DNA from: Verrucomicrobiaceae bacterium
GTDB taxonomy: Bacteria; Verrucomicrobiota; Verrucomicrobiia; Verrucomicrobiales; Verrucomicrobiaceae
Direction of reading: 5' to 3'
Assembly (NCBI GenBank): GCA_027489965.1
Contig: JAIXZA010000053.1
Location: forward strand, 57,976-121,975
DNA length: 64,000 bases
This document shows, piece after piece, positions 1 to 64,000 of the stretch (its first letter is position 1; each line of letters begins with the position of its first letter). Made by a program: the position numbers and the translations under genes. The notes under the pieces were generated by a model. That model had not been told where the DNA came from. It ran no database searches and saw only the letters and a program-made list of their open reading frames with translations.

Positions 1-2
1 AC

Positions 3-590
3 ATGGAAGGCCCGAAGGGTAAGCGTGACATCGCACGCCGCCTGAAGGCTGGAGATGAAGTCTGGTGCTATGCAGCGCTGGTACAAATGCCCAATGATTG
101 GGAGGCTGCACACGACAAGCCTGCTACAATTAAAGAGAGTAACCCTCCAGTCTGGTGCCTGGATTTCCCGCCGATGAATCATCGTATTCTCAGTTGGGTC
201 ATGCCACGTCATGGCATCACTGGTATTTGCTATTGGGATACCCTGTATGTCCATCCAGGCGTCGATATCTGGGCTCAAGCAGACACGTTTCACAGTGACG
301 TGACTGACGAAGTCTTTAATGGGGACGGTAGCTTCGTTTATCCCGGCACCAAAAAGCGTCATGGGAGAGACACCCCCGTGGCTAGCATACGATTAAAATG
401 GCTGCGTGAGATGTCTGAGGATTACGATTATCTCATGCTGGCAAAGGATCTGGGATTAGAACGTGAAGCTATGGCAAAAGCTGCTAGCTTTGCGCGTGGT
501 TTTGGTGATTGGAATGACGATATGACAAAGCTTTATACAGCTCGCCGCGCTATCGCAGCGATGATTGTTAAAAAAGGAGGTGGTCAATGA
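3..590 (+). CDS. DUF4091-type C-terminal domain protein (glycoside hydrolase 123-like), 5'-partial
   Basis: Motifs GITGICYW, FNGDGSFVYPG and PVASIRLKWLREMSEDYDYL match the DUF4091 C-terminus. The ORF probably begins before the window. ATGA overlap with the next gene. Confidence 0.7.
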   Translation: MEGPKGKRDIARRLKAGDEVWCYAALVQMPNDWEAAHDKPATIKESNPPVWCLDFPPMNHRILSWVMPRHGITGICYWDTLYVHPGVDIWAQADTFHSDVTDEVFNGDGSFVYPGTKKRHGRDTPVASIRLKWLREMSEDYDYLMLAKDLGLEREAMAKAASFARGFGDWNDDMTKLYTARRAIAAMIVKKGGGQ

Positions 591-1726
591 AGCTGGAAAT
601 CATCCGTGATGAAGCTGGTTATCTGGCTTTAGAGCCTGCTTGGGATAAGCTCCTGGCCAAATCATTCACTCATAGCCCATTCCAGACTTGGGAGTACGTG
701 AATCTCTGGTGGCAGGAATGCCGAGATTCATTTCAACTCTGCATCGGAGTCGTTCGTGACCATGAAGGACAGGTGCAGGGAATTGCCCCGCTGGTGATAG
801 GTCCTGGATCTCATAAGTCTCGGCGACACCTCAAGCACCTTGGCTTTATGAATGGTAAAGGCCCACTGCAAGGCGAGCGACTGGACTTCATCGTGCCTGA
901 AGGTCGTGAAAGTGAAGTCACTTCCGTTTTGGTAACAATAGTTTCTGAATCACGTCAGCTTTGGGATGTGGTGAGACTGAATAAGATCCCCACCGAGTCC
1001 ATGAACTATGCGCATATCATGTCTGAACTCCGGTGGGCTGGCAGCGGCATGGGAGTGCTCAATATGACTGAGTGCCGGTGGACTAAATTACCCGAAGACT
1101 GGAATGAATACGCGATGCTTCACTCAGGCAATTGGCGGCGAAAAATGAGAAAGCGCTGGGAGCAATTGACTGAGGGTCATACGCTACGAAAGATCTTGGC
1201 AGGGAAGGACATTCCTGTTCAGGTCGCAATCAACCGATTCTTCGAACTGCATGGCATGGTGTATCCAGAAGGCGTTAGCAGCTTCTTACGTGAAGAATGC
1301 CAGAGAGTGCACCGCAAGCTCCTGACCACTTGGATTTCAGATGGTCGTGCCAGCCTTCCCATGATTGAACTCGATGGTGTGATCATTGCGGGTATTTATT
1401 GCCTGCACTCGCAGAACGAAACGCTCCAATACCAGCTTGGCAGAGATCCTCAATACTCACGATTTGGGCTGGGCAATCTAGCCATGCAATGGAGCTTTGA
1501 GTGCGCGATGAATTCAGGGTCAAGCATTTATGATCTTTTGCCCGGCGACTATCCCTATAAAAAAGAGTGGTGTGATCGTGTACGTTTCGTATCCGACATT
1601 GAATGTTTCAACCCACTCAGCTTAAAGGGCATCATCTTCCGCATTCTCCGCACTCTCAAAAGGCTTTGGACATGTCCGGCTGCGCCCATGGCTCCAGCAA
1701 AAGCGGATGAACCCGAGCCTACCTAA
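587..1726 (+). CDS. GNAT family N-acetyltransferase, CelD/BcsL-like (EPS-associated)
   Basis: N-terminal LEPAWDKL..PFQTWE..WW, GIAPL, and C-terminal YQLGRDPQYSRFGLG..YDLLPGDYPYKKEW, typical of Acetyltransf_6/CelD proteins. Adjacent to a Wzc-like gene. Confidence 0.85.
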   Translation: MKLEIIRDEAGYLALEPAWDKLLAKSFTHSPFQTWEYVNLWWQECRDSFQLCIGVVRDHEGQVQGIAPLVIGPGSHKSRRHLKHLGFMNGKGPLQGERLDFIVPEGRESEVTSVLVTIVSESRQLWDVVRLNKIPTESMNYAHIMSELRWAGSGMGVLNMTECRWTKLPEDWNEYAMLHSGNWRRKMRKRWEQLTEGHTLRKILAGKDIPVQVAINRFFELHGMVYPEGVSSFLREECQRVHRKLLTTWISDGRASLPMIELDGVIIAGIYCLHSQNETLQYQLGRDPQYSRFGLGNLAMQWSFECAMNSGSSIYDLLPGDYPYKKEWCDRVRFVSDIECFNPLSLKGIIFRILRTLKRLWTCPAAPMAPAKADEPEPT

Positions 1727-1773
1727 ACACCTTCAAACTTAAACAATCACTGCATCTTGCCCAGAGGCTAAGG

Positions 1774-4188
1774 ATGCATGATACTCCGCCCTTGATTCAC
1801 ACCATGGCCTACCGCCTAGCACTTGAACCCACGCCGACGAACCCGCTTTTACCGAGCGCGGTAACGGGTTCGCGCGCCTTGGTGCCAATTGCTCCGTCAT
1901 CGTTGGGAATGCCGTCACCTCTTTCACAGGTGGATCATAGCCCATACCTCTCCACGCCTGCGCCACAGTTCAGTGAATCAATCATCAGTATTACCGATCT
2001 ATTTGGTTATCTGAAAAAGCACTGGTTTAAAGGACTTTGTGCGGGCGTTCCAGCCGCAATGCTGATCTTTTATGCTCTTGGTATGGGGGCTAAAGTCTAT
2101 GAGGCGGAGGCTAAATTAAGACTGCGACTGCAAAACAGCAGTGTCGCCACCTTTGGGGAATCTCAAAAAGGTTTCTCAGAACTCAGCGCTCCGCAGTTGA
2201 TCAACAACCATCTCACAGAGATGATGTCACATCGCTTTGCCGATTACTTGTATGATCACTTTGACCCAGTGAAACGTGCAAAGTACGTGGATGATGTCAG
2301 CAAGAGACTTGGCAGGAAAGATCAGCTACTCAGCGCCATCGGGCTGTATAAACCAGGGAAGCCTACTCCTGAACGCGAAGTTTTTGTCAATGCAGTCGCA
2401 GGAGCTGCTCGAGTCGAGCCTCAAAAGGAATCCCATATTCTTCGTCTTTTAGTGCGTGACCTAGATCCTCAAATGGCCGCCGACATCGCCAACAGCATGT
2501 CAGAGCTCTACATGCGTTTTTATGGAGAAAGTGAGTCCAATCTGACGGAAAGTGATCGCACTTACCTCAAACAACAGGCAGAAGTGCTCAGGAAACGTTT
2601 GGAAGACAGCGAGCGTGAACTCACCGCCTACAGTAAAAGTCAAAACCTCTTCCAGCAAGGCGACAACAGAGATGTGGACGGAGAAAGAGTGCGCCAGTTC
2701 AATGTAGCACTGACAGAAGCTCAGCTTAAATTGGCCCGAGCGAAAAACGAATTACAAAGCATTAGGACAACACAACAAGCAGGACGCGACCTCCGCGAAG
2801 TGCGCAGCATTGCAGACAATGCAGATGTGGCTTTTAATCGCAAAGAACTCGAGGCTAAAGTTCTCGATCGTCGTGCCCTTGAGGCGCAATGCGGCCGTCG
2901 CCACCCAAACATGATTGCCCTTGCCAGCGAAATTGAGACCTTAAAAAATGCGTTAGACGCATCCGTTAACTCCGTCGTCACTATGGCTGAGACAGAAGTG
3001 ACCAACCTGGAGCGCCAGATTGCTGACTATGAAAAACAGCTAGGTAACGCCAGAGGCGCAGCGATTGATCAGAGCGGTAAAACCGTGCAGCAGAGACTCT
3101 TGTCCGATCAAGTCAACACAGACAGAGAGAGCTATCAGAAAATTGTCAAAAGTCTGAACCAAGCAGAAATCAGCGGCCAATTCAAAGACGTCGGTGCCCT
3201 TAGCCTTTCTGATGTGGCGACTCCTCCTGAAAAACCAGTCAAGCCAAACAAACCAATTGCAGCTGTCGCCAGTTTGATGATTTTTGGCATCCTTCTGATC
3301 GGACTGCCCGTTGGCTGGGGCTTGTTTGATGATCACGTCATGAAGCTGATCCGCCAAGGTGGCTCACCCTCAATCAATATCCCTTCAGCCAACCAGGTAC
3401 CGCACATTCCAATCGGCCAAGCCGCATCTATGCAGGCACAGCCTACTCCGTCTCAAGCTCTAGCGGTCCCGTCACTATCTAGTATCAGACCGCAGCATCC
3501 GCCTTTAACGATTCCAGGCATGAATCAGGCTCCGGTCTTGGCCAAGCTTCCACTCATTGGTTCAGCCAATCCAGAAGCGATGTTAGGGCAGCTGCTCAAG
3601 CCTGAGCCCATGGGAGCGGCTGGAGCGCTCCATCAAATCACCACTAATTTAGAAATGCAGGCCCTCAAGCGCAGTGGTCTAGGTGGCATCATTCTCATCA
3701 CCAGCGCCGACGCAGGCGAAGGGAAAACGGTCTCCGCTGCTGCCTTAGCCGCAGCCTTCTGTCATCAGGGCCGGAGCGTCTTCATGATGGAATGCAATTC
3801 CGTCTCTCCCACACTGCATCAATGGTTCCCGCAGGCCTACAATCACAGCTCATGGGCTAATGATTTGGAGTCTCTGCGTTATGGCAATACTCACCTCTTT
3901 CTTCTGCCCGCCCACGATTTACCAGCCTACGCGACCAATGAATTGCTAGATGGGTACCGTGCCTGGATCGACCGCGCCCGGCAGCATGTGGACTGGATCA
4001 TTTTAGACGGTGGTCCAGTTCTCAGGAATTTTGCTGATGTCGCCCCTCTAGCTCCTTTGGCCACAGACGTTCTTCTGGTGAATAATCCCAGCATTTCCAG
4101 TCCCGCCAAACTTCGTGCCGCGCTAAATCTGCTCCAGCCCATGATGTCCAGCAGCGCATTCCGAGGCTTGATCGTTCATGGAGGCTGA
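1774..4188 (+). CDS. GumC/Wzc-like polysaccharide co-polymerase with degenerate tyrosine-kinase domain
   Basis: Two TM segments flank a long coiled-coil periplasmic region (GRRHPNMIAL; DVATPPEKPVKPNK). Walker A TSADAGEGKT is present. No C-terminal Tyr cluster. Confidence 0.85.
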   Translation: MHDTPPLIHTMAYRLALEPTPTNPLLPSAVTGSRALVPIAPSSLGMPSPLSQVDHSPYLSTPAPQFSESIISITDLFGYLKKHWFKGLCAGVPAAMLIFYALGMGAKVYEAEAKLRLRLQNSSVATFGESQKGFSELSAPQLINNHLTEMMSHRFADYLYDHFDPVKRAKYVDDVSKRLGRKDQLLSAIGLYKPGKPTPEREVFVNAVAGAARVEPQKESHILRLLVRDLDPQMAADIANSMSELYMRFYGESESNLTESDRTYLKQQAEVLRKRLEDSERELTAYSKSQNLFQQGDNRDVDGERVRQFNVALTEAQLKLARAKNELQSIRTTQQAGRDLREVRSIADNADVAFNRKELEAKVLDRRALEAQCGRRHPNMIALASEIETLKNALDASVNSVVTMAETEVTNLERQIADYEKQLGNARGAAIDQSGKTVQQRLLSDQVNTDRESYQKIVKSLNQAEISGQFKDVGALSLSDVATPPEKPVKPNKPIAAVASLMIFGILLIGLPVGWGLFDDHVMKLIRQGGSPSINIPSANQVPHIPIGQAASMQAQPTPSQALAVPSLSSIRPQHPPLTIPGMNQAPVLAKLPLIGSANPEAMLGQLLKPEPMGAAGALHQITTNLEMQALKRSGLGGIILITSADAGEGKTVSAAALAAAFCHQGRSVFMMECNSVSPTLHQWFPQAYNHSSWANDLESLRYGNTHLFLLPAHDLPAYATNELLDGYRAWIDRARQHVDWIILDGGPVLRNFADVAPLAPLATDVLLVNNPSISSPAKLRAALNLLQPMMSSSAFRGLIVHGG

Positions 4189-4948
4189 TCCACTGCATGG
4201 CATGACCTCCGAATGCCCAGCAGATTTTCTTTCCAGCCTCGAAACGATGGCTGCGCCCAACGTAGACCAAAGAATCGAGCTGCCGAAGGTGATACTCAAA
4301 GAATTGCGTCCGCTAGGGCATGAAATTTCGCTTTGGGCCAATGAAGCCCAGCAATTGGCACTACGTGTCAGCAAAGTTCGCTATCCCGCCGATTTAAAGG
4401 CCTTCCTAAAGCTCTGGCTACCCGCATTGCCTATCAGTCCGCCCACAGAGGCGTTTCACCTCCTGCTCAGCCAGTCTGACAAGGGCTACCAGATCTCTGG
4501 CAGCTCATTGCCATGGATGCATGATCCGACCTGGGCTGCACTGCTCCAAATTCCCGCTCTGCGATCTAGCTGGATCAGTAGCCTACGCGCCAGTCACTTT
4601 GATCACCTCTTGCGCCTTCTGCCTGCTTCATGGCTCATGGACCCCGCGCCATTGCCACCTGGCTGCGTGATTCCTGGAATAGAAATCGCCACATGGGCAG
4701 ATCTAGTCACACTCCGCGATCATGGGCGCAGTTTTAAAATTCATTCTGCGCAATCAGCTTCGACTCTTTCCGATCTTCAATCGCTCTCCGAATGGCAAAC
4801 CATACTGGGAAACCCAGCCCTGGCAGTTTTAGTCGAACAGCCCCACTCAAAAGCATGGATCTTAGCCCGTTATGAGCAGGATGCAGGTAAAATTCAGCTA
4901 GCAGGCGCTTGGCTCGCAGAAAACGGCCAGCTTTTCGCAGCCCAATAA
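4178..4948 (+). CDS. Hypothetical protein (possibly a degenerate ATP-grasp-like verrucomicrobial family member)
   Basis: 256-aa ORF overlapping the Wzc-like stop. The segment LLPASWLMDPAPLPPGCVIPG..W resembles a conserved verrucomicrobial protein from memory only. Confidence 0.55.
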   Translation: MEADPLHGMTSECPADFLSSLETMAAPNVDQRIELPKVILKELRPLGHEISLWANEAQQLALRVSKVRYPADLKAFLKLWLPALPISPPTEAFHLLLSQSDKGYQISGSSLPWMHDPTWAALLQIPALRSSWISSLRASHFDHLLRLLPASWLMDPAPLPPGCVIPGIEIATWADLVTLRDHGRSFKIHSAQSASTLSDLQSLSEWQTILGNPALAVLVEQPHSKAWILARYEQDAGKIQLAGAWLAENGQLFAAQ

Positions 4949-5036
4949 AATCGCACTAACCGAAAGATGAAAAAACCGTCTTGCTGCAAATCGGCGGCGT
5001 GGCATCGTAAATGCTGCTGACTGTGGCAGCACCGCT

Positions 5037-6512
5037 ATGAAAACACCCCTTTCTAATCTCCGTCTTAATTCACGTCGGCTGACCCACGGCGGAGCAGCAC
5101 CCATTATCATCATTGTGCTAGCGCTCATCATCAGCGCGCTTGTTTTCTTCTTCTACACCCGCCCAAAGCTCGAAAAGAAAGATGAGCTGACCAGTGCCGA
5201 ACTTATCCAGACGCCAGAAGTCAGCTCAGCTAAGCCAGCAGCAATGACACCCCCACCGGTTACACCCGCAGTGCCACCGGTTACTCCTCCTCCCACCCCA
5301 GCTCCCAGCTTTGGCTTTGCCCGTCCGCTAGATCTGGCCAAAGAAATGGCACGGAGTTTAGCAACAGGTGATTTCTCCCGCGTCGGCAGCATGGCTGCTG
5401 CGGCTGATCCAGCACAGGCGACCTCCGCAGCCGCCATGCTTGAGAAACTCATGAAAACCATGGGTGCCAAAGTCGGCCCAGAAGATCAGGTGGAACTCCT
5501 CGGCATGGTGGAAAACAAAACACGGGTCGCCATTCCATTCACTCTGCCAGGACAACCCGAGACATTGAGACTGCAAATGGATCTAGAGCGTGACGAACGC
5601 ATGGGCTGGAAGATCACTCGTCTGGAATTGCCGAAGGAGGTAGCCTCCATCCTTCCCGCCGCTGCACCACCAGCCATGGCCGCCAATTCAACGCAGGGCG
5701 GGCCTGCTGTCCCTCCTGCAGATACTGCAATGACGGTAAAGCCAAAGTCTTTGTTTGCCGTTGCGGAGGGGGTCGATGCTCTCACTTTTGGCAGCGACTT
5801 CGTCCGGGCTCTGCTCACGCATGATTTCGCCACAGCTCGGAAAATGGTGGATGAGAAAAAAGTGCCTGCCGAGCGCCTCGCCGGTCTTTGCATCGTCTTT
5901 GAGGAAGGCCAGTATGAGTTTAAACCCACCAAGCCTCTCATCATCACCGTCGCCAATCCAGAAGTCTCCTGGGTCGTCGCCCAAGTGCAATCTCAGGTGC
6001 TTCAACAGACGACTGAATTTGGGCTGGAACTTCAGCGGCCTAACGTGGATCAGCCTTGGCGTGTCGTCGGACTGAATCTCTCAGAAATTTTAGGCTCCTT
6101 TGCAGCCTCTGCCTCGAAAATGGGTGTTCCCTACACTCCCATCATCACGAACCCAACTGGCGGCGAGTCCCTAGCGCTCTATTTTGAATACGATCAGGCA
6201 ACGCTGCATCCTCGCGCTCAAAAGCAGTTGGACATCGTTGCTGGGCTCTTAAAATCAGATCCCAACAAAAAGCTCAAAATCGCTGGTCACACGGACGATA
6301 AAGGCACCGATGACTACAATCTAAATCTGTCTCGTGCGCGTGCAGAAACCGTCAAGGTCCAGTTAGTGGCACTCGGTGTCCCTGAAGCTCAAGTGATCAC
6401 CACTGCCTTGGGTAAAGCTCAGCCTCTGAGCCCCAACCAAAAGGCCGATGGCACTGACGATCCGAGTGGTCGATCTAAAAATCGCCGCGCAGAGATCTTC
6501 CTAGATTTCTAA
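5037..6512 (+). CDS. OmpA-family peptidoglycan-binding membrane-anchored protein
   Basis: N-terminal TM helix and Pro-rich linker. C-terminal OmpA_C motifs: LYFEYDQATL, IAGHTDDKG, NLNLSRARAETV, NRRAEI. Confidence 0.9.
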   Translation: MKTPLSNLRLNSRRLTHGGAAPIIIIVLALIISALVFFFYTRPKLEKKDELTSAELIQTPEVSSAKPAAMTPPPVTPAVPPVTPPPTPAPSFGFARPLDLAKEMARSLATGDFSRVGSMAAAADPAQATSAAAMLEKLMKTMGAKVGPEDQVELLGMVENKTRVAIPFTLPGQPETLRLQMDLERDERMGWKITRLELPKEVASILPAAAPPAMAANSTQGGPAVPPADTAMTVKPKSLFAVAEGVDALTFGSDFVRALLTHDFATARKMVDEKKVPAERLAGLCIVFEEGQYEFKPTKPLIITVANPEVSWVVAQVQSQVLQQTTEFGLELQRPNVDQPWRVVGLNLSEILGSFAASASKMGVPYTPIITNPTGGESLALYFEYDQATLHPRAQKQLDIVAGLLKSDPNKKLKIAGHTDDKGTDDYNLNLSRARAETVKVQLVALGVPEAQVITTALGKAQPLSPNQKADGTDDPSGRSKNRRAEIFLDF

Positions 6513-6537
6513 TTGGGAGAGAATCGCAAGCAGCCAA

Positions 6538-7098
6538 TTACTGCGCACTATCCTTCGCCTGCTGCTGACTCGCGGCATCCAGCTTGCTCATCGCATAGGG
6601 AACCTCTTGTGCGTTGGCGGGCATGCGAAGGATGACGTTTTCACCTTCCAGGCGCACAAAACCAGCCTTGATCTTTTTGCCCTCAAAATTGGTCCAAGTC
6701 ATAATCGGCGGCAGATCTTTTTTGGCCAAGCCCGCTGTCGGAGTCATTTTGGGAGCATCCTTGGTTAAGCCAGCCCCCTCAGTGATCCACTCGCGCATTG
6801 TTTCGATTTCACGACTGGAAAGATTGTCCTTCGGCGGCATATGCGCCTCATGCTCTGCGTCTGCCACGACGATAAAGAGATGACTTTCAGCAGGATTCCC
6901 AGGCACGATGGCCCCTTTTGGATTGATGTCTTTTTGAAACGTCTCTAGATCATCAAAGACATAACCAGCCTTCTTTTTTCCCGCCTTTTCACTGTGACAT
7001 TCATAGCAATGCTTTTCCAAAATAGGTTGGATGTCTTTTTTGAAATCAGCCGCTAAAGTGCTGCTGGTAATGATAAGAAGAGCTGTGAAAACTTTCAT
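6538..7098 (-). CDS. Secreted planctomycete-type cytochrome c (PSCyt1) with C-terminal SHD1-like domain
   Basis: Signal peptide, DFKKDIQPILEKHCYECH heme motif, IVPGNPAES, HMPP, WITEGA. C-terminal WTNFEGKKIKAGFVRLEGENVIL..LDAASQQ is SHD1-like. ATG at 7098 preferred over TTG at 7110. Confidence 0.85.
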   Translation of the reverse strand: MKVFTALLIITSSTLAADFKKDIQPILEKHCYECHSEKAGKKKAGYVFDDLETFQKDINPKGAIVPGNPAESHLFIVVADAEHEAHMPPKDNLSSREIETMREWITEGAGLTKDAPKMTPTAGLAKKDLPPIMTWTNFEGKKIKAGFVRLEGENVILRMPANAQEVPYAMSKLDAASQQQAKDSAQ

Positions 7099-7197
7099 GA
7101 GGAGTGTCAATCAAACGTGCAAGTCACCATGAGCTTAGATTTTGTCTTTTTCACATCCTTCTTTGCGCCCGGTCCAGCATAGCCCAATATCCCTACC

Positions 7198-8088
7198 GTG
7201 CTAGACGCCATCGACAGCTTCATCCTACACCTCGCTACCGAACGAGGCCTGTCCACCAATTACCAGATCCTGGTCCGTGGTGTTTTAGAGGCTTTTGCCT
7301 CTTGGAGTAAAGAAGATCAAAAGCTCGAAGACGTGGCCGCCGTGACAACTCAAACGCTCTCAGACTACCTCGCCCGCCGGAAGCGTGACGGCATTGCAGC
7401 CTCCAGCGCTCGCATTGAGCTGGTGGCCCTGAAGATTTTCTTCCGCTGGTTAGCCGCCCGCGGCAAGCGTGTCGGTGATCCTGCTGAACCCATCCTCCCT
7501 CCGCGCCAAGAAAAGCATCTGCCTGATACGCTGAACGAGCAGGATGCACGGACGCTTGTTGAGTCGATCACTGGAAACAGCGCCCTAGATCGCCGTGACA
7601 GAGCCATTTTAGAGCTCTTTTATGCTAGCGGCCTGCGCCTTTCTGAACTCGTTAATGCGCGATTAGAAAATCTCAGTCTCGAAGAAGGCTGGATCAGAGT
7701 AACAGGGAAAGGGAATAAAACAAGACTTTCACCCGTCGGCGGTGCAGCTCGCGACGCCCTGCAAGCTTATCTGGGTCATGGCCGGCCTGAATTGGTCGGC
7801 AAAAAGACTCAAAGTCACATCTTTCTCTCCATCCGCGGCACCGCGCTGACTCGGATGCGCGTTTATCAAATCGTTCAGGAGCGCGCCAAAACAGCCGGAC
7901 TTGAGAATCGCGTGCACCCACATCTACTCAGGCACAGCTTTGCGACCCATCTGCTGAACAATGGCGCTGATCTGCGTGTGATCCAAGAAATGCTAGGGCA
8001 CGCCGACATCTCGACGACCCAAATTTACACGCATGTGGATCAGAAGCGGCTGAAACAGGTCCATCGCCAGTTTCATCCGCGCGCTTAG
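7198..8088 (+). CDS. xerD: Site-specific tyrosine recombinase XerD
   Basis: Catalytic motifs ASGLRLSEL, VTGKGNKTR, HLLRHSFATHLL, LGHADISTTQIYTH. 296 aa ending HPRA. Housekeeping context. XerC cannot be fully excluded. Confidence 0.9.
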   Translation: MLDAIDSFILHLATERGLSTNYQILVRGVLEAFASWSKEDQKLEDVAAVTTQTLSDYLARRKRDGIAASSARIELVALKIFFRWLAARGKRVGDPAEPILPPRQEKHLPDTLNEQDARTLVESITGNSALDRRDRAILELFYASGLRLSELVNARLENLSLEEGWIRVTGKGNKTRLSPVGGAARDALQAYLGHGRPELVGKKTQSHIFLSIRGTALTRMRVYQIVQERAKTAGLENRVHPHLLRHSFATHLLNNGADLRVIQEMLGHADISTTQIYTHVDQKRLKQVHRQFHPRA

Positions 8089-8108
8089 TGTAATTTTTTT
8101 CAAATGAT

Positions 8109-8122
8109 TGAACAACTCATCA
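8109..8122 (+). promoter_or_regulatory. Imperfect palindrome resembling an ArsR/SmtB operator core
   Basis: TGAACAACTCATCA versus the SmtB-type core TGAACAnnTnTTCA, 25 bp upstream of the Cys/His-containing 129-aa gene. It overlaps TTCAA-atga-TTGAA and lies next to TCAAC-tgac-GTTGA. Confidence 0.25.
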
Positions 8123-8146
8123 ACTGACGTTGACTGAGAGTTCGTT

Positions 8147-8536
8147 ATGTTTGCTCGACTTACCCACTTCCTCATGGTTCTGCTTATGGCAGTCCCCATG
8201 TGCTTGTGTGGCGTAGCTCAGGCAAAAGAGGAAACAGGGTCATGCATGGCCTGTCACAAGTTCCTGCTTCCTGAGGACAAACCTGCGGATCAGCCGACGC
8301 ATCAATCTGACATGCCCTGCTGCCAGGGCACGCTCGAACGAAATCTTTCCCCTGACACGACTGCCACACCCCGACTGGTCTTGGTCGATTTACAGCCATG
8401 GCTGTGGCAGCGTGCCGAGGAGAGCTTCTTACCTGAAACAGGACACGAACTGAGCCTAAGCCAGTTCATTAAAGATCACGGACCGCCGCGTTTGCAGGTC
8501 CCCCTATATTACCTTCACAGCGCTCTGCTCATTTGA
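8147..8536 (+). CDS. Putative metal-sensing leader/arrest protein (DUF2946/CruR-like)
   Basis: N-terminal hydrophobic segment with CLC, then CMACH and CC. HGPP at codons 111-114 followed by a PLYYLHSALLI tail. Sits directly upstream of a Cys-rich peptide gene. Confidence 0.6.
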   Translation: MFARLTHFLMVLLMAVPMCLCGVAQAKEETGSCMACHKFLLPEDKPADQPTHQSDMPCCQGTLERNLSPDTTATPRLVLVDLQPWLWQRAEESFLPETGHELSLSQFIKDHGPPRLQVPLYYLHSALLI

Positions 8537-8706
8537 GTCGGACAGGCGAACTGCCTTGGCTATCAGCGACGAAATTGTCCGTGCGAAAGAGCACCTCAGT
8601 CCGCCGTTCTGGCGCGTCTCTCCCCAGACCGATGGGCAGGCCAATCCCTTCATGTTAAATGGCTTAAAGTAACGAAACTCAATTCAAATTCAAAACATCA
8701 AAGACT

Positions 8707-8871
8707 ATGAAAACGATCCTATCTATCCTCACTCTTGCTGCCCTTTCCACCTCAGCTTTCTCAGGTGAAGCCTGTAGCAAGTGCTGCTCTGACAAAGGCA
8801 AATCCTGCGCAGAGTGCTGCAAAGATGCTGGCAAGACCTGCGGCAAAGATTGCTGCAAAGAGAAGAAGTAA
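8707..8871 (+). CDS. Secreted 54-aa cysteine-rich metallothionein-like peptide (not in supplied ORF track)
   Basis: Manual translation: MKTILSILTLAALSTSAFSGEACSKCCSDKGKSCAECCKDAGKTCGKDCCKEKK*. Clear signal peptide, 9 Cys, A-rich leader typical of this genome's starts, and a terminator immediately downstream. Confidence 0.85.
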   Translation: MKTILSILTLAALSTSAFSGEACSKCCSDKGKSCAECCKDAGKTCGKDCCKEKK

Positions 8872-8907
8872 GCAGCCCATCGAGCGCCTCAGCGCTTGAA
8901 AACAATT

Positions 8908-8947
8908 ACCGCCGTCATCTGAATCTCAGGTGGCGGCGGTTTTGTTT
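8908..8947. terminator. Rho-independent terminator between the Cys-rich peptide gene and convergent nadA
   Basis: ACCGCCGTCATCTGA-atc-TCAGGTGGCGGCGGT stem followed by TTTGTTT. Confidence 0.85.
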
Positions 8948-8963
8948 AGTATCTATGCAGAAT

Positions 8964-9905
8964 CTACCGACTTAGCTCCAGCATTCTTAAAATCGGCTTT
9001 TCAGCACGGGCACGCAGATCTTCTGGCATCTCCACCTGCGGCGTCAGATCTCTGAGTGCATCGCGCAGCTTTTGCAGGGTATTCAGCTTCATGTAACGGC
9101 AGTCCGCGCAGGCGCAGTGACCCGTCGGACCTGGGATGAATCGCTTGTTTGGCACCTCCCGCTCCAGTCGATGCAGCATTCCGCTTTCCGTCACGATGAT
9201 GAAGGTGTTTGAGTCGCTGTTTTTGCAATAACCCACCATCTTTTCGGTCGAACAAACTTCATCTGCCAACATCCGCACCGCATAAGTGCACTCTGGATGA
9301 GCCACGACTTTTGCATCAGGATACTCGTCTTTAATCGCCTGAATGCTATCACGGGTGAACTCCACATGGACATAGCAAGAGCCCTTCCAAAGATCCATCT
9401 TGCGGCCTGTCTGCTCCATCACCCATGAACCCAGATTCTGATCCGGCACAAAAAGGATCGGACGATCTTTCGGGGCGGCTTCCACGATTTTGACCGCATT
9501 GCCACTCGTGCAGATGCAGTCGCTTAGCGCCTTCACATGACCGCTGCAATTGATGTAAGCGATCACATAATAATTCTTCTCTGCATTCGCCTTCAGGAAA
9601 GACTCCAGCTGCGGCCCAGGGCAGCTTTGCTCCAAGGAACAACCCGCGTCCCGATCTGGCAAAATCACCGTCTTCGTCGGATTGACGATTTTTGCTGTTT
9701 CCGCCATGAAATGCACACCGCAAAAAGCAATCACATCCGCATTCGTCTCTTTGGCTTTGTAAGCCAGCCCCAGAGAATCCCCCACAAAGTCAGCGATTTC
9801 CTGAATGTCCCGAGTTTGGTAGTTGTGCGCGAGAATGAGAGCATTGCGCTCCTGTTTCAGGCGGCGGATATCTTCAATAAGGCTGGGTGTGGCGGTTGCG
9901 ACCAT
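8964..9905 (-). CDS. nadA: Quinolinate synthase A
   Basis: ILAHNYQ, DFVGDSL, FCGVHFMAETAK, AGCSL, YINCS, CYVH, AHPEC, and the C-terminal C..MKLNTL motif. Confidence 0.97.
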   Translation of the reverse strand: MVATATPSLIEDIRRLKQERNALILAHNYQTRDIQEIADFVGDSLGLAYKAKETNADVIAFCGVHFMAETAKIVNPTKTVILPDRDAGCSLEQSCPGPQLESFLKANAEKNYYVIAYINCSGHVKALSDCICTSGNAVKIVEAAPKDRPILFVPDQNLGSWVMEQTGRKMDLWKGSCYVHVEFTRDSIQAIKDEYPDAKVVAHPECTYAVRMLADEVCSTEKMVGYCKNSDSNTFIIVTESGMLHRLEREVPNKRFIPGPTGHCACADCRYMKLNTLQKLRDALRDLTPQVEMPEDLRARAEKPILRMLELSR

Positions 9906-10027
9906 CGGGAAGCTTTAGCGGAGAGTTGCGCCCCCTCAAGAGACAATACGCTGCACATTTTATCACTTGTCGATGAACAACCCTGCCCTGACTCTCGTCT
10001 GAATCACGGTCCGCACTTTAAATCAAT

Positions 10028-12598
10028 ATGAAAACAAGCCACTACCTCCAGCTCGCGAGCGCCTTAGCCCTAGGCCTATCCGCTTGTAAACCAGCTGCCA
10101 ATACTGCCGCTGATGATGAAGCACGTCGGCAGATGGAGGCAACTCGTGCTGCATATGAGAAGCAGGCTGCCGACATGCAAAGCCGTAGTGAAGCCCTGCA
10201 AAAGCAGCTCGCCGACTTGGAGCTCAGCATCAAGGACAAGGAAAATGCGGACCTCAGGGCAAAGCTGGATGCGATTGCTGCTGAAAACCAAAAACTCATG
10301 ACCGATGCAGCCTCGGCACGCAAAAAAAGTGAAGACCTGCGCGATCAACTGGCCAACAACCGCTACACGCCACCCGCCGTCAGCCAGCCCTATCAGCCAC
10401 CTTACGTGCCGCCACAGATCTCGCCCTCTGTCCCCTCCCGTCCGTGGGTGGACCCGTCTGCCGACTACTCCATGTTTTATGATTCCCTCAATCCTCATGG
10501 GCGCTGGCTGAACGTGGATGGCTACGGCTACGCCTTCAGCCCCAGAATTGGTTCCCGTTCTTCATGGCGGCCTTACGTCGATGGACGCTGGGTCTCTACC
10601 GCTCAGGGTTGGGCTTGGGATTCCAACGAACCCTTTGGCTGGGCCTGCTATCACTACGGCCGCTGGACCCGCCTTGCCCGTCACGGATGGGTTTGGATTC
10701 CCGGTCGTCAATGGGCGCCCTCATGGGTTTCTTGGCGCTACGGTAGTGATTCCGTCGGCTGGGCTCCCCTGCCCCCTAGCGTCGGTTATGGCAGCATCGG
10801 CCACGATTGTGATGCCCGTTACGGCATTGCCCCCACCAGCTATACCTTCATCCGTGCGACTAATTTTGGACGTTCTAGCTACGTCAATGTAAGCCTCTCC
10901 ATCACCAACATCACCCAGATTTTCCATCAAACGATCAACGTCACCAACATCGTTCAAGTTCGCCAACAGCAGAATAATCTCTTCATCCAGCGTGGTGGCC
11001 CTGCCTTGGACTGGGTCGAAAAACGCTGCGGTGAACGCATCGAGCGGGCACCGATTCAAGTCGTCCACACCTTAGAGCGGCCAGGAGAACGCCGCCCCGG
11101 CCACAGCGATCATGGTTTCATCGCAGCCCCGTTGCCATCAGGACGCGCCAATCGCCCGACTGAACTCCCTCGCAATGCAGAACGTGTCATAGCACCGACC
11201 GTTGTCGATGCCTGGACTGAAGTGCCAGCCGATCAACGCGACGACCTACGTAAAGCCATCACTGAACAAGCCACCGAAGCTCAACCAAAGCCCGTTCTCG
11301 CCGTCACCGACCCGATCATTGTGGAACCAGTGCGTGAATCACCCGCACAGCCAACCATCCCAGCACCAACTGTGGCCGAATTGCCAGGTCGCGGCCCAGG
11401 CCGTAATCGCGGCAAAGGAGACGCCCCAGCCATGCCACAGTTAGAGATTGCTCAAGACGCGGCCAACAAAGCTGACCTAGCCCGCCGAGATGCAGAGCGC
11501 CAGATGCAAGAAGCTCAAGCAGAGCGCGAAAAGCAGCTAGCTGAACAAAAAGCTGCTGAAAGTGCCATGGTAGCCCAACAAGAAAATCTTGCCAAAAAGC
11601 AGGCCGAAGCCATCGCCATGCAGGAGCAGCTAGCCGAGCAAGCTAAGAAAGACGCTGCCATGCGTGAAAAGCAGGCCAGTGAGATGAGCGACAAAGAAGC
11701 CGCTGCACTCAAAGAAAAACAAGCCTCCGACATGGCGGCTCAACAGGAAGAGCTCGCCAAAAAGCAGGCTGAAGCTGTAGCCATGCAGCAGCAGATCGCC
11801 GAGCAGGAAAAAAAAGCCCTGGCCATGCGTGAAGAACAAGCCGCCATCATGAAGCAGCAAGAGGCCGAGGCAGAAAAGGCCAAGGAACTTGCAATGATGG
11901 CAGCCCAGCAAGAAGCCGAAGCCCGCAAACAAGCTGAAGCAGCTTCCATGGCACAGCAAGAAGCCGCCATGCAGGCCGATGCTCTGAAACAACAACAAAT
12001 GCAAACGGCGCAACAGGAAGCAGAACAACGTAAACTCGCCGAGATGGAAGCCGGCAAAGCCCGCGAAAATGCCATGGCAGCCCAACAAGCCGCTCAGGAA
12101 GAACAAGCACGCCGCCAAGCCGAAGCTGCAGCCATGGAAGCTCAACGCGAAGCCAACATGCAGGCCCAACAGGAAGCCGCCGAACGCCAGCGCCTAGCCG
12201 CCATGGAAGCTCAACGCGAAGCCGCGATGCAGGCGCAACAAGAAGCCGCCGAACGTCAGCGCCAAGCCGCCATGGAAGCTCAGCGTGAAGCTGCCATGCA
12301 AGCCCAACAAGAAGCAGCCGAACGCCAGCGCCTAGCCGCCATGGAAGCTCAACGTGAGGCCGCTATGCAGGCCCAACAGGAAGCCGCCGAACGTCAGCGC
12401 CAAGCCGCCATGGAAGCTCAACGTGAAGCTGCGATGCGTGCACAGCAGGAAGCTCAAGAAGCAATGCGCCAACAGCAACAAGAAGCTGCCCGTCGTGCCC
12501 AAGAAGAAGCCATGCGAGCCCAGCAAGAAGCTGCCCAGCGCGCTGCCGCCGAAGAAGCGGCACGACGCGCTGCCCAGCAGCCACCGCCAGGACAATAA
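10028..12598 (+). CDS. Lipoprotein with DUF6600-type Trp/Tyr-rich domain and long Ala/Gln/Glu helical tail
   Basis: Lipobox LSAC, N-terminal coiled coil, FYDSLNPHGRW..WRPYVDGRW..EPFGWACYHYGRW..WAPSWVSWR, and a C-terminal low-complexity helical repeat region. Confidence 0.85.
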   Translation: MKTSHYLQLASALALGLSACKPAANTAADDEARRQMEATRAAYEKQAADMQSRSEALQKQLADLELSIKDKENADLRAKLDAIAAENQKLMTDAASARKKSEDLRDQLANNRYTPPAVSQPYQPPYVPPQISPSVPSRPWVDPSADYSMFYDSLNPHGRWLNVDGYGYAFSPRIGSRSSWRPYVDGRWVSTAQGWAWDSNEPFGWACYHYGRWTRLARHGWVWIPGRQWAPSWVSWRYGSDSVGWAPLPPSVGYGSIGHDCDARYGIAPTSYTFIRATNFGRSSYVNVSLSITNITQIFHQTINVTNIVQVRQQQNNLFIQRGGPALDWVEKRCGERIERAPIQVVHTLERPGERRPGHSDHGFIAAPLPSGRANRPTELPRNAERVIAPTVVDAWTEVPADQRDDLRKAITEQATEAQPKPVLAVTDPIIVEPVRESPAQPTIPAPTVAELPGRGPGRNRGKGDAPAMPQLEIAQDAANKADLARRDAERQMQEAQAEREKQLAEQKAAESAMVAQQENLAKKQAEAIAMQEQLAEQAKKDAAMREKQASEMSDKEAAALKEKQASDMAAQQEELAKKQAEAVAMQQQIAEQEKKALAMREEQAAIMKQQEAEAEKAKELAMMAAQQEAEARKQAEAASMAQQEAAMQADALKQQQMQTAQQEAEQRKLAEMEAGKARENAMAAQQAAQEEQARRQAEAAAMEAQREANMQAQQEAAERQRLAAMEAQREAAMQAQQEAAERQRQAAMEAQREAAMQAQQEAAERQRLAAMEAQREAAMQAQQEAAERQRQAAMEAQREAAMRAQQEAQEAMRQQQQEAARRAQEEAMRAQQEAAQRAAAEEAARRAAQQPPPGQ
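12128..12457 (+). repeat. In-frame 69-bp tandem repeat (23 aa; 4 full copies plus a partial fifth)
   Basis: Unit AA(M)EAQREAAMQAQQEAAERQR[L/Q] starts at 12128, 12197, 12266, 12335 and 12404. The last residue alternates L,Q,L,Q. Confidence 0.95.
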
Positions 12599-12631
12599 CC
12601 GCCCCTAATTGCACAGGTGAGGCGCATTCCT

Positions 12632-12661
12632 CTGAGTTGCCCAAGCATCAGGGTAACTCAG
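12632..12661 (+). other. Intergenic hairpin without U-tract
   Basis: CTGAGTTGCCC-aagcatca-GGGTAACTCAG, 12 bp upstream of the next ATG. Confidence 0.5.
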
Positions 12662-12673
12662 ACTTGACTCATC

Positions 12674-13129
12674 ATGCGCTTTCTCTTTCTTTTAACAGTG
12701 ACAGTCCTTTCGGCCTGTACTTCTAGTGAATCAGAGAGCGAGACACGACCCACGGGCCGAAATGTCCTCGACGACACAACTTTAAAATCAGCTGCTTCGG
12801 GGAACATCAGTTTCACCGAGCATGTGAAGCCCATTCTTGAGGCCAAGTGCGCCATGTGTCACAACCAAAACGGGCTTCCTGGTCGCCTCGGTTTCGCCAG
12901 CCGAGAAGCAGCCGTCAAAACTGGCACTCTCGGTATCTTCATCGTTCCTGGACATCCCGAAAGTAGCAGGCTCCTCACGCATCTAACCAGCGCTCATTCT
13001 TCCGTGAATGCCATGCCTCCTGTCGGTGAAACACTGACTTCAGAAGAAACAGCTCTTTTGAGTCGCTGGATCAGCCAAGGTGCCATTTGGCCAGCCGGAG
13101 AGGCTGGCAAGCTGATCACAGAACGCTGA
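12674..13129 (+). CDS. Planctomycete-type cytochrome c lipoprotein (PSCyt1)
   Basis: Lipobox LSAC, ISFTEHVKPILEAKCAMCH, IVPGHPESSRL, AMPPVGETL, WISQGA. Confidence 0.85.
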   Translation: MRFLFLLTVTVLSACTSSESESETRPTGRNVLDDTTLKSAASGNISFTEHVKPILEAKCAMCHNQNGLPGRLGFASREAAVKTGTLGIFIVPGHPESSRLLTHLTSAHSSVNAMPPVGETLTSEETALLSRWISQGAIWPAGEAGKLITER

Positions 13130-13261
13130 TTATCGGCGCAAAGCAGACGTTATTGGATCGTGGAGACAATGATCGAGAGATGGTCGTGCATCACCACAAT
13201 CGCACTGATTTAATGCTGCATTCATCAGCCTAGACCCAAAGCCAGCGAAACTTCTTGAAAT

Positions 13262-13642
13262 AGGGACCCATTCCGCGCTCTTTGTCCGAGCACACGCGGT
13301 GCCACCGTGTTCCCCATGATGTTGCTGGGCTTTCATCAGACCGCCGTTGGGATCTATATTTTTATTGTTTATCTCTGGTCCACCTTCATTCATGCAAACA
13401 TCGGCTGGCGTCTCAAGTGGATGGAAAAGCTACTGGTCACACCGCGCTTCCACCACTGGCATCATGGCATCGAAAAGGAAGCCATCGATGTGAATTTCTC
13501 GATTCACTTTTCACTGCTCGACAAGATCTTTGGCACTTATCACATGCCCGAAGAACGCTGGCCTGAAGGTTACGGCATCGGTAGACATCCTGTTCCCAAA
13601 GGGTACCTTCAGCAATTGCTGCATCCGTTTCGGGAAAAGTGA
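13262..13642 (+). pseudogene. 5'-truncated sterol desaturase/fatty acid hydroxylase family gene
   Basis: Only the C-terminal half is present: FIHANI, TPRFHHWHH, NFSIHFSLLDKIFGT. In-frame stops upstream (13211-13, 13256-58) and no first His boxes. Confidence 0.7.
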
Positions 13643-13732
13643 GCTATGCCTGCGATGAACGCAGAATCTCCGTGCTCGAAGTTGCCATCTCATCAGAGAC
13701 AGCGAGAGTTCGGCGACTCACTATTCTTCTCT

Positions 13733-15313
13733 GTGTCTGCTCTTCTTCGCGTTCCTGCATCCATCCTTTGTGCCATCAGTCTAGCGGCCTGTGCACCCGA
13801 AAAACCGCGTGCAGATCTGATCTTCATCCAGAGTGCTGAACCAGAGACCATCGACCCTGCACTCGCTTCGGATCAGGTTTCGATGCGCATTGCGACCTCC
13901 CTTTTTGAAGGGCTCTGCCGTGTGACGGCTGAAGGCAAACCCGAGCCAGGCATGGCAGAGCGCTGGGACATTTCAGCGGATAAGAAAACCTACACCTTCC
14001 ATCTCCGCACAGGCACTGCCTGGACAGATGGCACGCCTGTTTCTGCTCAGGATTTCGTGGAATCTTGGCAGCGAGTCTTGACTCCCGAGACTGGCGCTGA
14101 CTACGCCAACCTCATGTTCATCATCCGAGGTGCTCGCGCATTCTCTGAAGGGCAAGAGAAGGACTTCTCTAAAGTGGGCGTCACAGCTCTGAATGAAAAA
14201 ACGCTACGGATCGAACTGGAAAACCCCACACCTTATTTTATCGACCTGTGTTCGTTTGTAACGCTTTCACCGGTTTCTCTAAAAAGCATTCGGCAACATA
14301 ACACAGCCTGGATCAAGCCACAGAACATCGTCACCAATGGTGCTTATCTTTTGGAAGACTGGAAGTTAGACGATCACATACGTTTGAAGAAAAACCCGCA
14401 CTATTGGGATGCCGCGAATGTGAAGATGCAGTCCGTCGAGGTGAAGCCTGTACAGGACGCCAATACAGCGCTGAGCTACTTTCACACCGGCCAATGCGAT
14501 CTCATGATGGACAAGGGCATGGTGCCGCCATCCCTGACTCAAAAGCTCAAACAACAGCCTTGGTTTCATACCGGACCATTTCTTGGCACTTGGTTCATCC
14601 GCATCAATGTCACGCGTCCACCGTTTAATGATCCGCGGGTCAGGCAGGCATTTGCTTTAGCTGTCGATAAGCGGCGGATCGTGGATAAAATCACCCAACT
14701 TGGCGAACCGGTGGCCAATAGCATGACGCCCCCTGGCGCTGGTCAAAATTACCAGCCACCCGCTGGGTTAACTTACGATATTAAAAAAGCGCGTGAGCTA
14801 CTGAGCGAAGCAGGCTTCCCCGGCGGCAAAGGCTTTCCCCGAATCGAGTATCTCTACATCCCCTTACCGATCGAGCGCAGCATCGCCATCGAGCTACAGA
14901 GCATGTGGCAGGAGACTCTTGGAGTGACCGTGAACCTGACCAAGCAAGAGCAAAAAGTCTGGCTGAAATCCATGCGCGAACTGGACTACCACCTCTGCCG
15001 CAGCAGTTGGGTAGGAGACTACAATGATCCCAGCACTTTCCTGGATCTCTTCACTCAGGGAAATGGTCAAAACCGCACCGGCTATGCCAGCAGCGCCTAT
15101 GATGAATTCATTGCCGCCGCTGCCTCAGAAGCTGACACTCAGCGCCGGAACGGTCTTTTTCAGCAAGCCGAGACTCTACTCACCACCACAGATGCGGCGG
15201 TCATTCCCGTGTATTTCTATGTCGGTGTGCAGTTCTATCACAGCGACCGCCTCAGCGGCGTACAGGGGAATCTCATCGATGACCACCCCTTCCGCTGCAT
15301 GAACTGGAAGTAA
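13733..15313 (+). CDS. oppA: Peptide ABC transporter substrate-binding lipoprotein (OppA-like)
   Basis: AEPETIDP, LFEGL, PGMAERWDIS, YTFHLR..W.DGTPV.A.DF, NGAYLLEDW, PPFNDPRVRQA, W.GDYNDP. GTG at 13733 gives lipobox LAAC (the ORF track starts at 13646). Confidence 0.9.
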   Translation: MSALLRVPASILCAISLAACAPEKPRADLIFIQSAEPETIDPALASDQVSMRIATSLFEGLCRVTAEGKPEPGMAERWDISADKKTYTFHLRTGTAWTDGTPVSAQDFVESWQRVLTPETGADYANLMFIIRGARAFSEGQEKDFSKVGVTALNEKTLRIELENPTPYFIDLCSFVTLSPVSLKSIRQHNTAWIKPQNIVTNGAYLLEDWKLDDHIRLKKNPHYWDAANVKMQSVEVKPVQDANTALSYFHTGQCDLMMDKGMVPPSLTQKLKQQPWFHTGPFLGTWFIRINVTRPPFNDPRVRQAFALAVDKRRIVDKITQLGEPVANSMTPPGAGQNYQPPAGLTYDIKKARELLSEAGFPGGKGFPRIEYLYIPLPIERSIAIELQSMWQETLGVTVNLTKQEQKVWLKSMRELDYHLCRSSWVGDYNDPSTFLDLFTQGNGQNRTGYASSAYDEFIAAAASEADTQRRNGLFQQAETLLTTTDAAVIPVYFYVGVQFYHSDRLSGVQGNLIDDHPFRCMNWK

Positions 15314-15327
15314 CAAGCTTGGCAGCT

Positions 15328-15355
15328 TTGACATTGCCTCATCCAACGCCACTCT
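15328..15355 (+). promoter_or_regulatory. Possible sigma70 promoter of gcvT
   Basis: Perfect -35 TTGACA, 16-bp spacer, weak -10 CACTCT. Confidence 0.3.
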
Positions 15356-15362
15356 GAAAGGC

Positions 15363-16472
15363 ATGTCAGACACTTCTCTTCTCCGCACTCCCTTATATGA
15401 AAGCCATGTCGCGATAGGCGGCAAAATCATCCCTTTTGCTGGTTGGGAGATGCCGGTGCAGTACACAGGCATCGTTCAGGAACATCAGGCCGTGCGGAAT
15501 GCTGTGGGTGTGTTTGACATCTCTCACATGGGGCAGTTCACCGTCAGCGGCAGTGGTGCATTGGCTTTCCTGAATCGTGCCCTGACCAATGATGTATCGA
15601 AGCTCGAAATCGGGCAGGGACAATACACGATCCTGCTGAATGAAAGGGGTGGTGTGATCGACGATCTCATCCTTTACCGCAGCAGCGCGGTGGAGTTCTT
15701 CTTGGTCGTCAATGCCAGCAAAATCAGCGAAGACTGGGCACAATTCCAAAACCTGCTCACGGAAGCCGATGAAGTGCAGATGGCAAACCTGAGTGACACG
15801 ACCGCAGGCCTTGCGATCCAGGGACCCAAAAGCCGCGCTGTCTTTGATCGTGTATTCGGTAGCCAGGCCACTTTTCCCTCCCATAACAGCCTTTTTATCT
15901 CCTCTAGCGGTGCTGGCTTGATGTGGCTATGCGGCACGGGGTACACGGGCGAAGAAGGCTTTGAGTTCTTCATGCCTGCGACCACGGCTACATCCTGGTG
16001 GGATAAAATCGTAGCTGCCGTCCGTGAAGAAGGTGGTCAGCCCTGTGGACTCGGAGCGCGCGATACTTTGCGTTTGGAAATGGGCTACCCACTCAATGGC
16101 AACGACCTTTTCCCAGACAAAACCCCACTTCAGGCCGGCCTGGGTTTCTTCGTGGCCATGGACAAAGGTGACTTCGTTGGCAAAGCAGCGCTTGAGGCAC
16201 AAAAGGCAGCCGGTCTGCCCAGCAAGCTGGCCGCTTTTAAAATGATCGGCAGCGCGCCACCACCACGCCCGCATTACCCTGTGGCTTTTCAGGATCAGAT
16301 CGTAGGCGAAGTGGCAAGTGGAACGCAGTCTCCGAGCCTCAGCACTGGGATTGGCATGGCTTATCTACCACTCGATGCAGCCAAAGAGGGAACGCAGATC
16401 GAGATCGAAATTCGCGGACGCAAATTCCTAGCCGAAGTGGTGAAAAAGCCCTTCTATCGGAAATCAGTCTAA
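15363..16472 (+). CDS. gcvT: Glycine cleavage system aminomethyltransferase T
   Basis: RTPLYESH, FAGWEMPVQY, FDISHMG, GTGYTGEEGFE, GLGARDTLRLEMG, VKKPFY. Confidence 0.97.
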   Translation: MSDTSLLRTPLYESHVAIGGKIIPFAGWEMPVQYTGIVQEHQAVRNAVGVFDISHMGQFTVSGSGALAFLNRALTNDVSKLEIGQGQYTILLNERGGVIDDLILYRSSAVEFFLVVNASKISEDWAQFQNLLTEADEVQMANLSDTTAGLAIQGPKSRAVFDRVFGSQATFPSHNSLFISSSGAGLMWLCGTGYTGEEGFEFFMPATTATSWWDKIVAAVREEGGQPCGLGARDTLRLEMGYPLNGNDLFPDKTPLQAGLGFFVAMDKGDFVGKAALEAQKAAGLPSKLAAFKMIGSAPPPRPHYPVAFQDQIVGEVASGTQSPSLSTGIGMAYLPLDAAKEGTQIEIEIRGRKFLAEVVKKPFYRKSV

Positions 16473-16478
16473 CTTTCT

Positions 16479-19184
16479 ATGATCTTGCGGCATCCAGAGT
16501 GGCTAGCGCTGTTACCCATCCTGCTACTTGCGGGCTGGTTACTACCACGTTTTAATCTTTGGCGGCCCTTACGACTGATCTTACTAGCGCTCATCACCCT
16601 CACCCTGGCTCAGCCACAATGGCGGAGATTGGCGGATGGCATCGATCTCTGGGTTCTCCTAGACAGCTCCATCTCCGCCGAAAAACCCATGGCCAAAGGT
16701 CTGCCCGAGTGGGAAAAGCTGCTGGATCAAAGCAAAGGACGCGACGACCGCATCCATTACCTGAACTACGCCACCGAGGTCATGCGACGCGGGGCAGAAG
16801 GCGCAGAGCTTTATGAAAGAAATCGCCAATCTACCCAAACCGGATTAGCCATCGCGCAGGCGCTGACTTTTGCCCAACGTGAAAGCAAAAACCGCCCAGC
16901 GCGTTTGCTAGTCCTCAGCGATGGCTACTCGACGGAACCCCTCACTGGCATTGCTGAAAAACTGACACGCCAAGGCGTGGAACTGGATTACCGAATCGTG
17001 CGAGATCCAGAGCCAACAGACTATCGCATTTCAGCTCTGAACGTTCCAACCCGATCCCAACTCGGCGAGCCTTTCCTTATCGAGATCCAAGTGCGAGGCA
17101 CACGAGACGGCACCTTTCCACTGATCGTGCTGCGTGATGGCCGTGAGCTCAAAACCACCGACGTGGAAGTTCATCTCGGCAAAGGACTCGTGCGCTTTAC
17201 AGATCGATTGGGAACCGCAGGAGTTACCCATTACAAAGCCATCATCCAACCCAAGGTGGACGCACATCCAGGCAACAACATCCACGAAGCCATGATCGAA
17301 ATCGCAGGTGGTCCGAGGGTTCTTCTTTTGACCTCCTACTTGAATGACCCCGTCGCCCAGACCCTGCAAAGACAGGGCTTCACAGTCGAAACAGTGACCG
17401 ATCTACGAGGTCTGCGTCCGGGTCAGATGGCAGGGGCAAAATGCGTCATTTTAAACAACGTGCCGGCCTTTGAATTACCCGCAGACTTCCTCCGCGCTCT
17501 CGACTTCTATGTCCGTGAGCAGGGTGGCAGTCTGCTGATGGCGGGTGGTAAGAAAAGCTTCGCAGCTGGAGGTTACTTCGAGTCCGCGATTGACCCGCTT
17601 CTGCCAGTCTCCATGGAACTGAAGCAAGAACACCGCAAACTCATGGTCGCCATGGCCATCGTTATGGACCGCAGTGGCTCCATGGGCATGACGGTGAAAA
17701 ATGGGTTCACGAAAATGTCTTTGGCTGATGAGGGCGCTGCCAATGCAATCCGATTCCTTTCCCCACAAGATCTACTGACAGTGTTTGCCGTGGACAGCAG
17801 CGCTCATGAAATGGTGCCGCTCCAGGAGGTAGGTCCGAATCGAGAAAAAATGGAAAGCGCTGTGCGCCGCATCGAAAGCACTGGAGGCGGAATCTTTGTC
17901 TATGAGGGCCTCAAAGCCGCTTGGGATAAGCTCAAAACAGCGCCCGCAGGTCAGCGCCACATCATCCTCTTTTCAGATGCTGCCGATTCAGAAGAACCCG
18001 GCGACTACGTCCGCCTCATCGACGAGATTGTGGCCAACAGCGGCACCATCAGCGTGATCGCTCTGGGCGAACGCAGTGATACGGATGCGTGGCTACTGGA
18101 AGACATCGCGAAGCGTGGTAAGGGCCGTCTCTTTTTTACCGATAAAGCCGAAGAACTGCCCAGCATCTTCAGTCAAGAAACCGTCGCAGTAGCACGCAGC
18201 GCTTTCATCGTTGATCCGGTGAAGACGCAAAGCTCGGGAGGTTGGTTCGAGATCAGCGGTCAGAAGCTGGACTGGTTAGCTGAGGCCGATGGCTACAATC
18301 TCAGCTACCTACGTGATTGGGCCAGTCAGGCAATCCTAACGAATGATGAGTACAAAGCGCCACTTGTTTCCTTTGGCCAGCGCGGCATCGGGCGTACCGC
18401 CGCCATCTGCTTTCCACTCGGCGGTGAGCATTCAGACAAAGTGCGCGCTTGGCCAAAGTATGGGGACTTTCTGCAAACCCTCGTTCGCTGGCTCATGGGC
18501 GAGCAACTGCCACCTGGCATCGGATTAAATCATCGCATCGACGGAGATACCTTAACGCTAAATCTCATGCATGACGCCGAGTGGGAACCCAAGCTACAAG
18601 CCAAGCCCCCACGCATTTTAGTCGCCCACGGCACCCGTGCTGAAAGCAGCGAAGAATTAGCCTGGGAGCGCCTCTCGCCAGGTCATTATCAGGCTAGCGT
18701 CCGCATGAAGGAAGGCGAGATGCTTCGAGGTGCCGTGCAGCTCGGTGGCGCAGCATTGAACTTCGGTCCCACCCTGCTCGGCAGCAGCACAGAATGGGCC
18801 TTTGATGAATCACGCGCCGAAGAACTCCGCCAAGCTTCCAAAAGCAGCGGAGGCCGCGAACTGCTCGACATGAGTCAGGCCTGGCGCAGTCCGCAGACAC
18901 CGCGTTTCACAGACATGCAAAACGGGCTTTTGCTCACCACTCTGATCCTGATGATCCTAGACGCTCTCATCACTCGCACCAGTTGGCAGCTTCCCGTCTG
19001 GGCATTTGCCGGATGGAAACCCAAGTCCACAAGCCCACTGAATAAAGCCGTGATCAAGCACCAAAAGCGCTTGCTTGAGCCAGTGCCAGGAATCCTGCCA
19101 GCTCCCTCAATTGCCTCAACTCCTGCTGTAGATTTACTGCCCGAAGACCGGCAAAGGAGGTTTGATCGAGCCAAAAGGAGATGA
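16479..19184 (+). CDS. Membrane protein with two vWA domains and a glutamine-amidotransferase-like domain
   Basis: N-terminal TM, LLDSSISA, MDRSGSMG (MIDAS), GGSLLMAGGKKSF..GGY..S.ID.LLPV, ILFSDAAD, and a C-terminal TM. Confidence 0.85.
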   Translation: MILRHPEWLALLPILLLAGWLLPRFNLWRPLRLILLALITLTLAQPQWRRLADGIDLWVLLDSSISAEKPMAKGLPEWEKLLDQSKGRDDRIHYLNYATEVMRRGAEGAELYERNRQSTQTGLAIAQALTFAQRESKNRPARLLVLSDGYSTEPLTGIAEKLTRQGVELDYRIVRDPEPTDYRISALNVPTRSQLGEPFLIEIQVRGTRDGTFPLIVLRDGRELKTTDVEVHLGKGLVRFTDRLGTAGVTHYKAIIQPKVDAHPGNNIHEAMIEIAGGPRVLLLTSYLNDPVAQTLQRQGFTVETVTDLRGLRPGQMAGAKCVILNNVPAFELPADFLRALDFYVREQGGSLLMAGGKKSFAAGGYFESAIDPLLPVSMELKQEHRKLMVAMAIVMDRSGSMGMTVKNGFTKMSLADEGAANAIRFLSPQDLLTVFAVDSSAHEMVPLQEVGPNREKMESAVRRIESTGGGIFVYEGLKAAWDKLKTAPAGQRHIILFSDAADSEEPGDYVRLIDEIVANSGTISVIALGERSDTDAWLLEDIAKRGKGRLFFTDKAEELPSIFSQETVAVARSAFIVDPVKTQSSGGWFEISGQKLDWLAEADGYNLSYLRDWASQAILTNDEYKAPLVSFGQRGIGRTAAICFPLGGEHSDKVRAWPKYGDFLQTLVRWLMGEQLPPGIGLNHRIDGDTLTLNLMHDAEWEPKLQAKPPRILVAHGTRAESSEELAWERLSPGHYQASVRMKEGEMLRGAVQLGGAALNFGPTLLGSSTEWAFDESRAEELRQASKSSGGRELLDMSQAWRSPQTPRFTDMQNGLLLTTLILMILDALITRTSWQLPVWAFAGWKPKSTSPLNKAVIKHQKRLLEPVPGILPAPSIASTPAVDLLPEDRQRRFDRAKRR

Positions 19185-19226
19185 TTTCAATTTGCAGGAA
19201 TAGGGTAATAAGTTATAATTACCATA

Positions 19227-20696
19227 ATGCGTTCTTTGCTGCCACTCATGTTGAGTTTCCTAGCGACTGCACTTGGCACCACATCCGTGCTAGGGCAGAA
19301 GAACCTGCGTTCAGCAGATCATCAGACTCAAGAAACCCAGCGCGAATCCCTTTCCGTCGATCAACGGCAGGAGCATGACGACCACCAAGCTGCGGCCCGC
19401 TATTGGTATGAAAGCCGCAATCCAAAGAATCTACCCGCCATGGATGAAGCTCTGGCAAAAGTCATGCCGATTGCGTTGCGTCAGTCTGATTGGGTAACCG
19501 AGCCGCCCACTTGGGAAAAAGCCCATCATACTCAGGCCTACCATGATGCTGGGGCAATCCTTTTGGCCAAGTGCTACACCCTTCTTTATTATGGTGATGT
19601 CAAGGAAGCCCAGGAGAGCCTACGGCTAGTGCACGAAAAGTTTCCACATTCGCTTCTGCTGTACCCCAGCAGGATGGTCGTCCTTGTCCGCAAAAACATC
19701 CGCTACCACCTTCATGCCTGCATGCTTTATCATGCCATCTCGACACGCAAGATGGATCAGTTTGAATTCCCTCCAGAACTCGATGAATACGACGGCTGGG
19801 CGCAGCCACGAGCCGCTGAGGACATGGCCATGCTCAGACTAAGAGAGGGTGATTTTGAATCGCTCGACCACTTGGCCGCGCAGGCCCGAAAAAGACAATT
19901 AAAGACCGTCAGCGGACAATGGGTCTCAGACTATGTGTACAGCGGCATGCATCCGCCCGAAAACGAACGCTGGGCAGCCACCGCCTGGGATGAAATGGGT
20001 GAACGCATCCAACAATGGCGGAAAAAAAAACCCGACTCAGCCGATGCACGCATCGGCGAGCTCATCTACACCCTTTACCGTATGAGAGGCATGGTGGACG
20101 AACCTGAAAAACTCAAACTAGCCAAATTCAGCGTGGAACAGATGATCCAGGAGATCGGCCCAATCTGTCCACAAGTCTCTTTCATCAAGCTTCTCGTAAA
20201 CATTTATGATGAGAAGAGCTTTAAATCAACGGCCAACATTTTTCATGAAGCCAACAAAAGATATCCAGATTACCCCAACCTCTCCTTCTTCATGCTCGTG
20301 CGACTTGCCGATGAAAAAGATGGGCTAGTCCTCTGCGGAGCCACGCTAAATTTCATCGGTGAATCCAAGCACAACGAGCAGTTGGCCTTGAGTCTGTTGC
20401 CTGTCTCCACTTCATTTAAAGCGATCAAAGACATCACGCAAAATGTCAAAATAGCCAACCTCAGAAACAGCATTTACCGTGCCTTAGAAATGTACCCGCA
20501 CAGTCTATCTCTGCGCAATCGACTAGGCATGATAGCCCTCTATGCAGGGCAGGATGATGTAGCCATGGACATCATGTCCAAAGTAGGCCGCAAATGGGAT
20601 AAAGAACTCTGGAAAAACCAAGAATCCGAAGCCATCCGCCTCACTGAGAAACGCCATGTCTCCAAGGCTCCGGCGGTCAAAATGACCAGAATTTAA
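19227..20696 (+). CDS. Secreted DUF4034-like/TPR-like protein
   Basis: Signal peptide. LREGDFESLDHLAAQAR..SGQW and WRKKKPDS resemble DUF4034. C-terminal NRLGMIALYAG..A..IM.KVG..WDKELW. Confidence 0.6.
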   Translation: MRSLLPLMLSFLATALGTTSVLGQKNLRSADHQTQETQRESLSVDQRQEHDDHQAAARYWYESRNPKNLPAMDEALAKVMPIALRQSDWVTEPPTWEKAHHTQAYHDAGAILLAKCYTLLYYGDVKEAQESLRLVHEKFPHSLLLYPSRMVVLVRKNIRYHLHACMLYHAISTRKMDQFEFPPELDEYDGWAQPRAAEDMAMLRLREGDFESLDHLAAQARKRQLKTVSGQWVSDYVYSGMHPPENERWAATAWDEMGERIQQWRKKKPDSADARIGELIYTLYRMRGMVDEPEKLKLAKFSVEQMIQEIGPICPQVSFIKLLVNIYDEKSFKSTANIFHEANKRYPDYPNLSFFMLVRLADEKDGLVLCGATLNFIGESKHNEQLALSLLPVSTSFKAIKDITQNVKIANLRNSIYRALEMYPHSLSLRNRLGMIALYAGQDDVAMDIMSKVGRKWDKELWKNQESEAIRLTEKRHVSKAPAVKMTRI

Positions 20697-21838
20697 GCAG
20701 CGCCACCCGCACCAATCGTGATGCGTTTCTGGGGAATGGGAGACTCAATGATGCCTTCGGCGGTTTCTTGCTTCAAGCGGAGCTGACCGCAGGCAGCGGC
20801 GATGTCGTGGCCTTTTTCACGGCGCAGTGTCGCAGTGACACCAGCAGCGACGAGGACATCACGGAAGGCGTCTTGCTGGGCTTCGCTTGGGCGAGTCCAG
20901 GGCAGGCCATCGACGGTGTTGTATGGGATCAGATTGACTTTAGCATGGACAGCTCGGGCGCGCTTGGCCAGCATCCGAGCCTGATCCAGCATGTCGTTGA
21001 CGCCTTCGATGAGGATGTATTCCAAAGTGATGTGTTGCTTACTCTTGGAGCGCCAATATTGCAGAGCGTCGAAAAGCTCGGCCAAGTTGTGCTTTTCATT
21101 CACCGGCATGATCTTACTCCGCACCTCATCACTGGCTCCGTGTAGTGAGATGGCGAGACGAATTTGCAGCGGGAAATCGGCCAGCTTCATGATCTGTGGC
21201 GCTAAGCCACTGGTGCTGACGGTCATGTGCCGTGCACCAATGCCAATGCCCCATTCAGCATTGAGGATCTCAATGGCTTTAATGAGGTTCGAGTAATTTG
21301 CCAAAGGCTCGCCCATGCCCATGAAGACGAGGTTATCGACACGCTCACCAGCATGGGCTTCGACCTGGACGATCTGCTCCACGATCTCAGCGGCGGTGAG
21401 GTTACGAGTGAATCCCGCTAGGCCACTGGCACAAAATTTACAGTCATAGGCGCAGCCGACTTGGCTGGAAACGCAGAGCGTGCGGCGATCTGATTTGCCG
21501 CCATACAGCGCGGGATTGGCAGGGATGAGGACGGTCTCCACGTAGCGCCCATCGTGCAGTTTAAGCAGATATTTCCGTGTCGTATCCGCAGAACCGGTGA
21601 CATCGACAATGACCATGCTGCGGGCGACGTAGCGCTCCGTCAGGGCCTGGCGCATCGGCTTGGACAAGCTGGACATGGCCTCGATCGTGGTGGCACGCTT
21701 GGCATAGGTCCACTCGATGAGTTGCTTGGCGCGGAAGCCAGGCTCACCGAGCTGCGTGACGACCTCTGTGAGTTCTTGTGGCGTAGTGCCGAGTAGAGCA
21801 GTCAGAGGTTTAGCTGGAGTCGTGACCGGCGCTGTCAT
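20693..21838 (-). CDS. rlmN: 23S rRNA (A2503-C2) / tRNA methyltransferase RlmN (radical SAM)
   Basis: CVSSQVGCAYDCKFC, VFMGMGEPLAN, LAISLHGA, VNLIPYN, GHDIAAACGQL. Confidence 0.97.
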   Translation of the reverse strand: MTAPVTTPAKPLTALLGTTPQELTEVVTQLGEPGFRAKQLIEWTYAKRATTIEAMSSLSKPMRQALTERYVARSMVIVDVTGSADTTRKYLLKLHDGRYVETVLIPANPALYGGKSDRRTLCVSSQVGCAYDCKFCASGLAGFTRNLTAAEIVEQIVQVEAHAGERVDNLVFMGMGEPLANYSNLIKAIEILNAEWGIGIGARHMTVSTSGLAPQIMKLADFPLQIRLAISLHGASDEVRSKIMPVNEKHNLAELFDALQYWRSKSKQHITLEYILIEGVNDMLDQARMLAKRARAVHAKVNLIPYNTVDGLPWTRPSEAQQDAFRDVLVAAGVTATLRREKGHDIAAACGQLRLKQETAEGIIESPIPQKRITIGAGGAA

Positions 21839-22221
21839 TTCGGTGCATGAAAGGACTTCACGACCTCTTTGACATGCGGCACATTTTTAGCATCGCGCTC
21901 AAAGATGATCTTCCGCTCATGATAGGCTTTGGCGCTACCTTGAGGCAGTGAATAGAGCCACTCGGCATCATTGTTCCGGCGCTCAAAAGGTACGCCGAGA
22001 TAATCAAAGACCTGCTTCCCATCCATCCCTGGGCGGATACGTGCGAAATGATCCGCACTGTATTTCATGGAATAACGAGTGCTGGACTTGAGGAAGTGGC
22101 TCACTGCCTCGACCGCCTCATTTACCGGATAACCGTAAGCGAGGATATAAAATCCCAGCAGGAATGCGGGGAGGCCAACAATGGCAAGCGGTGTGAAAAG
22201 GTACCAGTTCTTTTTGAGCAT
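21835..22221 (-). CDS. Membrane-anchored protein with SmpA/OmlA(BamE)-like domain
   Basis: N-terminal TM, then FARIRPGMDGKQVFDYLGVP..WLYS. ATG at 22221 preferred (ORF track 22281). ATGA-type overlap with rlmN. Confidence 0.6.
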   Translation of the reverse strand: MLKKNWYLFTPLAIVGLPAFLLGFYILAYGYPVNEAVEAVSHFLKSSTRYSMKYSADHFARIRPGMDGKQVFDYLGVPFERRNNDAEWLYSLPQGSAKAYHERKIIFERDAKNVPHVKEVVKSFHAPK

Positions 22222-22426
22222 AAGGATGAGAAGGGGGGGAGATCTGATCCTCGGCAGACTGGGGACTCTGGCAAGGATCAAATGTGACCAACTCTGTGAG
22301 CCACCAAAAGCACTTCTCAGTGCGATTCCGAAAATACATTGTCAGGAAATGCCCAAAACAATCAAAGAGTGCATGCTGCACTGATTGTCCAGCCGCTGAC
22401 ATGCCTTTTCTAACCTGCCAACAATC

Positions 22427-25400
22427 ATGAAGCTCTTCAAAATCACTCGCTGCCGCCTACTCTTGGCTATGCTGATCTGCCTGGGGGCGGGGTCAAGCTC
22501 TGGGCAGACGGCGATCACTCTGGAAGCAAACCAGAAGATGCTCTCATCAGGTATGCGCATTGAGTTCGGCAGCATCGATATTGGTGGGTATAAGACGCAG
22601 AATTTCACTGTCACGAACGCTAGCCTCTCCCCGGTCACAGGGCTGACCTGCACGCTGGATGGCGCGAATGCAGCGGACTTTGTGCTGAGCACACCGACAC
22701 TGGCAGATCTTGCCGTGGGAGCGGCGGTCAGCTTCTCGGTGACTTATGTGCCGGAGCTAGAGGGCAAAACCTCAGTCGCTGCGCTGCATGTGCGCAGTTC
22801 TGGAGGCAGCTCCTATGAGCTGCCACTGACGGCCACGGGCGGCAATCTGAACCCGACTGTGCTGGTGGAGGAGGTCGGCGGAGCTGTGGTGACCAGCCTC
22901 AGCCGACCTCTGGATTTCGGCAGCCCGATGATCGGCCAAAGTACCAGCAAGACTTTCCGCATCACCAACACCGGCACAGCTCCGCTGCGGGAGGTGAGTG
23001 TGGCGCGGGATGATCCTTGGAACTACAGGAACTTCTGGTCTATTGGCATTTATCCCACTTACACTTACCAATACGAGAGTGGCTTCACCGTCACTGGCGA
23101 CATCACCAGCGTCATCCCCCCTGGCGAAAGCCGTAGCATCACCGTCACGTGGAAGCCCTATGAAACGGTGCAGAAGACTCGCAACATCACACTTTCCTGG
23201 GCCATACGCTACCCACCGCCGCCACCGACAACCTATGATTTAACAAGTGACCCAAACCTTCTTTTCGCAGGTCAGGCCACCAGCATCATTATCGAAGGCA
23301 TTTACCTCAGCCCACGCCCCTACATCCCGCCTGTCCGCTTCAGCATCCCTGTTACCGGAGCTGCTGTGCCGTATGTTGTGACTCCCACACCGCTGAGTGG
23401 TCTGCAGTATCATCTGGGCAATGAAAACTCCACTGGCCAACTCCTCCCTAACCAAGCAGGCGCGCCCCCAGCTGATCCCAGGCTAGGCCCTGTGACTTCT
23501 TCTGTTCCTGACGGCGCAGGCCTGCTCACCGACACGCTGATACGCTGGAAACCAGCCGCCGCACCTTACAACAGCCTCACCTACTACAATAGCAACGTTG
23601 ATTGGCGCAACTACGCGCAGATGCAGCTCAGGCTAATCCCGATCACCGTGCCGGACATTGAAGCCACCCAAAAGCTAGGAGTGACTGTCGTTAAAAGTCC
23701 CAGGTCCGTCTTCGTCACGGGCACAGGCAGTGCAGCGGAGGCGCTGGGTAGCCGTATGGCGGTTGCCTTTACCGGTGGCACTCGGCTCAGTCATTCGGAT
23801 ATGCAGCTGCCTGCTGGAGACAATGTAGGCATGGAGCTATGGTTCAAGCCTGCAAGCCTCTCGGGCACTCAGTGCGTAGCCTTCATGGGAGCAACAGCGG
23901 ACGCTGGCTTTGGCCTATGGCTGACTGATGGCGTGCTGCAAGGCCGTGCTGGCAGCCTCTCCATCCTAGCTAGCACACCGGCGCTGGCGGTGGAGGAGTG
24001 GCATCACGTCGCCTTGATCGTGCAAAGTGGTAGCGCCAAACTCTACGTCGATGGTGAATTCGCAGGCAGTGCCGCGAGCGTGACCTTACCAGAAACTGTA
24101 AAGGGGCTCTCCATCGGTGCGATGCACGATGGCAGCAGCGGCTACGAAGGGCAGGTCGATGAGCTGCGTTTGTTTGAAATTCCCGCCAATGACTTCGATG
24201 TTACCCGCCACCTGCTCGCCAATGCGCGGCCATCGGCTTCACTAGATCAGACGGCACTCGACTATGGCCAAGTGCTGCCGGCGGCCATTTCGCGCCGCAG
24301 CGCTATCTTGGCAAATATTGGCCCAGGCTGGCTACGGGTGCTTTCCATGGAACTCATGGGCGATGGTGCTAGCGATTACAGCGTGTCAGCGCTGGGGCCA
24401 TACAACAGCTCCATACCCATCCAGCCGAATGCCACACCAGCTCCAGTTTATCCTACGTATAACTGGGGATTGACGACTGTGGGTAGTCTGTTTTTTCTCG
24501 ATGGCAACAGCGTGCCCGCCAACGAAGGCGTCGGCACGAAGATCGCTTACCGAGTGGCTGTCGCACCGCAGACAAAGCTGGAGGCGGTCGTCACCCACAC
24601 GGCGGGCGCGCTAGGGACACGCCCAGCTACGCTGCGGATCACCACGAACGACCCAGCGCATCCTGTTTATGAGATCGCGCTGAATGCGACCGTGGCGGCT
24701 CCCGTGCCCCAGTCGAAGATCGAAGTCAGTTCTGATGATGCTTGGGATTGGGGCAGCCTACTAACGAATGGTCAGAGCAATCGCACCTACACCGTACGCA
24801 CGGTGGGTTCTTTACCAATGGCTAGTTTCGGCGTGGAAATCATTGGCCCAAACGCAGAAGACATCACGCTCGACACGCAAAACAACCCGATAAACAACGG
24901 GCGAGTGAGCTTTTCCGACAACGGCTCGGCCTCTATCAGAATCGATGTCCGCCCTCGTTCTAGCGGTGCGCGCTACGCGGTGCTGCGAATCACCAGTGCC
25001 GACCCTGTGCGGCCAGAAATCATCATCCCGCTCTATGGCCGTGGCGTGCAGGCCGTGCCAGAGATCGCAGTAACGGTACATGACAGCGGCGACACCCGTA
25101 GGACTTCAGTAGCAGATGGCGGCAGCGCTGTGTTTAAAGCTACGCTCTCAGGCGGGCATCACTCCTTGATGAACTGCATCGTGCATAGTATCGGCACGGG
25201 GACGCTAGAAGGTGTCAGCGCCAACATCGACGGGGCAGACGCTGCCGATTTCGCCATCGTGGGCGAGCTGCCGGCCACTCTGCCGAGTCCTCACTACTCA
25301 TATTATCATCACAACGCTGGGATCAATCTGCGCTTTACTCCTAGCCGAGTTGGCAGCCATCGTGCGGTCTTGCACATCCTCAGCAACGACGCCGACGAGA

Positions 25401-28400
25401 GCCCCTATGACATCACGCTCACAGGTGAAGGACTAGCACCCGCCCCGATCATGCAGGTGATCGACCGAGACACAGTCATCGAGTCCGGCACAGGCTTCAC
25501 CCGCATGGGAAATGCCGTCATCGGCGCGGCATCTGTCACCCAGACACTGCGTCTGCGAAATGCCGGCACTGCACCGCTGACGGGCTTCACGGCCAGCTTT
25601 AGCGGACCGAACGCCAGCGAATTCAGCGCCACGCTGCCCAGCCATATCGCCGCAGGAACGGCGGGAGATGTCATCATCGCTTTTACCCCGGAGGACATCG
25701 GCCCGCGCAGTGCTGTGCTGACGCTGACTAGCAATGCCCCAAACAACCGCACCTACCGCATGAGCCTGGGTGGCACAGGAGCTTATGGGGTGAGGTCAAA
25801 TCTCGCGCCACCGGCCATCCCAGGCTGGGTCGGCACGACGATGGCTGAGCTGCCAGATGGCAGCATCGTCATGGCTGGCTACGTGGCAGCTGGCGCAGGT
25901 GAGACAGCACCAGCAGTGCCGACGAGCAGGCTGCGCATTATTGGCAAGGATGGCAGCGAGCGAAAGCGGGCACGGCTCCAACACGTGACGATTTCAGGCA
26001 TCGTCAAAAGTATTTGCGTTCGGGCTGATGGCAGCCTGCTGCTGGCAGGCGATTTTACACGACTCTGGGGTTCCCTAAGGCCTTCAAATGTTACGACTGG
26101 TTGGATGCCACCTCCAGGTTACGATACGAGACCCTTCATTGACTGCCAAGGAGTGGCTTTGATACTCTCAGATACTGCATGGATGCCCGCTCAAATAAGT
26201 GACGTTCTTTTAACAATGAGCTCAGACGGTCAAGGCCAAGCCTACCCCTTGGCATGGAGCACCAGCTTCGCTCCACCCACGGGAACCTTCAGCGGCCGCT
26301 CTGTGGTTGCTTTACCTGATGGCAAAGTGCTCGTCGGCGGCAGTGGTAGCCTGGGTGGCAGGGCCAACCTCTTACGCCTCAATGCCAATGGCACGATCGA
26401 TCCCACCTTCACTCTGCCCGAGCCGAATGGCCCCGTGAATGCGCTGGCCATGCAGGATGATGGCAAAGTGATTGTCGGGGGAGAGTTCACCAATCTTGGT
26501 CATGACAAACTCCCCAACGAAACGACAGCCAGCACGACCATTCCTTCCACCACAACCCCACGCAGTGGTTTATGCCGGCTCAATGCCGATGGCAGCGATG
26601 ATGCCACCTTTGCCAATCGCGGATTTCGCCAAGTCATGTCCCTCGCTGTGCGTGGGGATAGCATCGCTGTCGGTGGAAAGGGACCGCAATATACAGCCAT
26701 GATCGCCGGCCCTACGACTAACTTCATCACGCCCCCACCTAACTATGTCGAGATCGATCAAGCCGTGGCGAGACTACTTGGTCGTAATGGTGCGATCCTA
26801 GCGACTCAAACCGTTATAGAACCCCCGCAAGCTGTGGCCCTGCAGCCAGGCAATCGAATGCTCTTCTCCTCACGCTTCCTGAGCTTCAACGACACCATCA
26901 CGTATCCTGATATCGCCATGCTCCAGCCAGACTCAGCGCCGAAGGAATGGTTTGGCATCAAAATCACTGCTGACGTGATGCCTACCAGCAGCGTGGAGCC
27001 CTTTCTGATCAAATACCAGCAACTTCTCGGCGCGAGCGGAGTGCCTCTCGCGATCAACGCCCTGATTGCACAAGCCGATGGCAAAGTGCTCACGGCGGGT
27101 AATTTCACCAGGGCCAAAGTAGGACTCGATCGGCGTGGGTACCGTTCTGAGGGTGATCAGCGCCTGCCCCAGCCCACTCCCTTGCTGCCAGTGCTGGACA
27201 ATTCCCCACTGCCAGCCGAGAAGCAACTGGCAGGCTTTGCGCAGCTGGATGTCGATGGGTTTTATCATGCGAGTCCTGAGGTTTATGCAGGTAGTGGTAT
27301 TCATTGGGTAGGTGCCCCCTATGAAACGGACGAGACTACAATGTCCGATGGTCTGCGACGCCTCGACTTAGGCACCTTTCATGGGAACTTGGGAGCCATT
27401 GATCAATGGCTGATTGTTCCAACCTCAAGCGCCGCCAATCCCGATGCGATTACAATCGATGGAGATGATGCTGCCGACTTTGGCTTCATACCTGCGAGTG
27501 AAGGTTCCAATCATCTGTGGCTACATTTCACCCCCAGCCATTCAGGCAAACACCAGGCAAGGCTTCACGTCCGTGAGGATGGTCTCGTCAACAGTTTCGA
27601 CATTGCCCTTGAAGCTACAGCGACCGGCCGTTTGCCCGATCAAGTGAGGCTCGCGGATACGACGGGCCGAGTGTACCAGAGCACCGAGACGCGGGACCTC
27701 GGTAGCGTTAAACTCGGCAGCTCGACCACGCTAGATTTGCGGCTCTTCAATGATGGGTTAGTCGAAAACAGCACGCCTTTTGAGCTTAGTCTTTCAGGCA
27801 TTAAGGCCAGTGACTTCAAGGTATCTCCAACAGCGATTACCAGCATCCCAGGCTCCTCGCGCAATGGTACTGGCAGTGTGCCGATCACTGTCACTTTCAC
27901 TCCCAATGACTCAGGCCCAAGCACAGCGGTACTGAATCTCGTCACGATTTCGCGTGGCCGAAATGGCGACACACGAAGCATTCCCTTCACCCTCACGCTG
28001 ACAGGCGCTGGTGTCGTAGAGTCGCCTTTCTTTATCTCACATCCGCAGGATGTAATCGTGATGAAGGGCACGCCATTCAACCTGAGCTTTGAAGCCATTC
28101 ATAATTATAGAGGCTTTGAATTTGAATGGCGTCAGCAACGAGGCAGTAGGGATGTGATCATACGTCAACAAATCAGCGTCACTCGTGGCACCGCAGGCAA
28201 TGCCATCCACAAAACCAGCGACACCCTCGCCGTGGCCAAAGCCGACGCGACCTCCGCAGGCTACTATCATGTGGTGATCCGAAATGAAGACGGCACGGCT
28301 AACTCCCGCCGCGCTAGAGTCGGCGTCGTCGAGGTGGTGAACCGTGAATTCACCACAACGATTGGCGGAGACGCCGCTTTCGGCGTCTCCGTGAGCGGTC

Positions 28401-29641
28401 CGCCAATGCCGCCTGGAAGCAACGCTTTTGATTACCAATGGCTGTTCAAGGGAGAGCCACTGACCAACTCAGCAAACGTCAATGGTACTAATGGCCCGAA
28501 CATTCGTTTCACCCAAGTCACGGCTGACCAAGAGGGTGCCTATACCTGCCAAATCGCCCTGGGCACAAAAACTCTGACCACTCCACCGATCCAACTACAC
28601 GTCGTCAGCAAGCCGCAAATCGCCAGCATTCCAGACATGAACTGGCAGGTAGGCAGACCAGTGGATTTCCAAATCCAGGCTATGCAAAAGAACCTTCGTT
28701 TCAGCATCAAAGGTCTGCCGCCAGGCGTGATCGTGAATGCGCTGACGGGTCAACTCAGCGGCAGGCCCACGAGAGCGGGTAACTACACCCTACGCATTCA
28801 GGTGGAAAATGCGGCGGGTTCCAGCAGCAGCACATCCCGCGTCGTCGTCCTACCTTTACCTGAAGACGTCTTCGGCAGCTTTTTTGGCAACATTTATCGG
28901 AATCCCGAATTCAATGACGGCCTGGGCGGCACGTGGAGTTTGACCGTCACAACGACGGGTGCCTACTCGGCCAAACTGAATCTGGCTACCAGCGAACTGA
29001 GCAGGAAGAAGAAAGGGAAAATGAAGACTCTCACGCTCTCTGGGATCATCTTGCCAAAGGGAGACTTGGCTGAGACGATGCCGGTCTCGCTGCCGCATCC
29101 CACAGGCGGTGCGGCGCTGCAGGTGAGCTTCCGGCTCACGGCTAAGACGGTCGTCAATGGCGAAGATCAGCACACGGCGGCCATTCTTTTTCTGAAAGAG
29201 AATCATCGCGATCAATCGAATGGGGCAGCTTTCGGTCGTGAAAAAACACCCAGAGCAGCCGTCGGCCGGTTCAGCAGTGGTTCTGATCAGAAATTGGATC
29301 TTTGGGTTTCCCCCAGTGGCGCTAGCATTTGGACAGCCAAGATTCAGACAGATTCAGGCCCACACACCGTGACCGGATCGGCACCCTTTATCACTTGGGG
29401 CCCGTCCTTATTTCTGCATCAAATCCTACCTCACCCGACACAGCCTTCATCCATCGTCGGTTTAGTGCAGTGGTTTGGCATTGATACTTGGTCAGGCGAA
29501 ACCGATCTGCGCAGGCCAGAGGCGGTCACGACTGAAGAAACGAATGGGATTCTGATCCCCAGGGATTCAATTCAGGCCAAGCGTGTCAAGCCGCCAGCCC
29601 CTGCCCTGCCCACTCTAGGACCTGCCCCAAAACGATTTTAG
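22427..29641 (+). CDS. 2404-aa secreted multidomain surface protein (choice-of-anchor D/ASH Ig-like repeats, LamG, delta-60 beta-propeller repeats, Ig and putative Ig domains)
   Basis: Signal peptide, repeated .DFG....G.....F.I.N.G...L..A.L.I.SND domains, LamG (WHHVAL..LYVDG..GQVDELRLF), ALAMQDDGKVIVGGEFT / RLNADGS.D.TF repeats, YQWLFKG, FSIKGLPPGV.VNALTGQLSG.PT. Confidence 0.85.
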   Translation: MKLFKITRCRLLLAMLICLGAGSSSGQTAITLEANQKMLSSGMRIEFGSIDIGGYKTQNFTVTNASLSPVTGLTCTLDGANAADFVLSTPTLADLAVGAAVSFSVTYVPELEGKTSVAALHVRSSGGSSYELPLTATGGNLNPTVLVEEVGGAVVTSLSRPLDFGSPMIGQSTSKTFRITNTGTAPLREVSVARDDPWNYRNFWSIGIYPTYTYQYESGFTVTGDITSVIPPGESRSITVTWKPYETVQKTRNITLSWAIRYPPPPPTTYDLTSDPNLLFAGQATSIIIEGIYLSPRPYIPPVRFSIPVTGAAVPYVVTPTPLSGLQYHLGNENSTGQLLPNQAGAPPADPRLGPVTSSVPDGAGLLTDTLIRWKPAAAPYNSLTYYNSNVDWRNYAQMQLRLIPITVPDIEATQKLGVTVVKSPRSVFVTGTGSAAEALGSRMAVAFTGGTRLSHSDMQLPAGDNVGMELWFKPASLSGTQCVAFMGATADAGFGLWLTDGVLQGRAGSLSILASTPALAVEEWHHVALIVQSGSAKLYVDGEFAGSAASVTLPETVKGLSIGAMHDGSSGYEGQVDELRLFEIPANDFDVTRHLLANARPSASLDQTALDYGQVLPAAISRRSAILANIGPGWLRVLSMELMGDGASDYSVSALGPYNSSIPIQPNATPAPVYPTYNWGLTTVGSLFFLDGNSVPANEGVGTKIAYRVAVAPQTKLEAVVTHTAGALGTRPATLRITTNDPAHPVYEIALNATVAAPVPQSKIEVSSDDAWDWGSLLTNGQSNRTYTVRTVGSLPMASFGVEIIGPNAEDITLDTQNNPINNGRVSFSDNGSASIRIDVRPRSSGARYAVLRITSADPVRPEIIIPLYGRGVQAVPEIAVTVHDSGDTRRTSVADGGSAVFKATLSGGHHSLMNCIVHSIGTGTLEGVSANIDGADAADFAIVGELPATLPSPHYSYYHHNAGINLRFTPSRVGSHRAVLHILSNDADESPYDITLTGEGLAPAPIMQVIDRDTVIESGTGFTRMGNAVIGAASVTQTLRLRNAGTAPLTGFTASFSGPNASEFSATLPSHIAAGTAGDVIIAFTPEDIGPRSAVLTLTSNAPNNRTYRMSLGGTGAYGVRSNLAPPAIPGWVGTTMAELPDGSIVMAGYVAAGAGETAPAVPTSRLRIIGKDGSERKRARLQHVTISGIVKSICVRADGSLLLAGDFTRLWGSLRPSNVTTGWMPPPGYDTRPFIDCQGVALILSDTAWMPAQISDVLLTMSSDGQGQAYPLAWSTSFAPPTGTFSGRSVVALPDGKVLVGGSGSLGGRANLLRLNANGTIDPTFTLPEPNGPVNALAMQDDGKVIVGGEFTNLGHDKLPNETTASTTIPSTTTPRSGLCRLNADGSDDATFANRGFRQVMSLAVRGDSIAVGGKGPQYTAMIAGPTTNFITPPPNYVEIDQAVARLLGRNGAILATQTVIEPPQAVALQPGNRMLFSSRFLSFNDTITYPDIAMLQPDSAPKEWFGIKITADVMPTSSVEPFLIKYQQLLGASGVPLAINALIAQADGKVLTAGNFTRAKVGLDRRGYRSEGDQRLPQPTPLLPVLDNSPLPAEKQLAGFAQLDVDGFYHASPEVYAGSGIHWVGAPYETDETTMSDGLRRLDLGTFHGNLGAIDQWLIVPTSSAANPDAITIDGDDAADFGFIPASEGSNHLWLHFTPSHSGKHQARLHVREDGLVNSFDIALEATATGRLPDQVRLADTTGRVYQSTETRDLGSVKLGSSTTLDLRLFNDGLVENSTPFELSLSGIKASDFKVSPTAITSIPGSSRNGTGSVPITVTFTPNDSGPSTAVLNLVTISRGRNGDTRSIPFTLTLTGAGVVESPFFISHPQDVIVMKGTPFNLSFEAIHNYRGFEFEWRQQRGSRDVIIRQQISVTRGTAGNAIHKTSDTLAVAKADATSAGYYHVVIRNEDGTANSRRARVGVVEVVNREFTTTIGGDAAFGVSVSGPPMPPGSNAFDYQWLFKGEPLTNSANVNGTNGPNIRFTQVTADQEGAYTCQIALGTKTLTTPPIQLHVVSKPQIASIPDMNWQVGRPVDFQIQAMQKNLRFSIKGLPPGVIVNALTGQLSGRPTRAGNYTLRIQVENAAGSSSSTSRVVVLPLPEDVFGSFFGNIYRNPEFNDGLGGTWSLTVTTTGAYSAKLNLATSELSRKKKGKMKTLTLSGIILPKGDLAETMPVSLPHPTGGAALQVSFRLTAKTVVNGEDQHTAAILFLKENHRDQSNGAAFGREKTPRAAVGRFSSGSDQKLDLWVSPSGASIWTAKIQTDSGPHTVTGSAPFITWGPSLFLHQILPHPTQPSSIVGLVQWFGIDTWSGETDLRRPEAVTTEETNGILIPRDSIQAKRVKPPAPALPTLGPAPKRF

Positions 29642-29645
29642 ATGA

Positions 29646-30401
29646 TCAGATCCAAGTCGTGTAACCTAACGCCTTCAGCAAGGTGCGCAGGCTCAGACAG
29701 ATCACCAGCACACCGACAACAACCATCATGGGGCGCTGTGGGAGCTTTTTCGTCAAATAGGCTCCGAACGGGGCGGCGATGACGCCACCAAGTGCCAACC
29801 CTGCGATGACCTGCCAGTGACCGAGGCCAATACTCAGGAAAAAGGTGATGGAGGCGGAAAGCGTCACAAAGAACTCCACGGCATTCACGCTGCCGACGGT
29901 CTCGCGAAAGGCATTGCCACGGACGATCAGATTGGTGGCCACGATCGGACCCCATCCGCCACCGCCGACAGCATCCAGAAAGGAGCCGATCAGTGCTAAC
30001 GGTGTCAGTTTGGTCGTCACCTCACGTGGGGGAAAAGGCAGAAAGGCCTTGGTGATGATGATCACTCCCATGATCATGAGGTAGCCGGAAATATAGGGCT
30101 TGATGATGTCGCCATTGATAGAGCTGAGGACATAAGCCCCCACCGCTGCACCAATGATCCCAGGGATGAGCAATCGGCGAAAAAGGTCCCGGCTAATGTT
30201 CCCAAACGCATGATGCGAGATGGCTGAGGCACCCGTCGTAAAACACTCGGCAGCATGAACCGTGCTACTCACCACCGCTGGCGGCACACCCCAGCCCATG
30301 AGCAGGCTGGACGCCGTGACGCCATAGGCCATGCCCAGCGCGCCATCGATGATTTGAGCCAGAAAACCAGCGATGATGTAAACGAGAAAATTATGATCCA
30401 T
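29646..30401 (-). CDS. Sulfite exporter TauE/SafE family membrane protein
   Basis: GFLAQIIDGALGMAYGV, GGGGWGPI, GSVNAVEFFV. Multiple TMs. ATG at 30401 preferred. Confidence 0.9.
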   Translation of the reverse strand: MDHNFLVYIIAGFLAQIIDGALGMAYGVTASSLLMGWGVPPAVVSSTVHAAECFTTGASAISHHAFGNISRDLFRRLLIPGIIGAAVGAYVLSSINGDIIKPYISGYLMIMGVIIITKAFLPFPPREVTTKLTPLALIGSFLDAVGGGGWGPIVATNLIVRGNAFRETVGSVNAVEFFVTLSASITFFLSIGLGHWQVIAGLALGGVIAAPFGAYLTKKLPQRPMMVVVGVLVICLSLRTLLKALGYTTWI

Positions 30402-30585
30402 GAAGAGCCTGAAAGTGATCCGAGAAATCTCGGGAGTGGAACTAATGCATGGACAAAGACCCATGTTCAAGCTAAAAGTTGACTATTCCCGTAGGGTAAG
30501 TCTAGAGTGATCTATTTTACCCCTTTTCTCCCTCAATGCCCCTGCTTGCCAGCTCGCAATCGCGGCCTAATTTCCCCACTTTCTC

Positions 30586-32919
30586 ATGACCCACGCCGTT
30601 CTAAGCCTCCTCAAAGAAAACCGCCACCCCATCCGCATCGATCTCATCGGAGTTGCGGGCTCGGGAATGAGTGGGTTAGCCCTGCTGCTTCTGGCGCTCG
30701 GTCACAAGGTCAGCGGATCCGATAAGGCCACGACAGTAGAGACGGAGCGCCTGCAAAAGCTGGGACTGCAATTTTTCCACGGGCACACAGAGCGTGAGGT
30801 CGAAGACTGTGACATGGTCATTTACTCCAGCGCCATCAAACCAGGCAATGTGGCCTATGAATCGGCTTATAAACAAGGCATCCCGCTGGTGCGCCGTGCC
30901 GAGGCTCTGGCTGCGGTGATGGCAAATAAAAAAGGCGTGGTCGTCGGTGGAACCCATGGAAAAACAACGACCTCAGCACTCACCGCCCACGTTTTAAGGC
31001 AAGGCGGCATGAAACCGAGTCACTATGTGGGCGCGGAGATTCCGATTCTGGGCTCAAACGCGCACTGGGATACCGAAGGCGAGCTGTTTGTGGCCGAGGG
31101 AGATGAGAGCGACGGCACGCTTGTAAACTTCCACCCGCAGCACTCGATCATTCTCAACATTGAGCCCGAGCACCTGGATTTCTATGATGGGATCGAGGCG
31201 ATAAAGGTCGTCTTCCGCCAGTTGCTCAGCCAGACGCCAGGTTACTGGGTGTATTGCGCCGAAGATCCCGTCGCACATGAAGTCTGCGGCGGCACGGAGC
31301 ATTCCGTGAGTTATGGCTGGAGCCGCGACCATGATTTTTCAGCTACCATTTTAGAGATGAAGCCGGACCACTCTGACTTTGAGGTGTATCACAAAGACCA
31401 GCTTCTCGGCGTGGCCACGCTTGGCATTCCGGGCAAGCACAACGTCTCGAATGCTCTCGCTGCGATTGCTCTAGCCACGAAGGTCGGGGTCACGTTTGAG
31501 AGTATCCAACACGCGCTCAAGACCTTTCGCGGAGCCAAGCGCCGCTTTGAAATCCGGCACAGTGGCGAGCGCTTTACCGTGGTGGACGATTATGGCCATC
31601 ACCCGAGTGAAATCGCAGCAACACTGGCCACGGCCAAGGGGCTCCAGCCCAAGCGGATCGTCTGCGTTTTCCAGCCTCATCGCTACAGCCGCACGCAACT
31701 TTTGAAAAAGGAGTTCGGCGCTTCCTTTGATGACGTGGATGAGCTTTTTGTCACCGACATCTACGCAGCCAGTGAAAAGCCTCTGCCTGGAGTCACTGGA
31801 AACACCATCGTGGAAGAAGTCCGTGAGCATGACCAAGCACGCGGTGTGATCCGCCCGGCTGCCAGCTTTCAATTCACGCCTACGATGCTCATTTCTCGAG
31901 ACAAAGTCGGCAATGCCCTGCGTCCAGGAGATCTACTGATCACCCTTGGAGCCGGCAACGTCCATGAAGTAGGCCGCTGCATCTCCCGTGATCTGCCTGT
32001 GCTGGAAAAGCTCTGGGAACTCCTCGAAGCCAACGGCGGCGGCAGCGCCAAGCTGTATGAACCCATGAACCGCCACACGACCTTCCTCATCGGTGGGCCA
32101 GCGCAGTATTGGATCGAACCGCGCAGCGTTTCTGGCTTTGCGGAGATCGTGCGCTACCTGCGCTCAGCCAGCGTGCCAATCCGAGTCATCGGTCGCGGTT
32201 CCAATCTACTCGTCAAAGATGGCGGCATTCGCGGTGCGGTGATTCATCCTAGCAAAGGCGACTTTGAAGAAGTGCGGCACGAAAACGGCCAGCTAATTTG
32301 CGGAGTTGGTGCCCGCTTAAAAAAGATCGCCAGTGCCGCACGCAATGCCGGCATCGGCGGCATGGAGTGGATGGAAGGCGTGCCCGGCAACCTCGGCGGA
32401 GCGATCCGCATGAACGCCGGAGCCATGGGCGTCGAAATGGCGGATAACTTAGTCAGCGTGCGCTTCATCGCCGCCGATGGCAGCATTCAGGAGAAGCCGC
32501 TGAGCGAGATCCAGCATCAGTATCGCAGCATCGCCGAGTTTGAAGATCACTACATCGTCAGCGCCGTGCTGAAAGGCCATCCAGCGCCCATCGCTGACAT
32601 TGATGCAGGCCTGGAAGCCAGCCGAATCAAACGCCGCAACAGCCAGCCCATCGGTGCCAGTGCAGGCTGCATGTTTAAAAACCCCGAACTCTGCGGCGCT
32701 GGTAAGCTTGTGGATGACCTCGGACTTAAAGGCAAGCGCGTCGGCCAAGTGGTTGTCTCCCAGGTGCATGGTAATTTCTTCGTCAATGAAGGCGGAGCCA
32801 CTGCACGGGAGGTGCTGGATCTCGTCACCGAAATCAAAGAAGTGGCTCAGCGCGAGCGCGGAGTTCAACTTGAAATGGAGGTCAAAGTGATCGGTGAAGA
32901 TCAACCTCTGGTGCTGTGA
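30586..32919 (+). CDS. murC: Fused UDP-N-acetylmuramate--L-alanine ligase (MurC) and UDP-N-acetylenolpyruvoylglucosamine reductase (MurB)
   Basis: MurC motifs: IGVAGSGMSGLA, GTHGKTTT, EGDESDG, DDYGHHP, FQPHRYSRT, TLGAGNV. MurB motifs: HTTFLIGGPA, GRGSNLLV, GVPGNLGGAIRMNAGA, SAGCMFKNP, HGNFFVN. One continuous frame. Confidence 0.95.
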   Translation: MTHAVLSLLKENRHPIRIDLIGVAGSGMSGLALLLLALGHKVSGSDKATTVETERLQKLGLQFFHGHTEREVEDCDMVIYSSAIKPGNVAYESAYKQGIPLVRRAEALAAVMANKKGVVVGGTHGKTTTSALTAHVLRQGGMKPSHYVGAEIPILGSNAHWDTEGELFVAEGDESDGTLVNFHPQHSIILNIEPEHLDFYDGIEAIKVVFRQLLSQTPGYWVYCAEDPVAHEVCGGTEHSVSYGWSRDHDFSATILEMKPDHSDFEVYHKDQLLGVATLGIPGKHNVSNALAAIALATKVGVTFESIQHALKTFRGAKRRFEIRHSGERFTVVDDYGHHPSEIAATLATAKGLQPKRIVCVFQPHRYSRTQLLKKEFGASFDDVDELFVTDIYAASEKPLPGVTGNTIVEEVREHDQARGVIRPAASFQFTPTMLISRDKVGNALRPGDLLITLGAGNVHEVGRCISRDLPVLEKLWELLEANGGGSAKLYEPMNRHTTFLIGGPAQYWIEPRSVSGFAEIVRYLRSASVPIRVIGRGSNLLVKDGGIRGAVIHPSKGDFEEVRHENGQLICGVGARLKKIASAARNAGIGGMEWMEGVPGNLGGAIRMNAGAMGVEMADNLVSVRFIAADGSIQEKPLSEIQHQYRSIAEFEDHYIVSAVLKGHPAPIADIDAGLEASRIKRRNSQPIGASAGCMFKNPELCGAGKLVDDLGLKGKRVGQVVVSQVHGNFFVNEGGATAREVLDLVTEIKEVAQRERGVQLEMEVKVIGEDQPLVL

Positions 32920-33054
32920 GCTGCAAAAGCGGCGTCCTGACCATGAAAATCATAAGAACTCGATAAAAAGATCCAAAAAAGAATCATTAGATCACAAAAA
33001 AGAAGATTCGTTCTTGCCAGACTGGGGTCTAATTGGCTAAAACTATAAATCCGC

Positions 33055-33474
33055 ATGAAAAATCGTATCGTCCTTTCCATCCTCGCCCTCTGCGCTCTAT
33101 GCACAGCAGCAGTGGCAGACATCCAGTCGCCTCCTGGCCACCACTTCAACTGGAGCCGCAAGCTCAGCCGTGGTCTCGGAAACATCATGTACGGCTTCAC
33201 AGAGCCCTTCAGTGTCTGGCAGCGCACCAACCGCAGTGACGGTGCCAATGCTGCCGCTGCCGATTTCTTTGTTGAAGGCATCAAGCGCACCATCGTCCGT
33301 GCTGGCTACGGCGTTTATGAAATCGCCACCTTCCCGCAACCGACTTGGAAGAACACTTATCGCCCACCTTACTACCGCAAAGAAAAAATCGATCCATGGT
33401 GGGGTTACACCGAGTTCGCTCCAGATCTCGGAGCAGGTGCCCATGCTGATTACAGCCGAAGTGTTAGCTGGTAA
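33055..33474 (+). CDS. Exosortase-system-associated protein, TIGR04073-like
   Basis: Signal peptide, then RKLSRGLGNIMYGFTE..GIKRTIVRAGYGVYEIATFP.P. Confidence 0.75.
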   Translation: MKNRIVLSILALCALCTAAVADIQSPPGHHFNWSRKLSRGLGNIMYGFTEPFSVWQRTNRSDGANAAAADFFVEGIKRTIVRAGYGVYEIATFPQPTWKNTYRPPYYRKEKIDPWWGYTEFAPDLGAGAHADYSRSVSW

Positions 33475-33493
33475 TTCAATTTGATTAAATCAG

Positions 33494-33524
33494 GGCGCAG
33501 GTCGAAAGACCTGCGCCTTTTTTT
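33494..33524 (+). terminator. Rho-independent terminator
   Basis: GGCGCAGGTC-gaaa-GACCTGCGCC followed by TTTTTTT. Confidence 0.92.
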
Positions 33525-33602
33525 GTTTTAGCTCATCAATCCGGTCCACCTGACTGCTTGACGAATCCTGCCAGATGCTGAATATTTGTATATATTATAA
33601 AT

Positions 33603-34178
33603 GTGATAAAATCAAAGCGCGACTATTTGGCCTATCTTGAAGCCGATCGTCAAGCCCTCGGCCGCCAAGGCAGAGGGCCGCTTTTTCTTATTCAGGACCC
33701 CATTTGGTATTTTCAGCGTCTGCTTAGAAAGTTAGAGTTCTACCACAACTGCCGTTCTTCCACCTTCTGGTGGCCACTGCGGATGTGGGTAAAGTACCGC
33801 TACAAAAGCGCCCGTTTACTTCTGGGGATTAATATTCCGCCCAATGTGATCGGACCTGGTCTGCTCCTAGCTCATGAAGGTCCAATCCTCATCCATGACG
33901 ATGCGCGGATCGGTAGCCACTTTGCCACAAATATTGGCGTGGTCATCGGCATCGGCAGAGAAGAAAAAGACGTGCCTGTCATCGGTAATCATGTCCTCGT
34001 CGAACCGGGTGCCAAAATCTTTGGGGGCATCACCATCGCCGACTGGACCCACATCGGAGCCAATGCCGTGGTGAATAAATCAGTCACTGAGGTGGGGATG
34101 ATCGTCGCAGGTGTGCCGGCGCGGATAATCAAGCCCAGCCCGCTTTACCTGGAGGCAAAGGCATCAGGCTTAGCTTAA
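33603..34178 (+). CDS. Hexapeptide-repeat (serine acetyltransferase-like) EPS O-acetyltransferase
   Basis: IGPGLLLAHEGPILIH, PVIGNHVLVEPGAKIFGGITIAD..IGANAVV, VAGVPARII. Confidence 0.85.
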   Translation: MIKSKRDYLAYLEADRQALGRQGRGPLFLIQDPIWYFQRLLRKLEFYHNCRSSTFWWPLRMWVKYRYKSARLLLGINIPPNVIGPGLLLAHEGPILIHDDARIGSHFATNIGVVIGIGREEKDVPVIGNHVLVEPGAKIFGGITIADWTHIGANAVVNKSVTEVGMIVAGVPARIIKPSPLYLEAKASGLA

Positions 34179-35558
34179 ATCAGCTTGGATCTTCCCCTGA
34201 ATCTGCCGCAGAACATAGAGGCAGGCCATTCCTGCTGAAAGCATCTGCACCAGCACACTAGAAAGCGCAATCCCGGCAGCCCCCATGTTCTGCATCAAAA
34301 TCCAATTTAGCGACGCATTCGCGATCAAGCCAATCGCCGAAAGAACCAAGATAAATCGAGTGGCTTGCAGAGCCACCACGACACGGGAAGCTAGGCCACC
34401 CAAAATGTAAAAGGGAATCTGAAGCGCTGCAAAACGCAGCACATGCGCCACACGTTCCGTATCCGATGCTGAGAATGTCCCACGCTCGAAAAGCAGCTGA
34501 ATCACTACTGGTGCTAACCAACAGAGAAGCAAAGCCGCCGGCAGCGCAAAGCTCAGGATGATCCCTGCACTACTGAAAAGCTGGCGCCTAATCCCGTGCC
34601 AATCTCGGCGCGCCACCTTATCGGCAAAGTAAGGAAACAGCACATCGCAGGCAGGAGAGGCAGTGAGTGCGAGAATGATGCCACAAACCTTATCCGTATA
34701 ACCAAGCACAGCCACACTGCCCGGCTCCAGCCAGGCGGCCATCGTCTGATCCACGACGACGACGCTGGTAAAAATGGCTCCCGCAAAAACAAAAGGAACC
34801 GCATTTTTCATCACGTGCTGCATTTCCGGCTCCCATCGGAAGAGGCAATGCCATAAAAAACTCAAGCTTGGCTTAAACGCACGCCAGAGCACCAGCGTGA
34901 GCGTAAGCATGTGCAAGAGCGTGCCCAACAGGCTTCCATATAGTAGAGTCTGCAAATTGGATTCTGCGCCATCTTTGAAAAAGAAAATCAAGATGACCAA
35001 AGGGACAAGGACTGGCGCGGCTGTGGCAATAGTGAAAAATTTGTCCGCTCGTAACCAGGCGCTCAGCTGAAAGCTCATCCCATAGCACATCATCAACGGC
35101 ATGAGCTGGCGCATCATTTCCACTGCCAGCTGCTTCTTTCCAGCCGTAAACCCAGTGGCGATCCAGCCAACATAAAAGGGGGACGCAAAATAAAGAACAC
35201 TGCCGATAAAAATCAGTACAAGCGCATGAACCATGCAACTCTGAACTGCCAGACGATACGCCCGTCCCTCACTCTGCTGATAACGCATCTCGGCATACAT
35301 TGGTAAGAACGACTCAGGGATGCCACCCCCCACAAGGGCCGCCAGAAAGGCCAGAAAGCCGAATGAAAACATGAAAGCATCCAGCGAATCACTGGTACCA
35401 AACTGACGCGCGACCACCGCATCCTTCACGAACGACAAGGCTTTTGACCCCAAAGTCAGCAATGCCACCAACACAAATCCCGACGCCATGCGGGAGGCTA
35501 AACCACGCTGGAATAGACTTTTGAAAGAGGTGGTTAACTTCTGAATGAGGTGCGTCAA
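34170..35558 (-). CDS. murJ: MurJ/MviN-family (MOP) flippase
   Basis: A.QFGTSDSLDAF, VVDQTMAAWLEPGSVAVLGY, LLFERGTFSASDT, MGAAGIAL. The start is uncertain (TTG 35558, ATG 35489, or 35648). It may flip EPS repeat units rather than lipid II. Confidence 0.8.
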   Translation of the reverse strand: MTHLIQKLTTSFKSLFQRGLASRMASGFVLVALLTLGSKALSFVKDAVVARQFGTSDSLDAFMFSFGFLAFLAALVGGGIPESFLPMYAEMRYQQSEGRAYRLAVQSCMVHALVLIFIGSVLYFASPFYVGWIATGFTAGKKQLAVEMMRQLMPLMMCYGMSFQLSAWLRADKFFTIATAAPVLVPLVILIFFFKDGAESNLQTLLYGSLLGTLLHMLTLTLVLWRAFKPSLSFLWHCLFRWEPEMQHVMKNAVPFVFAGAIFTSVVVVDQTMAAWLEPGSVAVLGYTDKVCGIILALTASPACDVLFPYFADKVARRDWHGIRRQLFSSAGIILSFALPAALLLCWLAPVVIQLLFERGTFSASDTERVAHVLRFAALQIPFYILGGLASRVVVALQATRFILVLSAIGLIANASLNWILMQNMGAAGIALSSVLVQMLSAGMACLYVLRQIQGKIQADLS

Positions 35559-35675
35559 GTGTCCAAATACTATAAAGCCTCTCCCCGTGGCGGCAAATAC
35601 TGTCACGACGAAGGTCGAACAAAGTTGGAGACAAGCCCGCAGATGCATCCCATACTAGCCGCCCCTATTCTGGCC

Positions 35676-37433
35676 ATGAGCGATAACGAAGTGACTTCTG
35701 CTGATACACCCGCACCGAAACCGTCGGTCGCGGTGGACCTTTCCGATTTTAAAATGATGCCCGGCTGGGTTTCCGGCATCGGCAGCGCACCTGCGAACCT
35801 AAGCCGCTTTGAAGAGCGTGAAGATCGTGGACCACGCCGTGATGGCGATCGCCGTGGCGGACCTCCTGGCCGTGGTGCCGGAGGAGGCCAAGGCCGTGAC
35901 CGCGGAGACTCGCGTCCACCACGCCGTGATGGACCTCCAGGTCAAGGCGGCGGCCCGCGCCGTGATGGGCCCCCAGGACAAAGTGGCGGACCGCGCCGTG
36001 ATGGCGGTGATCGCAATGGTCCACGCAGATTCAGTGATCGTGACGGCCCACGTCAGCCGCAGCGTGACTGGGTGGAAATCCCACGCGACGTCCAAGTCGT
36101 CATCGAGCCGGAAGACAAATCCGCCGAAGCTCTGGCCAATCACATTCGCAACAGCGGCCACGCTTTCAGCATGTTTGATGCGGCACGTCTCGTCCTCGCA
36201 GAGGGAGATCGCTTCCAGGCACGCTACACCTGTGCCTCAGAGCGCACCTCGGGCTTGTTCGTGACGCCAGCTGATGGCGGTCTCTTTTTAACTCGTGATG
36301 AGGCCACCCAGCACGTGCTGCGTAGCGCTGCATTGGAAACCTACTACCGTACGGAAGAGATCGAACTCGAAGAACCCAAGGGTGACTTCAAAAGTGTCGG
36401 AGTCTGCGGCATGAGCGGAGAACTCATCGCCCCACCGAGCCATCACAGCTTCCAGACAGCCATCATCCGCCTGCACCGTGAGCGCTTTTCCAACATGCCG
36501 CTGGAGGATTACAAGCGCCGCGTGCGTGTTGAGTCTGATCCAGAACTCGTCACCAAATGGAAAGAGCAGCAGAAAAAAGGCATGCGCTGGATCTGGCTCA
36601 AAGATCAGCCTGCGGAAGGTGCCGAGCCTACCACATTAAGCACGCGGGCAGAAATGGAGTCCCACTTCCGCCGTATGCATGGTGAAGATGCCGTCCGCGA
36701 AGTGCGTGAGGCCATTGTTCATGGCAATGTCGATAAACAAAAGCTTTCTCACGTCCTCTTCATCCTCCTCCGCGGAGCCGTGGACACAGCGCGGAAGCAC
36801 CTCTTCGAGATGTCCCAAAAACTCGGCGGAGGTTTCGAGCGCCGCAGCCTGAAGCTGTTCAAGCGCCGCGCAGGAAAGCTTTTCGTCTGCCGAGTCAAAC
36901 CCAAAGCCATCGACCCAGGCGTCGTCTTTTCGACTCGTGTATCAAACATTGTGGAAGTACTTAAAGGCAAGTCTGGCATCATGCTGCATGACTTGGTCGA
37001 AGCCATCTGCCCATCTAATGTCGTAGCCGAACCTGTCGAAGGCGAAACCCAAGCTTCCAAAGTCCCCGCAGCCCCAACTGAAGAACAAATCTCCGTGATC
37101 AAAGACATTCGTTGGCTCGCCAATGAAGGTTATGTCATCGAATACAGTGACGGCATGGTCTTCCTCGGTGTCCAAGGTGAAGTACAGCCAGCCAAAGCTC
37201 CTAAAGCAGCCTCAAAAGCTGAGTCCCTCGAAACTTTAGAAGTCAAGGCTGAGGAAACGAATACTCCTACTGACCCAGAGGAAACGATTGAGACTCCTGA
37301 ATCTTCAGGAACAGAAAATTCAAGCCAAGAAGTAGAGCCTGATCCTTCTCTAATAGCTGAGGTTGATGCTATGGCTGAATCCGGTCAAAAAGCCGAAGAC
37401 CCAGCAGATATCGCCGAGACAAAGGAAGATTAG
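35676..37433 (+). CDS. Conserved hypothetical protein with RGG/PRRDG-rich disordered N-terminus and acidic C-terminal tail
   Basis: Low-complexity RG-rich segment, a folded core containing CGMSG..IAPP.HH.FQ, a winged-helix-like DIRWLANEGYVIEYSDG, and a Glu-rich tail. ATG at 35676 preferred. Confidence 0.75.
   Translation: MSDNEVTSADTPAPKPSVAVDLSDFKMMPGWVSGIGSAPANLSRFEEREDRGPRRDGDRRGGPPGRGAGGGQGRDRGDSRPPRRDGPPGQGGGPRRDGPPGQSGGPRRDGGDRNGPRRFSDRDGPRQPQRDWVEIPRDVQVVIEPEDKSAEALANHIRNSGHAFSMFDAARLVLAEGDRFQARYTCASERTSGLFVTPADGGLFLTRDEATQHVLRSAALETYYRTEEIELEEPKGDFKSVGVCGMSGELIAPPSHHSFQTAIIRLHRERFSNMPLEDYKRRVRVESDPELVTKWKEQQKKGMRWIWLKDQPAEGAEPTTLSTRAEMESHFRRMHGEDAVREVREAIVHGNVDKQKLSHVLFILLRGAVDTARKHLFEMSQKLGGGFERRSLKLFKRRAGKLFVCRVKPKAIDPGVVFSTRVSNIVEVLKGKSGIMLHDLVEAICPSNVVAEPVEGETQASKVPAAPTEEQISVIKDIRWLANEGYVIEYSDGMVFLGVQGEVQPAKAPKAASKAESLETLEVKAEETNTPTDPEETIETPESSGTENSSQEVEPDPSLIAEVDAMAESGQKAEDPADIAETKED
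35919..36008 (+). repeat. In-frame 36-bp tandem repeat (PRRDGPPGQ[G/S]GG x2.5)
   Basis: Units start at 35919, 35955 and 35991. Confidence 0.85.
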
Positions 37434-37892
37434 TCAGAATCAAGATTCTACATTCTGGGCAAAGGCAATTCCACAACCGACGATGGGAGTCACTCGATCG
37501 TAGATTGAGCATGCTTGGCGAGGGAAAATCATGCATGCATGAAAACATCATCCCCAGCCTTCCCTGACTTTCTTTGAAGGCACACACACCACCTAGCCTC
37601 CGACACCATACTCCAGGCACGGATCTCGGCCATTGGGATAGGGAGCGTCTTCCTCCCGTTTCTCTGCCGCTCAGCCTACCCACACTGCTGGTAAGTACGT
37701 CATTCCAGCGGTCCCACTTCTGATTCCTTCATAGAGCTAGAGAACGCTAGGTTTATCCCGAGTCAGAGTCTTACGAGCCAACGCTCTCAAAATCATACCA
37801 TTATGGCGCATTTACAGGATACTCGAAAAATACCAATTTACATAAATATTATATAAACCATATTATTTAACATTCCCCTTCACGAGGCAAGG

Positions 37893-38723
37893 ATGTCTCT
37901 TTATATCACACCGACTACTTCTGTTATGAATTCTAGCTCCACTCTTGTCGAACGCGTCGAACGCGAGCGCTACTCTCATACCGTGAAAGATGTGATGGCA
38001 GAACACAACAAGCTTAAAGGCCGCTTCCCGCACAATGACACTTATCCGTCCACCGTCAGGCTGAGTGATCTTTATCAGGACTACATGCGAAATCTCGACG
38101 GCCTGACAATTCTAGATTATGGCTGCGGACGTGGTGATATGGCTCTGCAATATCTGAATAACGGAGCAACCAAGATCCATGGGATCGACATTTCGGATGT
38201 CTATGTAGCCCACGCAGACGAGCAGGCACGGAAGCACGGCTTTTCTCCAGATCGCTTTGACTTTCAAGTCATGGATGCCCATAAACTGAGCTTCCCTGAC
38301 AATAGTTTTGATATCGTAGCAGGATGGAGCATTTTACATCACCTCGATGCGGAAACGGCCATGAATGAAGTTTACCGTGTGCTTAAACCCGGTGGACGCG
38401 TGCTGTTCTGGGAGCCTCTGGCAGACCATCCAATGCTGAAAGTTTTCCGCTGGTTGACTCCCCAAGCGCGCACTGTGGATGAGGCCCCATTCACTGGCAC
38501 AGCCTTGAAACGTATCGTGGAGCAAAACAACTGGCGTTCTGAATTGGCCTACTGTGGTCTCATTGAAGGACCTGTGGCTATGCTGACATCCGTGCTAATT
38601 CCAAATCATCCAGATAATTTCCTTCTTCGAATCGCTGATAAAATCGAACGCTGGACGCATGAGAAAAAAATCCTCACTTCGTGGAATCAACGAGTGCTTT
38701 TCAACTTGGTCAAGCAAGTCTGA
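37893..38723 (+). CDS. Class I SAM-dependent methyltransferase
   Basis: ILDYGCGRG, IHGIDIS, MDAHKLSFPDNSFDIV, ILHHL..VYRVLKPGG. AT-rich upstream region. Confidence 0.9.
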   Translation: MSLYITPTTSVMNSSSTLVERVERERYSHTVKDVMAEHNKLKGRFPHNDTYPSTVRLSDLYQDYMRNLDGLTILDYGCGRGDMALQYLNNGATKIHGIDISDVYVAHADEQARKHGFSPDRFDFQVMDAHKLSFPDNSFDIVAGWSILHHLDAETAMNEVYRVLKPGGRVLFWEPLADHPMLKVFRWLTPQARTVDEAPFTGTALKRIVEQNNWRSELAYCGLIEGPVAMLTSVLIPNHPDNFLLRIADKIERWTHEKKILTSWNQRVLFNLVKQV

Positions 38724-38849
38724 TCAAACAGAAAACACGAAACCTGGCATCTTTTTTGCCGCGTTTCTAACCTACTTCCCGACTTGAGCAAAATCTGCCT
38801 CAGGCACGAGCATCCGCCATCTATAGATGCATGAGTTGCTCACGGACAG

Positions 38850-38995
38850 TGGTTTGCGAGGTGCTAAGCACAAGTGACTTCATCAGGCACTTCAAGGGGC
38901 CGTTTTCCCAACCGCAGAGCCAACGCAAGTTCGTTTCGGATTTCAGGCGGTCAATAATCGAGCAGCAGTTTCATCGTTGAGTCGTCGGTCGCAAT
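38850..38995 (-). mobile_element. Degenerate IS5/IS1182-like transposase fragment
   Basis: The minus strand encodes ..PTT..IDRLKSETNLRWLCGWENG and, after a frameshift, EVPDEVT. This resembles the 'L..RL..D..LR.ICGW...VP.E.TFSR' N-terminal transposase motif. Stops and frameshifts present. Confidence 0.45.
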
Positions 38996-39076
38996 TCAAT
39001 GAAGGTTAATGGATGCAAGCAAGGTCTGAAGAAAGAATAAGTATATACAGTGCCCCATCGAAGCTACCCATTCCTC

Positions 39077-40396
39077 ATGAAGCCAACCCTTCTCCTCACC
39101 CTCCTTACGCTCGCCATCGTTCCTATCTCGCATGGTCAGCAACCGCCGCTCGTTGGCGGATTCAGCCAAACGGCGACCACCGATGCCGAAGTGCTCAAGG
39201 CAGCGCAATTTGCCGTCAAAGCCCACGATGTGAAACTCACGCTGCAAAGCGTCAATGCCGCCGAGCAGCAGGTCGTCGCAGGCATCAACTACAAGCTCCG
39301 GCTGGCCACTTCCGACGGTCGCAAGGCCGATGCCGTCGTCTGGCGCAAGCTTGATGGCAGCCACAAACTCACCTACTGGCAATCGATCTCTGTCGATCCC
39401 GCGATCCTCAAAACCGAATACATCTACAACACTGGCCCTTACCCACAGATCCACGCCACCACGATCGTCGAAACGCCCACGGGGCTTGTTTCTGCTTGGT
39501 TTGGCGGCACCGCCGAAAGGAATCCTGATGTGTGCATCTGGGTGTCGCGTCAGCTTCCCGATGGCAAATGGACCGAGGGCGTCGAAACGGCCAATGGTGT
39601 GCAAGCAGATGGCTCGCGGCATCCCACATGGAATCCTGTGCTGTTTCAGCCAAAAGATTCGCCGCTGATGCTCTTCTACAAGGTCGGCCCATCGCCAAGC
39701 ACCTGGTGGGGTGAACTCAAAACCTCGACCAATGGGGGCAAAACATGGTCAGCAGCTCAAAAGCTGCCAAAAGGCATCTTTGGCCCCATCAAGAACAAGC
39801 CCGTGCAACTCGCGAATGGCGATATCCTTTGCCCGACAAGCAACGAGACCGACACCAAGCCAAGCGCCTGGGCCATCTACTTCGAGCGCACCGCCGATCT
39901 CGGCAAAACCTGGACGCGCACGGAGCTGTTGCACGATGGTTTGAAAATCGGAGCCATCCAGCCTAGTATTCTTTTTCTCGGTGGCGATAAACTCCAAGCC
40001 GTGGGCCGCACGAAACAGGGTAAAGTCTTCCACATCACCTCCGACGATGCCGGCAAGACCTGGGGCGAGATTTCACTCACCGAACTGCCAAACCCGAACT
40101 CCGGCACCGACGCCGTCACGCTTGCCGATGGTCGTCATCTGCTCATCTACAACCACACCGCCAAAGGTCGCAGCCCGCTGAACCTCGCCGTGAGCAAGGA
40201 TGGCAAGACCTGGGAAGCTGCCTTGATGCTTGAGGACGCGCCAAAAAAAGAATTTAGCTATCCCGCTATCATTCAAACCAAGGACGGCCTCATACACATC
40301 ACCTACACTTGGCAGCGCCAGAAGGTGAAACATGTCGTGCTTGATCCTGCGAAACTTATGACAAAGCCCATTCTCGGTAGTCAGTGGCCGCAGTAG
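39077..40396 (+). CDS. Secreted cystatin-like domain fused to BNR/Asp-box sialidase-like beta-propeller
   Basis: Signal peptide. Cystatin hallmarks LVGGF..QQVVAGINY..VVW. Propeller with HATTIVE, WFGGTAE, WNPVLF and Asp-boxes STNGGKTW, TADLGKTW, SDDAGKTW, SKDGKTW. Confidence 0.85.
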   Translation: MKPTLLLTLLTLAIVPISHGQQPPLVGGFSQTATTDAEVLKAAQFAVKAHDVKLTLQSVNAAEQQVVAGINYKLRLATSDGRKADAVVWRKLDGSHKLTYWQSISVDPAILKTEYIYNTGPYPQIHATTIVETPTGLVSAWFGGTAERNPDVCIWVSRQLPDGKWTEGVETANGVQADGSRHPTWNPVLFQPKDSPLMLFYKVGPSPSTWWGELKTSTNGGKTWSAAQKLPKGIFGPIKNKPVQLANGDILCPTSNETDTKPSAWAIYFERTADLGKTWTRTELLHDGLKIGAIQPSILFLGGDKLQAVGRTKQGKVFHITSDDAGKTWGEISLTELPNPNSGTDAVTLADGRHLLIYNHTAKGRSPLNLAVSKDGKTWEAALMLEDAPKKEFSYPAIIQTKDGLIHITYTWQRQKVKHVVLDPAKLMTKPILGSQWPQ

Positions 40397-40410
40397 CGTC
40401 GATTGAAGTG

Positions 40411-40453
40411 GCGATTGAATTCGAATCACCCAAACTGATTCGATTTCAATCGC
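40411..40453. repeat. 18-bp inverted repeat (1 mismatch) with 7-nt loop
   Basis: GCGATTGAATTCGAATCA-cccaaac-TGATTCGATTTCAATCGC. Confidence 0.85.
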
Positions 40454-40461
40454 ATCTACGA

Positions 40462-41082
40462 CTCAAGAATACGCTCTCCATCCTTCTCCTGCTAGCATGT
40501 CTCACTTTGCAATTGCACGCTCAAGAAATGCCCGCAGAGACCTTTGAGGTCGCCGGACACTCCGCCTACGTGCGCGGCTCGCCAGCCAGCACGGCGAAGT
40601 TCACGCTGTTTTAAAACGAGATGATCAAGCGTGGCTATTCCCCGAAGCCGATCCTGCTCGGCCAAAGTCGAGGCGGCATGATGACTCTGGCGTGGGCATT
40701 TCGAAATCCCGATAAGGTGAAGGTCTGGGTTGGAATCTACCCCGTCTGCAATCTCGCGAGTTGGCCGCTCCAGCCCGCCGAGGCCTCGACACTAGCCGAC
40801 TACGGCATGAAGAAGGAGGAACTCGTCGCCAAACTCAGTGAGTTCAATCCTATCGACAATCTCGCCGGACTCGCGGCAAACAAGGTTCCCATATTCGCCG
40901 TCCATGGCGATAGCGATGTGGTGGTGCCGTATGATTTGAACACGCAGACCCTCAAGGAGCGCTATCAGGCTGCAGGAGGCTCTTTCAACGTGAAGATGGT
41001 CCACTCTGAAGGTCATAAGGTTGGCCCTTCATTCTTCAAATGCCGAGAGCTGGTCGATTTTGTCCTGAAACACGCTAAATAA
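40462..41082 (+). pseudogene. Secreted alpha/beta hydrolase pseudogene
   Basis: A signal-like segment lacking ATG (ctc aag aat acg..), an in-frame TAA at 40612-40614, then the same frame continues with the nucleophile elbow GQSRGG, GIYPV, VHGDSDVVVP and a His region. The N-terminal part looks internally deleted. Confidence 0.7.
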
Positions 41083-41091
41083 CATAGCCCC

Positions 41092-41535
41092 ATGAAAACA
41101 CTGCTCGCCACCCTCTCACTTCTTTTCGCTTTCCAAGTACACGCTGAGGATCATCCGAGTCTCGCAGCAGTCCAAGCGGCTGATAAAGCCCGCATCGCAG
41201 CAATGCAATCCGGCGACCGAGAAAAGCTCGACGCGATCTTCTCCGTCGATCTTCGCTACGCGCACTCGAACGGCATCGTGGACACGAAAACGTCATTTAT
41301 TGATATTCTTAGCGCCGGGAAGACGAAGTATGTCGGCTATGACTACGAGGAGCAAAACTTCACCTTCCCCGCGCCAGGCATCGCGCTGATGACGGGGCAT
41401 GCGCATATCAAAGCGGAGGCGGACGGTAAGGTGATGGATGCGGTGCTGAGCTTCCTAGCTGTGTGGCGCGAGGAAAAAGGCCAGTGGCGCTTTTTGGCGT
41501 GGCAGTCGTGCAAACTACCGCCGGCGACGAAGTAG
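41092..41535 (+). CDS. Secreted NTF2-like (DUF4440) protein
   Basis: Signal peptide, LDAIFSVDLRYAHSNG.VDTK..FI, and FLAVWREEKGQWRFLAWQS. Confidence 0.85.
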   Translation: MKTLLATLSLLFAFQVHAEDHPSLAAVQAADKARIAAMQSGDREKLDAIFSVDLRYAHSNGIVDTKTSFIDILSAGKTKYVGYDYEEQNFTFPAPGIALMTGHAHIKAEADGKVMDAVLSFLAVWREEKGQWRFLAWQSCKLPPATK

Positions 41536-41550
41536 CTTCAACCTAAAACC

Positions 41551-41690
41551 AATTTCATGTTTCAAGTTCACGGTTTTCAAGCCCTGAAACCCAAAGCCTT
41601 GCGACCGAAGTGTTCCACATTTTTTTGAGGGTCATGCCTGGTAACAGCCTGATTCAGAAAACTTTGAACGTGAATCCCGAAACTTGAATT
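41551..41690. repeat. ~140-bp element bounded by imperfect inverted repeats of TTCAAG-type motifs (MITE/REP-like)
   Basis: The left end AATTTCATGTTTCAAGTTCACGGTTTTCAAG resembles the reverse complement of the right end (AAATTCAAGTTTCGGGATTCACGTTCAAAG). Confidence 0.45.
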
Positions 41691-41810
41691 TAGCTTAAAG
41701 TGTCACTCGAAGACGAACGCCCGAGCACCCTCGATTACTGATCGAAACCGCAGGTAAATCAGAGGCTAGAAAACCAGCGCCGAAGCCGTTTACATGGGTC
41801 CAGATAACGA

Positions 41811-42791
41811 ATGATATCCCTGATTGTCGGCCTTTTTGTCCTTTTACTTGTCTCGCTTGCCGAGTGGATTCATGGACGGCGCATTCGGGTGGCGGCGCGG
41901 CTGGCTTTTGGCACACAGGGCGCAAAGGCCTGGACACATCTGGTGCCGTGGCTGCGGGTCGCAAGTCTGACGGCGTTTGCGTGGGGCGTGACGACGTTGC
42001 TAATCCTCAAGCTTGAGATGCCCGAAGATACCTCGGCCAAGGAGCGCCAGGATGCAGAGGCGACGCGGCTGGTATTTGTCGCGGATTTGTCGCCGAGCAT
42101 GTTTTTAAAGGACTCGGGGCCGGATGGCACGCTGACACGTCATGCGCGGATGCGCGAGGTGGTGGAGGGCATTCTCCAGCGCGTGAGCGGGAACCTGCGC
42201 TTTGGCGTGATCGGGTTTTATACGGACTCATTGCCAGTGGTGATGGAGGCGCGCGATCCTGAGTTGGTGCGGAACGTCTTCAATGGTCTGCCGCTTACTT
42301 ATGCAATGCCTGTCGGTCAGACGGATCTCGGCACGGCAATCAATCGCACCTTGGAAATCGTGGAGGACTTTCCCAAAAGCAGCACACGCATGATCATCCT
42401 CACGGATGGCGACTCCATCCCGCTCGCGCCGATCAATCCGCGACCAGCATCGGTGCGGGAGCTGCTGGTGCTCGGCGTCGGCAATCCGCGCAAGGGCAGC
42501 TTCATCGACGGGCATCAATCGCGCCAGGAGTCCGATACATTGCAACGGGTCGCGATCTCGCTGCTTGGTGTTTATCATGATGTGAATGACAAGCATCTCG
42601 CGACCGAGGCATTGGGCGACCTCGTCGTGCCGCTGGCCCTGCCGCATCAGGGGCTCACGCTCGCGCAATGGGCTGTGCTGGCGATGGCGCTCGGCGCTTT
42701 CATTTATGCGCTGATTCCCGTAACGCTCGAATACTTCGGAACCGATTGGAAGGTGCGCAGCGTCAGGAAGGAGGTGGCCTCCGCACGATGA
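41811..42791 (+). CDS. vWA domain membrane protein (BatB-like)
   Basis: N-terminal TM pair, MIDAS DLSPSM, GQTDLG, IILTDGD, and a C-terminal TM. ATGA-coupled to the next gene. Confidence 0.85.
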   Translation: MISLIVGLFVLLLVSLAEWIHGRRIRVAARLAFGTQGAKAWTHLVPWLRVASLTAFAWGVTTLLILKLEMPEDTSAKERQDAEATRLVFVADLSPSMFLKDSGPDGTLTRHARMREVVEGILQRVSGNLRFGVIGFYTDSLPVVMEARDPELVRNVFNGLPLTYAMPVGQTDLGTAINRTLEIVEDFPKSSTRMIILTDGDSIPLAPINPRPASVRELLVLGVGNPRKGSFIDGHQSRQESDTLQRVAISLLGVYHDVNDKHLATEALGDLVVPLALPHQGLTLAQWAVLAMALGAFIYALIPVTLEYFGTDWKVRSVRKEVASAR

Positions 42792-43342
42792 GAAAGTTCT
42801 TCACCTTGCTCTGGCTGCTGTGTCCGGTGGCGGCGTTGTATTACCACTTCAATGAAGGTCAAAACGAGCTGGCCCGCATCCAGGCGCGCAAGCACGTCGA
42901 GCAAATCCGCGAGCTGGAGCGCATGAAGGAGCCGGATTGGGCGGTCATCATTGAGGAATATGACAAGCTCAGCGCTGAGCTGCCGAAGACCGAAGCCCCG
43001 CTCGTGCATCATCAGATTCGTCTGGCGAAATCCAAGGCGCAGTTGGAGTTGCTCGATGTCGCGGGCAGCATCGAAGAACTGACCAATCTATTGCGTGAGG
43101 CGGCACAGACACATGGCGAGGACGCAAAAATCACCCGCGCCGTGCGCGAGATGCTCGGCAAGGCGCACTATTACGCGACTTATCTTTTGAAGACCAACGG
43201 TGCAGCCGAGGAAGAATGGCGGCCCTTCGCCGAACGCACGCGGCAGATCTTCCGCTTCCTCGCGGAGCATCAGGAACCCGGCGCGCTCGCGAAGTATGAA
43301 GACCGCGTCGCGGCAGAATTTGAGAAGACGACCAGCAAATGA
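42788..43342 (+). CDS. Membrane-anchored helical/TPR-like protein (BatC position)
   Basis: ATG 42788 overlaps the upstream stop (the ORF track extends it to 42668). N-terminal hydrophobic segment and an all-helical pattern. Confidence 0.7.
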   Translation: MRKFFTLLWLLCPVAALYYHFNEGQNELARIQARKHVEQIRELERMKEPDWAVIIEEYDKLSAELPKTEAPLVHHQIRLAKSKAQLELLDVAGSIEELTNLLREAAQTHGEDAKITRAVREMLGKAHYYATYLLKTNGAAEEEWRPFAERTRQIFRFLAEHQEPGALAKYEDRVAAEFEKTTSK

Positions 43343-43929
43343 AAACACTGAAGTTCATCATCCTCTCATCACTCATGGCGGGCAGCGCCATGGCCCAGGA
43401 AAAATCTGCTATGGATGCGATCAATGGCGTCAAAGGCGTGAAGCAGGAAGCCGTGCAAAGCATTAAGAAGATCGCGCCACCAACGGTTGTGCCCGTGTCT
43501 CCGCCGCCACCAACGAGAGTGACTCAACCCATCCCTCCTCCACCGCCCACGGGTGTCGCGCAGCCACCGCCACCACCACCTCCTGCCGCACAAGGCGTCA
43601 ACAAAGTGGATGGCATTCAAGCAACGTCGCCGAACACCGTGAAGGGCATCCCGCCTCCGCCCGCTGCGACTATCAGCACTATCCGCGCGGTGCAAGGCGT
43701 GCAGGGAATCATCGCGCCGAAGCAGATGAATCTTGAAGCCGCGCTGCTTATCAAAGAAGACGCCAAAGGCGTTCCTGCTGCCAGAGGTACAGAAGGCGGC
43801 AAAGGTAAAGCTGCCGCTGCTGCCTTACTGAACGGTCCAAAGGGACTCACCCCCGCGCCACCCGTCCCGAACGGCGATGGACGCGCGGGACTACAAGAGT
43901 TCGAGAAGCTCGACAAGCCCGGATCATAA
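43339..43929 (+). CDS. Secreted proline-rich hypothetical protein
   Basis: Signal peptide (..GSAMA|QEK), poly-Pro runs, and a recurring V.GV.GI motif. ATGA-coupled. Confidence 0.75.
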   Translation: MKTLKFIILSSLMAGSAMAQEKSAMDAINGVKGVKQEAVQSIKKIAPPTVVPVSPPPPTRVTQPIPPPPPTGVAQPPPPPPPAAQGVNKVDGIQATSPNTVKGIPPPPAATISTIRAVQGVQGIIAPKQMNLEAALLIKEDAKGVPAARGTEGGKGKAAAAALLNGPKGLTPAPPVPNGDGRAGLQEFEKLDKPGS

Positions 43930-43938
43930 TCATACTCC

Positions 43939-46900
43939 ATGAACCCAATTCATCTCTGCGCCGCACTCGCGCTCGTCATCCTCACGGCTGTGCAAGCCCA
44001 ACAACCAGCGGCTCCCGTCCCCACTCTACTACCTGGGCCTGATCCAAAGCTCATCAAGGAATACGAGTCGATCCTGAAACAGAAGTTCACCCGCGACCCT
44101 GGCGAGCTGTTGCGTCACCTTGAACGCGTCGGCACCGCTGATCCCGCGACCTTACCGGCGAATGAGCGCTTCCTCATGCGCTTCGTCACCGGGGATTGGG
44201 CCAAGGTGGGTCAGGAACTGAAGCTGATGCCGCCCGAGCTTGCGGTGCAGATTTATAACAAGATGCTCGCTGATCTCACAGAGAATCGGAAGCCCGTGGT
44301 GCGCCTCGATGACATCATCGCGCTCTCCGATGTCTCACCGACGGAGCTCAACAACGACAACATCCGCCGACTCGGCCAACTCCTCGGTATCGCCGTGCCG
44401 ATGAGTGAGATCTTCTGGCTAACCGACCGTTTTCAAAAAGGCACGAGCAAGTTTGGCGGCACCGATCCGACAAAACGATTGCTTGCGGCGCGTGTGCTCA
44501 TCGCGGGCAATTTCCGCGATCTCGCACGCTCTTATTTGCCAGGGAACGATCAGATCGCAGAGATCGCCGATGAAGGCGTGCGTAATGAATTGATGAACTT
44601 CGTCGCCACGCAGGAGCAACGCGAGAGCACGCAGCGAAGTGAGGTGCAACGCATCTGGGATGAGAACATCCGCGAACTGCTCGCGCCTTCGACCGGAAAA
44701 AATAGAAACTCGGAACATCAGAGAGCCATCAGCAACCTTTCGAAGGTCATCACCCAAGTGCCGCCCGGCACCTTGGCCCCTGTCTTCACGGAACTCGTCA
44801 AAGACCATCCCGACACCGCGATGAAGCTGCTCACCGCGCTCGCTCGCAAAGTTCAATACGATCGTAATGGTGAAGTGCTGACCCGCACGTCGAACATCAC
44901 CGTGCAGGCGAATGTCGCGACCTTGCTCTGCGATCTCGTGAAGCCAGGCGAGCAGCCGTGGACGCAAGTCATCGAGCTGATGGCCGATGTTTGGGCCAGC
45001 GAAGCGGAGAACACGTTCACGCAAAAATCCGCCACGAGTAACCAGCAGAAGTTTATCCTGCCCGAAGACCTCATGCCGCACGCGCCAACGGGCAAATGGG
45101 CCGCTGTTCTCACTGCCAGTTCGCGTGATCGCATGGATGTCGCCATGTCTCGCCTCATCCTCACGGGAGCCAATTTTGATCAAGCCGCTGAACGCATCGT
45201 CGAGATCGGCAAACGTAGCGCGCGCGCCGGAGCCGCGTTGGCGGAGGATTTCCTCGGTGTCTGGGCGAAGACGCACAACCCGCAGATCCCCGAACCCCTG
45301 CGCCGCAAGTTCGGCCTGCCCGACGATGCACGCATCCCCGTCACGCCGATCATGATGGAGAAGAACATCGAGAGCCTCTCGCGCATGATGGCGCTGTTTC
45401 GTCAGGCCGGCATCGCACCAGCGGATTACAGCAAGGTCGTCGAGGCCTTCGATCTCGCTTACAGCAATGCGGAGACGTATCGCACCACGCACATCGAGAA
45501 AGTCTTCGGTCAGATGGACAAGATGGATGAGCCTTTGTTCTTCCTCATCCTTTCGCGCATGAGTAAGAACCTTGGCGAACGCTGGCGCAAAATGGACGTG
45601 CAAACAGCCGGTATGACGCAGCGCGATGAACAGCAGACGCTCGATCTTGTGCGCGAAGGCTACAGCACCGCGCTGAAGCTCATCGACGGCTGGATCGCAG
45701 GCCATGGCGACAGCTCGCGAGCGCTCACGCTCGCAGGCACGCTGCTCGTTGAGTGGGGCGATTTTGAATACTTCCAGGAACTCGTCGCTGGTGACAGCAA
45801 GATGCGTCTGCTAGGCTACAAAGAGAAGAATCTGCAAGCCCAGGACTACTTCAATCGCGGAGCCGTCGCCTATGGCAAGCAAGTCGCCAAACTCGCACCT
45901 GACGATTACAGCGTGGATGCCTACCTTGGCTGGTTCAATGGACTGCTCGGCATCAGCTCGAACGGCCAGATCAATCTCAGCAAAGCCATGAATCGCGCCG
46001 CTTTGACACGCATCCGCGAGCATCTCGTCGCGCTGCCCGGCAAGGCAGCGAAGACGCACATCAGTATGTTTGCCAAGATCGTGAATGACCGTCTTGCGGA
46101 TGAAAAAGACCCGCTGCACGAGGATTTGAAATACCGCTACCTCGCCAGCTCGCTCGTCATCACCAAGGACGATCCCTTCACGCTCGGCGCACAAAAACAG
46201 GTCGCGTATCTCGATGAATTGCTCAGTGAAGTGCGGCTGCAAACTCGCGTCGATGGACCGAACACCGTGGGTCGCGATCAAGACTTCGGCATCATCGTTA
46301 GCATCGTCCACACCGAGGCCATGGGCCGCGCAGCTCACTTCGGCCAATACCTCACGAACGACGCCAATGCCGGACTCGTGAAGCAGCAGAGAAAGCCATC
46401 CGCACTCGTGAAGAAGATGCGCGCCGCGCAAGGCCCCCGCGATGAACTCGAACTCAACATCACCGAAGCACTCGCACCCTTCTTTGACATCAAGAGCATC
46501 ACCTTCGCCACGCCCGACATCAAGCCACGCCCCACCGCACAAGCGGGTTGGGACGAGACCGTGCTCGCCTACCTGCATGTGCGCGCGAAGGACGCCAGCG
46601 TTGATAAGATCCCGCCGGTGCAGCTTGAACTTAAGTTCGTCGATCTCAGTGGCCCCATCACCATCCCCGCCGAGTCTGCCGAGACCGTCATCAAGGTCGC
46701 CACGGACAAGATCGAACCACGCCCAGCGAATAACATCGAGATCACGCAAACGCTCGACAACCGCCAACTCAACATCAACGGCGGCCTCACGCTCGAAGTG
46801 AAAGCCACCGCGAGCGGACTCGTGCCCGAGCTTGAGCAACTGCTCGACATGAAAGCCGCGAACGCCATCGCGGTGAAGAATGTGAACCCGCACGAAGGCC

Positions 46901-47490
46901 TGCAAATCACCGAGCTGAACACCTGGGCCGATCAAGTCGCGCCGAAGTCCGAGCGCGTCTGGACGATCTCATTGGATGGCGATCAAGTTCGCGCCTCCGA
47001 GACGCCCATCACGTTCAGCTTTCCTCAACCCAAGGCCAAGGATGCGAAGGTCGTGAACGAAAGCTACACCGACATGAACCTCACCACCTTGAAGGAGCCC
47101 GCGGTGCAAGTTGGCCGCACCATGACTGCCAAGGAGGTCGCCATCGTCGCCGCGAAGAGTCCGTATCTTTGGCCATCCATCATCGGCGGCGCGGTTTTGG
47201 CACTGGCATTGATCCTCTGGCTCGCACTACGCGGCAAGGGCAAAACAGAGCGCCCAGTGCGTGCCCGCGATGTCTTCACGATGCCCAAGGAAGTCGATGG
47301 CTTCGCCGTCGTCGCCCTGCTGCGACGCTTGTGTTCGAGTCCGCTCGTGAAACTGAAGGAAACGCAGCAGAGCGAACTACAAACCGACCTCAAGCGCGTG
47401 GAAGCCGCCTGCTTCGGCTCCAGCGCAGGCGCGATGTCCGAAACTGATTTGCGCGCCATCGCCTCGAAGTGGCTCCGCAGCGCTACGTAA
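43939..47490 (+). CDS. 1183-aa secreted/membrane-anchored protein (helical N-terminus, BatD-like Ig-type C-terminus)
   Basis: Signal peptide, a long alpha-helical region, a beta-rich region from about VRLQTRVDGP, and a C-terminal TM (LWPSIIGGAVLALALILWLAL) with a cytoplasmic tail. Confidence 0.75.
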   Translation: MNPIHLCAALALVILTAVQAQQPAAPVPTLLPGPDPKLIKEYESILKQKFTRDPGELLRHLERVGTADPATLPANERFLMRFVTGDWAKVGQELKLMPPELAVQIYNKMLADLTENRKPVVRLDDIIALSDVSPTELNNDNIRRLGQLLGIAVPMSEIFWLTDRFQKGTSKFGGTDPTKRLLAARVLIAGNFRDLARSYLPGNDQIAEIADEGVRNELMNFVATQEQRESTQRSEVQRIWDENIRELLAPSTGKNRNSEHQRAISNLSKVITQVPPGTLAPVFTELVKDHPDTAMKLLTALARKVQYDRNGEVLTRTSNITVQANVATLLCDLVKPGEQPWTQVIELMADVWASEAENTFTQKSATSNQQKFILPEDLMPHAPTGKWAAVLTASSRDRMDVAMSRLILTGANFDQAAERIVEIGKRSARAGAALAEDFLGVWAKTHNPQIPEPLRRKFGLPDDARIPVTPIMMEKNIESLSRMMALFRQAGIAPADYSKVVEAFDLAYSNAETYRTTHIEKVFGQMDKMDEPLFFLILSRMSKNLGERWRKMDVQTAGMTQRDEQQTLDLVREGYSTALKLIDGWIAGHGDSSRALTLAGTLLVEWGDFEYFQELVAGDSKMRLLGYKEKNLQAQDYFNRGAVAYGKQVAKLAPDDYSVDAYLGWFNGLLGISSNGQINLSKAMNRAALTRIREHLVALPGKAAKTHISMFAKIVNDRLADEKDPLHEDLKYRYLASSLVITKDDPFTLGAQKQVAYLDELLSEVRLQTRVDGPNTVGRDQDFGIIVSIVHTEAMGRAAHFGQYLTNDANAGLVKQQRKPSALVKKMRAAQGPRDELELNITEALAPFFDIKSITFATPDIKPRPTAQAGWDETVLAYLHVRAKDASVDKIPPVQLELKFVDLSGPITIPAESAETVIKVATDKIEPRPANNIEITQTLDNRQLNINGGLTLEVKATASGLVPELEQLLDMKAANAIAVKNVNPHEGLQITELNTWADQVAPKSERVWTISLDGDQVRASETPITFSFPQPKAKDAKVVNESYTDMNLTTLKEPAVQVGRTMTAKEVAIVAAKSPYLWPSIIGGAVLALALILWLALRGKGKTERPVRARDVFTMPKEVDGFAVVALLRRLCSSPLVKLKETQQSELQTDLKRVEAACFGSSAGAMSETDLRAIASKWLRSAT

Positions 47491-47514
47491 GCCCAACCTT
47501 TCCCAAAACACTTC

Positions 47515-48504
47515 ATGTCCACTACCACCACTTATCCTCAGAGTCCGCAGCAGTTCGTCGCCGGAGTTCGCGAGCGTGTCGCGAAGATCGTCGTCGGCCA
47601 GGATGTCGTCGTCGAGCGCGTGATGATCGCCTTGCTCACGGGCGGGCATTTGCTCCTGCAGGGCCTACCCGGCCTCGCGAAGACGTTGCTCGTCAACACC
47701 ATCGCCAAGGCCATTAACCTCGACTTCAAGCGCATCCAGTTCACCATCGACATGCTGCCGTCCGACATCATCGGATCGGAGATCATCGAGCAAAAAAGCG
47801 GCGAGTTCCGCATCCATCGCGGCCCGGTGTTCACGAACCTGCTGCTCGCCGATGAAATTAACCGCGCGGCTCCGAAGGTGCAGGGCGCGATGCTCGAAGC
47901 GATGCAGGAACGCAAGGTGACCATCGGCGGCCAGAACCTCAAACTGCCCACGCCTTTCCTCGTCATCGCCACGCAAAACCCGGTCGAACAATCAGGCACC
48001 TTCGATCTCCCCGAGGCACAACTCGACCGCTTCATGCTGCTGCATCGCCTCGGTTATCCGACACGTGATGAAGAACAGATGATCCTGCAACGCCAGCTCG
48101 GCATGGGTTTGCGAAAGGAAGACGGCGGCGCGGTCCCACGCTCTGCCTTCGACATGATCGAAGATAGCCCAGGGGCATCCGTCGCTGATCTCGTCACCTC
48201 CATGGAGGCGGTGCAGGCCGTGCACGTCAGCGAAGTCTTCGTGAAGCATTGCGTCGAACTCGTGCGCCGCACGCGCGACAATCCGCTACTCGACTTCGGT
48301 TGCAGCCCGCGCGCCGGACTCGCGCTCATCAACTCCGCCCGCGCACGCGCCATCATGCATGATCGCGATTACGTCACGCCCGAGGATCTCTTCGATCTCG
48401 CCGAAGACGTCATCCTACACCGCATCCGCGTCAGCTACGAAGCGTCCGCGGCCGGTCACACTGGTAAACAAATGCTCGAAGGCATCCTCGCAGGCTTGGG
48501 CTGA
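47515..48504 (+). CDS. moxR: MoxR-family AAA+ ATPase
   Basis: GHLLLQGLPGLAKT, RIQFTIDMLPSDIIG, LLADEINRAAPKVQGAMLEAMQE, ATQNPVEQSGTFDLPEAQLDRF, GCSPRA. Confidence 0.95.
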   Translation: MSTTTTYPQSPQQFVAGVRERVAKIVVGQDVVVERVMIALLTGGHLLLQGLPGLAKTLLVNTIAKAINLDFKRIQFTIDMLPSDIIGSEIIEQKSGEFRIHRGPVFTNLLLADEINRAAPKVQGAMLEAMQERKVTIGGQNLKLPTPFLVIATQNPVEQSGTFDLPEAQLDRFMLLHRLGYPTRDEEQMILQRQLGMGLRKEDGGAVPRSAFDMIEDSPGASVADLVTSMEAVQAVHVSEVFVKHCVELVRRTRDNPLLDFGCSPRAGLALINSARARAIMHDRDYVTPEDLFDLAEDVILHRIRVSYEASAAGHTGKQMLEGILAGLG

Positions 48505-48515
48505 TTCGCATTGTC

Positions 48516-49379
48516 ATGAAAGGCCAATTCCAGCTCAATCCCGATCCTGTCGATGCGCGGCAGTTCGAGGTCACGGTCAAGCAACTGGCCAACAGCCTCA
48601 ACTTCGGCCAGGAGGAGTCCGTCTTCCACGGTGGCGGGCTGGAGTATGCGCAGTCGCGGCTCTATGTGGCGGGCGATCCAGTGAAGTTTATTGATTGGAA
48701 AGTCTCCGCGCGTGTCGGCAAGCTCTTCATCAAAGAGTATCAGGAGCCGAAGCAAATCCCGCTCTACCTGCTGCTCGATACGTCCGCGTCGATGTGCTTA
48801 AGCTCGCAAATGCTGAGCAAGTATGCCTGGGCCGTGCGCATCGCCACGGGCATCGCGCTCGCGGCGCAGACGAGCATGACGCCTGTGGGCTTGCTCGGAT
48901 GCGGCGCGCGTGAGCTGCATGTGCGGCCCACGCTCTCGCGGAATCTCGTCATGGAATGGTCGCACAAATTGCGCCTGCACGACTTCCTGGAAGAAACTTC
49001 GCTCGCCAAACGCGCCCGCGAAGTCGCGCCTTCATTAAAGCGCCGCACTACTGTCATTGTGCTCAGCGATCTGCATGACCCGGATGCCTTCGCTGCGCTG
49101 CAAGTCATGTCGCAAGAGCATGATTGTCTGGTGCTGCATCTCCAAGATCCTGCCGAGTTGAACATCAAAGGCGCGGGCATCTTTCGCGGCAGTGAAGCTG
49201 AGTCTGGTCGCAGCTTCGTCGGCCATGGACGCCGTGCCTTCATCAAGAGCGAGGAATGGAAAAGCGAACTCACACGCTTCGGCATCGATTACATGCACTT
49301 GCGCACCGACCAACCCATCCTTGGCAAGTTGCGTCACTTTTTAAACCGTCGCGGCTTCGGAGGTAGCTCAGGACGATGA
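48516..49379 (+). CDS. DUF58 (vWA-like) protein
   Basis: GLEYAQSRLYVAGDPVKFIDWKVSAR..LFIKEYQE, LLLDTSASM, IVLSDL. Confidence 0.92.
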   Translation: MKGQFQLNPDPVDARQFEVTVKQLANSLNFGQEESVFHGGGLEYAQSRLYVAGDPVKFIDWKVSARVGKLFIKEYQEPKQIPLYLLLDTSASMCLSSQMLSKYAWAVRIATGIALAAQTSMTPVGLLGCGARELHVRPTLSRNLVMEWSHKLRLHDFLEETSLAKRAREVAPSLKRRTTVIVLSDLHDPDAFAALQVMSQEHDCLVLHLQDPAELNIKGAGIFRGSEAESGRSFVGHGRRAFIKSEEWKSELTRFGIDYMHLRTDQPILGKLRHFLNRRGFGGSSGR

Positions 49380-50188
49380 AACGCAAACACCTCATTCTGC
49401 TCACCGCAGTCCTCGTCATCGCGGGCATCATCGCCTTTGTGGTCACGCGCAGGAAAGACGATGGACTGCGCGTGCCGCTCGGGGTCGAGCAAGCCGCCAT
49501 CGTCACCTACAGCGGGCCGTTGCTCGCGGTTGCGCCTTACAAGTGGGGTGTGGCGGTGAATGTGCGCATCGCTGAGGTCACGGAGAAGCCGGACCGTCGA
49601 GTGTATGACCTGCGCTACATCGTCAATCGTGCGGGCACCTTTGATCTCAAGGACTACCTCGTCGCCGATGACGGCAGCACGCTGGAAGGTCTGCCCGCGT
49701 TCAAGTTCGAAGGCGATCCCAAGCTCTCGAAGAACCTCGACACACGCATCCAGGAGACCGAAGAGATCCGTGTCGATGTCGGTGGCCACTACTATGAGCG
49801 GATGGCCTTGTTCACGCTGCTGTGGATCGGTTGGTTGTTCCTGCTCATCTTCTGGAAGCGTCCGAAACCGCCTGCCGAGACGGATGCTGGACCACCGCCA
49901 CCCACACTCGCCGAGATGATGCGCAGCTTCCTCGCCCAACTCGAAGCGGGCACTCTCAACGCCGACGCAAAGGCCAAAATGGAAATGGTCATGCTGCAAT
50001 GCTGGCGCAACGAACTCGCCTTGGGCAATGAACCGATGGAAAGCGTGCTTGCTCACATAGCCAGCAATGGCAAGACCAGCGAGGCTTTGAAGAAGCTGCA
50101 GCATTGGTTGCATCACCCGAGTTCATCCGTTCCCAGCGCTGACATAGCTGCTGTGATCAAGCCCTATACCCTGGAGGCTGCGTCATGA
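49376..50188 (+). CDS. Membrane protein of MoxR/vWA operon (position between DUF58 and BatA)
   Basis: N-terminal TM, a beta-rich domain (YDLRYIVNRAGTFDLKDYL), a second TM and a Pro-rich linker. ATGA-coupled on both sides. Confidence 0.75.
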   Translation: MKRKHLILLTAVLVIAGIIAFVVTRRKDDGLRVPLGVEQAAIVTYSGPLLAVAPYKWGVAVNVRIAEVTEKPDRRVYDLRYIVNRAGTFDLKDYLVADDGSTLEGLPAFKFEGDPKLSKNLDTRIQETEEIRVDVGGHYYERMALFTLLWIGWLFLLIFWKRPKPPAETDAGPPPPTLAEMMRSFLAQLEAGTLNADAKAKMEMVMLQCWRNELALGNEPMESVLAHIASNGKTSEALKKLQHWLHHPSSSVPSADIAAVIKPYTLEAAS

Positions 50189-51153
50189 TCTTCCAGCATC
50201 CCCAGTTCTTAGGCCTGCTCGCGCTACCCGTCATCCTCGCCTTTTGGGAATGGACACGGCGGGGACAACCCATCGCCATGCCCTTCGATCATGGGCATCA
50301 GGGGCGTGGACGTATTTTGCAGTTTTTCGTGCTCACCGCGAACTGCCTGCCCGCCGCACTGCTCGCGATGGCGATCATCTTTCTCGCTCATCCAATGACC
50401 TACACACCGCCGGAAGTGGAGCGGAAGCTCAACAACGTGCAGTTCGTGCTCGATACCTCCGGCAGCATGGCCGAGGACCATGGTTCACAAGCAAAGGGTC
50501 GGCATCGGCGCTTCGATTCGGCGATGGATGCGATCGAGCAGTTCATCACCTATCGCCAAGGCGATGCCTTCGGGCTTACCATCTTCTCCCGTAGCTTCAT
50601 CCACTGGCTGCCGCTCACTCTCGATACTCAGTCGATCCCACTTTCCAAGCGCTTCATCGAGCCGAACAACCCCAAGCTTGATCCTCCTTCCATGGGCCGC
50701 CACGGCCTGCCCGATGAACTTTGGGGTGGAACCTTCATCGGCAAAGCCCTGCACGGCGCTGCCGATTTGCTCGACCAACGCCCCGAGGGTGATCGCATGA
50801 TCATCCTCATGACCGATGGCGAAAGCGATGACATCAAGCCGCCCCTTGACGCTGCCGTCATTGAGCACTTGCGGGCCAAGAAGATTACTGTTTTCAGCAT
50901 CATGCTCACGGGCGATAAGATCTCGGAACCTCTCATCAACATCACCCGCGCCACTGGCGGCGAAGTCTTCAATGCCGTTACACCTGAGGCATTAGCGAGC
51001 GTCTTCAAGAGCATCGACGAAATGAAAAAAGTCATCGTGCTGGAGAAGCGCCCGCGCGTCATCGACTTCTACGATCCGTTTTTCATCCCCTCGATCAGCT
51101 TGCTGGGAGTGAGCGTGCTGGCATTATTCGGCCTACGGTTCACCCCCTGGTAA
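50185..51153 (+). CDS. vWA domain membrane protein (BatA-like)
   Basis: MIFQHPQFLGLLALP BatA-type N-terminus, MIDAS DTSGSM, GDAFGLTIF, GTFIGKAL, ILMTDGE, and a C-terminal TM. Confidence 0.9.
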   Translation: MIFQHPQFLGLLALPVILAFWEWTRRGQPIAMPFDHGHQGRGRILQFFVLTANCLPAALLAMAIIFLAHPMTYTPPEVERKLNNVQFVLDTSGSMAEDHGSQAKGRHRRFDSAMDAIEQFITYRQGDAFGLTIFSRSFIHWLPLTLDTQSIPLSKRFIEPNNPKLDPPSMGRHGLPDELWGGTFIGKALHGAADLLDQRPEGDRMIILMTDGESDDIKPPLDAAVIEHLRAKKITVFSIMLTGDKISEPLINITRATGGEVFNAVTPEALASVFKSIDEMKKVIVLEKRPRVIDFYDPFFIPSISLLGVSVLALFGLRFTPW

Positions 51154-51324
51154 AATGGGCATGAGCAACACCAAGTCCTCAGTGGCTCCGATTTAGCGAG
51201 GCTGGCGAAGCGGCAAAACGTCATCATGACGCATCGACGGAAGTGGTTCATCCTTGGGATGATTCAGAAACGCGACTAGATGTCGAGTCTGTGCCGTTCA
51301 TCTGGATCAACCCAACGCATCTTC

Positions 51325-51765
51325 ATGAAAAATCTCCTCCTGATGTTATTTGGCGGCTTATCCGTCGTTACCATGGCCGCCGCTCAAACCGACATGAATC
51401 ACACCACCGCCCTCACAGCCTACGTTGAGGCTCTCAACACGCATTCGAGGGAACAGATCGCGCCCTGTGTCACCGAAGATGCCGCGTTCATTTTCACAGA
51501 AGACACATTTATCGGCAAACTAGCGGCGAAGGCGGCTTTCGAGAAGACCTTTAAGCTGATCGAAAACGAGGTTTTCAGCCTTCACGACATCGTCTGGACC
51601 GTCATCTGCGAAGACGTGGCCACCTGTCACTACGAGTTTCGCTGGAAGGGCTTCATCATTGGCCAAGAATCCTCCGGTGGTGGTCGTGGCACCAGCATTC
51701 TGCGCAAGGTCGATGACCGCTGGTTCATCGCGCATGAGCATCTCGGGCCTTATCCACGCAAGTGA
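51325..51765 (+). CDS. Secreted NTF2/SnoaL-like protein
   Basis: Signal peptide from ATG 51325, Y..ALNTH, GGGRGTSILRKVDDRWFIAHEHL. Confidence 0.85.
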   Translation: MKNLLLMLFGGLSVVTMAAAQTDMNHTTALTAYVEALNTHSREQIAPCVTEDAAFIFTEDTFIGKLAAKAAFEKTFKLIENEVFSLHDIVWTVICEDVATCHYEFRWKGFIIGQESSGGGRGTSILRKVDDRWFIAHEHLGPYPRK

Positions 51766-51829
51766 TGCCTCTCTATTGGCGTTATCACTTCTGGCTCCCA
51801 AACCTGATTTCCCACTCGATTCCTGAACC

Positions 51830-53266
51830 ATGAAAAAACCTGAAACATCCCCTCCATCATCCCGCCGCGGATTCGTCAAACAATCGGTCGCCGCAGGATT
51901 CGGCTTCACGTTTCTGCCAGCCTATCTGACCAGCGCACGCGCGGCAGACAATCCGAAGCTGCCGCCGAGCCGACGCATCAATCTAGGCTGCATCGGTATC
52001 GGTGGACGTGCGGGCAGTGTCATTCCGGGGCTCACCGCGGGTGGCATCGCCACGCCGGTGGCCTTTACAGATGTCGATTTCGTTACAGCCAAGAGCGTGG
52101 AGAAGAACCTGAAGGCCTTCCCTGATGTGAGGCGCTTTAACGACTTCCGTGAGATGCTGGATAAAATGGGCAAAGACATCGACGCCGTGAGCGTGGTGAC
52201 GCCAGATCACACGCATTTCACCGCCGCGATCAGCGCCATGGCCCTGGGTAAGCATGTGTATGTGGAGAAGCCTTTAACGCACACTTTTGAAGAAGCCGAG
52301 ATCCTCATGCGGGCGGAAAAGAAGTTCAAAGTGGTCACGCAGATGGGCAACCAAGGCCACACCTCGGCTGGCGCAGAGCAGTTCAAGCAAATGCTCGCTG
52401 CAGGCATCGTAGATGACATCGTGAAGATCCAAGCATGGAAATCGCCCTCGCTTTGGTTCATGAACGCTGCCGAACGCATTCAAGGCTATCCAGCAGCAGA
52501 GCCGATGCCTGAGTCGCTGAAGAGCTGGGATCTCTGGTGTGGACCGCAGGAGGTCAAACCGTTCAGCAAGATGTATCACGCCTTCAACTGGCGCGGTTTC
52601 CACCTCTACGGCGGCGGTATGTTTGGCGACTGGGGTGCACATATCATCGACTTTGCCCATCACCATCTGAAGCTCGGCTTGCCCACGCGCATCACACCGC
52701 TAGCGCTCGCCGATTACAATCAGATCAGCTACCCGCTCAGTTCAGACATCCGCTTCGAGTTCCCAGCTCGCGGCGAAAAACTGCCCGCTCTGGAGCTTCA
52801 TTGGAAAGCCGGTGGCGACATCAAGTTCGACATCGAAGAGAAATACGGTGATCCAGGCCCCGATGGCAAAATCGTGATCCCAAATCCCGGCGGTGCTGGA
52901 TCACTCCTGCATCGCAAACAAGGCGACTACCTCGTGCAGCGCGGCTCACATGATCGTCACTCGCTCCTGTATCCACGCGCGAAGATGGTAGAATTCAAAG
53001 ACGCCATGGGTCTTCATCCCTTGAAGCGCACTCACTTCGATAGCTTCATCAACGCCTGCATGGGCGAAGGCAAGACGGAGTCACCCTTCAGTGTCTCCGG
53101 CCTGCTGACGCAGGTCCTGAACCTCGGCACCATAGCCGAGTATCTCAATGTTGATCTCCAATTCGATCCGGCCACGAAGCGCTTCATCGGCAACGACGAA
53201 GCCAACGCCCGTCTGGCAGGACCAGCTCCGCGTGCTGAATGGGCTGACTGCTACAAGCTAGCATAG
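51830..53266 (+). CDS. Tat-exported Gfo/Idh/MocA family oxidoreductase
   Basis: Tat motif SRRGFVK, INLGCIGIGGR, IDAVSVVTPDHTH, HVYVEKPL, TQMGNQG, GDWGAHIID. Confidence 0.93.
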   Translation: MKKPETSPPSSRRGFVKQSVAAGFGFTFLPAYLTSARAADNPKLPPSRRINLGCIGIGGRAGSVIPGLTAGGIATPVAFTDVDFVTAKSVEKNLKAFPDVRRFNDFREMLDKMGKDIDAVSVVTPDHTHFTAAISAMALGKHVYVEKPLTHTFEEAEILMRAEKKFKVVTQMGNQGHTSAGAEQFKQMLAAGIVDDIVKIQAWKSPSLWFMNAAERIQGYPAAEPMPESLKSWDLWCGPQEVKPFSKMYHAFNWRGFHLYGGGMFGDWGAHIIDFAHHHLKLGLPTRITPLALADYNQISYPLSSDIRFEFPARGEKLPALELHWKAGGDIKFDIEEKYGDPGPDGKIVIPNPGGAGSLLHRKQGDYLVQRGSHDRHSLLYPRAKMVEFKDAMGLHPLKRTHFDSFINACMGEGKTESPFSVSGLLTQVLNLGTIAEYLNVDLQFDPATKRFIGNDEANARLAGPAPRAEWADCYKLA

Positions 53267-53489
53267 CTCCTGCGATTTGTAGCCGCTTGGAAACGCAGAG
53301 AGCCAATAGGTGGATTAAAATCACCTTTTGCGCTCTCTGAGTTCCATTCCTGAAAAGCACCATCCTGACTTAAACATCTGGCCAGTTCCCTGCACGATCA
53401 ACAGGTCGCAAAAAGCTGAGTCACTGTGTGCTGACCAAGTGATTCTGCATAGACGGAGATTCTCACCAGCGTTAAAGGAATAGCCCGCC

Positions 53490-54722
53490 ATGCAAATCCG
53501 TCCTTTCATCGTTTCCCTCATCCTCGCTCTTCCAGCCTTCGCGGAGACGCAAATCCCCCCTAACGCACGAGTCGCCATCATCGGTGACTCGATCACGGAA
53601 CAGAAGTTGTACTCGCGGTTCATCGAAACGTATCTTCTCGGCTGCACCGGACGCAAAGACATCAGGTGTTTCCAATTCGGCTGGAGTGGTGAAACGGCAC
53701 AGGGATTCAGTAGCCGATTGGAAAATGATCTGAGTGTCTTCAATCCTACGGTCGCAACCACATGCTACGGCATGAACGACGGACGCTACGTTCCCTATGA
53801 TCCAAGCATTGGCGCGAGCTATGAAAAATGGATGCGCCTCGTGCTCGAAGGTCTGAAGAAGGTTGGCGTAACCCACATCGTCGCGGGTTCGCCCGGTGCG
53901 GTGGATACGCGTTGGTTTGTGAAGTCAGGCGCAACAGCGGATCAATACAACGACACCCTCGCTCACCTGCGTGACATCGACAAAAAGCTCGCCGCTGAAT
54001 ATCACACAGCCTTCGCTGACGTGCATGATGAGATGATTCACGCCATGGCCGCCGCCAAAGCCAAGCTTGGAACAGACTACGATGTCGGCGGTCGCGATGG
54101 CGTGCATCCGGGGGCAAACGGTCATCTGCTCATGGCGGCTGCGTTTCTCAAAGGCTTGGGTCTCGACGGTAACATCGGCGACATTACCATCGACTTGAAA
54201 GGCGCAAGCTCTGGCAACGAAGGTCATACAGTGACTGGAAGCAACGGCATTGCCGAGATCGAGAGCGTTAAACTGCCCTTTTTTCTGGAGCCTGAGATGC
54301 GCAAGATCACGTCGTTTTGCCACTTCAACGAAGAGCTGAATCGCTACACGCTGCGCGTGAAAAACGTTACCACAGCCAGAGCCAAAGTCACTTGGGGCAC
54401 TGAGGCCAAAGAGTTCACCAAGGAGCAACTCACTGCGGGCATCAATCTCGCCGTCGAGTTCGACAAGTCGCCGCTCGACAATGCTTTCATCCAGCTGGTC
54501 ATCGCTGTGAATGCGAAGCAGGCCTATGAAACACCGATGATCAAAGGCATGATCACCAACTTCCGTAACTTCGCTAACGACGCCAAGGCAGATCCCGAAC
54601 TCGCCGCCGCACTGAACACGTTGAAGCAAAAGATGATCGACAAGCAGGAAAAACTGGATGCCGCAGCTCACGCAAAGCTAGTCCCCGTGAAACATACGAT
54701 CAAAGTTGAAGCCTTGAATTAA
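53490..54722 (+). CDS. Secreted SGNH/GDSL hydrolase
   Basis: IIGDSITEQ (block I), GWSGE, YGMND (block III), RDGVHP (block V). Confidence 0.9.
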   Translation: MQIRPFIVSLILALPAFAETQIPPNARVAIIGDSITEQKLYSRFIETYLLGCTGRKDIRCFQFGWSGETAQGFSSRLENDLSVFNPTVATTCYGMNDGRYVPYDPSIGASYEKWMRLVLEGLKKVGVTHIVAGSPGAVDTRWFVKSGATADQYNDTLAHLRDIDKKLAAEYHTAFADVHDEMIHAMAAAKAKLGTDYDVGGRDGVHPGANGHLLMAAAFLKGLGLDGNIGDITIDLKGASSGNEGHTVTGSNGIAEIESVKLPFFLEPEMRKITSFCHFNEELNRYTLRVKNVTTARAKVTWGTEAKEFTKEQLTAGINLAVEFDKSPLDNAFIQLVIAVNAKQAYETPMIKGMITNFRNFANDAKADPELAAALNTLKQKMIDKQEKLDAAAHAKLVPVKHTIKVEALN

Positions 54723-54820
54723 GTCGTGCAGTAGCGCCAGCAGTGAATGCCATAGCTCTTGCGGATGAGTATCAATCGTTGGAGCCAATCCATTTCATCT
54801 CTCAAAGAATCCGCACATCA

Positions 54821-56959
54821 ATGTTCATGAACCGCACCTTACTCGCTCTCGTTTTGGCAGTTTCTTTAACCTCTGAAGCTGCCGACTTGAAGCTTACTTC
54901 GAGCGGCATTGAAATCCGTGCAGGCAGCCTTGGTACTTACACGCTGTCTTACCCTGAGTTTAGCAATCAGGCGAGTGCGATCGTCCATAAGATCATTGAA
55001 GTGAAAGCTGGCCCAAACGCCGCCACAGTGCGCTATGAAGGCGGGGCAGAGTGTGCTGTATCGATCAATGGCGGCGAAATCAACACGACCTTTAAGACTG
55101 TTCCGGCAAATGTGAAATCTTGGAAAATGAGCACCCTAATTGACATCAACTTCTCCAAGGGTGGCACTTGGAAAATCGGTGATCAAAGTGGGTCTTTCCC
55201 TATCGATAAGCCCAAGGTTCCACAGCTGGCCAGCCTCAGTGCCACGTCTTTTACACTAAAGAATGCGCAGGGACAGAGCCTCACTTTCACCACACCTGAT
55301 TATACCTTTCAACAACTCACTGATAACCGCGAGTGGAACTGGGCCATCTTTAACTGGCAGTTCATTTTGCCTTTTAATGCCAACAGTCCGACGGCGAAAG
55401 TTCGCGTCTCATCAGATCTCGCCGCGAGCGCCAAATTGATCGACACTTTTGGCCAGTCCATCTCTGCAACTTTCCCAAACAAACTCGGCAGCGTGGAAGA
55501 GCTGAAATCAGACCTCGCTTCGGAGCAGGCCTACTTTGATGCTATCCAGACTCCGAGCTTGGATCGCTTCGGAGGACTGTCTGAATCTTCGCTGAGCCTG
55601 AAAAAAACTGGCTACTTTCACATCGAACAGCAGCAGGGGAAATCATGGCTCGTGGACCCAGATGGCCACCTCTTCTTTCATCTCGGTGTCTGTGGTTTTG
55701 CTCCTAGCGATGACTACACCTATGTTAAGGGGCGTGAAGACATTTATGAATGGCTTCCCAAAGCCGAAAGCGAATTTGCCTCCGCCTTCCGAGCTGGCGA
55801 TGACAATGCGCACTTTTCCTTTTATTTGGCAAACACGATCCGCAAATTTGGCCAGCCATTTACGCTGGATCGCTTTGCAGAGCGAATGATCCAGCGTGTC
55901 CGCAAATGGGGCTTTAACTCCATCGGTGCCTTTAGCCCCACGCCCCCGACAGCCCATGTGAATGCCAATTTTCCTTATGTGGCGAGTCTGCCAATCAATG
56001 AATGGGAAGGTATTCCACGTATCGCAGGCGCTCACGAAGTCTGGGATCCCTATGATGCTGAGACAGAAAAAAAGATCGCAGACAACCTCGCTAAAGAACT
56101 CCCTGCAAAAGCGAATGATCCGCTGCTGATTGGTTACTTTATCGTCAATGAACCACGCTATGATGAGCTGCCCCGCGTGATCCCATCCTTAAACGGAAAA
56201 CAAGCCTGCAAGCTTCGTTTAGTGGACAGCCTCAGGATCAAATACACAGACATCGCCTCATACAACGCCGCTTGGCAGGCGAACGCCAAATCCTTTGATG
56301 AACTCATCGACACAGGTCTCGCCGTTTCCACAGACACGGCAAAGGCCGACGTGAAGGATTTCGTGGGCGATTTCATGGAGGCCTATTTTAACCAGATCGA
56401 GACACTCTTTCGAAAGCACGATCCGCATCATTTGCTCCTAGGCTCGCGCTTGCAGCCAATCACGATCGAGGACGAGCAACTCTGCCGAATCATGGGTAAG
56501 CATGTGGATGTTGTCTCCTACAACTACTACACCTACGGCGTGGATACTGAGTCGCTCAAACGCATTCATGACTGGTGCGGTAAGAAACCCATAATGCTCA
56601 GTGAATTCTTCTGGGCCTCTAGCAAGGACAGCGGCCTCATCGGCGGACGAGAAGTCAGCAGTCAGAAGCAGCGAGGCCTGGCCTATCGCAACTATGTCGA
56701 GCAAAGCGCCGCACTTGGCTTTGTGGTCGGCATCGAATGGTTCACGCTCATCGACCAAGCCACCACAGGGCGCTGGTTCAGCAAATACAATGGCGAAAGC
56801 TATAACACAGGCCTCGTCAGCGTGGCAGATCGCCCGTGGAAAGACATGCTCGCTGAGATGATGAAAACGAATCACAGCATCTATGACGTGCTGCTTGGCA
56901 AGCGCCCTCCCTTTGTTTGGGATGATTCAAGGTTCCAGATTCAGAAAACCAAGCCATGA
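54821..56959 (+). CDS. Secreted glycoside hydrolase, GH50/beta-agarase-like
   Basis: WLVDPDG.LFFHLGV, KWGFNSIG, DPLLIGYFIVNEP, DVVSYNYY, KPIMLSEF, VGIEWF..DQ..GR...GESYNTGLV. ATG at 54821 preferred. Confidence 0.8.
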   Translation: MFMNRTLLALVLAVSLTSEAADLKLTSSGIEIRAGSLGTYTLSYPEFSNQASAIVHKIIEVKAGPNAATVRYEGGAECAVSINGGEINTTFKTVPANVKSWKMSTLIDINFSKGGTWKIGDQSGSFPIDKPKVPQLASLSATSFTLKNAQGQSLTFTTPDYTFQQLTDNREWNWAIFNWQFILPFNANSPTAKVRVSSDLAASAKLIDTFGQSISATFPNKLGSVEELKSDLASEQAYFDAIQTPSLDRFGGLSESSLSLKKTGYFHIEQQQGKSWLVDPDGHLFFHLGVCGFAPSDDYTYVKGREDIYEWLPKAESEFASAFRAGDDNAHFSFYLANTIRKFGQPFTLDRFAERMIQRVRKWGFNSIGAFSPTPPTAHVNANFPYVASLPINEWEGIPRIAGAHEVWDPYDAETEKKIADNLAKELPAKANDPLLIGYFIVNEPRYDELPRVIPSLNGKQACKLRLVDSLRIKYTDIASYNAAWQANAKSFDELIDTGLAVSTDTAKADVKDFVGDFMEAYFNQIETLFRKHDPHHLLLGSRLQPITIEDEQLCRIMGKHVDVVSYNYYTYGVDTESLKRIHDWCGKKPIMLSEFFWASSKDSGLIGGREVSSQKQRGLAYRNYVEQSAALGFVVGIEWFTLIDQATTGRWFSKYNGESYNTGLVSVADRPWKDMLAEMMKTNHSIYDVLLGKRPPFVWDDSRFQIQKTKP

Positions 56960-56981
56960 CTTGCAGCATTCGAATGGCCTC

Positions 56982-58163
56982 ATGAAAGCGCTCCTCTTCT
57001 TTTTTGGCTTTGCTGGTCTGCTCTCGGCGACAGACCTTTATGTCGGTAAAAATCTGCCCACCATCCAACAGGCGATCAAAGCCGCGCAACCTGGTGACAC
57101 GATTCATCTTCAGCCAAAGGTCTATCATGACTACGCTGGATTTTACGCCAAAAAAGGCGAGCCAACCAAACCCATCACACTGGATGGTCATGGGGCGATC
57201 TTAGAAGGCAGTGATCCGATTGATCCAGCGAAATGGACTGAGGTTTCTCCTGGCCTCTTTCAAAATGACGCACTGCTTCCCTTCCTCAACGACGCCATAA
57301 CCAGTCGCTGGTTCTTTTTATTCAACAACAAGATGCAGCTCATGAAACGCACCTCGAAAGGTCGAAGTGCGCCCTATAAAAAGGCTGAAGAACTGCAGCC
57401 CGGAGAGTGGACCTTCATCAAAGGCACAGCCCGCCTTAATGCAAAACCACAGCAAACCTTTGGGACCTTTTACATCAAAATCGAGGCAGGAGAGAAGCTC
57501 GCAGATGCTAACATTAGCTATCCCATTCGTAGTGCAGGTGTTCAGTTCAGCGGTGACAATGCCCACCTCATCATCAAGAACCTCGCTGTAACCCATCCTT
57601 ACAACGATGGTTTCAACATCCATGGCGACTGCCGCAACTGCGTTTTTGAAAACATCCAGGCCATCGAATGCGGAGATGATGGCATCAGCGCCCATGAATC
57701 TGCGCAGTATCGAGTGGATGGCTTTGTCAGCATCGGCAATAGCACTGGCATTTGCGACACAGGAACTGCGCAAACGAGTTACAACCATGTTTTCATCGCC
57801 AATTGTGTTGGCTTTGATCTCTACTTTCTAGACCAAGGCCGTTACTCACTAAGCAACTCAGTCATCCTCTCTTCCGCTCAAAATCCACTCGCCATCACCG
57901 GCCGCGACAAAGGAAACTGTCGCATGACCATGGACAATGTCCTCTTCCGTCGCCTCACTGAGCCACGCCTCGGAAACGTAGCCTTGCATGCCGCGCTTGA
58001 GGCTAAAAACTGCACCTTTGAGAATCTCGAAGTTAAAGTCACTGGCACAGCCACTTGGCATAACTGCCTCATCAATCACAAGCCCATGCCAGAGGGCAGT
58101 CAAGCCAACGGCGCGAAGGTGGGCGAACTGTTGAAGCTCATTCCAAAAGACGACCAACCATGA
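56982..58163 (+). CDS. Secreted right-handed parallel beta-helix protein
   Basis: TIQQAIKAAQPGDTIHL, PITLDGHGA, NDGFNIHG, GDDGISAHE, STGICD repeats. Confidence 0.85.
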   Translation: MKALLFFFGFAGLLSATDLYVGKNLPTIQQAIKAAQPGDTIHLQPKVYHDYAGFYAKKGEPTKPITLDGHGAILEGSDPIDPAKWTEVSPGLFQNDALLPFLNDAITSRWFFLFNNKMQLMKRTSKGRSAPYKKAEELQPGEWTFIKGTARLNAKPQQTFGTFYIKIEAGEKLADANISYPIRSAGVQFSGDNAHLIIKNLAVTHPYNDGFNIHGDCRNCVFENIQAIECGDDGISAHESAQYRVDGFVSIGNSTGICDTGTAQTSYNHVFIANCVGFDLYFLDQGRYSLSNSVILSSAQNPLAITGRDKGNCRMTMDNVLFRRLTEPRLGNVALHAALEAKNCTFENLEVKVTGTATWHNCLINHKPMPEGSQANGAKVGELLKLIPKDDQP

Positions 58164-60187
58164 AACACCTCCTCACGCTCCTTTTCATCACCTCGTCCTT
58201 TGGTGCCGAACCAATCACCAACTCCATCGGCATGAAGTTCGCGCCGATTTTGCCAGGCAGCTTCATCATGGGCCAAGATGGACCCGCAGCGGATTACCAG
58301 GTAAAGAAACACGCGGAGAAATTTGATGACGCAGACTGGGACGAAAAACCAGCGCACCGTGTGACGATGACACAACTGTTTCATCTCGGGACAACGGAGG
58401 TCACTGTGGCGCAATACCGGCAGTTTGCAGCAAAGCATCCTGGCCAAAACGATAACGACGCAGTGACGAATGTGAGCTGGAACGATGCGGTGAAGTTCTG
58501 CGATTGGCTGTCAAAGAAAGAGGACAAAACCTATCGCTTACCCACCGAGGCAGAGTGGGAGTTCGCCTGCCGCGCCGGCACCACCACGTTGTTTCACACA
58601 GGAGATGCCGTGCCAGCAGGCTTTCACTCCTGGCCGACAGACAGTGGGCAGAGGGATCGCTTTTTTCCCGATGAACAACTACCGCCGGAGTATCAGCCAA
58701 AGCCCACGAAGCTCTCGCTAAAAATCGCGCAAAGATCAGGGAATGCCTGGGGTCTTCATGACATGCACGGCAATGTCTCCGAGTGGTGCGCGGATTGCTA
58801 TGGACCGTATGAGGCAGGTGAACAGAGTGATCCGATGGGACGCGTGCAGGGAGATTTCCGCGTGATTCGTGGAGGCAGTCATTCCGTGCAAACTCGGCTG
58901 CTGAGATCGGCCAATCGCAGCTCCTGGTTGCCTGCGGCAGTGAATGACCGCATTGGATTTCGCGTGGCGCTCGGAGATTGGCCAAAGGGTGAAAAACTGC
59001 CATTGCCGAAGCCTGAATTGCATGCGCAGAAGGTATCGCAATTCACGGCCAAGATGGAGTCACTGAAGGAAGAAGCACCCTTTTTCGATGGCCCCAAGCC
59101 TTTCGTCATCATCCCACCGAACTCCTCCGGCCCTTTGTATTCCTGGCACAATCACAGTCCGGCCATCGCCGAGTGCCCAAATGGTGATCTTCTTGCGGTC
59201 TGGTATTCCTGCGTCGATGAAGCAGGAACAGAGCTCAACAACCTCGCCAGCCGTCTTCGGCACGGAGCATCCGAGTGGGAGCCTGCATCGCTGTTCTGGG
59301 ATGGTGCCGATGTGAACGATCATGCGCCTAAACTCTGGTGGGATGGTGACAAGACGCTCTTCCATTTCGCTCGTGGCCATCGCGAAAACATCGTGCGTCA
59401 CAGCATCGATAACGGTGCGACTTGGAGCCAAGCCCAGATCATCCAGCCATGGAGTGAGATAGGCAATCAGCTCTTTCGTACGCGTGCTGGCACGATCTTG
59501 ATGACACAGGACGCCACCACCACCAGCCTCACCCAAAGCACCGATGGTGGTAAGACGTGGTCCTCCGAAGTCATCACTAACAAAAAGCTCGCGCATCGCA
59601 ATGGCAGCGCGGCACGGCATGCAGGCATCCACGCGCCCATCGTCGAATTGAAGGACGGTCGTCTCATGAGTTTTGGCCGAATCAACGACGATTCCGATCA
59701 AGAAAAGTTTCATTTTAAAACACCCGCCAGCTTCTCTAGCGATGGCGGCAAGACCTGGACCCACGAGCCCACCGAATTCCCCGCCATCAGCAGCGTGCAG
59801 CGTCAGGTGCTCATTCGCCTGCAAGAAGGTCCCCTGCTCTTCTGTTCCTTCACCGATCTATCTGCGAATGCGAAAAACCCAAAAGGTATGACCTTCCAAA
59901 GCAAGGCCGGCGAATTCAATGGTGCAGGTCTGTTTGCTGCGATCTCTTTTGATGATGGCAAAACTTGGTCCCACAAACGTCTTGTCACTCCAGGTGGCCC
60001 AGAGCGCATCGTCAACGGCATTGACCGCAATCAGTTCCCTCTCAGCGATACCCGTGCCGAGCACAATGGCTACCTTGCCGCCATCCAATCCCGCGACGGT
60101 CGAATCCAGCTCATCAGTAGCAAGAATCACTACGTCTTCAATCTGGCTTGGCTGAAGGCTTTGCCGGAGAAGCCAATTTCTAAATGA
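58160..60187 (+). CDS. FGE-sulfatase (SUMF1/EgtB-like) domain fused to BNR sialidase-like domain
   Basis: NSIGMKF, EVTVAQY, VSWNDA..FC.WLS, YRLPTEAEWEFACRAG, NAWGLHDMHGNVSEW, RGGS, GFRV. Then HNHSPAIAECPNGDLL and Asp-boxes SIDNGATW, STDGGKTW, SSDGGKTW, SFDDGKTW. Confidence 0.9.
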   Translation: MKHLLTLLFITSSFGAEPITNSIGMKFAPILPGSFIMGQDGPAADYQVKKHAEKFDDADWDEKPAHRVTMTQLFHLGTTEVTVAQYRQFAAKHPGQNDNDAVTNVSWNDAVKFCDWLSKKEDKTYRLPTEAEWEFACRAGTTTLFHTGDAVPAGFHSWPTDSGQRDRFFPDEQLPPEYQPKPTKLSLKIAQRSGNAWGLHDMHGNVSEWCADCYGPYEAGEQSDPMGRVQGDFRVIRGGSHSVQTRLLRSANRSSWLPAAVNDRIGFRVALGDWPKGEKLPLPKPELHAQKVSQFTAKMESLKEEAPFFDGPKPFVIIPPNSSGPLYSWHNHSPAIAECPNGDLLAVWYSCVDEAGTELNNLASRLRHGASEWEPASLFWDGADVNDHAPKLWWDGDKTLFHFARGHRENIVRHSIDNGATWSQAQIIQPWSEIGNQLFRTRAGTILMTQDATTTSLTQSTDGGKTWSSEVITNKKLAHRNGSAARHAGIHAPIVELKDGRLMSFGRINDDSDQEKFHFKTPASFSSDGGKTWTHEPTEFPAISSVQRQVLIRLQEGPLLFCSFTDLSANAKNPKGMTFQSKAGEFNGAGLFAAISFDDGKTWSHKRLVTPGGPERIVNGIDRNQFPLSDTRAEHNGYLAAIQSRDGRIQLISSKNHYVFNLAWLKALPEKPISK

Positions 60188-60247
60188 TTCGATAACTCAT
60201 CCAATCTAAACGCAAGCATCCGGCTCAGGGGACGTTCTCTCTTCTTC

Positions 60248-62443
60248 ATGATTCGATCTTTCTGCCTCGCTTTCGCTCTCGCCCTTTTTGTCACTCGTTC
60301 TGATGCTGAAGACTGGGGAGCTTACCAAATTGTGTCCGTCAGCGCCCCTGAGTTTGTCTTAGAAGCTGTCGGCGGCACGAATGAAGGCGATGTCGTTTCA
60401 GTCAATCAACCGAACAACGCAGCGAATCAGAAATGGATCATTCAGCCCAAGGGAGAGGGTTGGTTCTGGCTGATGCCTTCTTCGCAGCCGACGCTCGCGC
60501 TCACAGTGACGAATGGTGAGACAAAAACGGGCGCAAAGATCACCATCGAAAAGGACAACAAATCCGACGCGCAGCTCTGGTCGCTCAAGAGGCAGGACAA
60601 CGGCAGCTATGCGCTGGAACCAAAGCACGCGCCGGGTATGGGGCTCGATCACCTTGGCGGCAAAAAGCAAGTCGGGGCCAAAGTCGATCTTTGGCAGAAC
60701 AAACCGGGCGATCAGCATTTGCAGTGGTTCATCAAGCCACTCGCAGGTAGTGGGCCAGCCGTAGCGAAGAAGGTTGAATCGCCGACTTACACACCACCCG
60801 CCATCCAGCCCGAGGCCGTCCTTCCTGGTCGCACCGAGACCTTTCAATTCAACCAAAGCAAAGTCTTCCCCGGCACTGTGCGGGAAGTGACGGTCTTCAT
60901 CCCAGCACAATACGATGCCAGCAAGCCCGCCTGCGTTTATGTGAAGACCGATGGCTTCAATCCACGCGAGAAAACGAACCTCGAACTCGCCATCGCCACC
61001 CAGGAAATGCCGGTGACTGTGGGCGTCTTTGTGAGACCCGGTGAAGTTCCTGCGCCCATGAAAGGCACCGCTGGACGGCGTAATCGTGACTTTGAATACG
61101 ACGGCATCAGCGACCACAACCTGCGCTTCTTTGACGAGGAACTTCTGCCTTTCGTCGCAAAGCAGTATCAGCTCAGTCTTAGCACCGATGGCAATGATCG
61201 CTGCATCGTCGGTGGCAGCAGCGGCGGCATCGCAGCTTTCACGGCGGCCTGGCACAAGCCTGAGGCCTTCAGCCGAGTCTATGCCGCCAGTGGCAGTTGG
61301 GTGGCGTTTCGCGGTGGGCATGAGTTTCCCACGATGGTACGCAAGTTTGAAGCACGCCCGATCCGCTCGTATCTCACCACCGCCACGCACGACATGGAAA
61401 ACGCGGCAGGCGACTGGTTCCTCGTCGATCAGGAGATGGACAAAGCACTCAAGTTTTCTGGCTACGACTATCAGTTCCGCATCATCGAAGGCAAACACGT
61501 CGCGGGCTATAGCGAGAACTGGCAAGAGGCGATGGCTTACCTTTGGAAAAACTGGCCTGCGAAGGTCAAAGCAGGCCCCAGTGCTCCACGAGCTCAAGAA
61601 ATCATCCTCCCTGGCGAGGACTGGAAACTCGTCGCCGAAGGCTTCAAAAGCACTCGAGGAGCCTCCACCGCCGCGAATGGCGAAGTCTTCTTCGCCGACA
61701 CCTCCGCCGACAAAATCCACCGCATCGGTCTCGACGACCAAGTCAGCGTTTTCGCCGAAAAAACCGGCAATGCGCACTGCGTCAGCGTTGGAGCCGATGG
61801 ATCGCTTTACACCATCTCCGAGAAATCCGGCCAGCTCCTGCGCTACGACGCCTCGGGCAAGTCCAGCGTCGTTTTGGACGGCATACTCGGTCACAGCATC
61901 CTCGCGCATCCGAACGGCAGCCTCTACGTCACCGATAACGACGCGAAGAAGCCCAACAATGGAGGCAGTGTCTGGCTCATCAAGGACGGCCAGAAGAAGC
62001 AGGTTGATGCTGGCATCAAATTCGCCACTGGCATGGCCTTCCGCCCCGATCAATGGCTCCTCAGCGTCGCCGAAGGCCACTCGAAGTGGGCCTACAGTTA
62101 TCAGATAGCTGATGACGGCTCGCTCATTAACAAAGAGCGCTTCTTCCACCTCCACGTCCAGGATTGGGACGACGACGCCGGTGCGGAATGCCTCTGCTAC
62201 TCGCAGGAAGGCCGTCAATTCATCGCCACCAAGAGCGGCATCCAAATCAGCGCCGACGACGGCCCCACCCAGGTCATCCTCACCGTCCCTGATCGCGGCC
62301 GCGTCACCTCCGTCGCCATTGGTGGCAAGGACCAAGACACGCTCTACGCCTTCTGCGGCAACAAGATCTGGAAACGCAAAATCCAGCAGCATGCGCTCGG
62401 TGCATGGAGTCCATGGACGAAGGTGGTGCCGAACAAGCTGTAG
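60248..62443 (+). CDS. Ricin-B lectin + esterase + SMP-30/gluconolactonase fusion protein
   Basis: QxW repeats (NQKW, AQLW, HLQW), an esterase segment with GGSSGG, and a beta-propeller with GMAF.PD..L and GAECLC. Confidence 0.85.
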   Translation: MIRSFCLAFALALFVTRSDAEDWGAYQIVSVSAPEFVLEAVGGTNEGDVVSVNQPNNAANQKWIIQPKGEGWFWLMPSSQPTLALTVTNGETKTGAKITIEKDNKSDAQLWSLKRQDNGSYALEPKHAPGMGLDHLGGKKQVGAKVDLWQNKPGDQHLQWFIKPLAGSGPAVAKKVESPTYTPPAIQPEAVLPGRTETFQFNQSKVFPGTVREVTVFIPAQYDASKPACVYVKTDGFNPREKTNLELAIATQEMPVTVGVFVRPGEVPAPMKGTAGRRNRDFEYDGISDHNLRFFDEELLPFVAKQYQLSLSTDGNDRCIVGGSSGGIAAFTAAWHKPEAFSRVYAASGSWVAFRGGHEFPTMVRKFEARPIRSYLTTATHDMENAAGDWFLVDQEMDKALKFSGYDYQFRIIEGKHVAGYSENWQEAMAYLWKNWPAKVKAGPSAPRAQEIILPGEDWKLVAEGFKSTRGASTAANGEVFFADTSADKIHRIGLDDQVSVFAEKTGNAHCVSVGADGSLYTISEKSGQLLRYDASGKSSVVLDGILGHSILAHPNGSLYVTDNDAKKPNNGGSVWLIKDGQKKQVDAGIKFATGMAFRPDQWLLSVAEGHSKWAYSYQIADDGSLINKERFFHLHVQDWDDDAGAECLCYSQEGRQFIATKSGIQISADDGPTQVILTVPDRGRVTSVAIGGKDQDTLYAFCGNKIWKRKIQQHALGAWSPWTKVVPNKL

Positions 62444-62636
62444 CGTCCATTGGCAATATAAGCTGTGAGAAGCACAAATACGACACCCATAGGCTCCTGT
62501 TGTCAAAAGCAGCGGTTAGGCCATCTTGTTCGGCAAAAAAGCTGCCATCAAAGTCCGCGCTGCCGGAGCCTAATGCCTGCAATTCTTCAATCATAAGCGC
62601 AAAGAGATATCCCAAGATCTCGCCGACTAATCCCTC

Positions 62637-63473
62637 ATGAAACCACTGCTTCTCATCCTCAGCCTTCTCCTGTCCATCCACCCCCTCGCCGCGCGACCTG
62701 AGGCATGGATGGAACCCTTTCCACCTCACAAGATCGCTGGAAATCTCTACTATGTCGGCTCGAAGGACCTTGCGTCCTATCTCATCGCCACGCCAGAGGG
62801 CCACGTCCTCATCAACAGCAGCTTCGAGGAGTCCGTGCCACTTATTCGCGCCAGCATCGAGAAACTGGGCTTCAAATTCACTGACGTGAAAATCCTGCTT
62901 ATCAGCCATGCGCACTCGGATCACTGCGCAGGCAGTGCGGAGATCATCAAAGAGACAAAGGCTCAATACTTCGTCATGGAGCAGGATGCCGATGCCGTGG
63001 AGAACGGCGGCGCGAAAAAATCCCGCATCAAAGCCGACCACACGCAGTTCACGCCCGCCAAAGTGGATCGCCGGCTTCAAGACGGCGACGAGGTGAAGCT
63101 CGGCGGCAGCACGCTTGTCGCTCGCCTCACAGCTGGCCACACCCGTGGCTGCACGACATGGACGATGCAGATCGCTGGCCTCAATGCCATCATCATTGGC
63201 AGTCCAAACGTGAACCCTGGCTACATCCTCGTGAATAACCAGGACTACCCCAACATCGCCACCGACTACGAGCGCACCTTCCAATTTCTCAAAGAAAAGC
63301 CCATCGATCTCTTCCTCGGGGCCCACGGCAGCTACTACAACATGAACGCGAAGTACGCCCGCCTAGGCATCAACAACACCAATCCTTTCATCGACCGCGA
63401 AGGCTATCACCGCTACGTCGAGGATCGCGAACAAGCCTTCCGGACCGAACTGGCAAAGCAGAAGACCCAATAG
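62637..63473 (+). CDS. Subclass B3 metallo-beta-lactamase
   Basis: Signal peptide, PFPPHKIAGNLYYVG, SHAHSDHCAG (HxHxDH), AGHTRGCTTW, LGAHGSYY. Confidence 0.88.
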   Translation: MKPLLLILSLLLSIHPLAARPEAWMEPFPPHKIAGNLYYVGSKDLASYLIATPEGHVLINSSFEESVPLIRASIEKLGFKFTDVKILLISHAHSDHCAGSAEIIKETKAQYFVMEQDADAVENGGAKKSRIKADHTQFTPAKVDRRLQDGDEVKLGGSTLVARLTAGHTRGCTTWTMQIAGLNAIIIGSPNVNPGYILVNNQDYPNIATDYERTFQFLKEKPIDLFLGAHGSYYNMNAKYARLGINNTNPFIDREGYHRYVEDREQAFRTELAKQKTQ

Positions 63474-63805
63474 ATCTTCGCGCATTCATGCCAAGTGTCT
63501 CCCGCATCGGCAGCCGCACGCCCGCGCATCTGAATCAGGGCTTTGTGGCGCTTGCGTTGATGATCCGGCCTTTGCTAGTCAAGCTCAACCTTGCCGCCTT
63601 TGGCGGAATTGACGCTGGTCCTCGTGCCTACTACGAGCTCACGGTGCTGTGCCTCTTGGAAACGAAGAGCGACATCCAGTGCGCACCTTTTAATCTGCAG
63701 TGAATCACAGTTCCTTAATGGGGCTGAGACGGCCCGCATTCAGTTCTTTCCATCCCTTGAAACACCGTGCTCGTAAGGCACTGTGCGTTTCCCCCCTTTT
63801 TTACC

Positions 63806-64000
63806 ATGTCACGACTCCCACGCATTCTCGCTACCTGTCTCGCTGTCTCCACTTCAGCTCTCGCGCTAACACCGCAGGAGATGCAGCAGCGTCTGCAGCC
63901 AGTGCAGACGAAATTGCCGGCGATGAAAAATCAACCGGAGCCGTTTTCGGGCGTGGTGAAGCATCCAGGTTATGGGGCACGCACTTGGGTGCGGTTTCCA
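63806..64000 (+). CDS. Secreted hypothetical protein, 3'-partial
   Basis: MSRLPRILATCLAVSTSALALTPQEM.. open to the window end, with a signal-peptide-like start. Confidence 0.65.
   Translation, partial: MSRLPRILATCLAVSTSALALTPQEMQQRLQPVQTKLPAMKNQPEPFSGVVKHPGYGARTWVRFP

Follow-up and report, generated by a model that had tools for sequence, protein, structure and literature searches.

The window analysed here, a 64,000-nt stretch of the genome of a Verrucomicrobiaceae bacterium, contains a block of eight co-directional genes on the + strand between positions 41811 and 51153 (Table 1). The genes are arranged in the order vWA-g2-g3-g4-MoxR-DUF58-g7-vWA, i.e., g1-g2-g3-g4-MoxR-DUF58-g7-g8. Every open reading frame was confirmed at its position and the sole coordinate correction concerned g2, the most likely start of which is 42788 (184 aa) rather than the longest-ORF start at 42668. 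The Pfam scan detected VWA_2 in g1, AAA_3 and AAA_lid_2 in g5, DUF58 in g6 and, in g8, VWA_2/VWA together with a match below threshold to the BatA N-terminal domain. This content and the gene layout bore out the first-pass annotation of the block as a Bat-like operon with MoxR, DUF58 and two vWA proteins. Inspection of the junctions also confirmed the tight coupling it had described, with four ATGA overlaps (g1/g2, g2/g3, g6/g7 and g7/g8) and remaining intergenic gaps of 9, 24 and 11 nt, the last one separating MoxR (g5) from the downstream DUF58 gene (g6). Spacers of 275 nt on the upstream side and 126 nt on the downstream side separate the block from its neighbours, which are unrelated genes. 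Signal peptides were predicted in g3 and g4, a C-terminal TM helix in g4 and a 2+1 TM layout in both vWA proteins. No family of Pfam, NCBIfam or the PDB was matched by g2, g3, g4 or g7.

Table 1. Genes of the block and domains of g4, with positions in the window.
Feature	Residues	Coordinates	Strand	Evidence
g1, membrane-anchored vWA protein, 326 aa, BatB position		41811..42791	+	VWA_2 32 bits; TM scan
g2, 184-aa protein, BatC slot		42788..43342	+	ATGA overlap with g1
g3, secreted Pro-rich low-complexity protein, 196 aa		43339..43929	+	family alignment
g4, 1183-aa anchor protein, unnamed PVC family		43939..47490	+	AF2 model; homologue searches
g4 signal peptide	1-21			
g4 alpha-solenoid	about 35-762	44041-46224		AF2 model
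g4 beta-rich region	765-1058	46231-47112		AF2 model
g4 TM helix	1074-1100	47158-47238		
g4 conserved cytosolic helical tail (predicted)	1109-1183	47263-47487		
g5, MoxR-type AAA+ ATPase, 329 aa, cytoplasmic		47515..48504	+	AAA_3 209 bits, AAA_lid_2 71 bits
g6, DUF58 protein, 287 aa, cytoplasmic, vWA-like, MIDAS DTSAS		48516..49379	+	PF01882 102 bits
g7, two-TM membrane protein, 270 aa, 'hyp' slot between DUF58 and BatA-like vWA		49376..50188	+	AF2 model
g8, membrane-anchored vWA protein, 322 aa, BatA-like		50185..51153	+	VWA_2 48.7 bits; VWA 42 bits

The g5 protein was the most readily classified. Its AAA_3 (PF07726) match spans 131/131 profile positions, it carries the AAA_lid_2 (PF17863) domain, and the Walker A (GLPGLAKT) and Walker B (LLLADE) motifs could be read in the sequence. 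With this domain pair, and with DUF58 and vWA/TM genes nearby, g5 falls into the MRP (MoxR-proper) group. It is 43% identical to the MoxR of the Parabacteroides distasonis Bat operon and 66-68% identical to Planctomycetota-type orthologues. The g6 protein matched the P. distasonis DUF58 protein with an E value of 1e-25.

Both vWA proteins share the BatA/BatB architecture, with scores below the family cut-offs, which the P. distasonis control proteins cleared. In g1, TM helices at residues 1-23 and 48-68 are followed by a vWA domain with the MIDAS motifs DLSPS...TDGDS and a third TM helix at 282-309. Similarly, the vWA domain of g8 (DTSGS...TDGES) follows a pair of TM helices at the N-terminus and precedes a single one at the C-terminus, and in both proteins the vWA domain is predicted to be periplasmic. 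The BatA N-terminal domain (PF07584) scored 16.9 bits in g8 (cut-off 25.9) and was absent from g1. Against the NCBIfam models, g8 reached 48 bits for BatA_Lepto (cut-off 380) and g1 31.5 bits for BatB_Lepto (cut-off 350). In BLASTP against P. distasonis, g8 matched BatA at 2e-10 and BatB at 3e-8, the corresponding values for g1 being 1e-4 and 0.016. The description of g1 as BatB-like therefore holds by position but not by sequence, since its score is slightly better against BatA. Orthologues of g1 with 41% and 35% identity were found in loci L081 and L084, respectively. The three MIDAS DxSxS motifs reported as intact (DLSPS in g1, DTSAS in g6 and DTSGS in g8) are indeed so, and they are retained in 29/31 g1, 31/32 g6 and 27/29 g8 orthologues, Planctomycetota-type ones counted in.

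The remaining four proteins matched no known family. The g2 family combines an invariant N-terminal TM anchor with an all-helical domain (mean column identity of the family alignment 79%), and no Pfam family was assigned to it, TPR_9 being found in just 3/31 members at E 0.02. The gene is always located directly upstream of g4 or of g3-g4, and its homologues precede g4 even in loci without MoxR (L082 and L083). The g3 protein carries a signal peptide and Pro-rich repeats that vary; its GVKGVKQE motif and its C-terminus (NLEAAL...DGR..FQEFEK...GS) are conserved. It was found in Verrucomicrobiota only among the loci sampled, including the Opitutae locus L053, in which it had been overlooked by tblastn, and no separate gene was present in L081 or L084. 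Its earlier interpretation as an inserted gene is supported. In the AF2 model of g7 (pLDDT 78), a TM helix (3-24) is followed by a predicted periplasmic Ig-like beta-sandwich (31-114), a second TM helix (137-159) and a predicted cytosolic five-helix domain (178-264), a TM layout parallel to that of P. distasonis hyp369. Foldseek returned only Ig-like and chagasin-like matches for g7, none of them significant, no Pfam match was obtained for it or for its family members, and all 452 homologues are annotated as 'hypothetical'.

The largest protein, g4, was modelled by AF2 with a pLDDT of 79. The Foldseek search retrieved generic alpha-solenoids only (TM-score at most 0.22), and the protein had neither a Pfam match nor a sequence relative in the PDB. 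Close homologues numbered 126 and cluster representatives at E<=1e-3 numbered 960, the identity across sampled Verrucomicrobiota being 49-94%. The family was defined here by a length of ~1150-1650 aa, a signal peptide, an alpha-solenoid, a beta region, one TM helix, a conserved cytosolic tail and a g2 homologue upstream, all of which are found for g4. Every named member is labelled Verrucomicrobiota or Planctomycetota. Judged from the homologues retrieved, half of the operon's proteins (g2, g3, g4 and g7) are uncharacterised families named so far only in these two phyla.

The gene order in the window had been described as a cyclic rotation of the canonical Bat order, and the comparison of loci agreed with this. 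Orthologues of g1, g2, g4, g5, g6, g7 and g8 are present in Planctomycetota-type loci, and the same seven families stand in the canonical order MoxR-DUF58-g7-vWA-vWA-g2-g4 in 31 loci (L084 and 30 more), mostly of Planctomycetota type. The rotation was not an oddity of this genome: the window order was consistent in 76/80 Verrucomicrobiota loci (39 complete, 35 ending at a contig edge and 2 with trivial extras), spanning Verrucomicrobiae, Chthoniobacterales and Opitutae with flanks differing between loci. Nor is it the ancestral norm across PVC bacteria, as the Planctomycetota-type loci are mostly canonical, with the window-type rotation also detected in the Planctomycetota-type locus L081. A second rotation, with g4 first, was found in 7 firm and 5 probable loci, and a detached g2-g4 pair occurs in some relatives. 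The metagenomic loci are sparsely taxon-labelled and some canonical-order clusters are labelled Verrucomicrobiota, so that the equation of Verrucomicrobiota with the rotated order is limited to the g4 clade sampled. Canonical-order relatives of one marine clade have a gene for an MMPL/RND-family transporter inside the operon, its start overlapping the stop of the g1-like gene.

Each rotated order coincided with a single g4 clade (NJ bootstrap 100/100), canonical-order loci were paraphyletic, and the outgroup P. distasonis (L085) has the canonical order. On these phylogenetic grounds, the order MoxR-DUF58-g7-g8-g1-g2-g4 is ancestral. The rotation seen in the window is real, ancient and of single origin, at or before the base of Verrucomicrobiota, because each rotated order maps to one such clade. 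In terms of the sequences compared, the g1-g2-g4 block was moved in front of MoxR; the same lineage gained g3 and has kept the arrangement unchanged since. The route may have been a circular intermediate or a duplication-deletion.

The Bat operon (moxR-DUF58-hyp-batA-batB-batC-batD-batE), known from B. fragilis and seen here in P. distasonis, with versions in Riemerella, Leptospira and Borrelia, is the closest described system. Besides the AAA_3-type MoxR and DUF58, both operons encode two 3-TM vWA proteins with MIDAS in one co-directional transcription unit, a beta-domain protein (two-TM or signal peptide with TM) between DUF58 and the first vWA gene, and, distally, a helical protein with a large, anchored periplasmic one behind it. 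Planctomycetota-type relatives have the gene order in common with the Bat operon as well. However, the order moxR-DUF58-hyp-batA-batB-batC-batD of the B. fragilis operon is not that of the window, where it is rotated, BatE is lacking and the Pro-rich g3 is an extra. Moreover, g4 bears a ~730-residue alpha-solenoid, g1 and g8 lie far under the NCBIfam BatA/BatB cut-offs, and g2, g4 and g7 have no significant similarity to BatC, BatD and hyp, respectively.

These differences bear on whether the block could be a canonical Bat aerotolerance operon, merely shuffled, in which g2 is BatC, g4 is BatD(+BatE) and g7 is the Bacteroides 'hyp', all of them true orthologues that have diverged far but kept the Bacteroides function. 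The slot-for-slot positional match in canonical-order relatives speaks for it, as do the layout of g4, which is that of BatD (signal peptide, beta domain, TM, cytosolic helical tail), and that of g7, which is that of hyp369. The sub-threshold best HMM/hhalign matches also fell in equivalent regions (g7 tail with hyp369 tail, E about 0.1; g4 beta with BatD beta, E 0.01-0.02). A fusion is not without precedent, as BB0170 of Borrelia is reported to be a BatD-TPR-SH3 protein (PMC5700661). In the bb0170-bb0176 cluster of B. burgdorferi, vWA membrane proteins likewise stand beside MoxR and a BatD-type anchor is fused to a helical-repeat module, but matches to the BatD, TPR and SH3 families persist in Borrelia and are missing from g4, and lineage and order differ. 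No significant sequence or profile similarity was detected for any of these slots, the hhalign probability being at most 3.3% overall and 2-3% for the g4 family against the BatD family. BatD (PF13584) had no match in 14 Verrucomicrobiota-type and 7 Planctomycetota-type g4 members at E<=0.1-1, whereas the control BatD scored 172 bits. HMM and hhalign comparisons of g2 with P. distasonis BatC gave E>=0.4, while the control BatC matched TPR_1 at E 7e-20. BatD, TPR and SH3, strong in the P. distasonis control, were absent from the 14+7 g4, 31 g2 and 27 g7 members. No BatE-like gene (TPR + SH3) was found within or beside the block, none of g2, g3, g4 and g7 resembled BatE significantly, and neither the solenoid nor g3 has a Bat counterpart. 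A shuffled Bat operon is accordingly unlikely, and the earlier statement that divergent proteins occupy the BatC/BatD slots is upheld, these proteins having no detectable homology to BatC or BatD.

The block is probably a PVC-lineage variant of the MoxR(MRP)-DUF58-vWA 'Bat-type' system, encoding an inner-membrane-anchored, mostly periplasm-facing complex with a cytoplasmic AAA+ motor, a function read from domain content and predicted topology. The predicted periplasmic parts are both MIDAS-bearing vWA domains (g1 and g8), the g2 helical domain, the disordered g3, ~1050 residues of g4 solenoid and beta region, and the g7 Ig-like domain. MoxR (g5), DUF58 (g6), the 75-residue g4 tail and the g7 five-helix C-terminal domain are predicted to be cytoplasmic. 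The placement follows the positive-inside rule and the Borrelia inner-membrane vWA protein BB0173, a 3-TM protein whose periplasmic vWA topology was mapped experimentally (PMC5700661). In the g4 and g7 models, the beta/solenoid domains lie between a signal peptide or TM helix and the second TM helix, followed by the helical tail, and the charge distribution around the TM helices agrees with these models.

AAA+ proteins of the MoxR clade use vWA domains as metal-dependent substrate adaptors (PMC3495828). Within the Bat-type variant proposed here, MoxR, with DUF58 as the adaptor, may engage the cytosolic tails of g4 and/or g7 and, at the expense of ATP, would build up or reshape the periplasmic scaffold. 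There, the MIDAS sites of g1 and g8 could bind acidic ligands presented by partners or clients. Further MoxR-vWA pairs include RavA-ViaA, CbbQ-CbbO, NorQ-NorD and the Mg-chelatase BchI-BchD. In such pairs, an AAA+ protein of the MoxR clade works with a MIDAS vWA adaptor recruiting the substrate, the logic assumed here for g5/g6. The MoxR-vWA-TGL operon (PMC3495828) is of the same kind. Those systems, however, are cytoplasmic with defined clients, whereas most partners in the window operon are predicted to be periplasmic. That the complex helps to maintain the envelope and to tolerate stress is suggested solely because Bat-type operons of other phyla give stress phenotypes (PMC11834572; PMC3557215); in Leptospira, bat mutants were normal in morphology and growth (PMC3557215).

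Bat-type MoxR/vWA operons are widespread. The PVC version is now well delimited, and four of its subunits represent unannotated families, including the 1183-residue predicted periplasmic solenoid protein, so that the operon offers a concrete list of gene targets for genetics in tractable PVC bacteria. The same genes in three cyclic orders and the detached g2-g4 module form a natural experiment, which shows that the subunits travel in three separate units, [MoxR-DUF58-g7-vWA], [vWA] and [g2-g4]. It is conceivable, though quite unlikely, that the g2-g4 pair with g7 and g3 makes up a PVC-specific periplasmic scaffold, a giant tethered solenoid-beta module loaded or remodelled by MoxR. Such a scaffold would underlie a trait peculiar to Planctomycetota/Verrucomicrobiota, e.g., an enlarged or invaginated periplasm or the uptake and storage of macromolecules or glycans, and the three rotations would reflect repeated tandem duplication and loss under selection for a single transcript. 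If the system did shape the unusual PVC envelope, this would be of broad interest; otherwise, the annotation of several thousand 'hypothetical proteins' is still corrected.

The first-pass proposal of a trans-envelope machine for export or secretion, its client unknown, is very unlikely. Six of the eight proteins are predicted to lie partly or wholly in the periplasm, an ATPase is present, and the marine relatives have the MMPL/RND gene in their operon, but that gene is limited to one clade. No secretin, outer-membrane barrel, pilin, translocase or signal-specific component was found in the block or its flanks, and the predicted topology is that of a periplasmic complex anchored in the inner membrane, its ATPase lying in the cytoplasm. 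MoxR-clade ATPases, moreover, are remodelling or insertion chaperones and not translocation motors (PMC3495828).

A recent rearrangement or horizontally acquired island, brought into this genome by a circular intermediate or mobile element, would fit the GC content of the block (0.58-0.60 vs. 0.51-0.56 in the nearest flanks), but similar values occur elsewhere in the window, and no integrase or transposase gene adjoined the block among the flanking genes scanned. This extremely improbable origin was rejected, being contradicted by the phylum-wide order and the single g4 clade. Equally remote is an NTP-dependent conflict/anti-phage system of the MoxR-vWA ternary type, rejected because the secondary match of g5 to PF20030 (bpMoxR, 48 bits) is far below that to AAA_3 (209 bits), no beta-propeller or effector domain was detected, none of the eight proteins had a PADLOC match and syntenic conservation is phylum-wide, not patchy.

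The locus is expressed in nature, judged by metatranscriptome contigs, although DNA carry-over is possible in two of these RNA libraries, labelled 'METAGENOMIC RNA-Seq'. The contigs come from relatives with 90-95% identity, extend over g4-g7 and cross both the g4/g5 and g5/g6 junctions.

The eight-gene block examined here belongs to the Bat-type MoxR/vWA operons, as a variant. Its ORFs are arranged head to tail in the order g1 (vWA), g2, g3 (Pro-rich, secreted), g4 (1183 aa), g5 (MoxR), g6 (DUF58), g7 and g8 (vWA), with 275 nt free upstream and 126 nt free downstream. Reading of the translations and junctions revealed ATGA stop/start overlaps at g1/g2, g2/g3, g6/g7 and g7/g8, and the remaining intergenic gaps were 9, 24 and 11 nt long. 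The preferred start of g2 yields the first of these overlaps, and its orthologues share the same first residue. Pfam and NCBIfam searches classified g5 as a MoxR-type AAA+ protein (AAA_3, 209 bits; AAA_lid_2), g6 as DUF58 and both g1 and g8 as vWA proteins, g8 having also a weak, sub-threshold match to the BatA N-terminal domain. For g2, g3, g4 and g7, no match was found in Pfam, NCBIfam or PADLOC, either with the window proteins or with the whole orthologue sets. All three DxSxS (MIDAS) metal-site motifs were present (DLSPS, DTSAS and DTSGS) and near-invariant among orthologues. Since the ORFs, junctions, domain matches and motifs were all seen, the gene block, overlaps and intact MIDAS motifs reported in the first-pass annotation were confirmed. 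Its further idea of a trans-envelope export machine was left unsupported, as the block contains no secretion component.

Coordinates of features in the window and in the retrieved comparison loci
Sequence	Positions	Strand	Feature	Details
Window	24001-26000		GC comparable to that of the operon	
Window	39050-40396		448-aa ORF (GTG start)	BNR_2 sialidase-like domain (294 bits) and N-terminal cystatin/SQAPI-like inhibitor domain
Window	40621-41082		153-aa ORF	Peptidase_S9 match limited to the C-terminal part (positions 68-193 of the 213-position profile)
Window	41811-51153	+	Eight-gene block	g1-g8
Window	42001-50000		Operon GC 0.58-0.60	0.51-0.56 in nearest flanks
Window	42788	+	Preferred start of g2	MRKFF..., 184 aa
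Window	44419-45705	-	Long ORF antisense within g4	428 aa
Window	45811-46935	-	Long ORF antisense within g4	374 aa
Window	46309-47928		Metatranscriptome contig (1617 nt)	crosses g4/g5 junction
Window	47444-47827		Metatranscriptome contig	g4/g5
Window	48383-48533		Metatranscriptome contig	g5/g6
L002	13564-23561		Broken block	g1-g4, then unrelated opposite-strand genes
L006	14544-18470		1308-aa ORF between MoxR and DUF58	no Pfam match
L053	8680-9864		g3 with tandem Pro-rich repeats (Opitutae)	about 35 aa, four copies
L109	6395-8626		MMPL/RND-family transporter gene, 743 aa	Pfam MMPL, 138 bits

The neighbours of the block were unrelated (a BNR sialidase-like gene, a short peptidase_S9 fragment, DUF4440/SnoaL proteins and an oxidoreductase) and were not kept beside it in other genomes. 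The sialidase-like ORF showed an uncommon pairing of domains. The peptidase_S9 fragment, possibly a small esterase or else a truncated gene, was conserved in two of the comparison loci (L001 and L004). The GC excess of the operon over its nearest flanks was not read as a sign of transfer, because similar values occur elsewhere in the window.

Comparison loci were retrieved with the g4 family as anchor. A word-indexed search revealed 126 full-length g4 relatives with 49-93% identity, all of them annotated as hypothetical and every named one from Verrucomicrobiota. Scanning of one genome per GTDB species resulted in 80 loci from Verrucomicrobiae, Chthoniobacterales and Opitutae, in which the eight window proteins were located by tblastn. 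The order g1-g2-(g3)-g4-g5-g6-g7-g8 on a single strand was observed in 39 loci long enough to show it, and the visible part of another 35, which end at contig ends, agreed with the same order. Two loci were trivial exceptions, one with an additional MoxR paralogue and the other with a frameshift in g4, and four (L002, L008, L009 and L042) were real departures with a broken block. Wherever tblastn missed g3 a gene-sized gap remained, and in one such gap (L053) g3 was clearly present, its Pro-rich repeats being longer. Because 39 complete and 35 contig-end loci out of 80 agree, the rotated order is the rule in Verrucomicrobiota. The possibility that the block is a recent island was excluded, being contradicted by this conservation. 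A defence or conflict system was likewise excluded by the lack of any PADLOC hit or effector and by the phylum-wide synteny.

Several irregularities were noticed among the retrieved loci. In a close relative with a 91% identical g4, a large ORF separated MoxR from DUF58 (L006), and insertions of 1-6.5 kb were present at the g4/g5 or g5/g6 junctions of L008, L023, L038 and L042. The block was broken in three close relatives (g4 88-91% identical) with no runs of N involved: besides L002, about 2.6 kb without any g5-g8 match followed g4 in L007, and L009 carried g3-g4 only. These may be real splits or MAG mis-assemblies. The taxon labels of these MAGs were unreliable and several were obviously wrong, since L016, L017, L019, L022, L068 and others were titled Klebsiella pneumoniae, Akkermansia muciniphila, Polynucleobacter or Proteobacteria though plainly of the Verrucomicrobiota type. 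The length of g3 was highly variable through its tandem Pro-rich repeats, its N- and C-terminal motifs being conserved despite this variation. In g4 proteins of the Planctomycetota type, low-complexity N-terminal extensions of 100-500 aa took the place of g3, and, speculatively, g3 might have arisen by separation of such an extension from g4.

To look outside Verrucomicrobiota, 1.84 billion cluster representatives were searched by profile; 960 g4 relatives passed E<=1e-3, and 432 of these passed E<=1e-30. The named distant full-length ones came from Planctomycetia, Planctomycetota, Planctomycetaceae and some MAGs labelled "Verrucomicrobiota bacterium". The neighbourhoods of four distant relatives and 80 metagenomic loci were scored with HMMs of all eight families. 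Arrangement A, g5-g6-g7-g8-g1-g2-g4, which is the canonical Bat order, was found in 31 loci, arrangement B, g4-g5-g6-g7-g8-g1-g2, in seven firm and five probable loci, and arrangement C, g1-g2-g4-g5-g6-g7-g8, the window's order without g3, in a single locus from a Planctomycetia-labelled MAG (L081). In six firm loci (arrangement D) g2-g4 stood alone, with MoxR absent within 8-10 kb. Pairwise BLASTP of the window against two Planctomycetota-type loci (L081 and L084) confirmed orthology of g1, g2, g4, g5, g6, g7 and g8, at 25-68% identity.

The same circular order underlies arrangements A, B and C, which are rotations of it opened at g4|g5 in A, at g2|g4 in B and at g8|g1 in C. In their behaviour, [g5-g8], [g1] and [g2-g4] are modular. 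When 87 g4 sequences were compared over 1115 columns by neighbour joining, C formed one clade (Verrucomicrobiota with L081), B formed one clade nested among A, and A was paraphyletic; the C, Verrucomicrobiota-only and B bipartitions each had a bootstrap of 100/100. The A order is also carried by the outgroup Parabacteroides distasonis and has been reported for B. fragilis. On the basis of this topology and of the order in these two species, A is ancestral, with B and C as single, old derivations. The earlier reading of the window order as a rotation was thus right, given the three permutations and the 31 canonical-order relatives, but the change is no local event: it is ancient, fixed and lineage-wide (39 + 35 of 80 loci; 100/100 clade). 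It would result equally from one event cutting the operon in two and swapping the halves or from tandem duplication in which the outer copies were then lost. Compared across PVC bacteria, the window order therefore stands as the Verrucomicrobiota norm and not as the ancestral one, and its subunits lack a match to BatC/BatD profiles. One operon in three cyclic permutations accounts for part of the remaining interest of the block.

In a marine clade of canonical-order relatives (L109, also L108, L110, L111 and L113), g2 was separated from the g1-like vWA gene by an MMPL/RND transporter gene, whose start overlapped the g1-like stop. The transporter gene was confined to this clade and is possibly a functional clue, as a weak hint, toward lipid or envelope export.

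The genuine Bat operon of P. distasonis (L085) was used as a positive control for the comparison of subunits and matched as expected (VWA with the BatA N-terminal domain, TPR families, BatD PF13584 with 172 bits, TPR with SH3). In BLASTP of the window against its proteins, only MoxR (43%), DUF58 (1e-25) and the vWA domains matched, g8 with 2e-10 to BatA and 3e-8 to BatB, and g1 with 1e-4 and 0.016, respectively. The family HMMs of g2, g4 and g7 found no match among the P. distasonis Bat proteins, and HMM/hhalign comparisons of these families with BatC, BatD, BatE and hyp, whole and by sub-domain, were all non-significant. This included g2 against BatC, g7 against hyp369 (the protein between DUF58 and batA) and g4 against BatD, where the hhalign probability was at most 3.3% for the whole alignment or for the beta region and tail taken separately. 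The claim of divergent proteins in the BatC/BatD slots was borne out accordingly, the control being positive. In architecture, g7 resembles hyp369 (signal peptide, beta domain, TM, helical tail) and the C-terminal third of g4 resembles BatD (signal peptide, beta domains, TM, helical tail), whereas the g4 solenoid and the whole of g3 have no counterpart in the Bat operon and BatE is absent from the window block. Judged from sequence comparison, g2, g4 and g7 are positional and architectural analogues of BatC, BatD and hyp, membership of the BatC/BatD families not being demonstrable. The top sub-threshold alignments lay in equivalent regions, and these proteins may be very remote homologues. Four conserved unannotated protein families and a PVC-restricted giant periplasmic solenoid protein make up the rest of what is of interest here. 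A candidate identity of the operon with the Akkermansia muciniphila mucin-utilisation locus MUL1 (Amuc_0543-0550) was dropped; according to a 2026 paper, MUL1 is Sus-like and its synteny is not kept in aquatic Akkermansiaceae.

Topology was predicted from a hydropathy scan and the Lys/Arg distribution around TM segments. In both g1 and g8, a pair of N-terminal TM helices joined by a basic loop preceded the vWA domain, and a third TM came after it, so the vWA domains are predicted to be periplasmic; for the Borrelia homologue BB0173, this topology has been established by experimental mapping (PMC5700661). The N-terminal TM anchor of g2 is invariant, and the protein also has a helical domain. 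In the g3 family alignment, a signal peptide and a Pro-rich, repetitive body were accompanied by two conserved elements, the motif GVKGVKQE in the N-terminal part and an acidic C-terminus with GS as its last residues. In the g4 model (75 homologues, mean pLDDT 79), the signal peptide is followed by a solenoid made entirely of helices (about 35-762), a region rich in beta structure (765-1058) and one TM (1074-1100), then a basic stretch and a conserved three-helix tail predicted to be cytosolic. In the g7 model (pLDDT 78), an Ig-like beta-sandwich (31-114) lies between two TM helices, the second of which leads into a five-helix domain that is also predicted to be cytosolic. A PDB sequence-profile search with the g4 family revealed no relative, and Foldseek returned generic solenoids only for g4 (TM-score at most 0.22) and non-significant Ig-like matches only for g7. 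As no TM segment was detected in MoxR and DUF58, the predicted topology places six proteins projecting from the inner membrane into the periplasm and two in the cytoplasm, with the g4 tail and the g7 C-terminal domain as the only predicted conserved cytoplasmic handles of the membrane proteins.

MoxR-clade AAA+ proteins work with vWA adaptors, which bind the substrate through MIDAS (PMC3495828), and DUF58 could be the cytoplasmic vWA partner of MoxR here. The membrane subunits are predicted to reach the cytoplasm only with the g4 tail and the g7 domain, so the simplest model would have MoxR and DUF58 act on these two parts. Such action would assemble or remodel a scaffold in the periplasm, to which g2, g3, the solenoid/beta module of g4, the Ig-like domain of g7 and the periplasmic MIDAS domains of g1 and g8 would contribute. 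A role in envelope maintenance or stress tolerance could be proposed only by analogy with Bat-type phenotypes elsewhere: heat and oxidative stress phenotypes in Riemerella (PMC11834572) and those in Bacteroides, Francisella and Rhizobium, as cited in PMC11834572 and PMC5700661. The result for Leptospira bat was negative (PMC3557215).

The exact sequence was present in freshwater metagenomes, and metatranscriptome contigs of 90-95% identical relatives covered g4 to g7, three of them crossing gene junctions. These contigs fit transcription of the genes as one unit, with the caveat that DNA may be present in two of the libraries. The two long antisense ORFs within g4 are most likely by-products of its high GC and codon bias and not genes.
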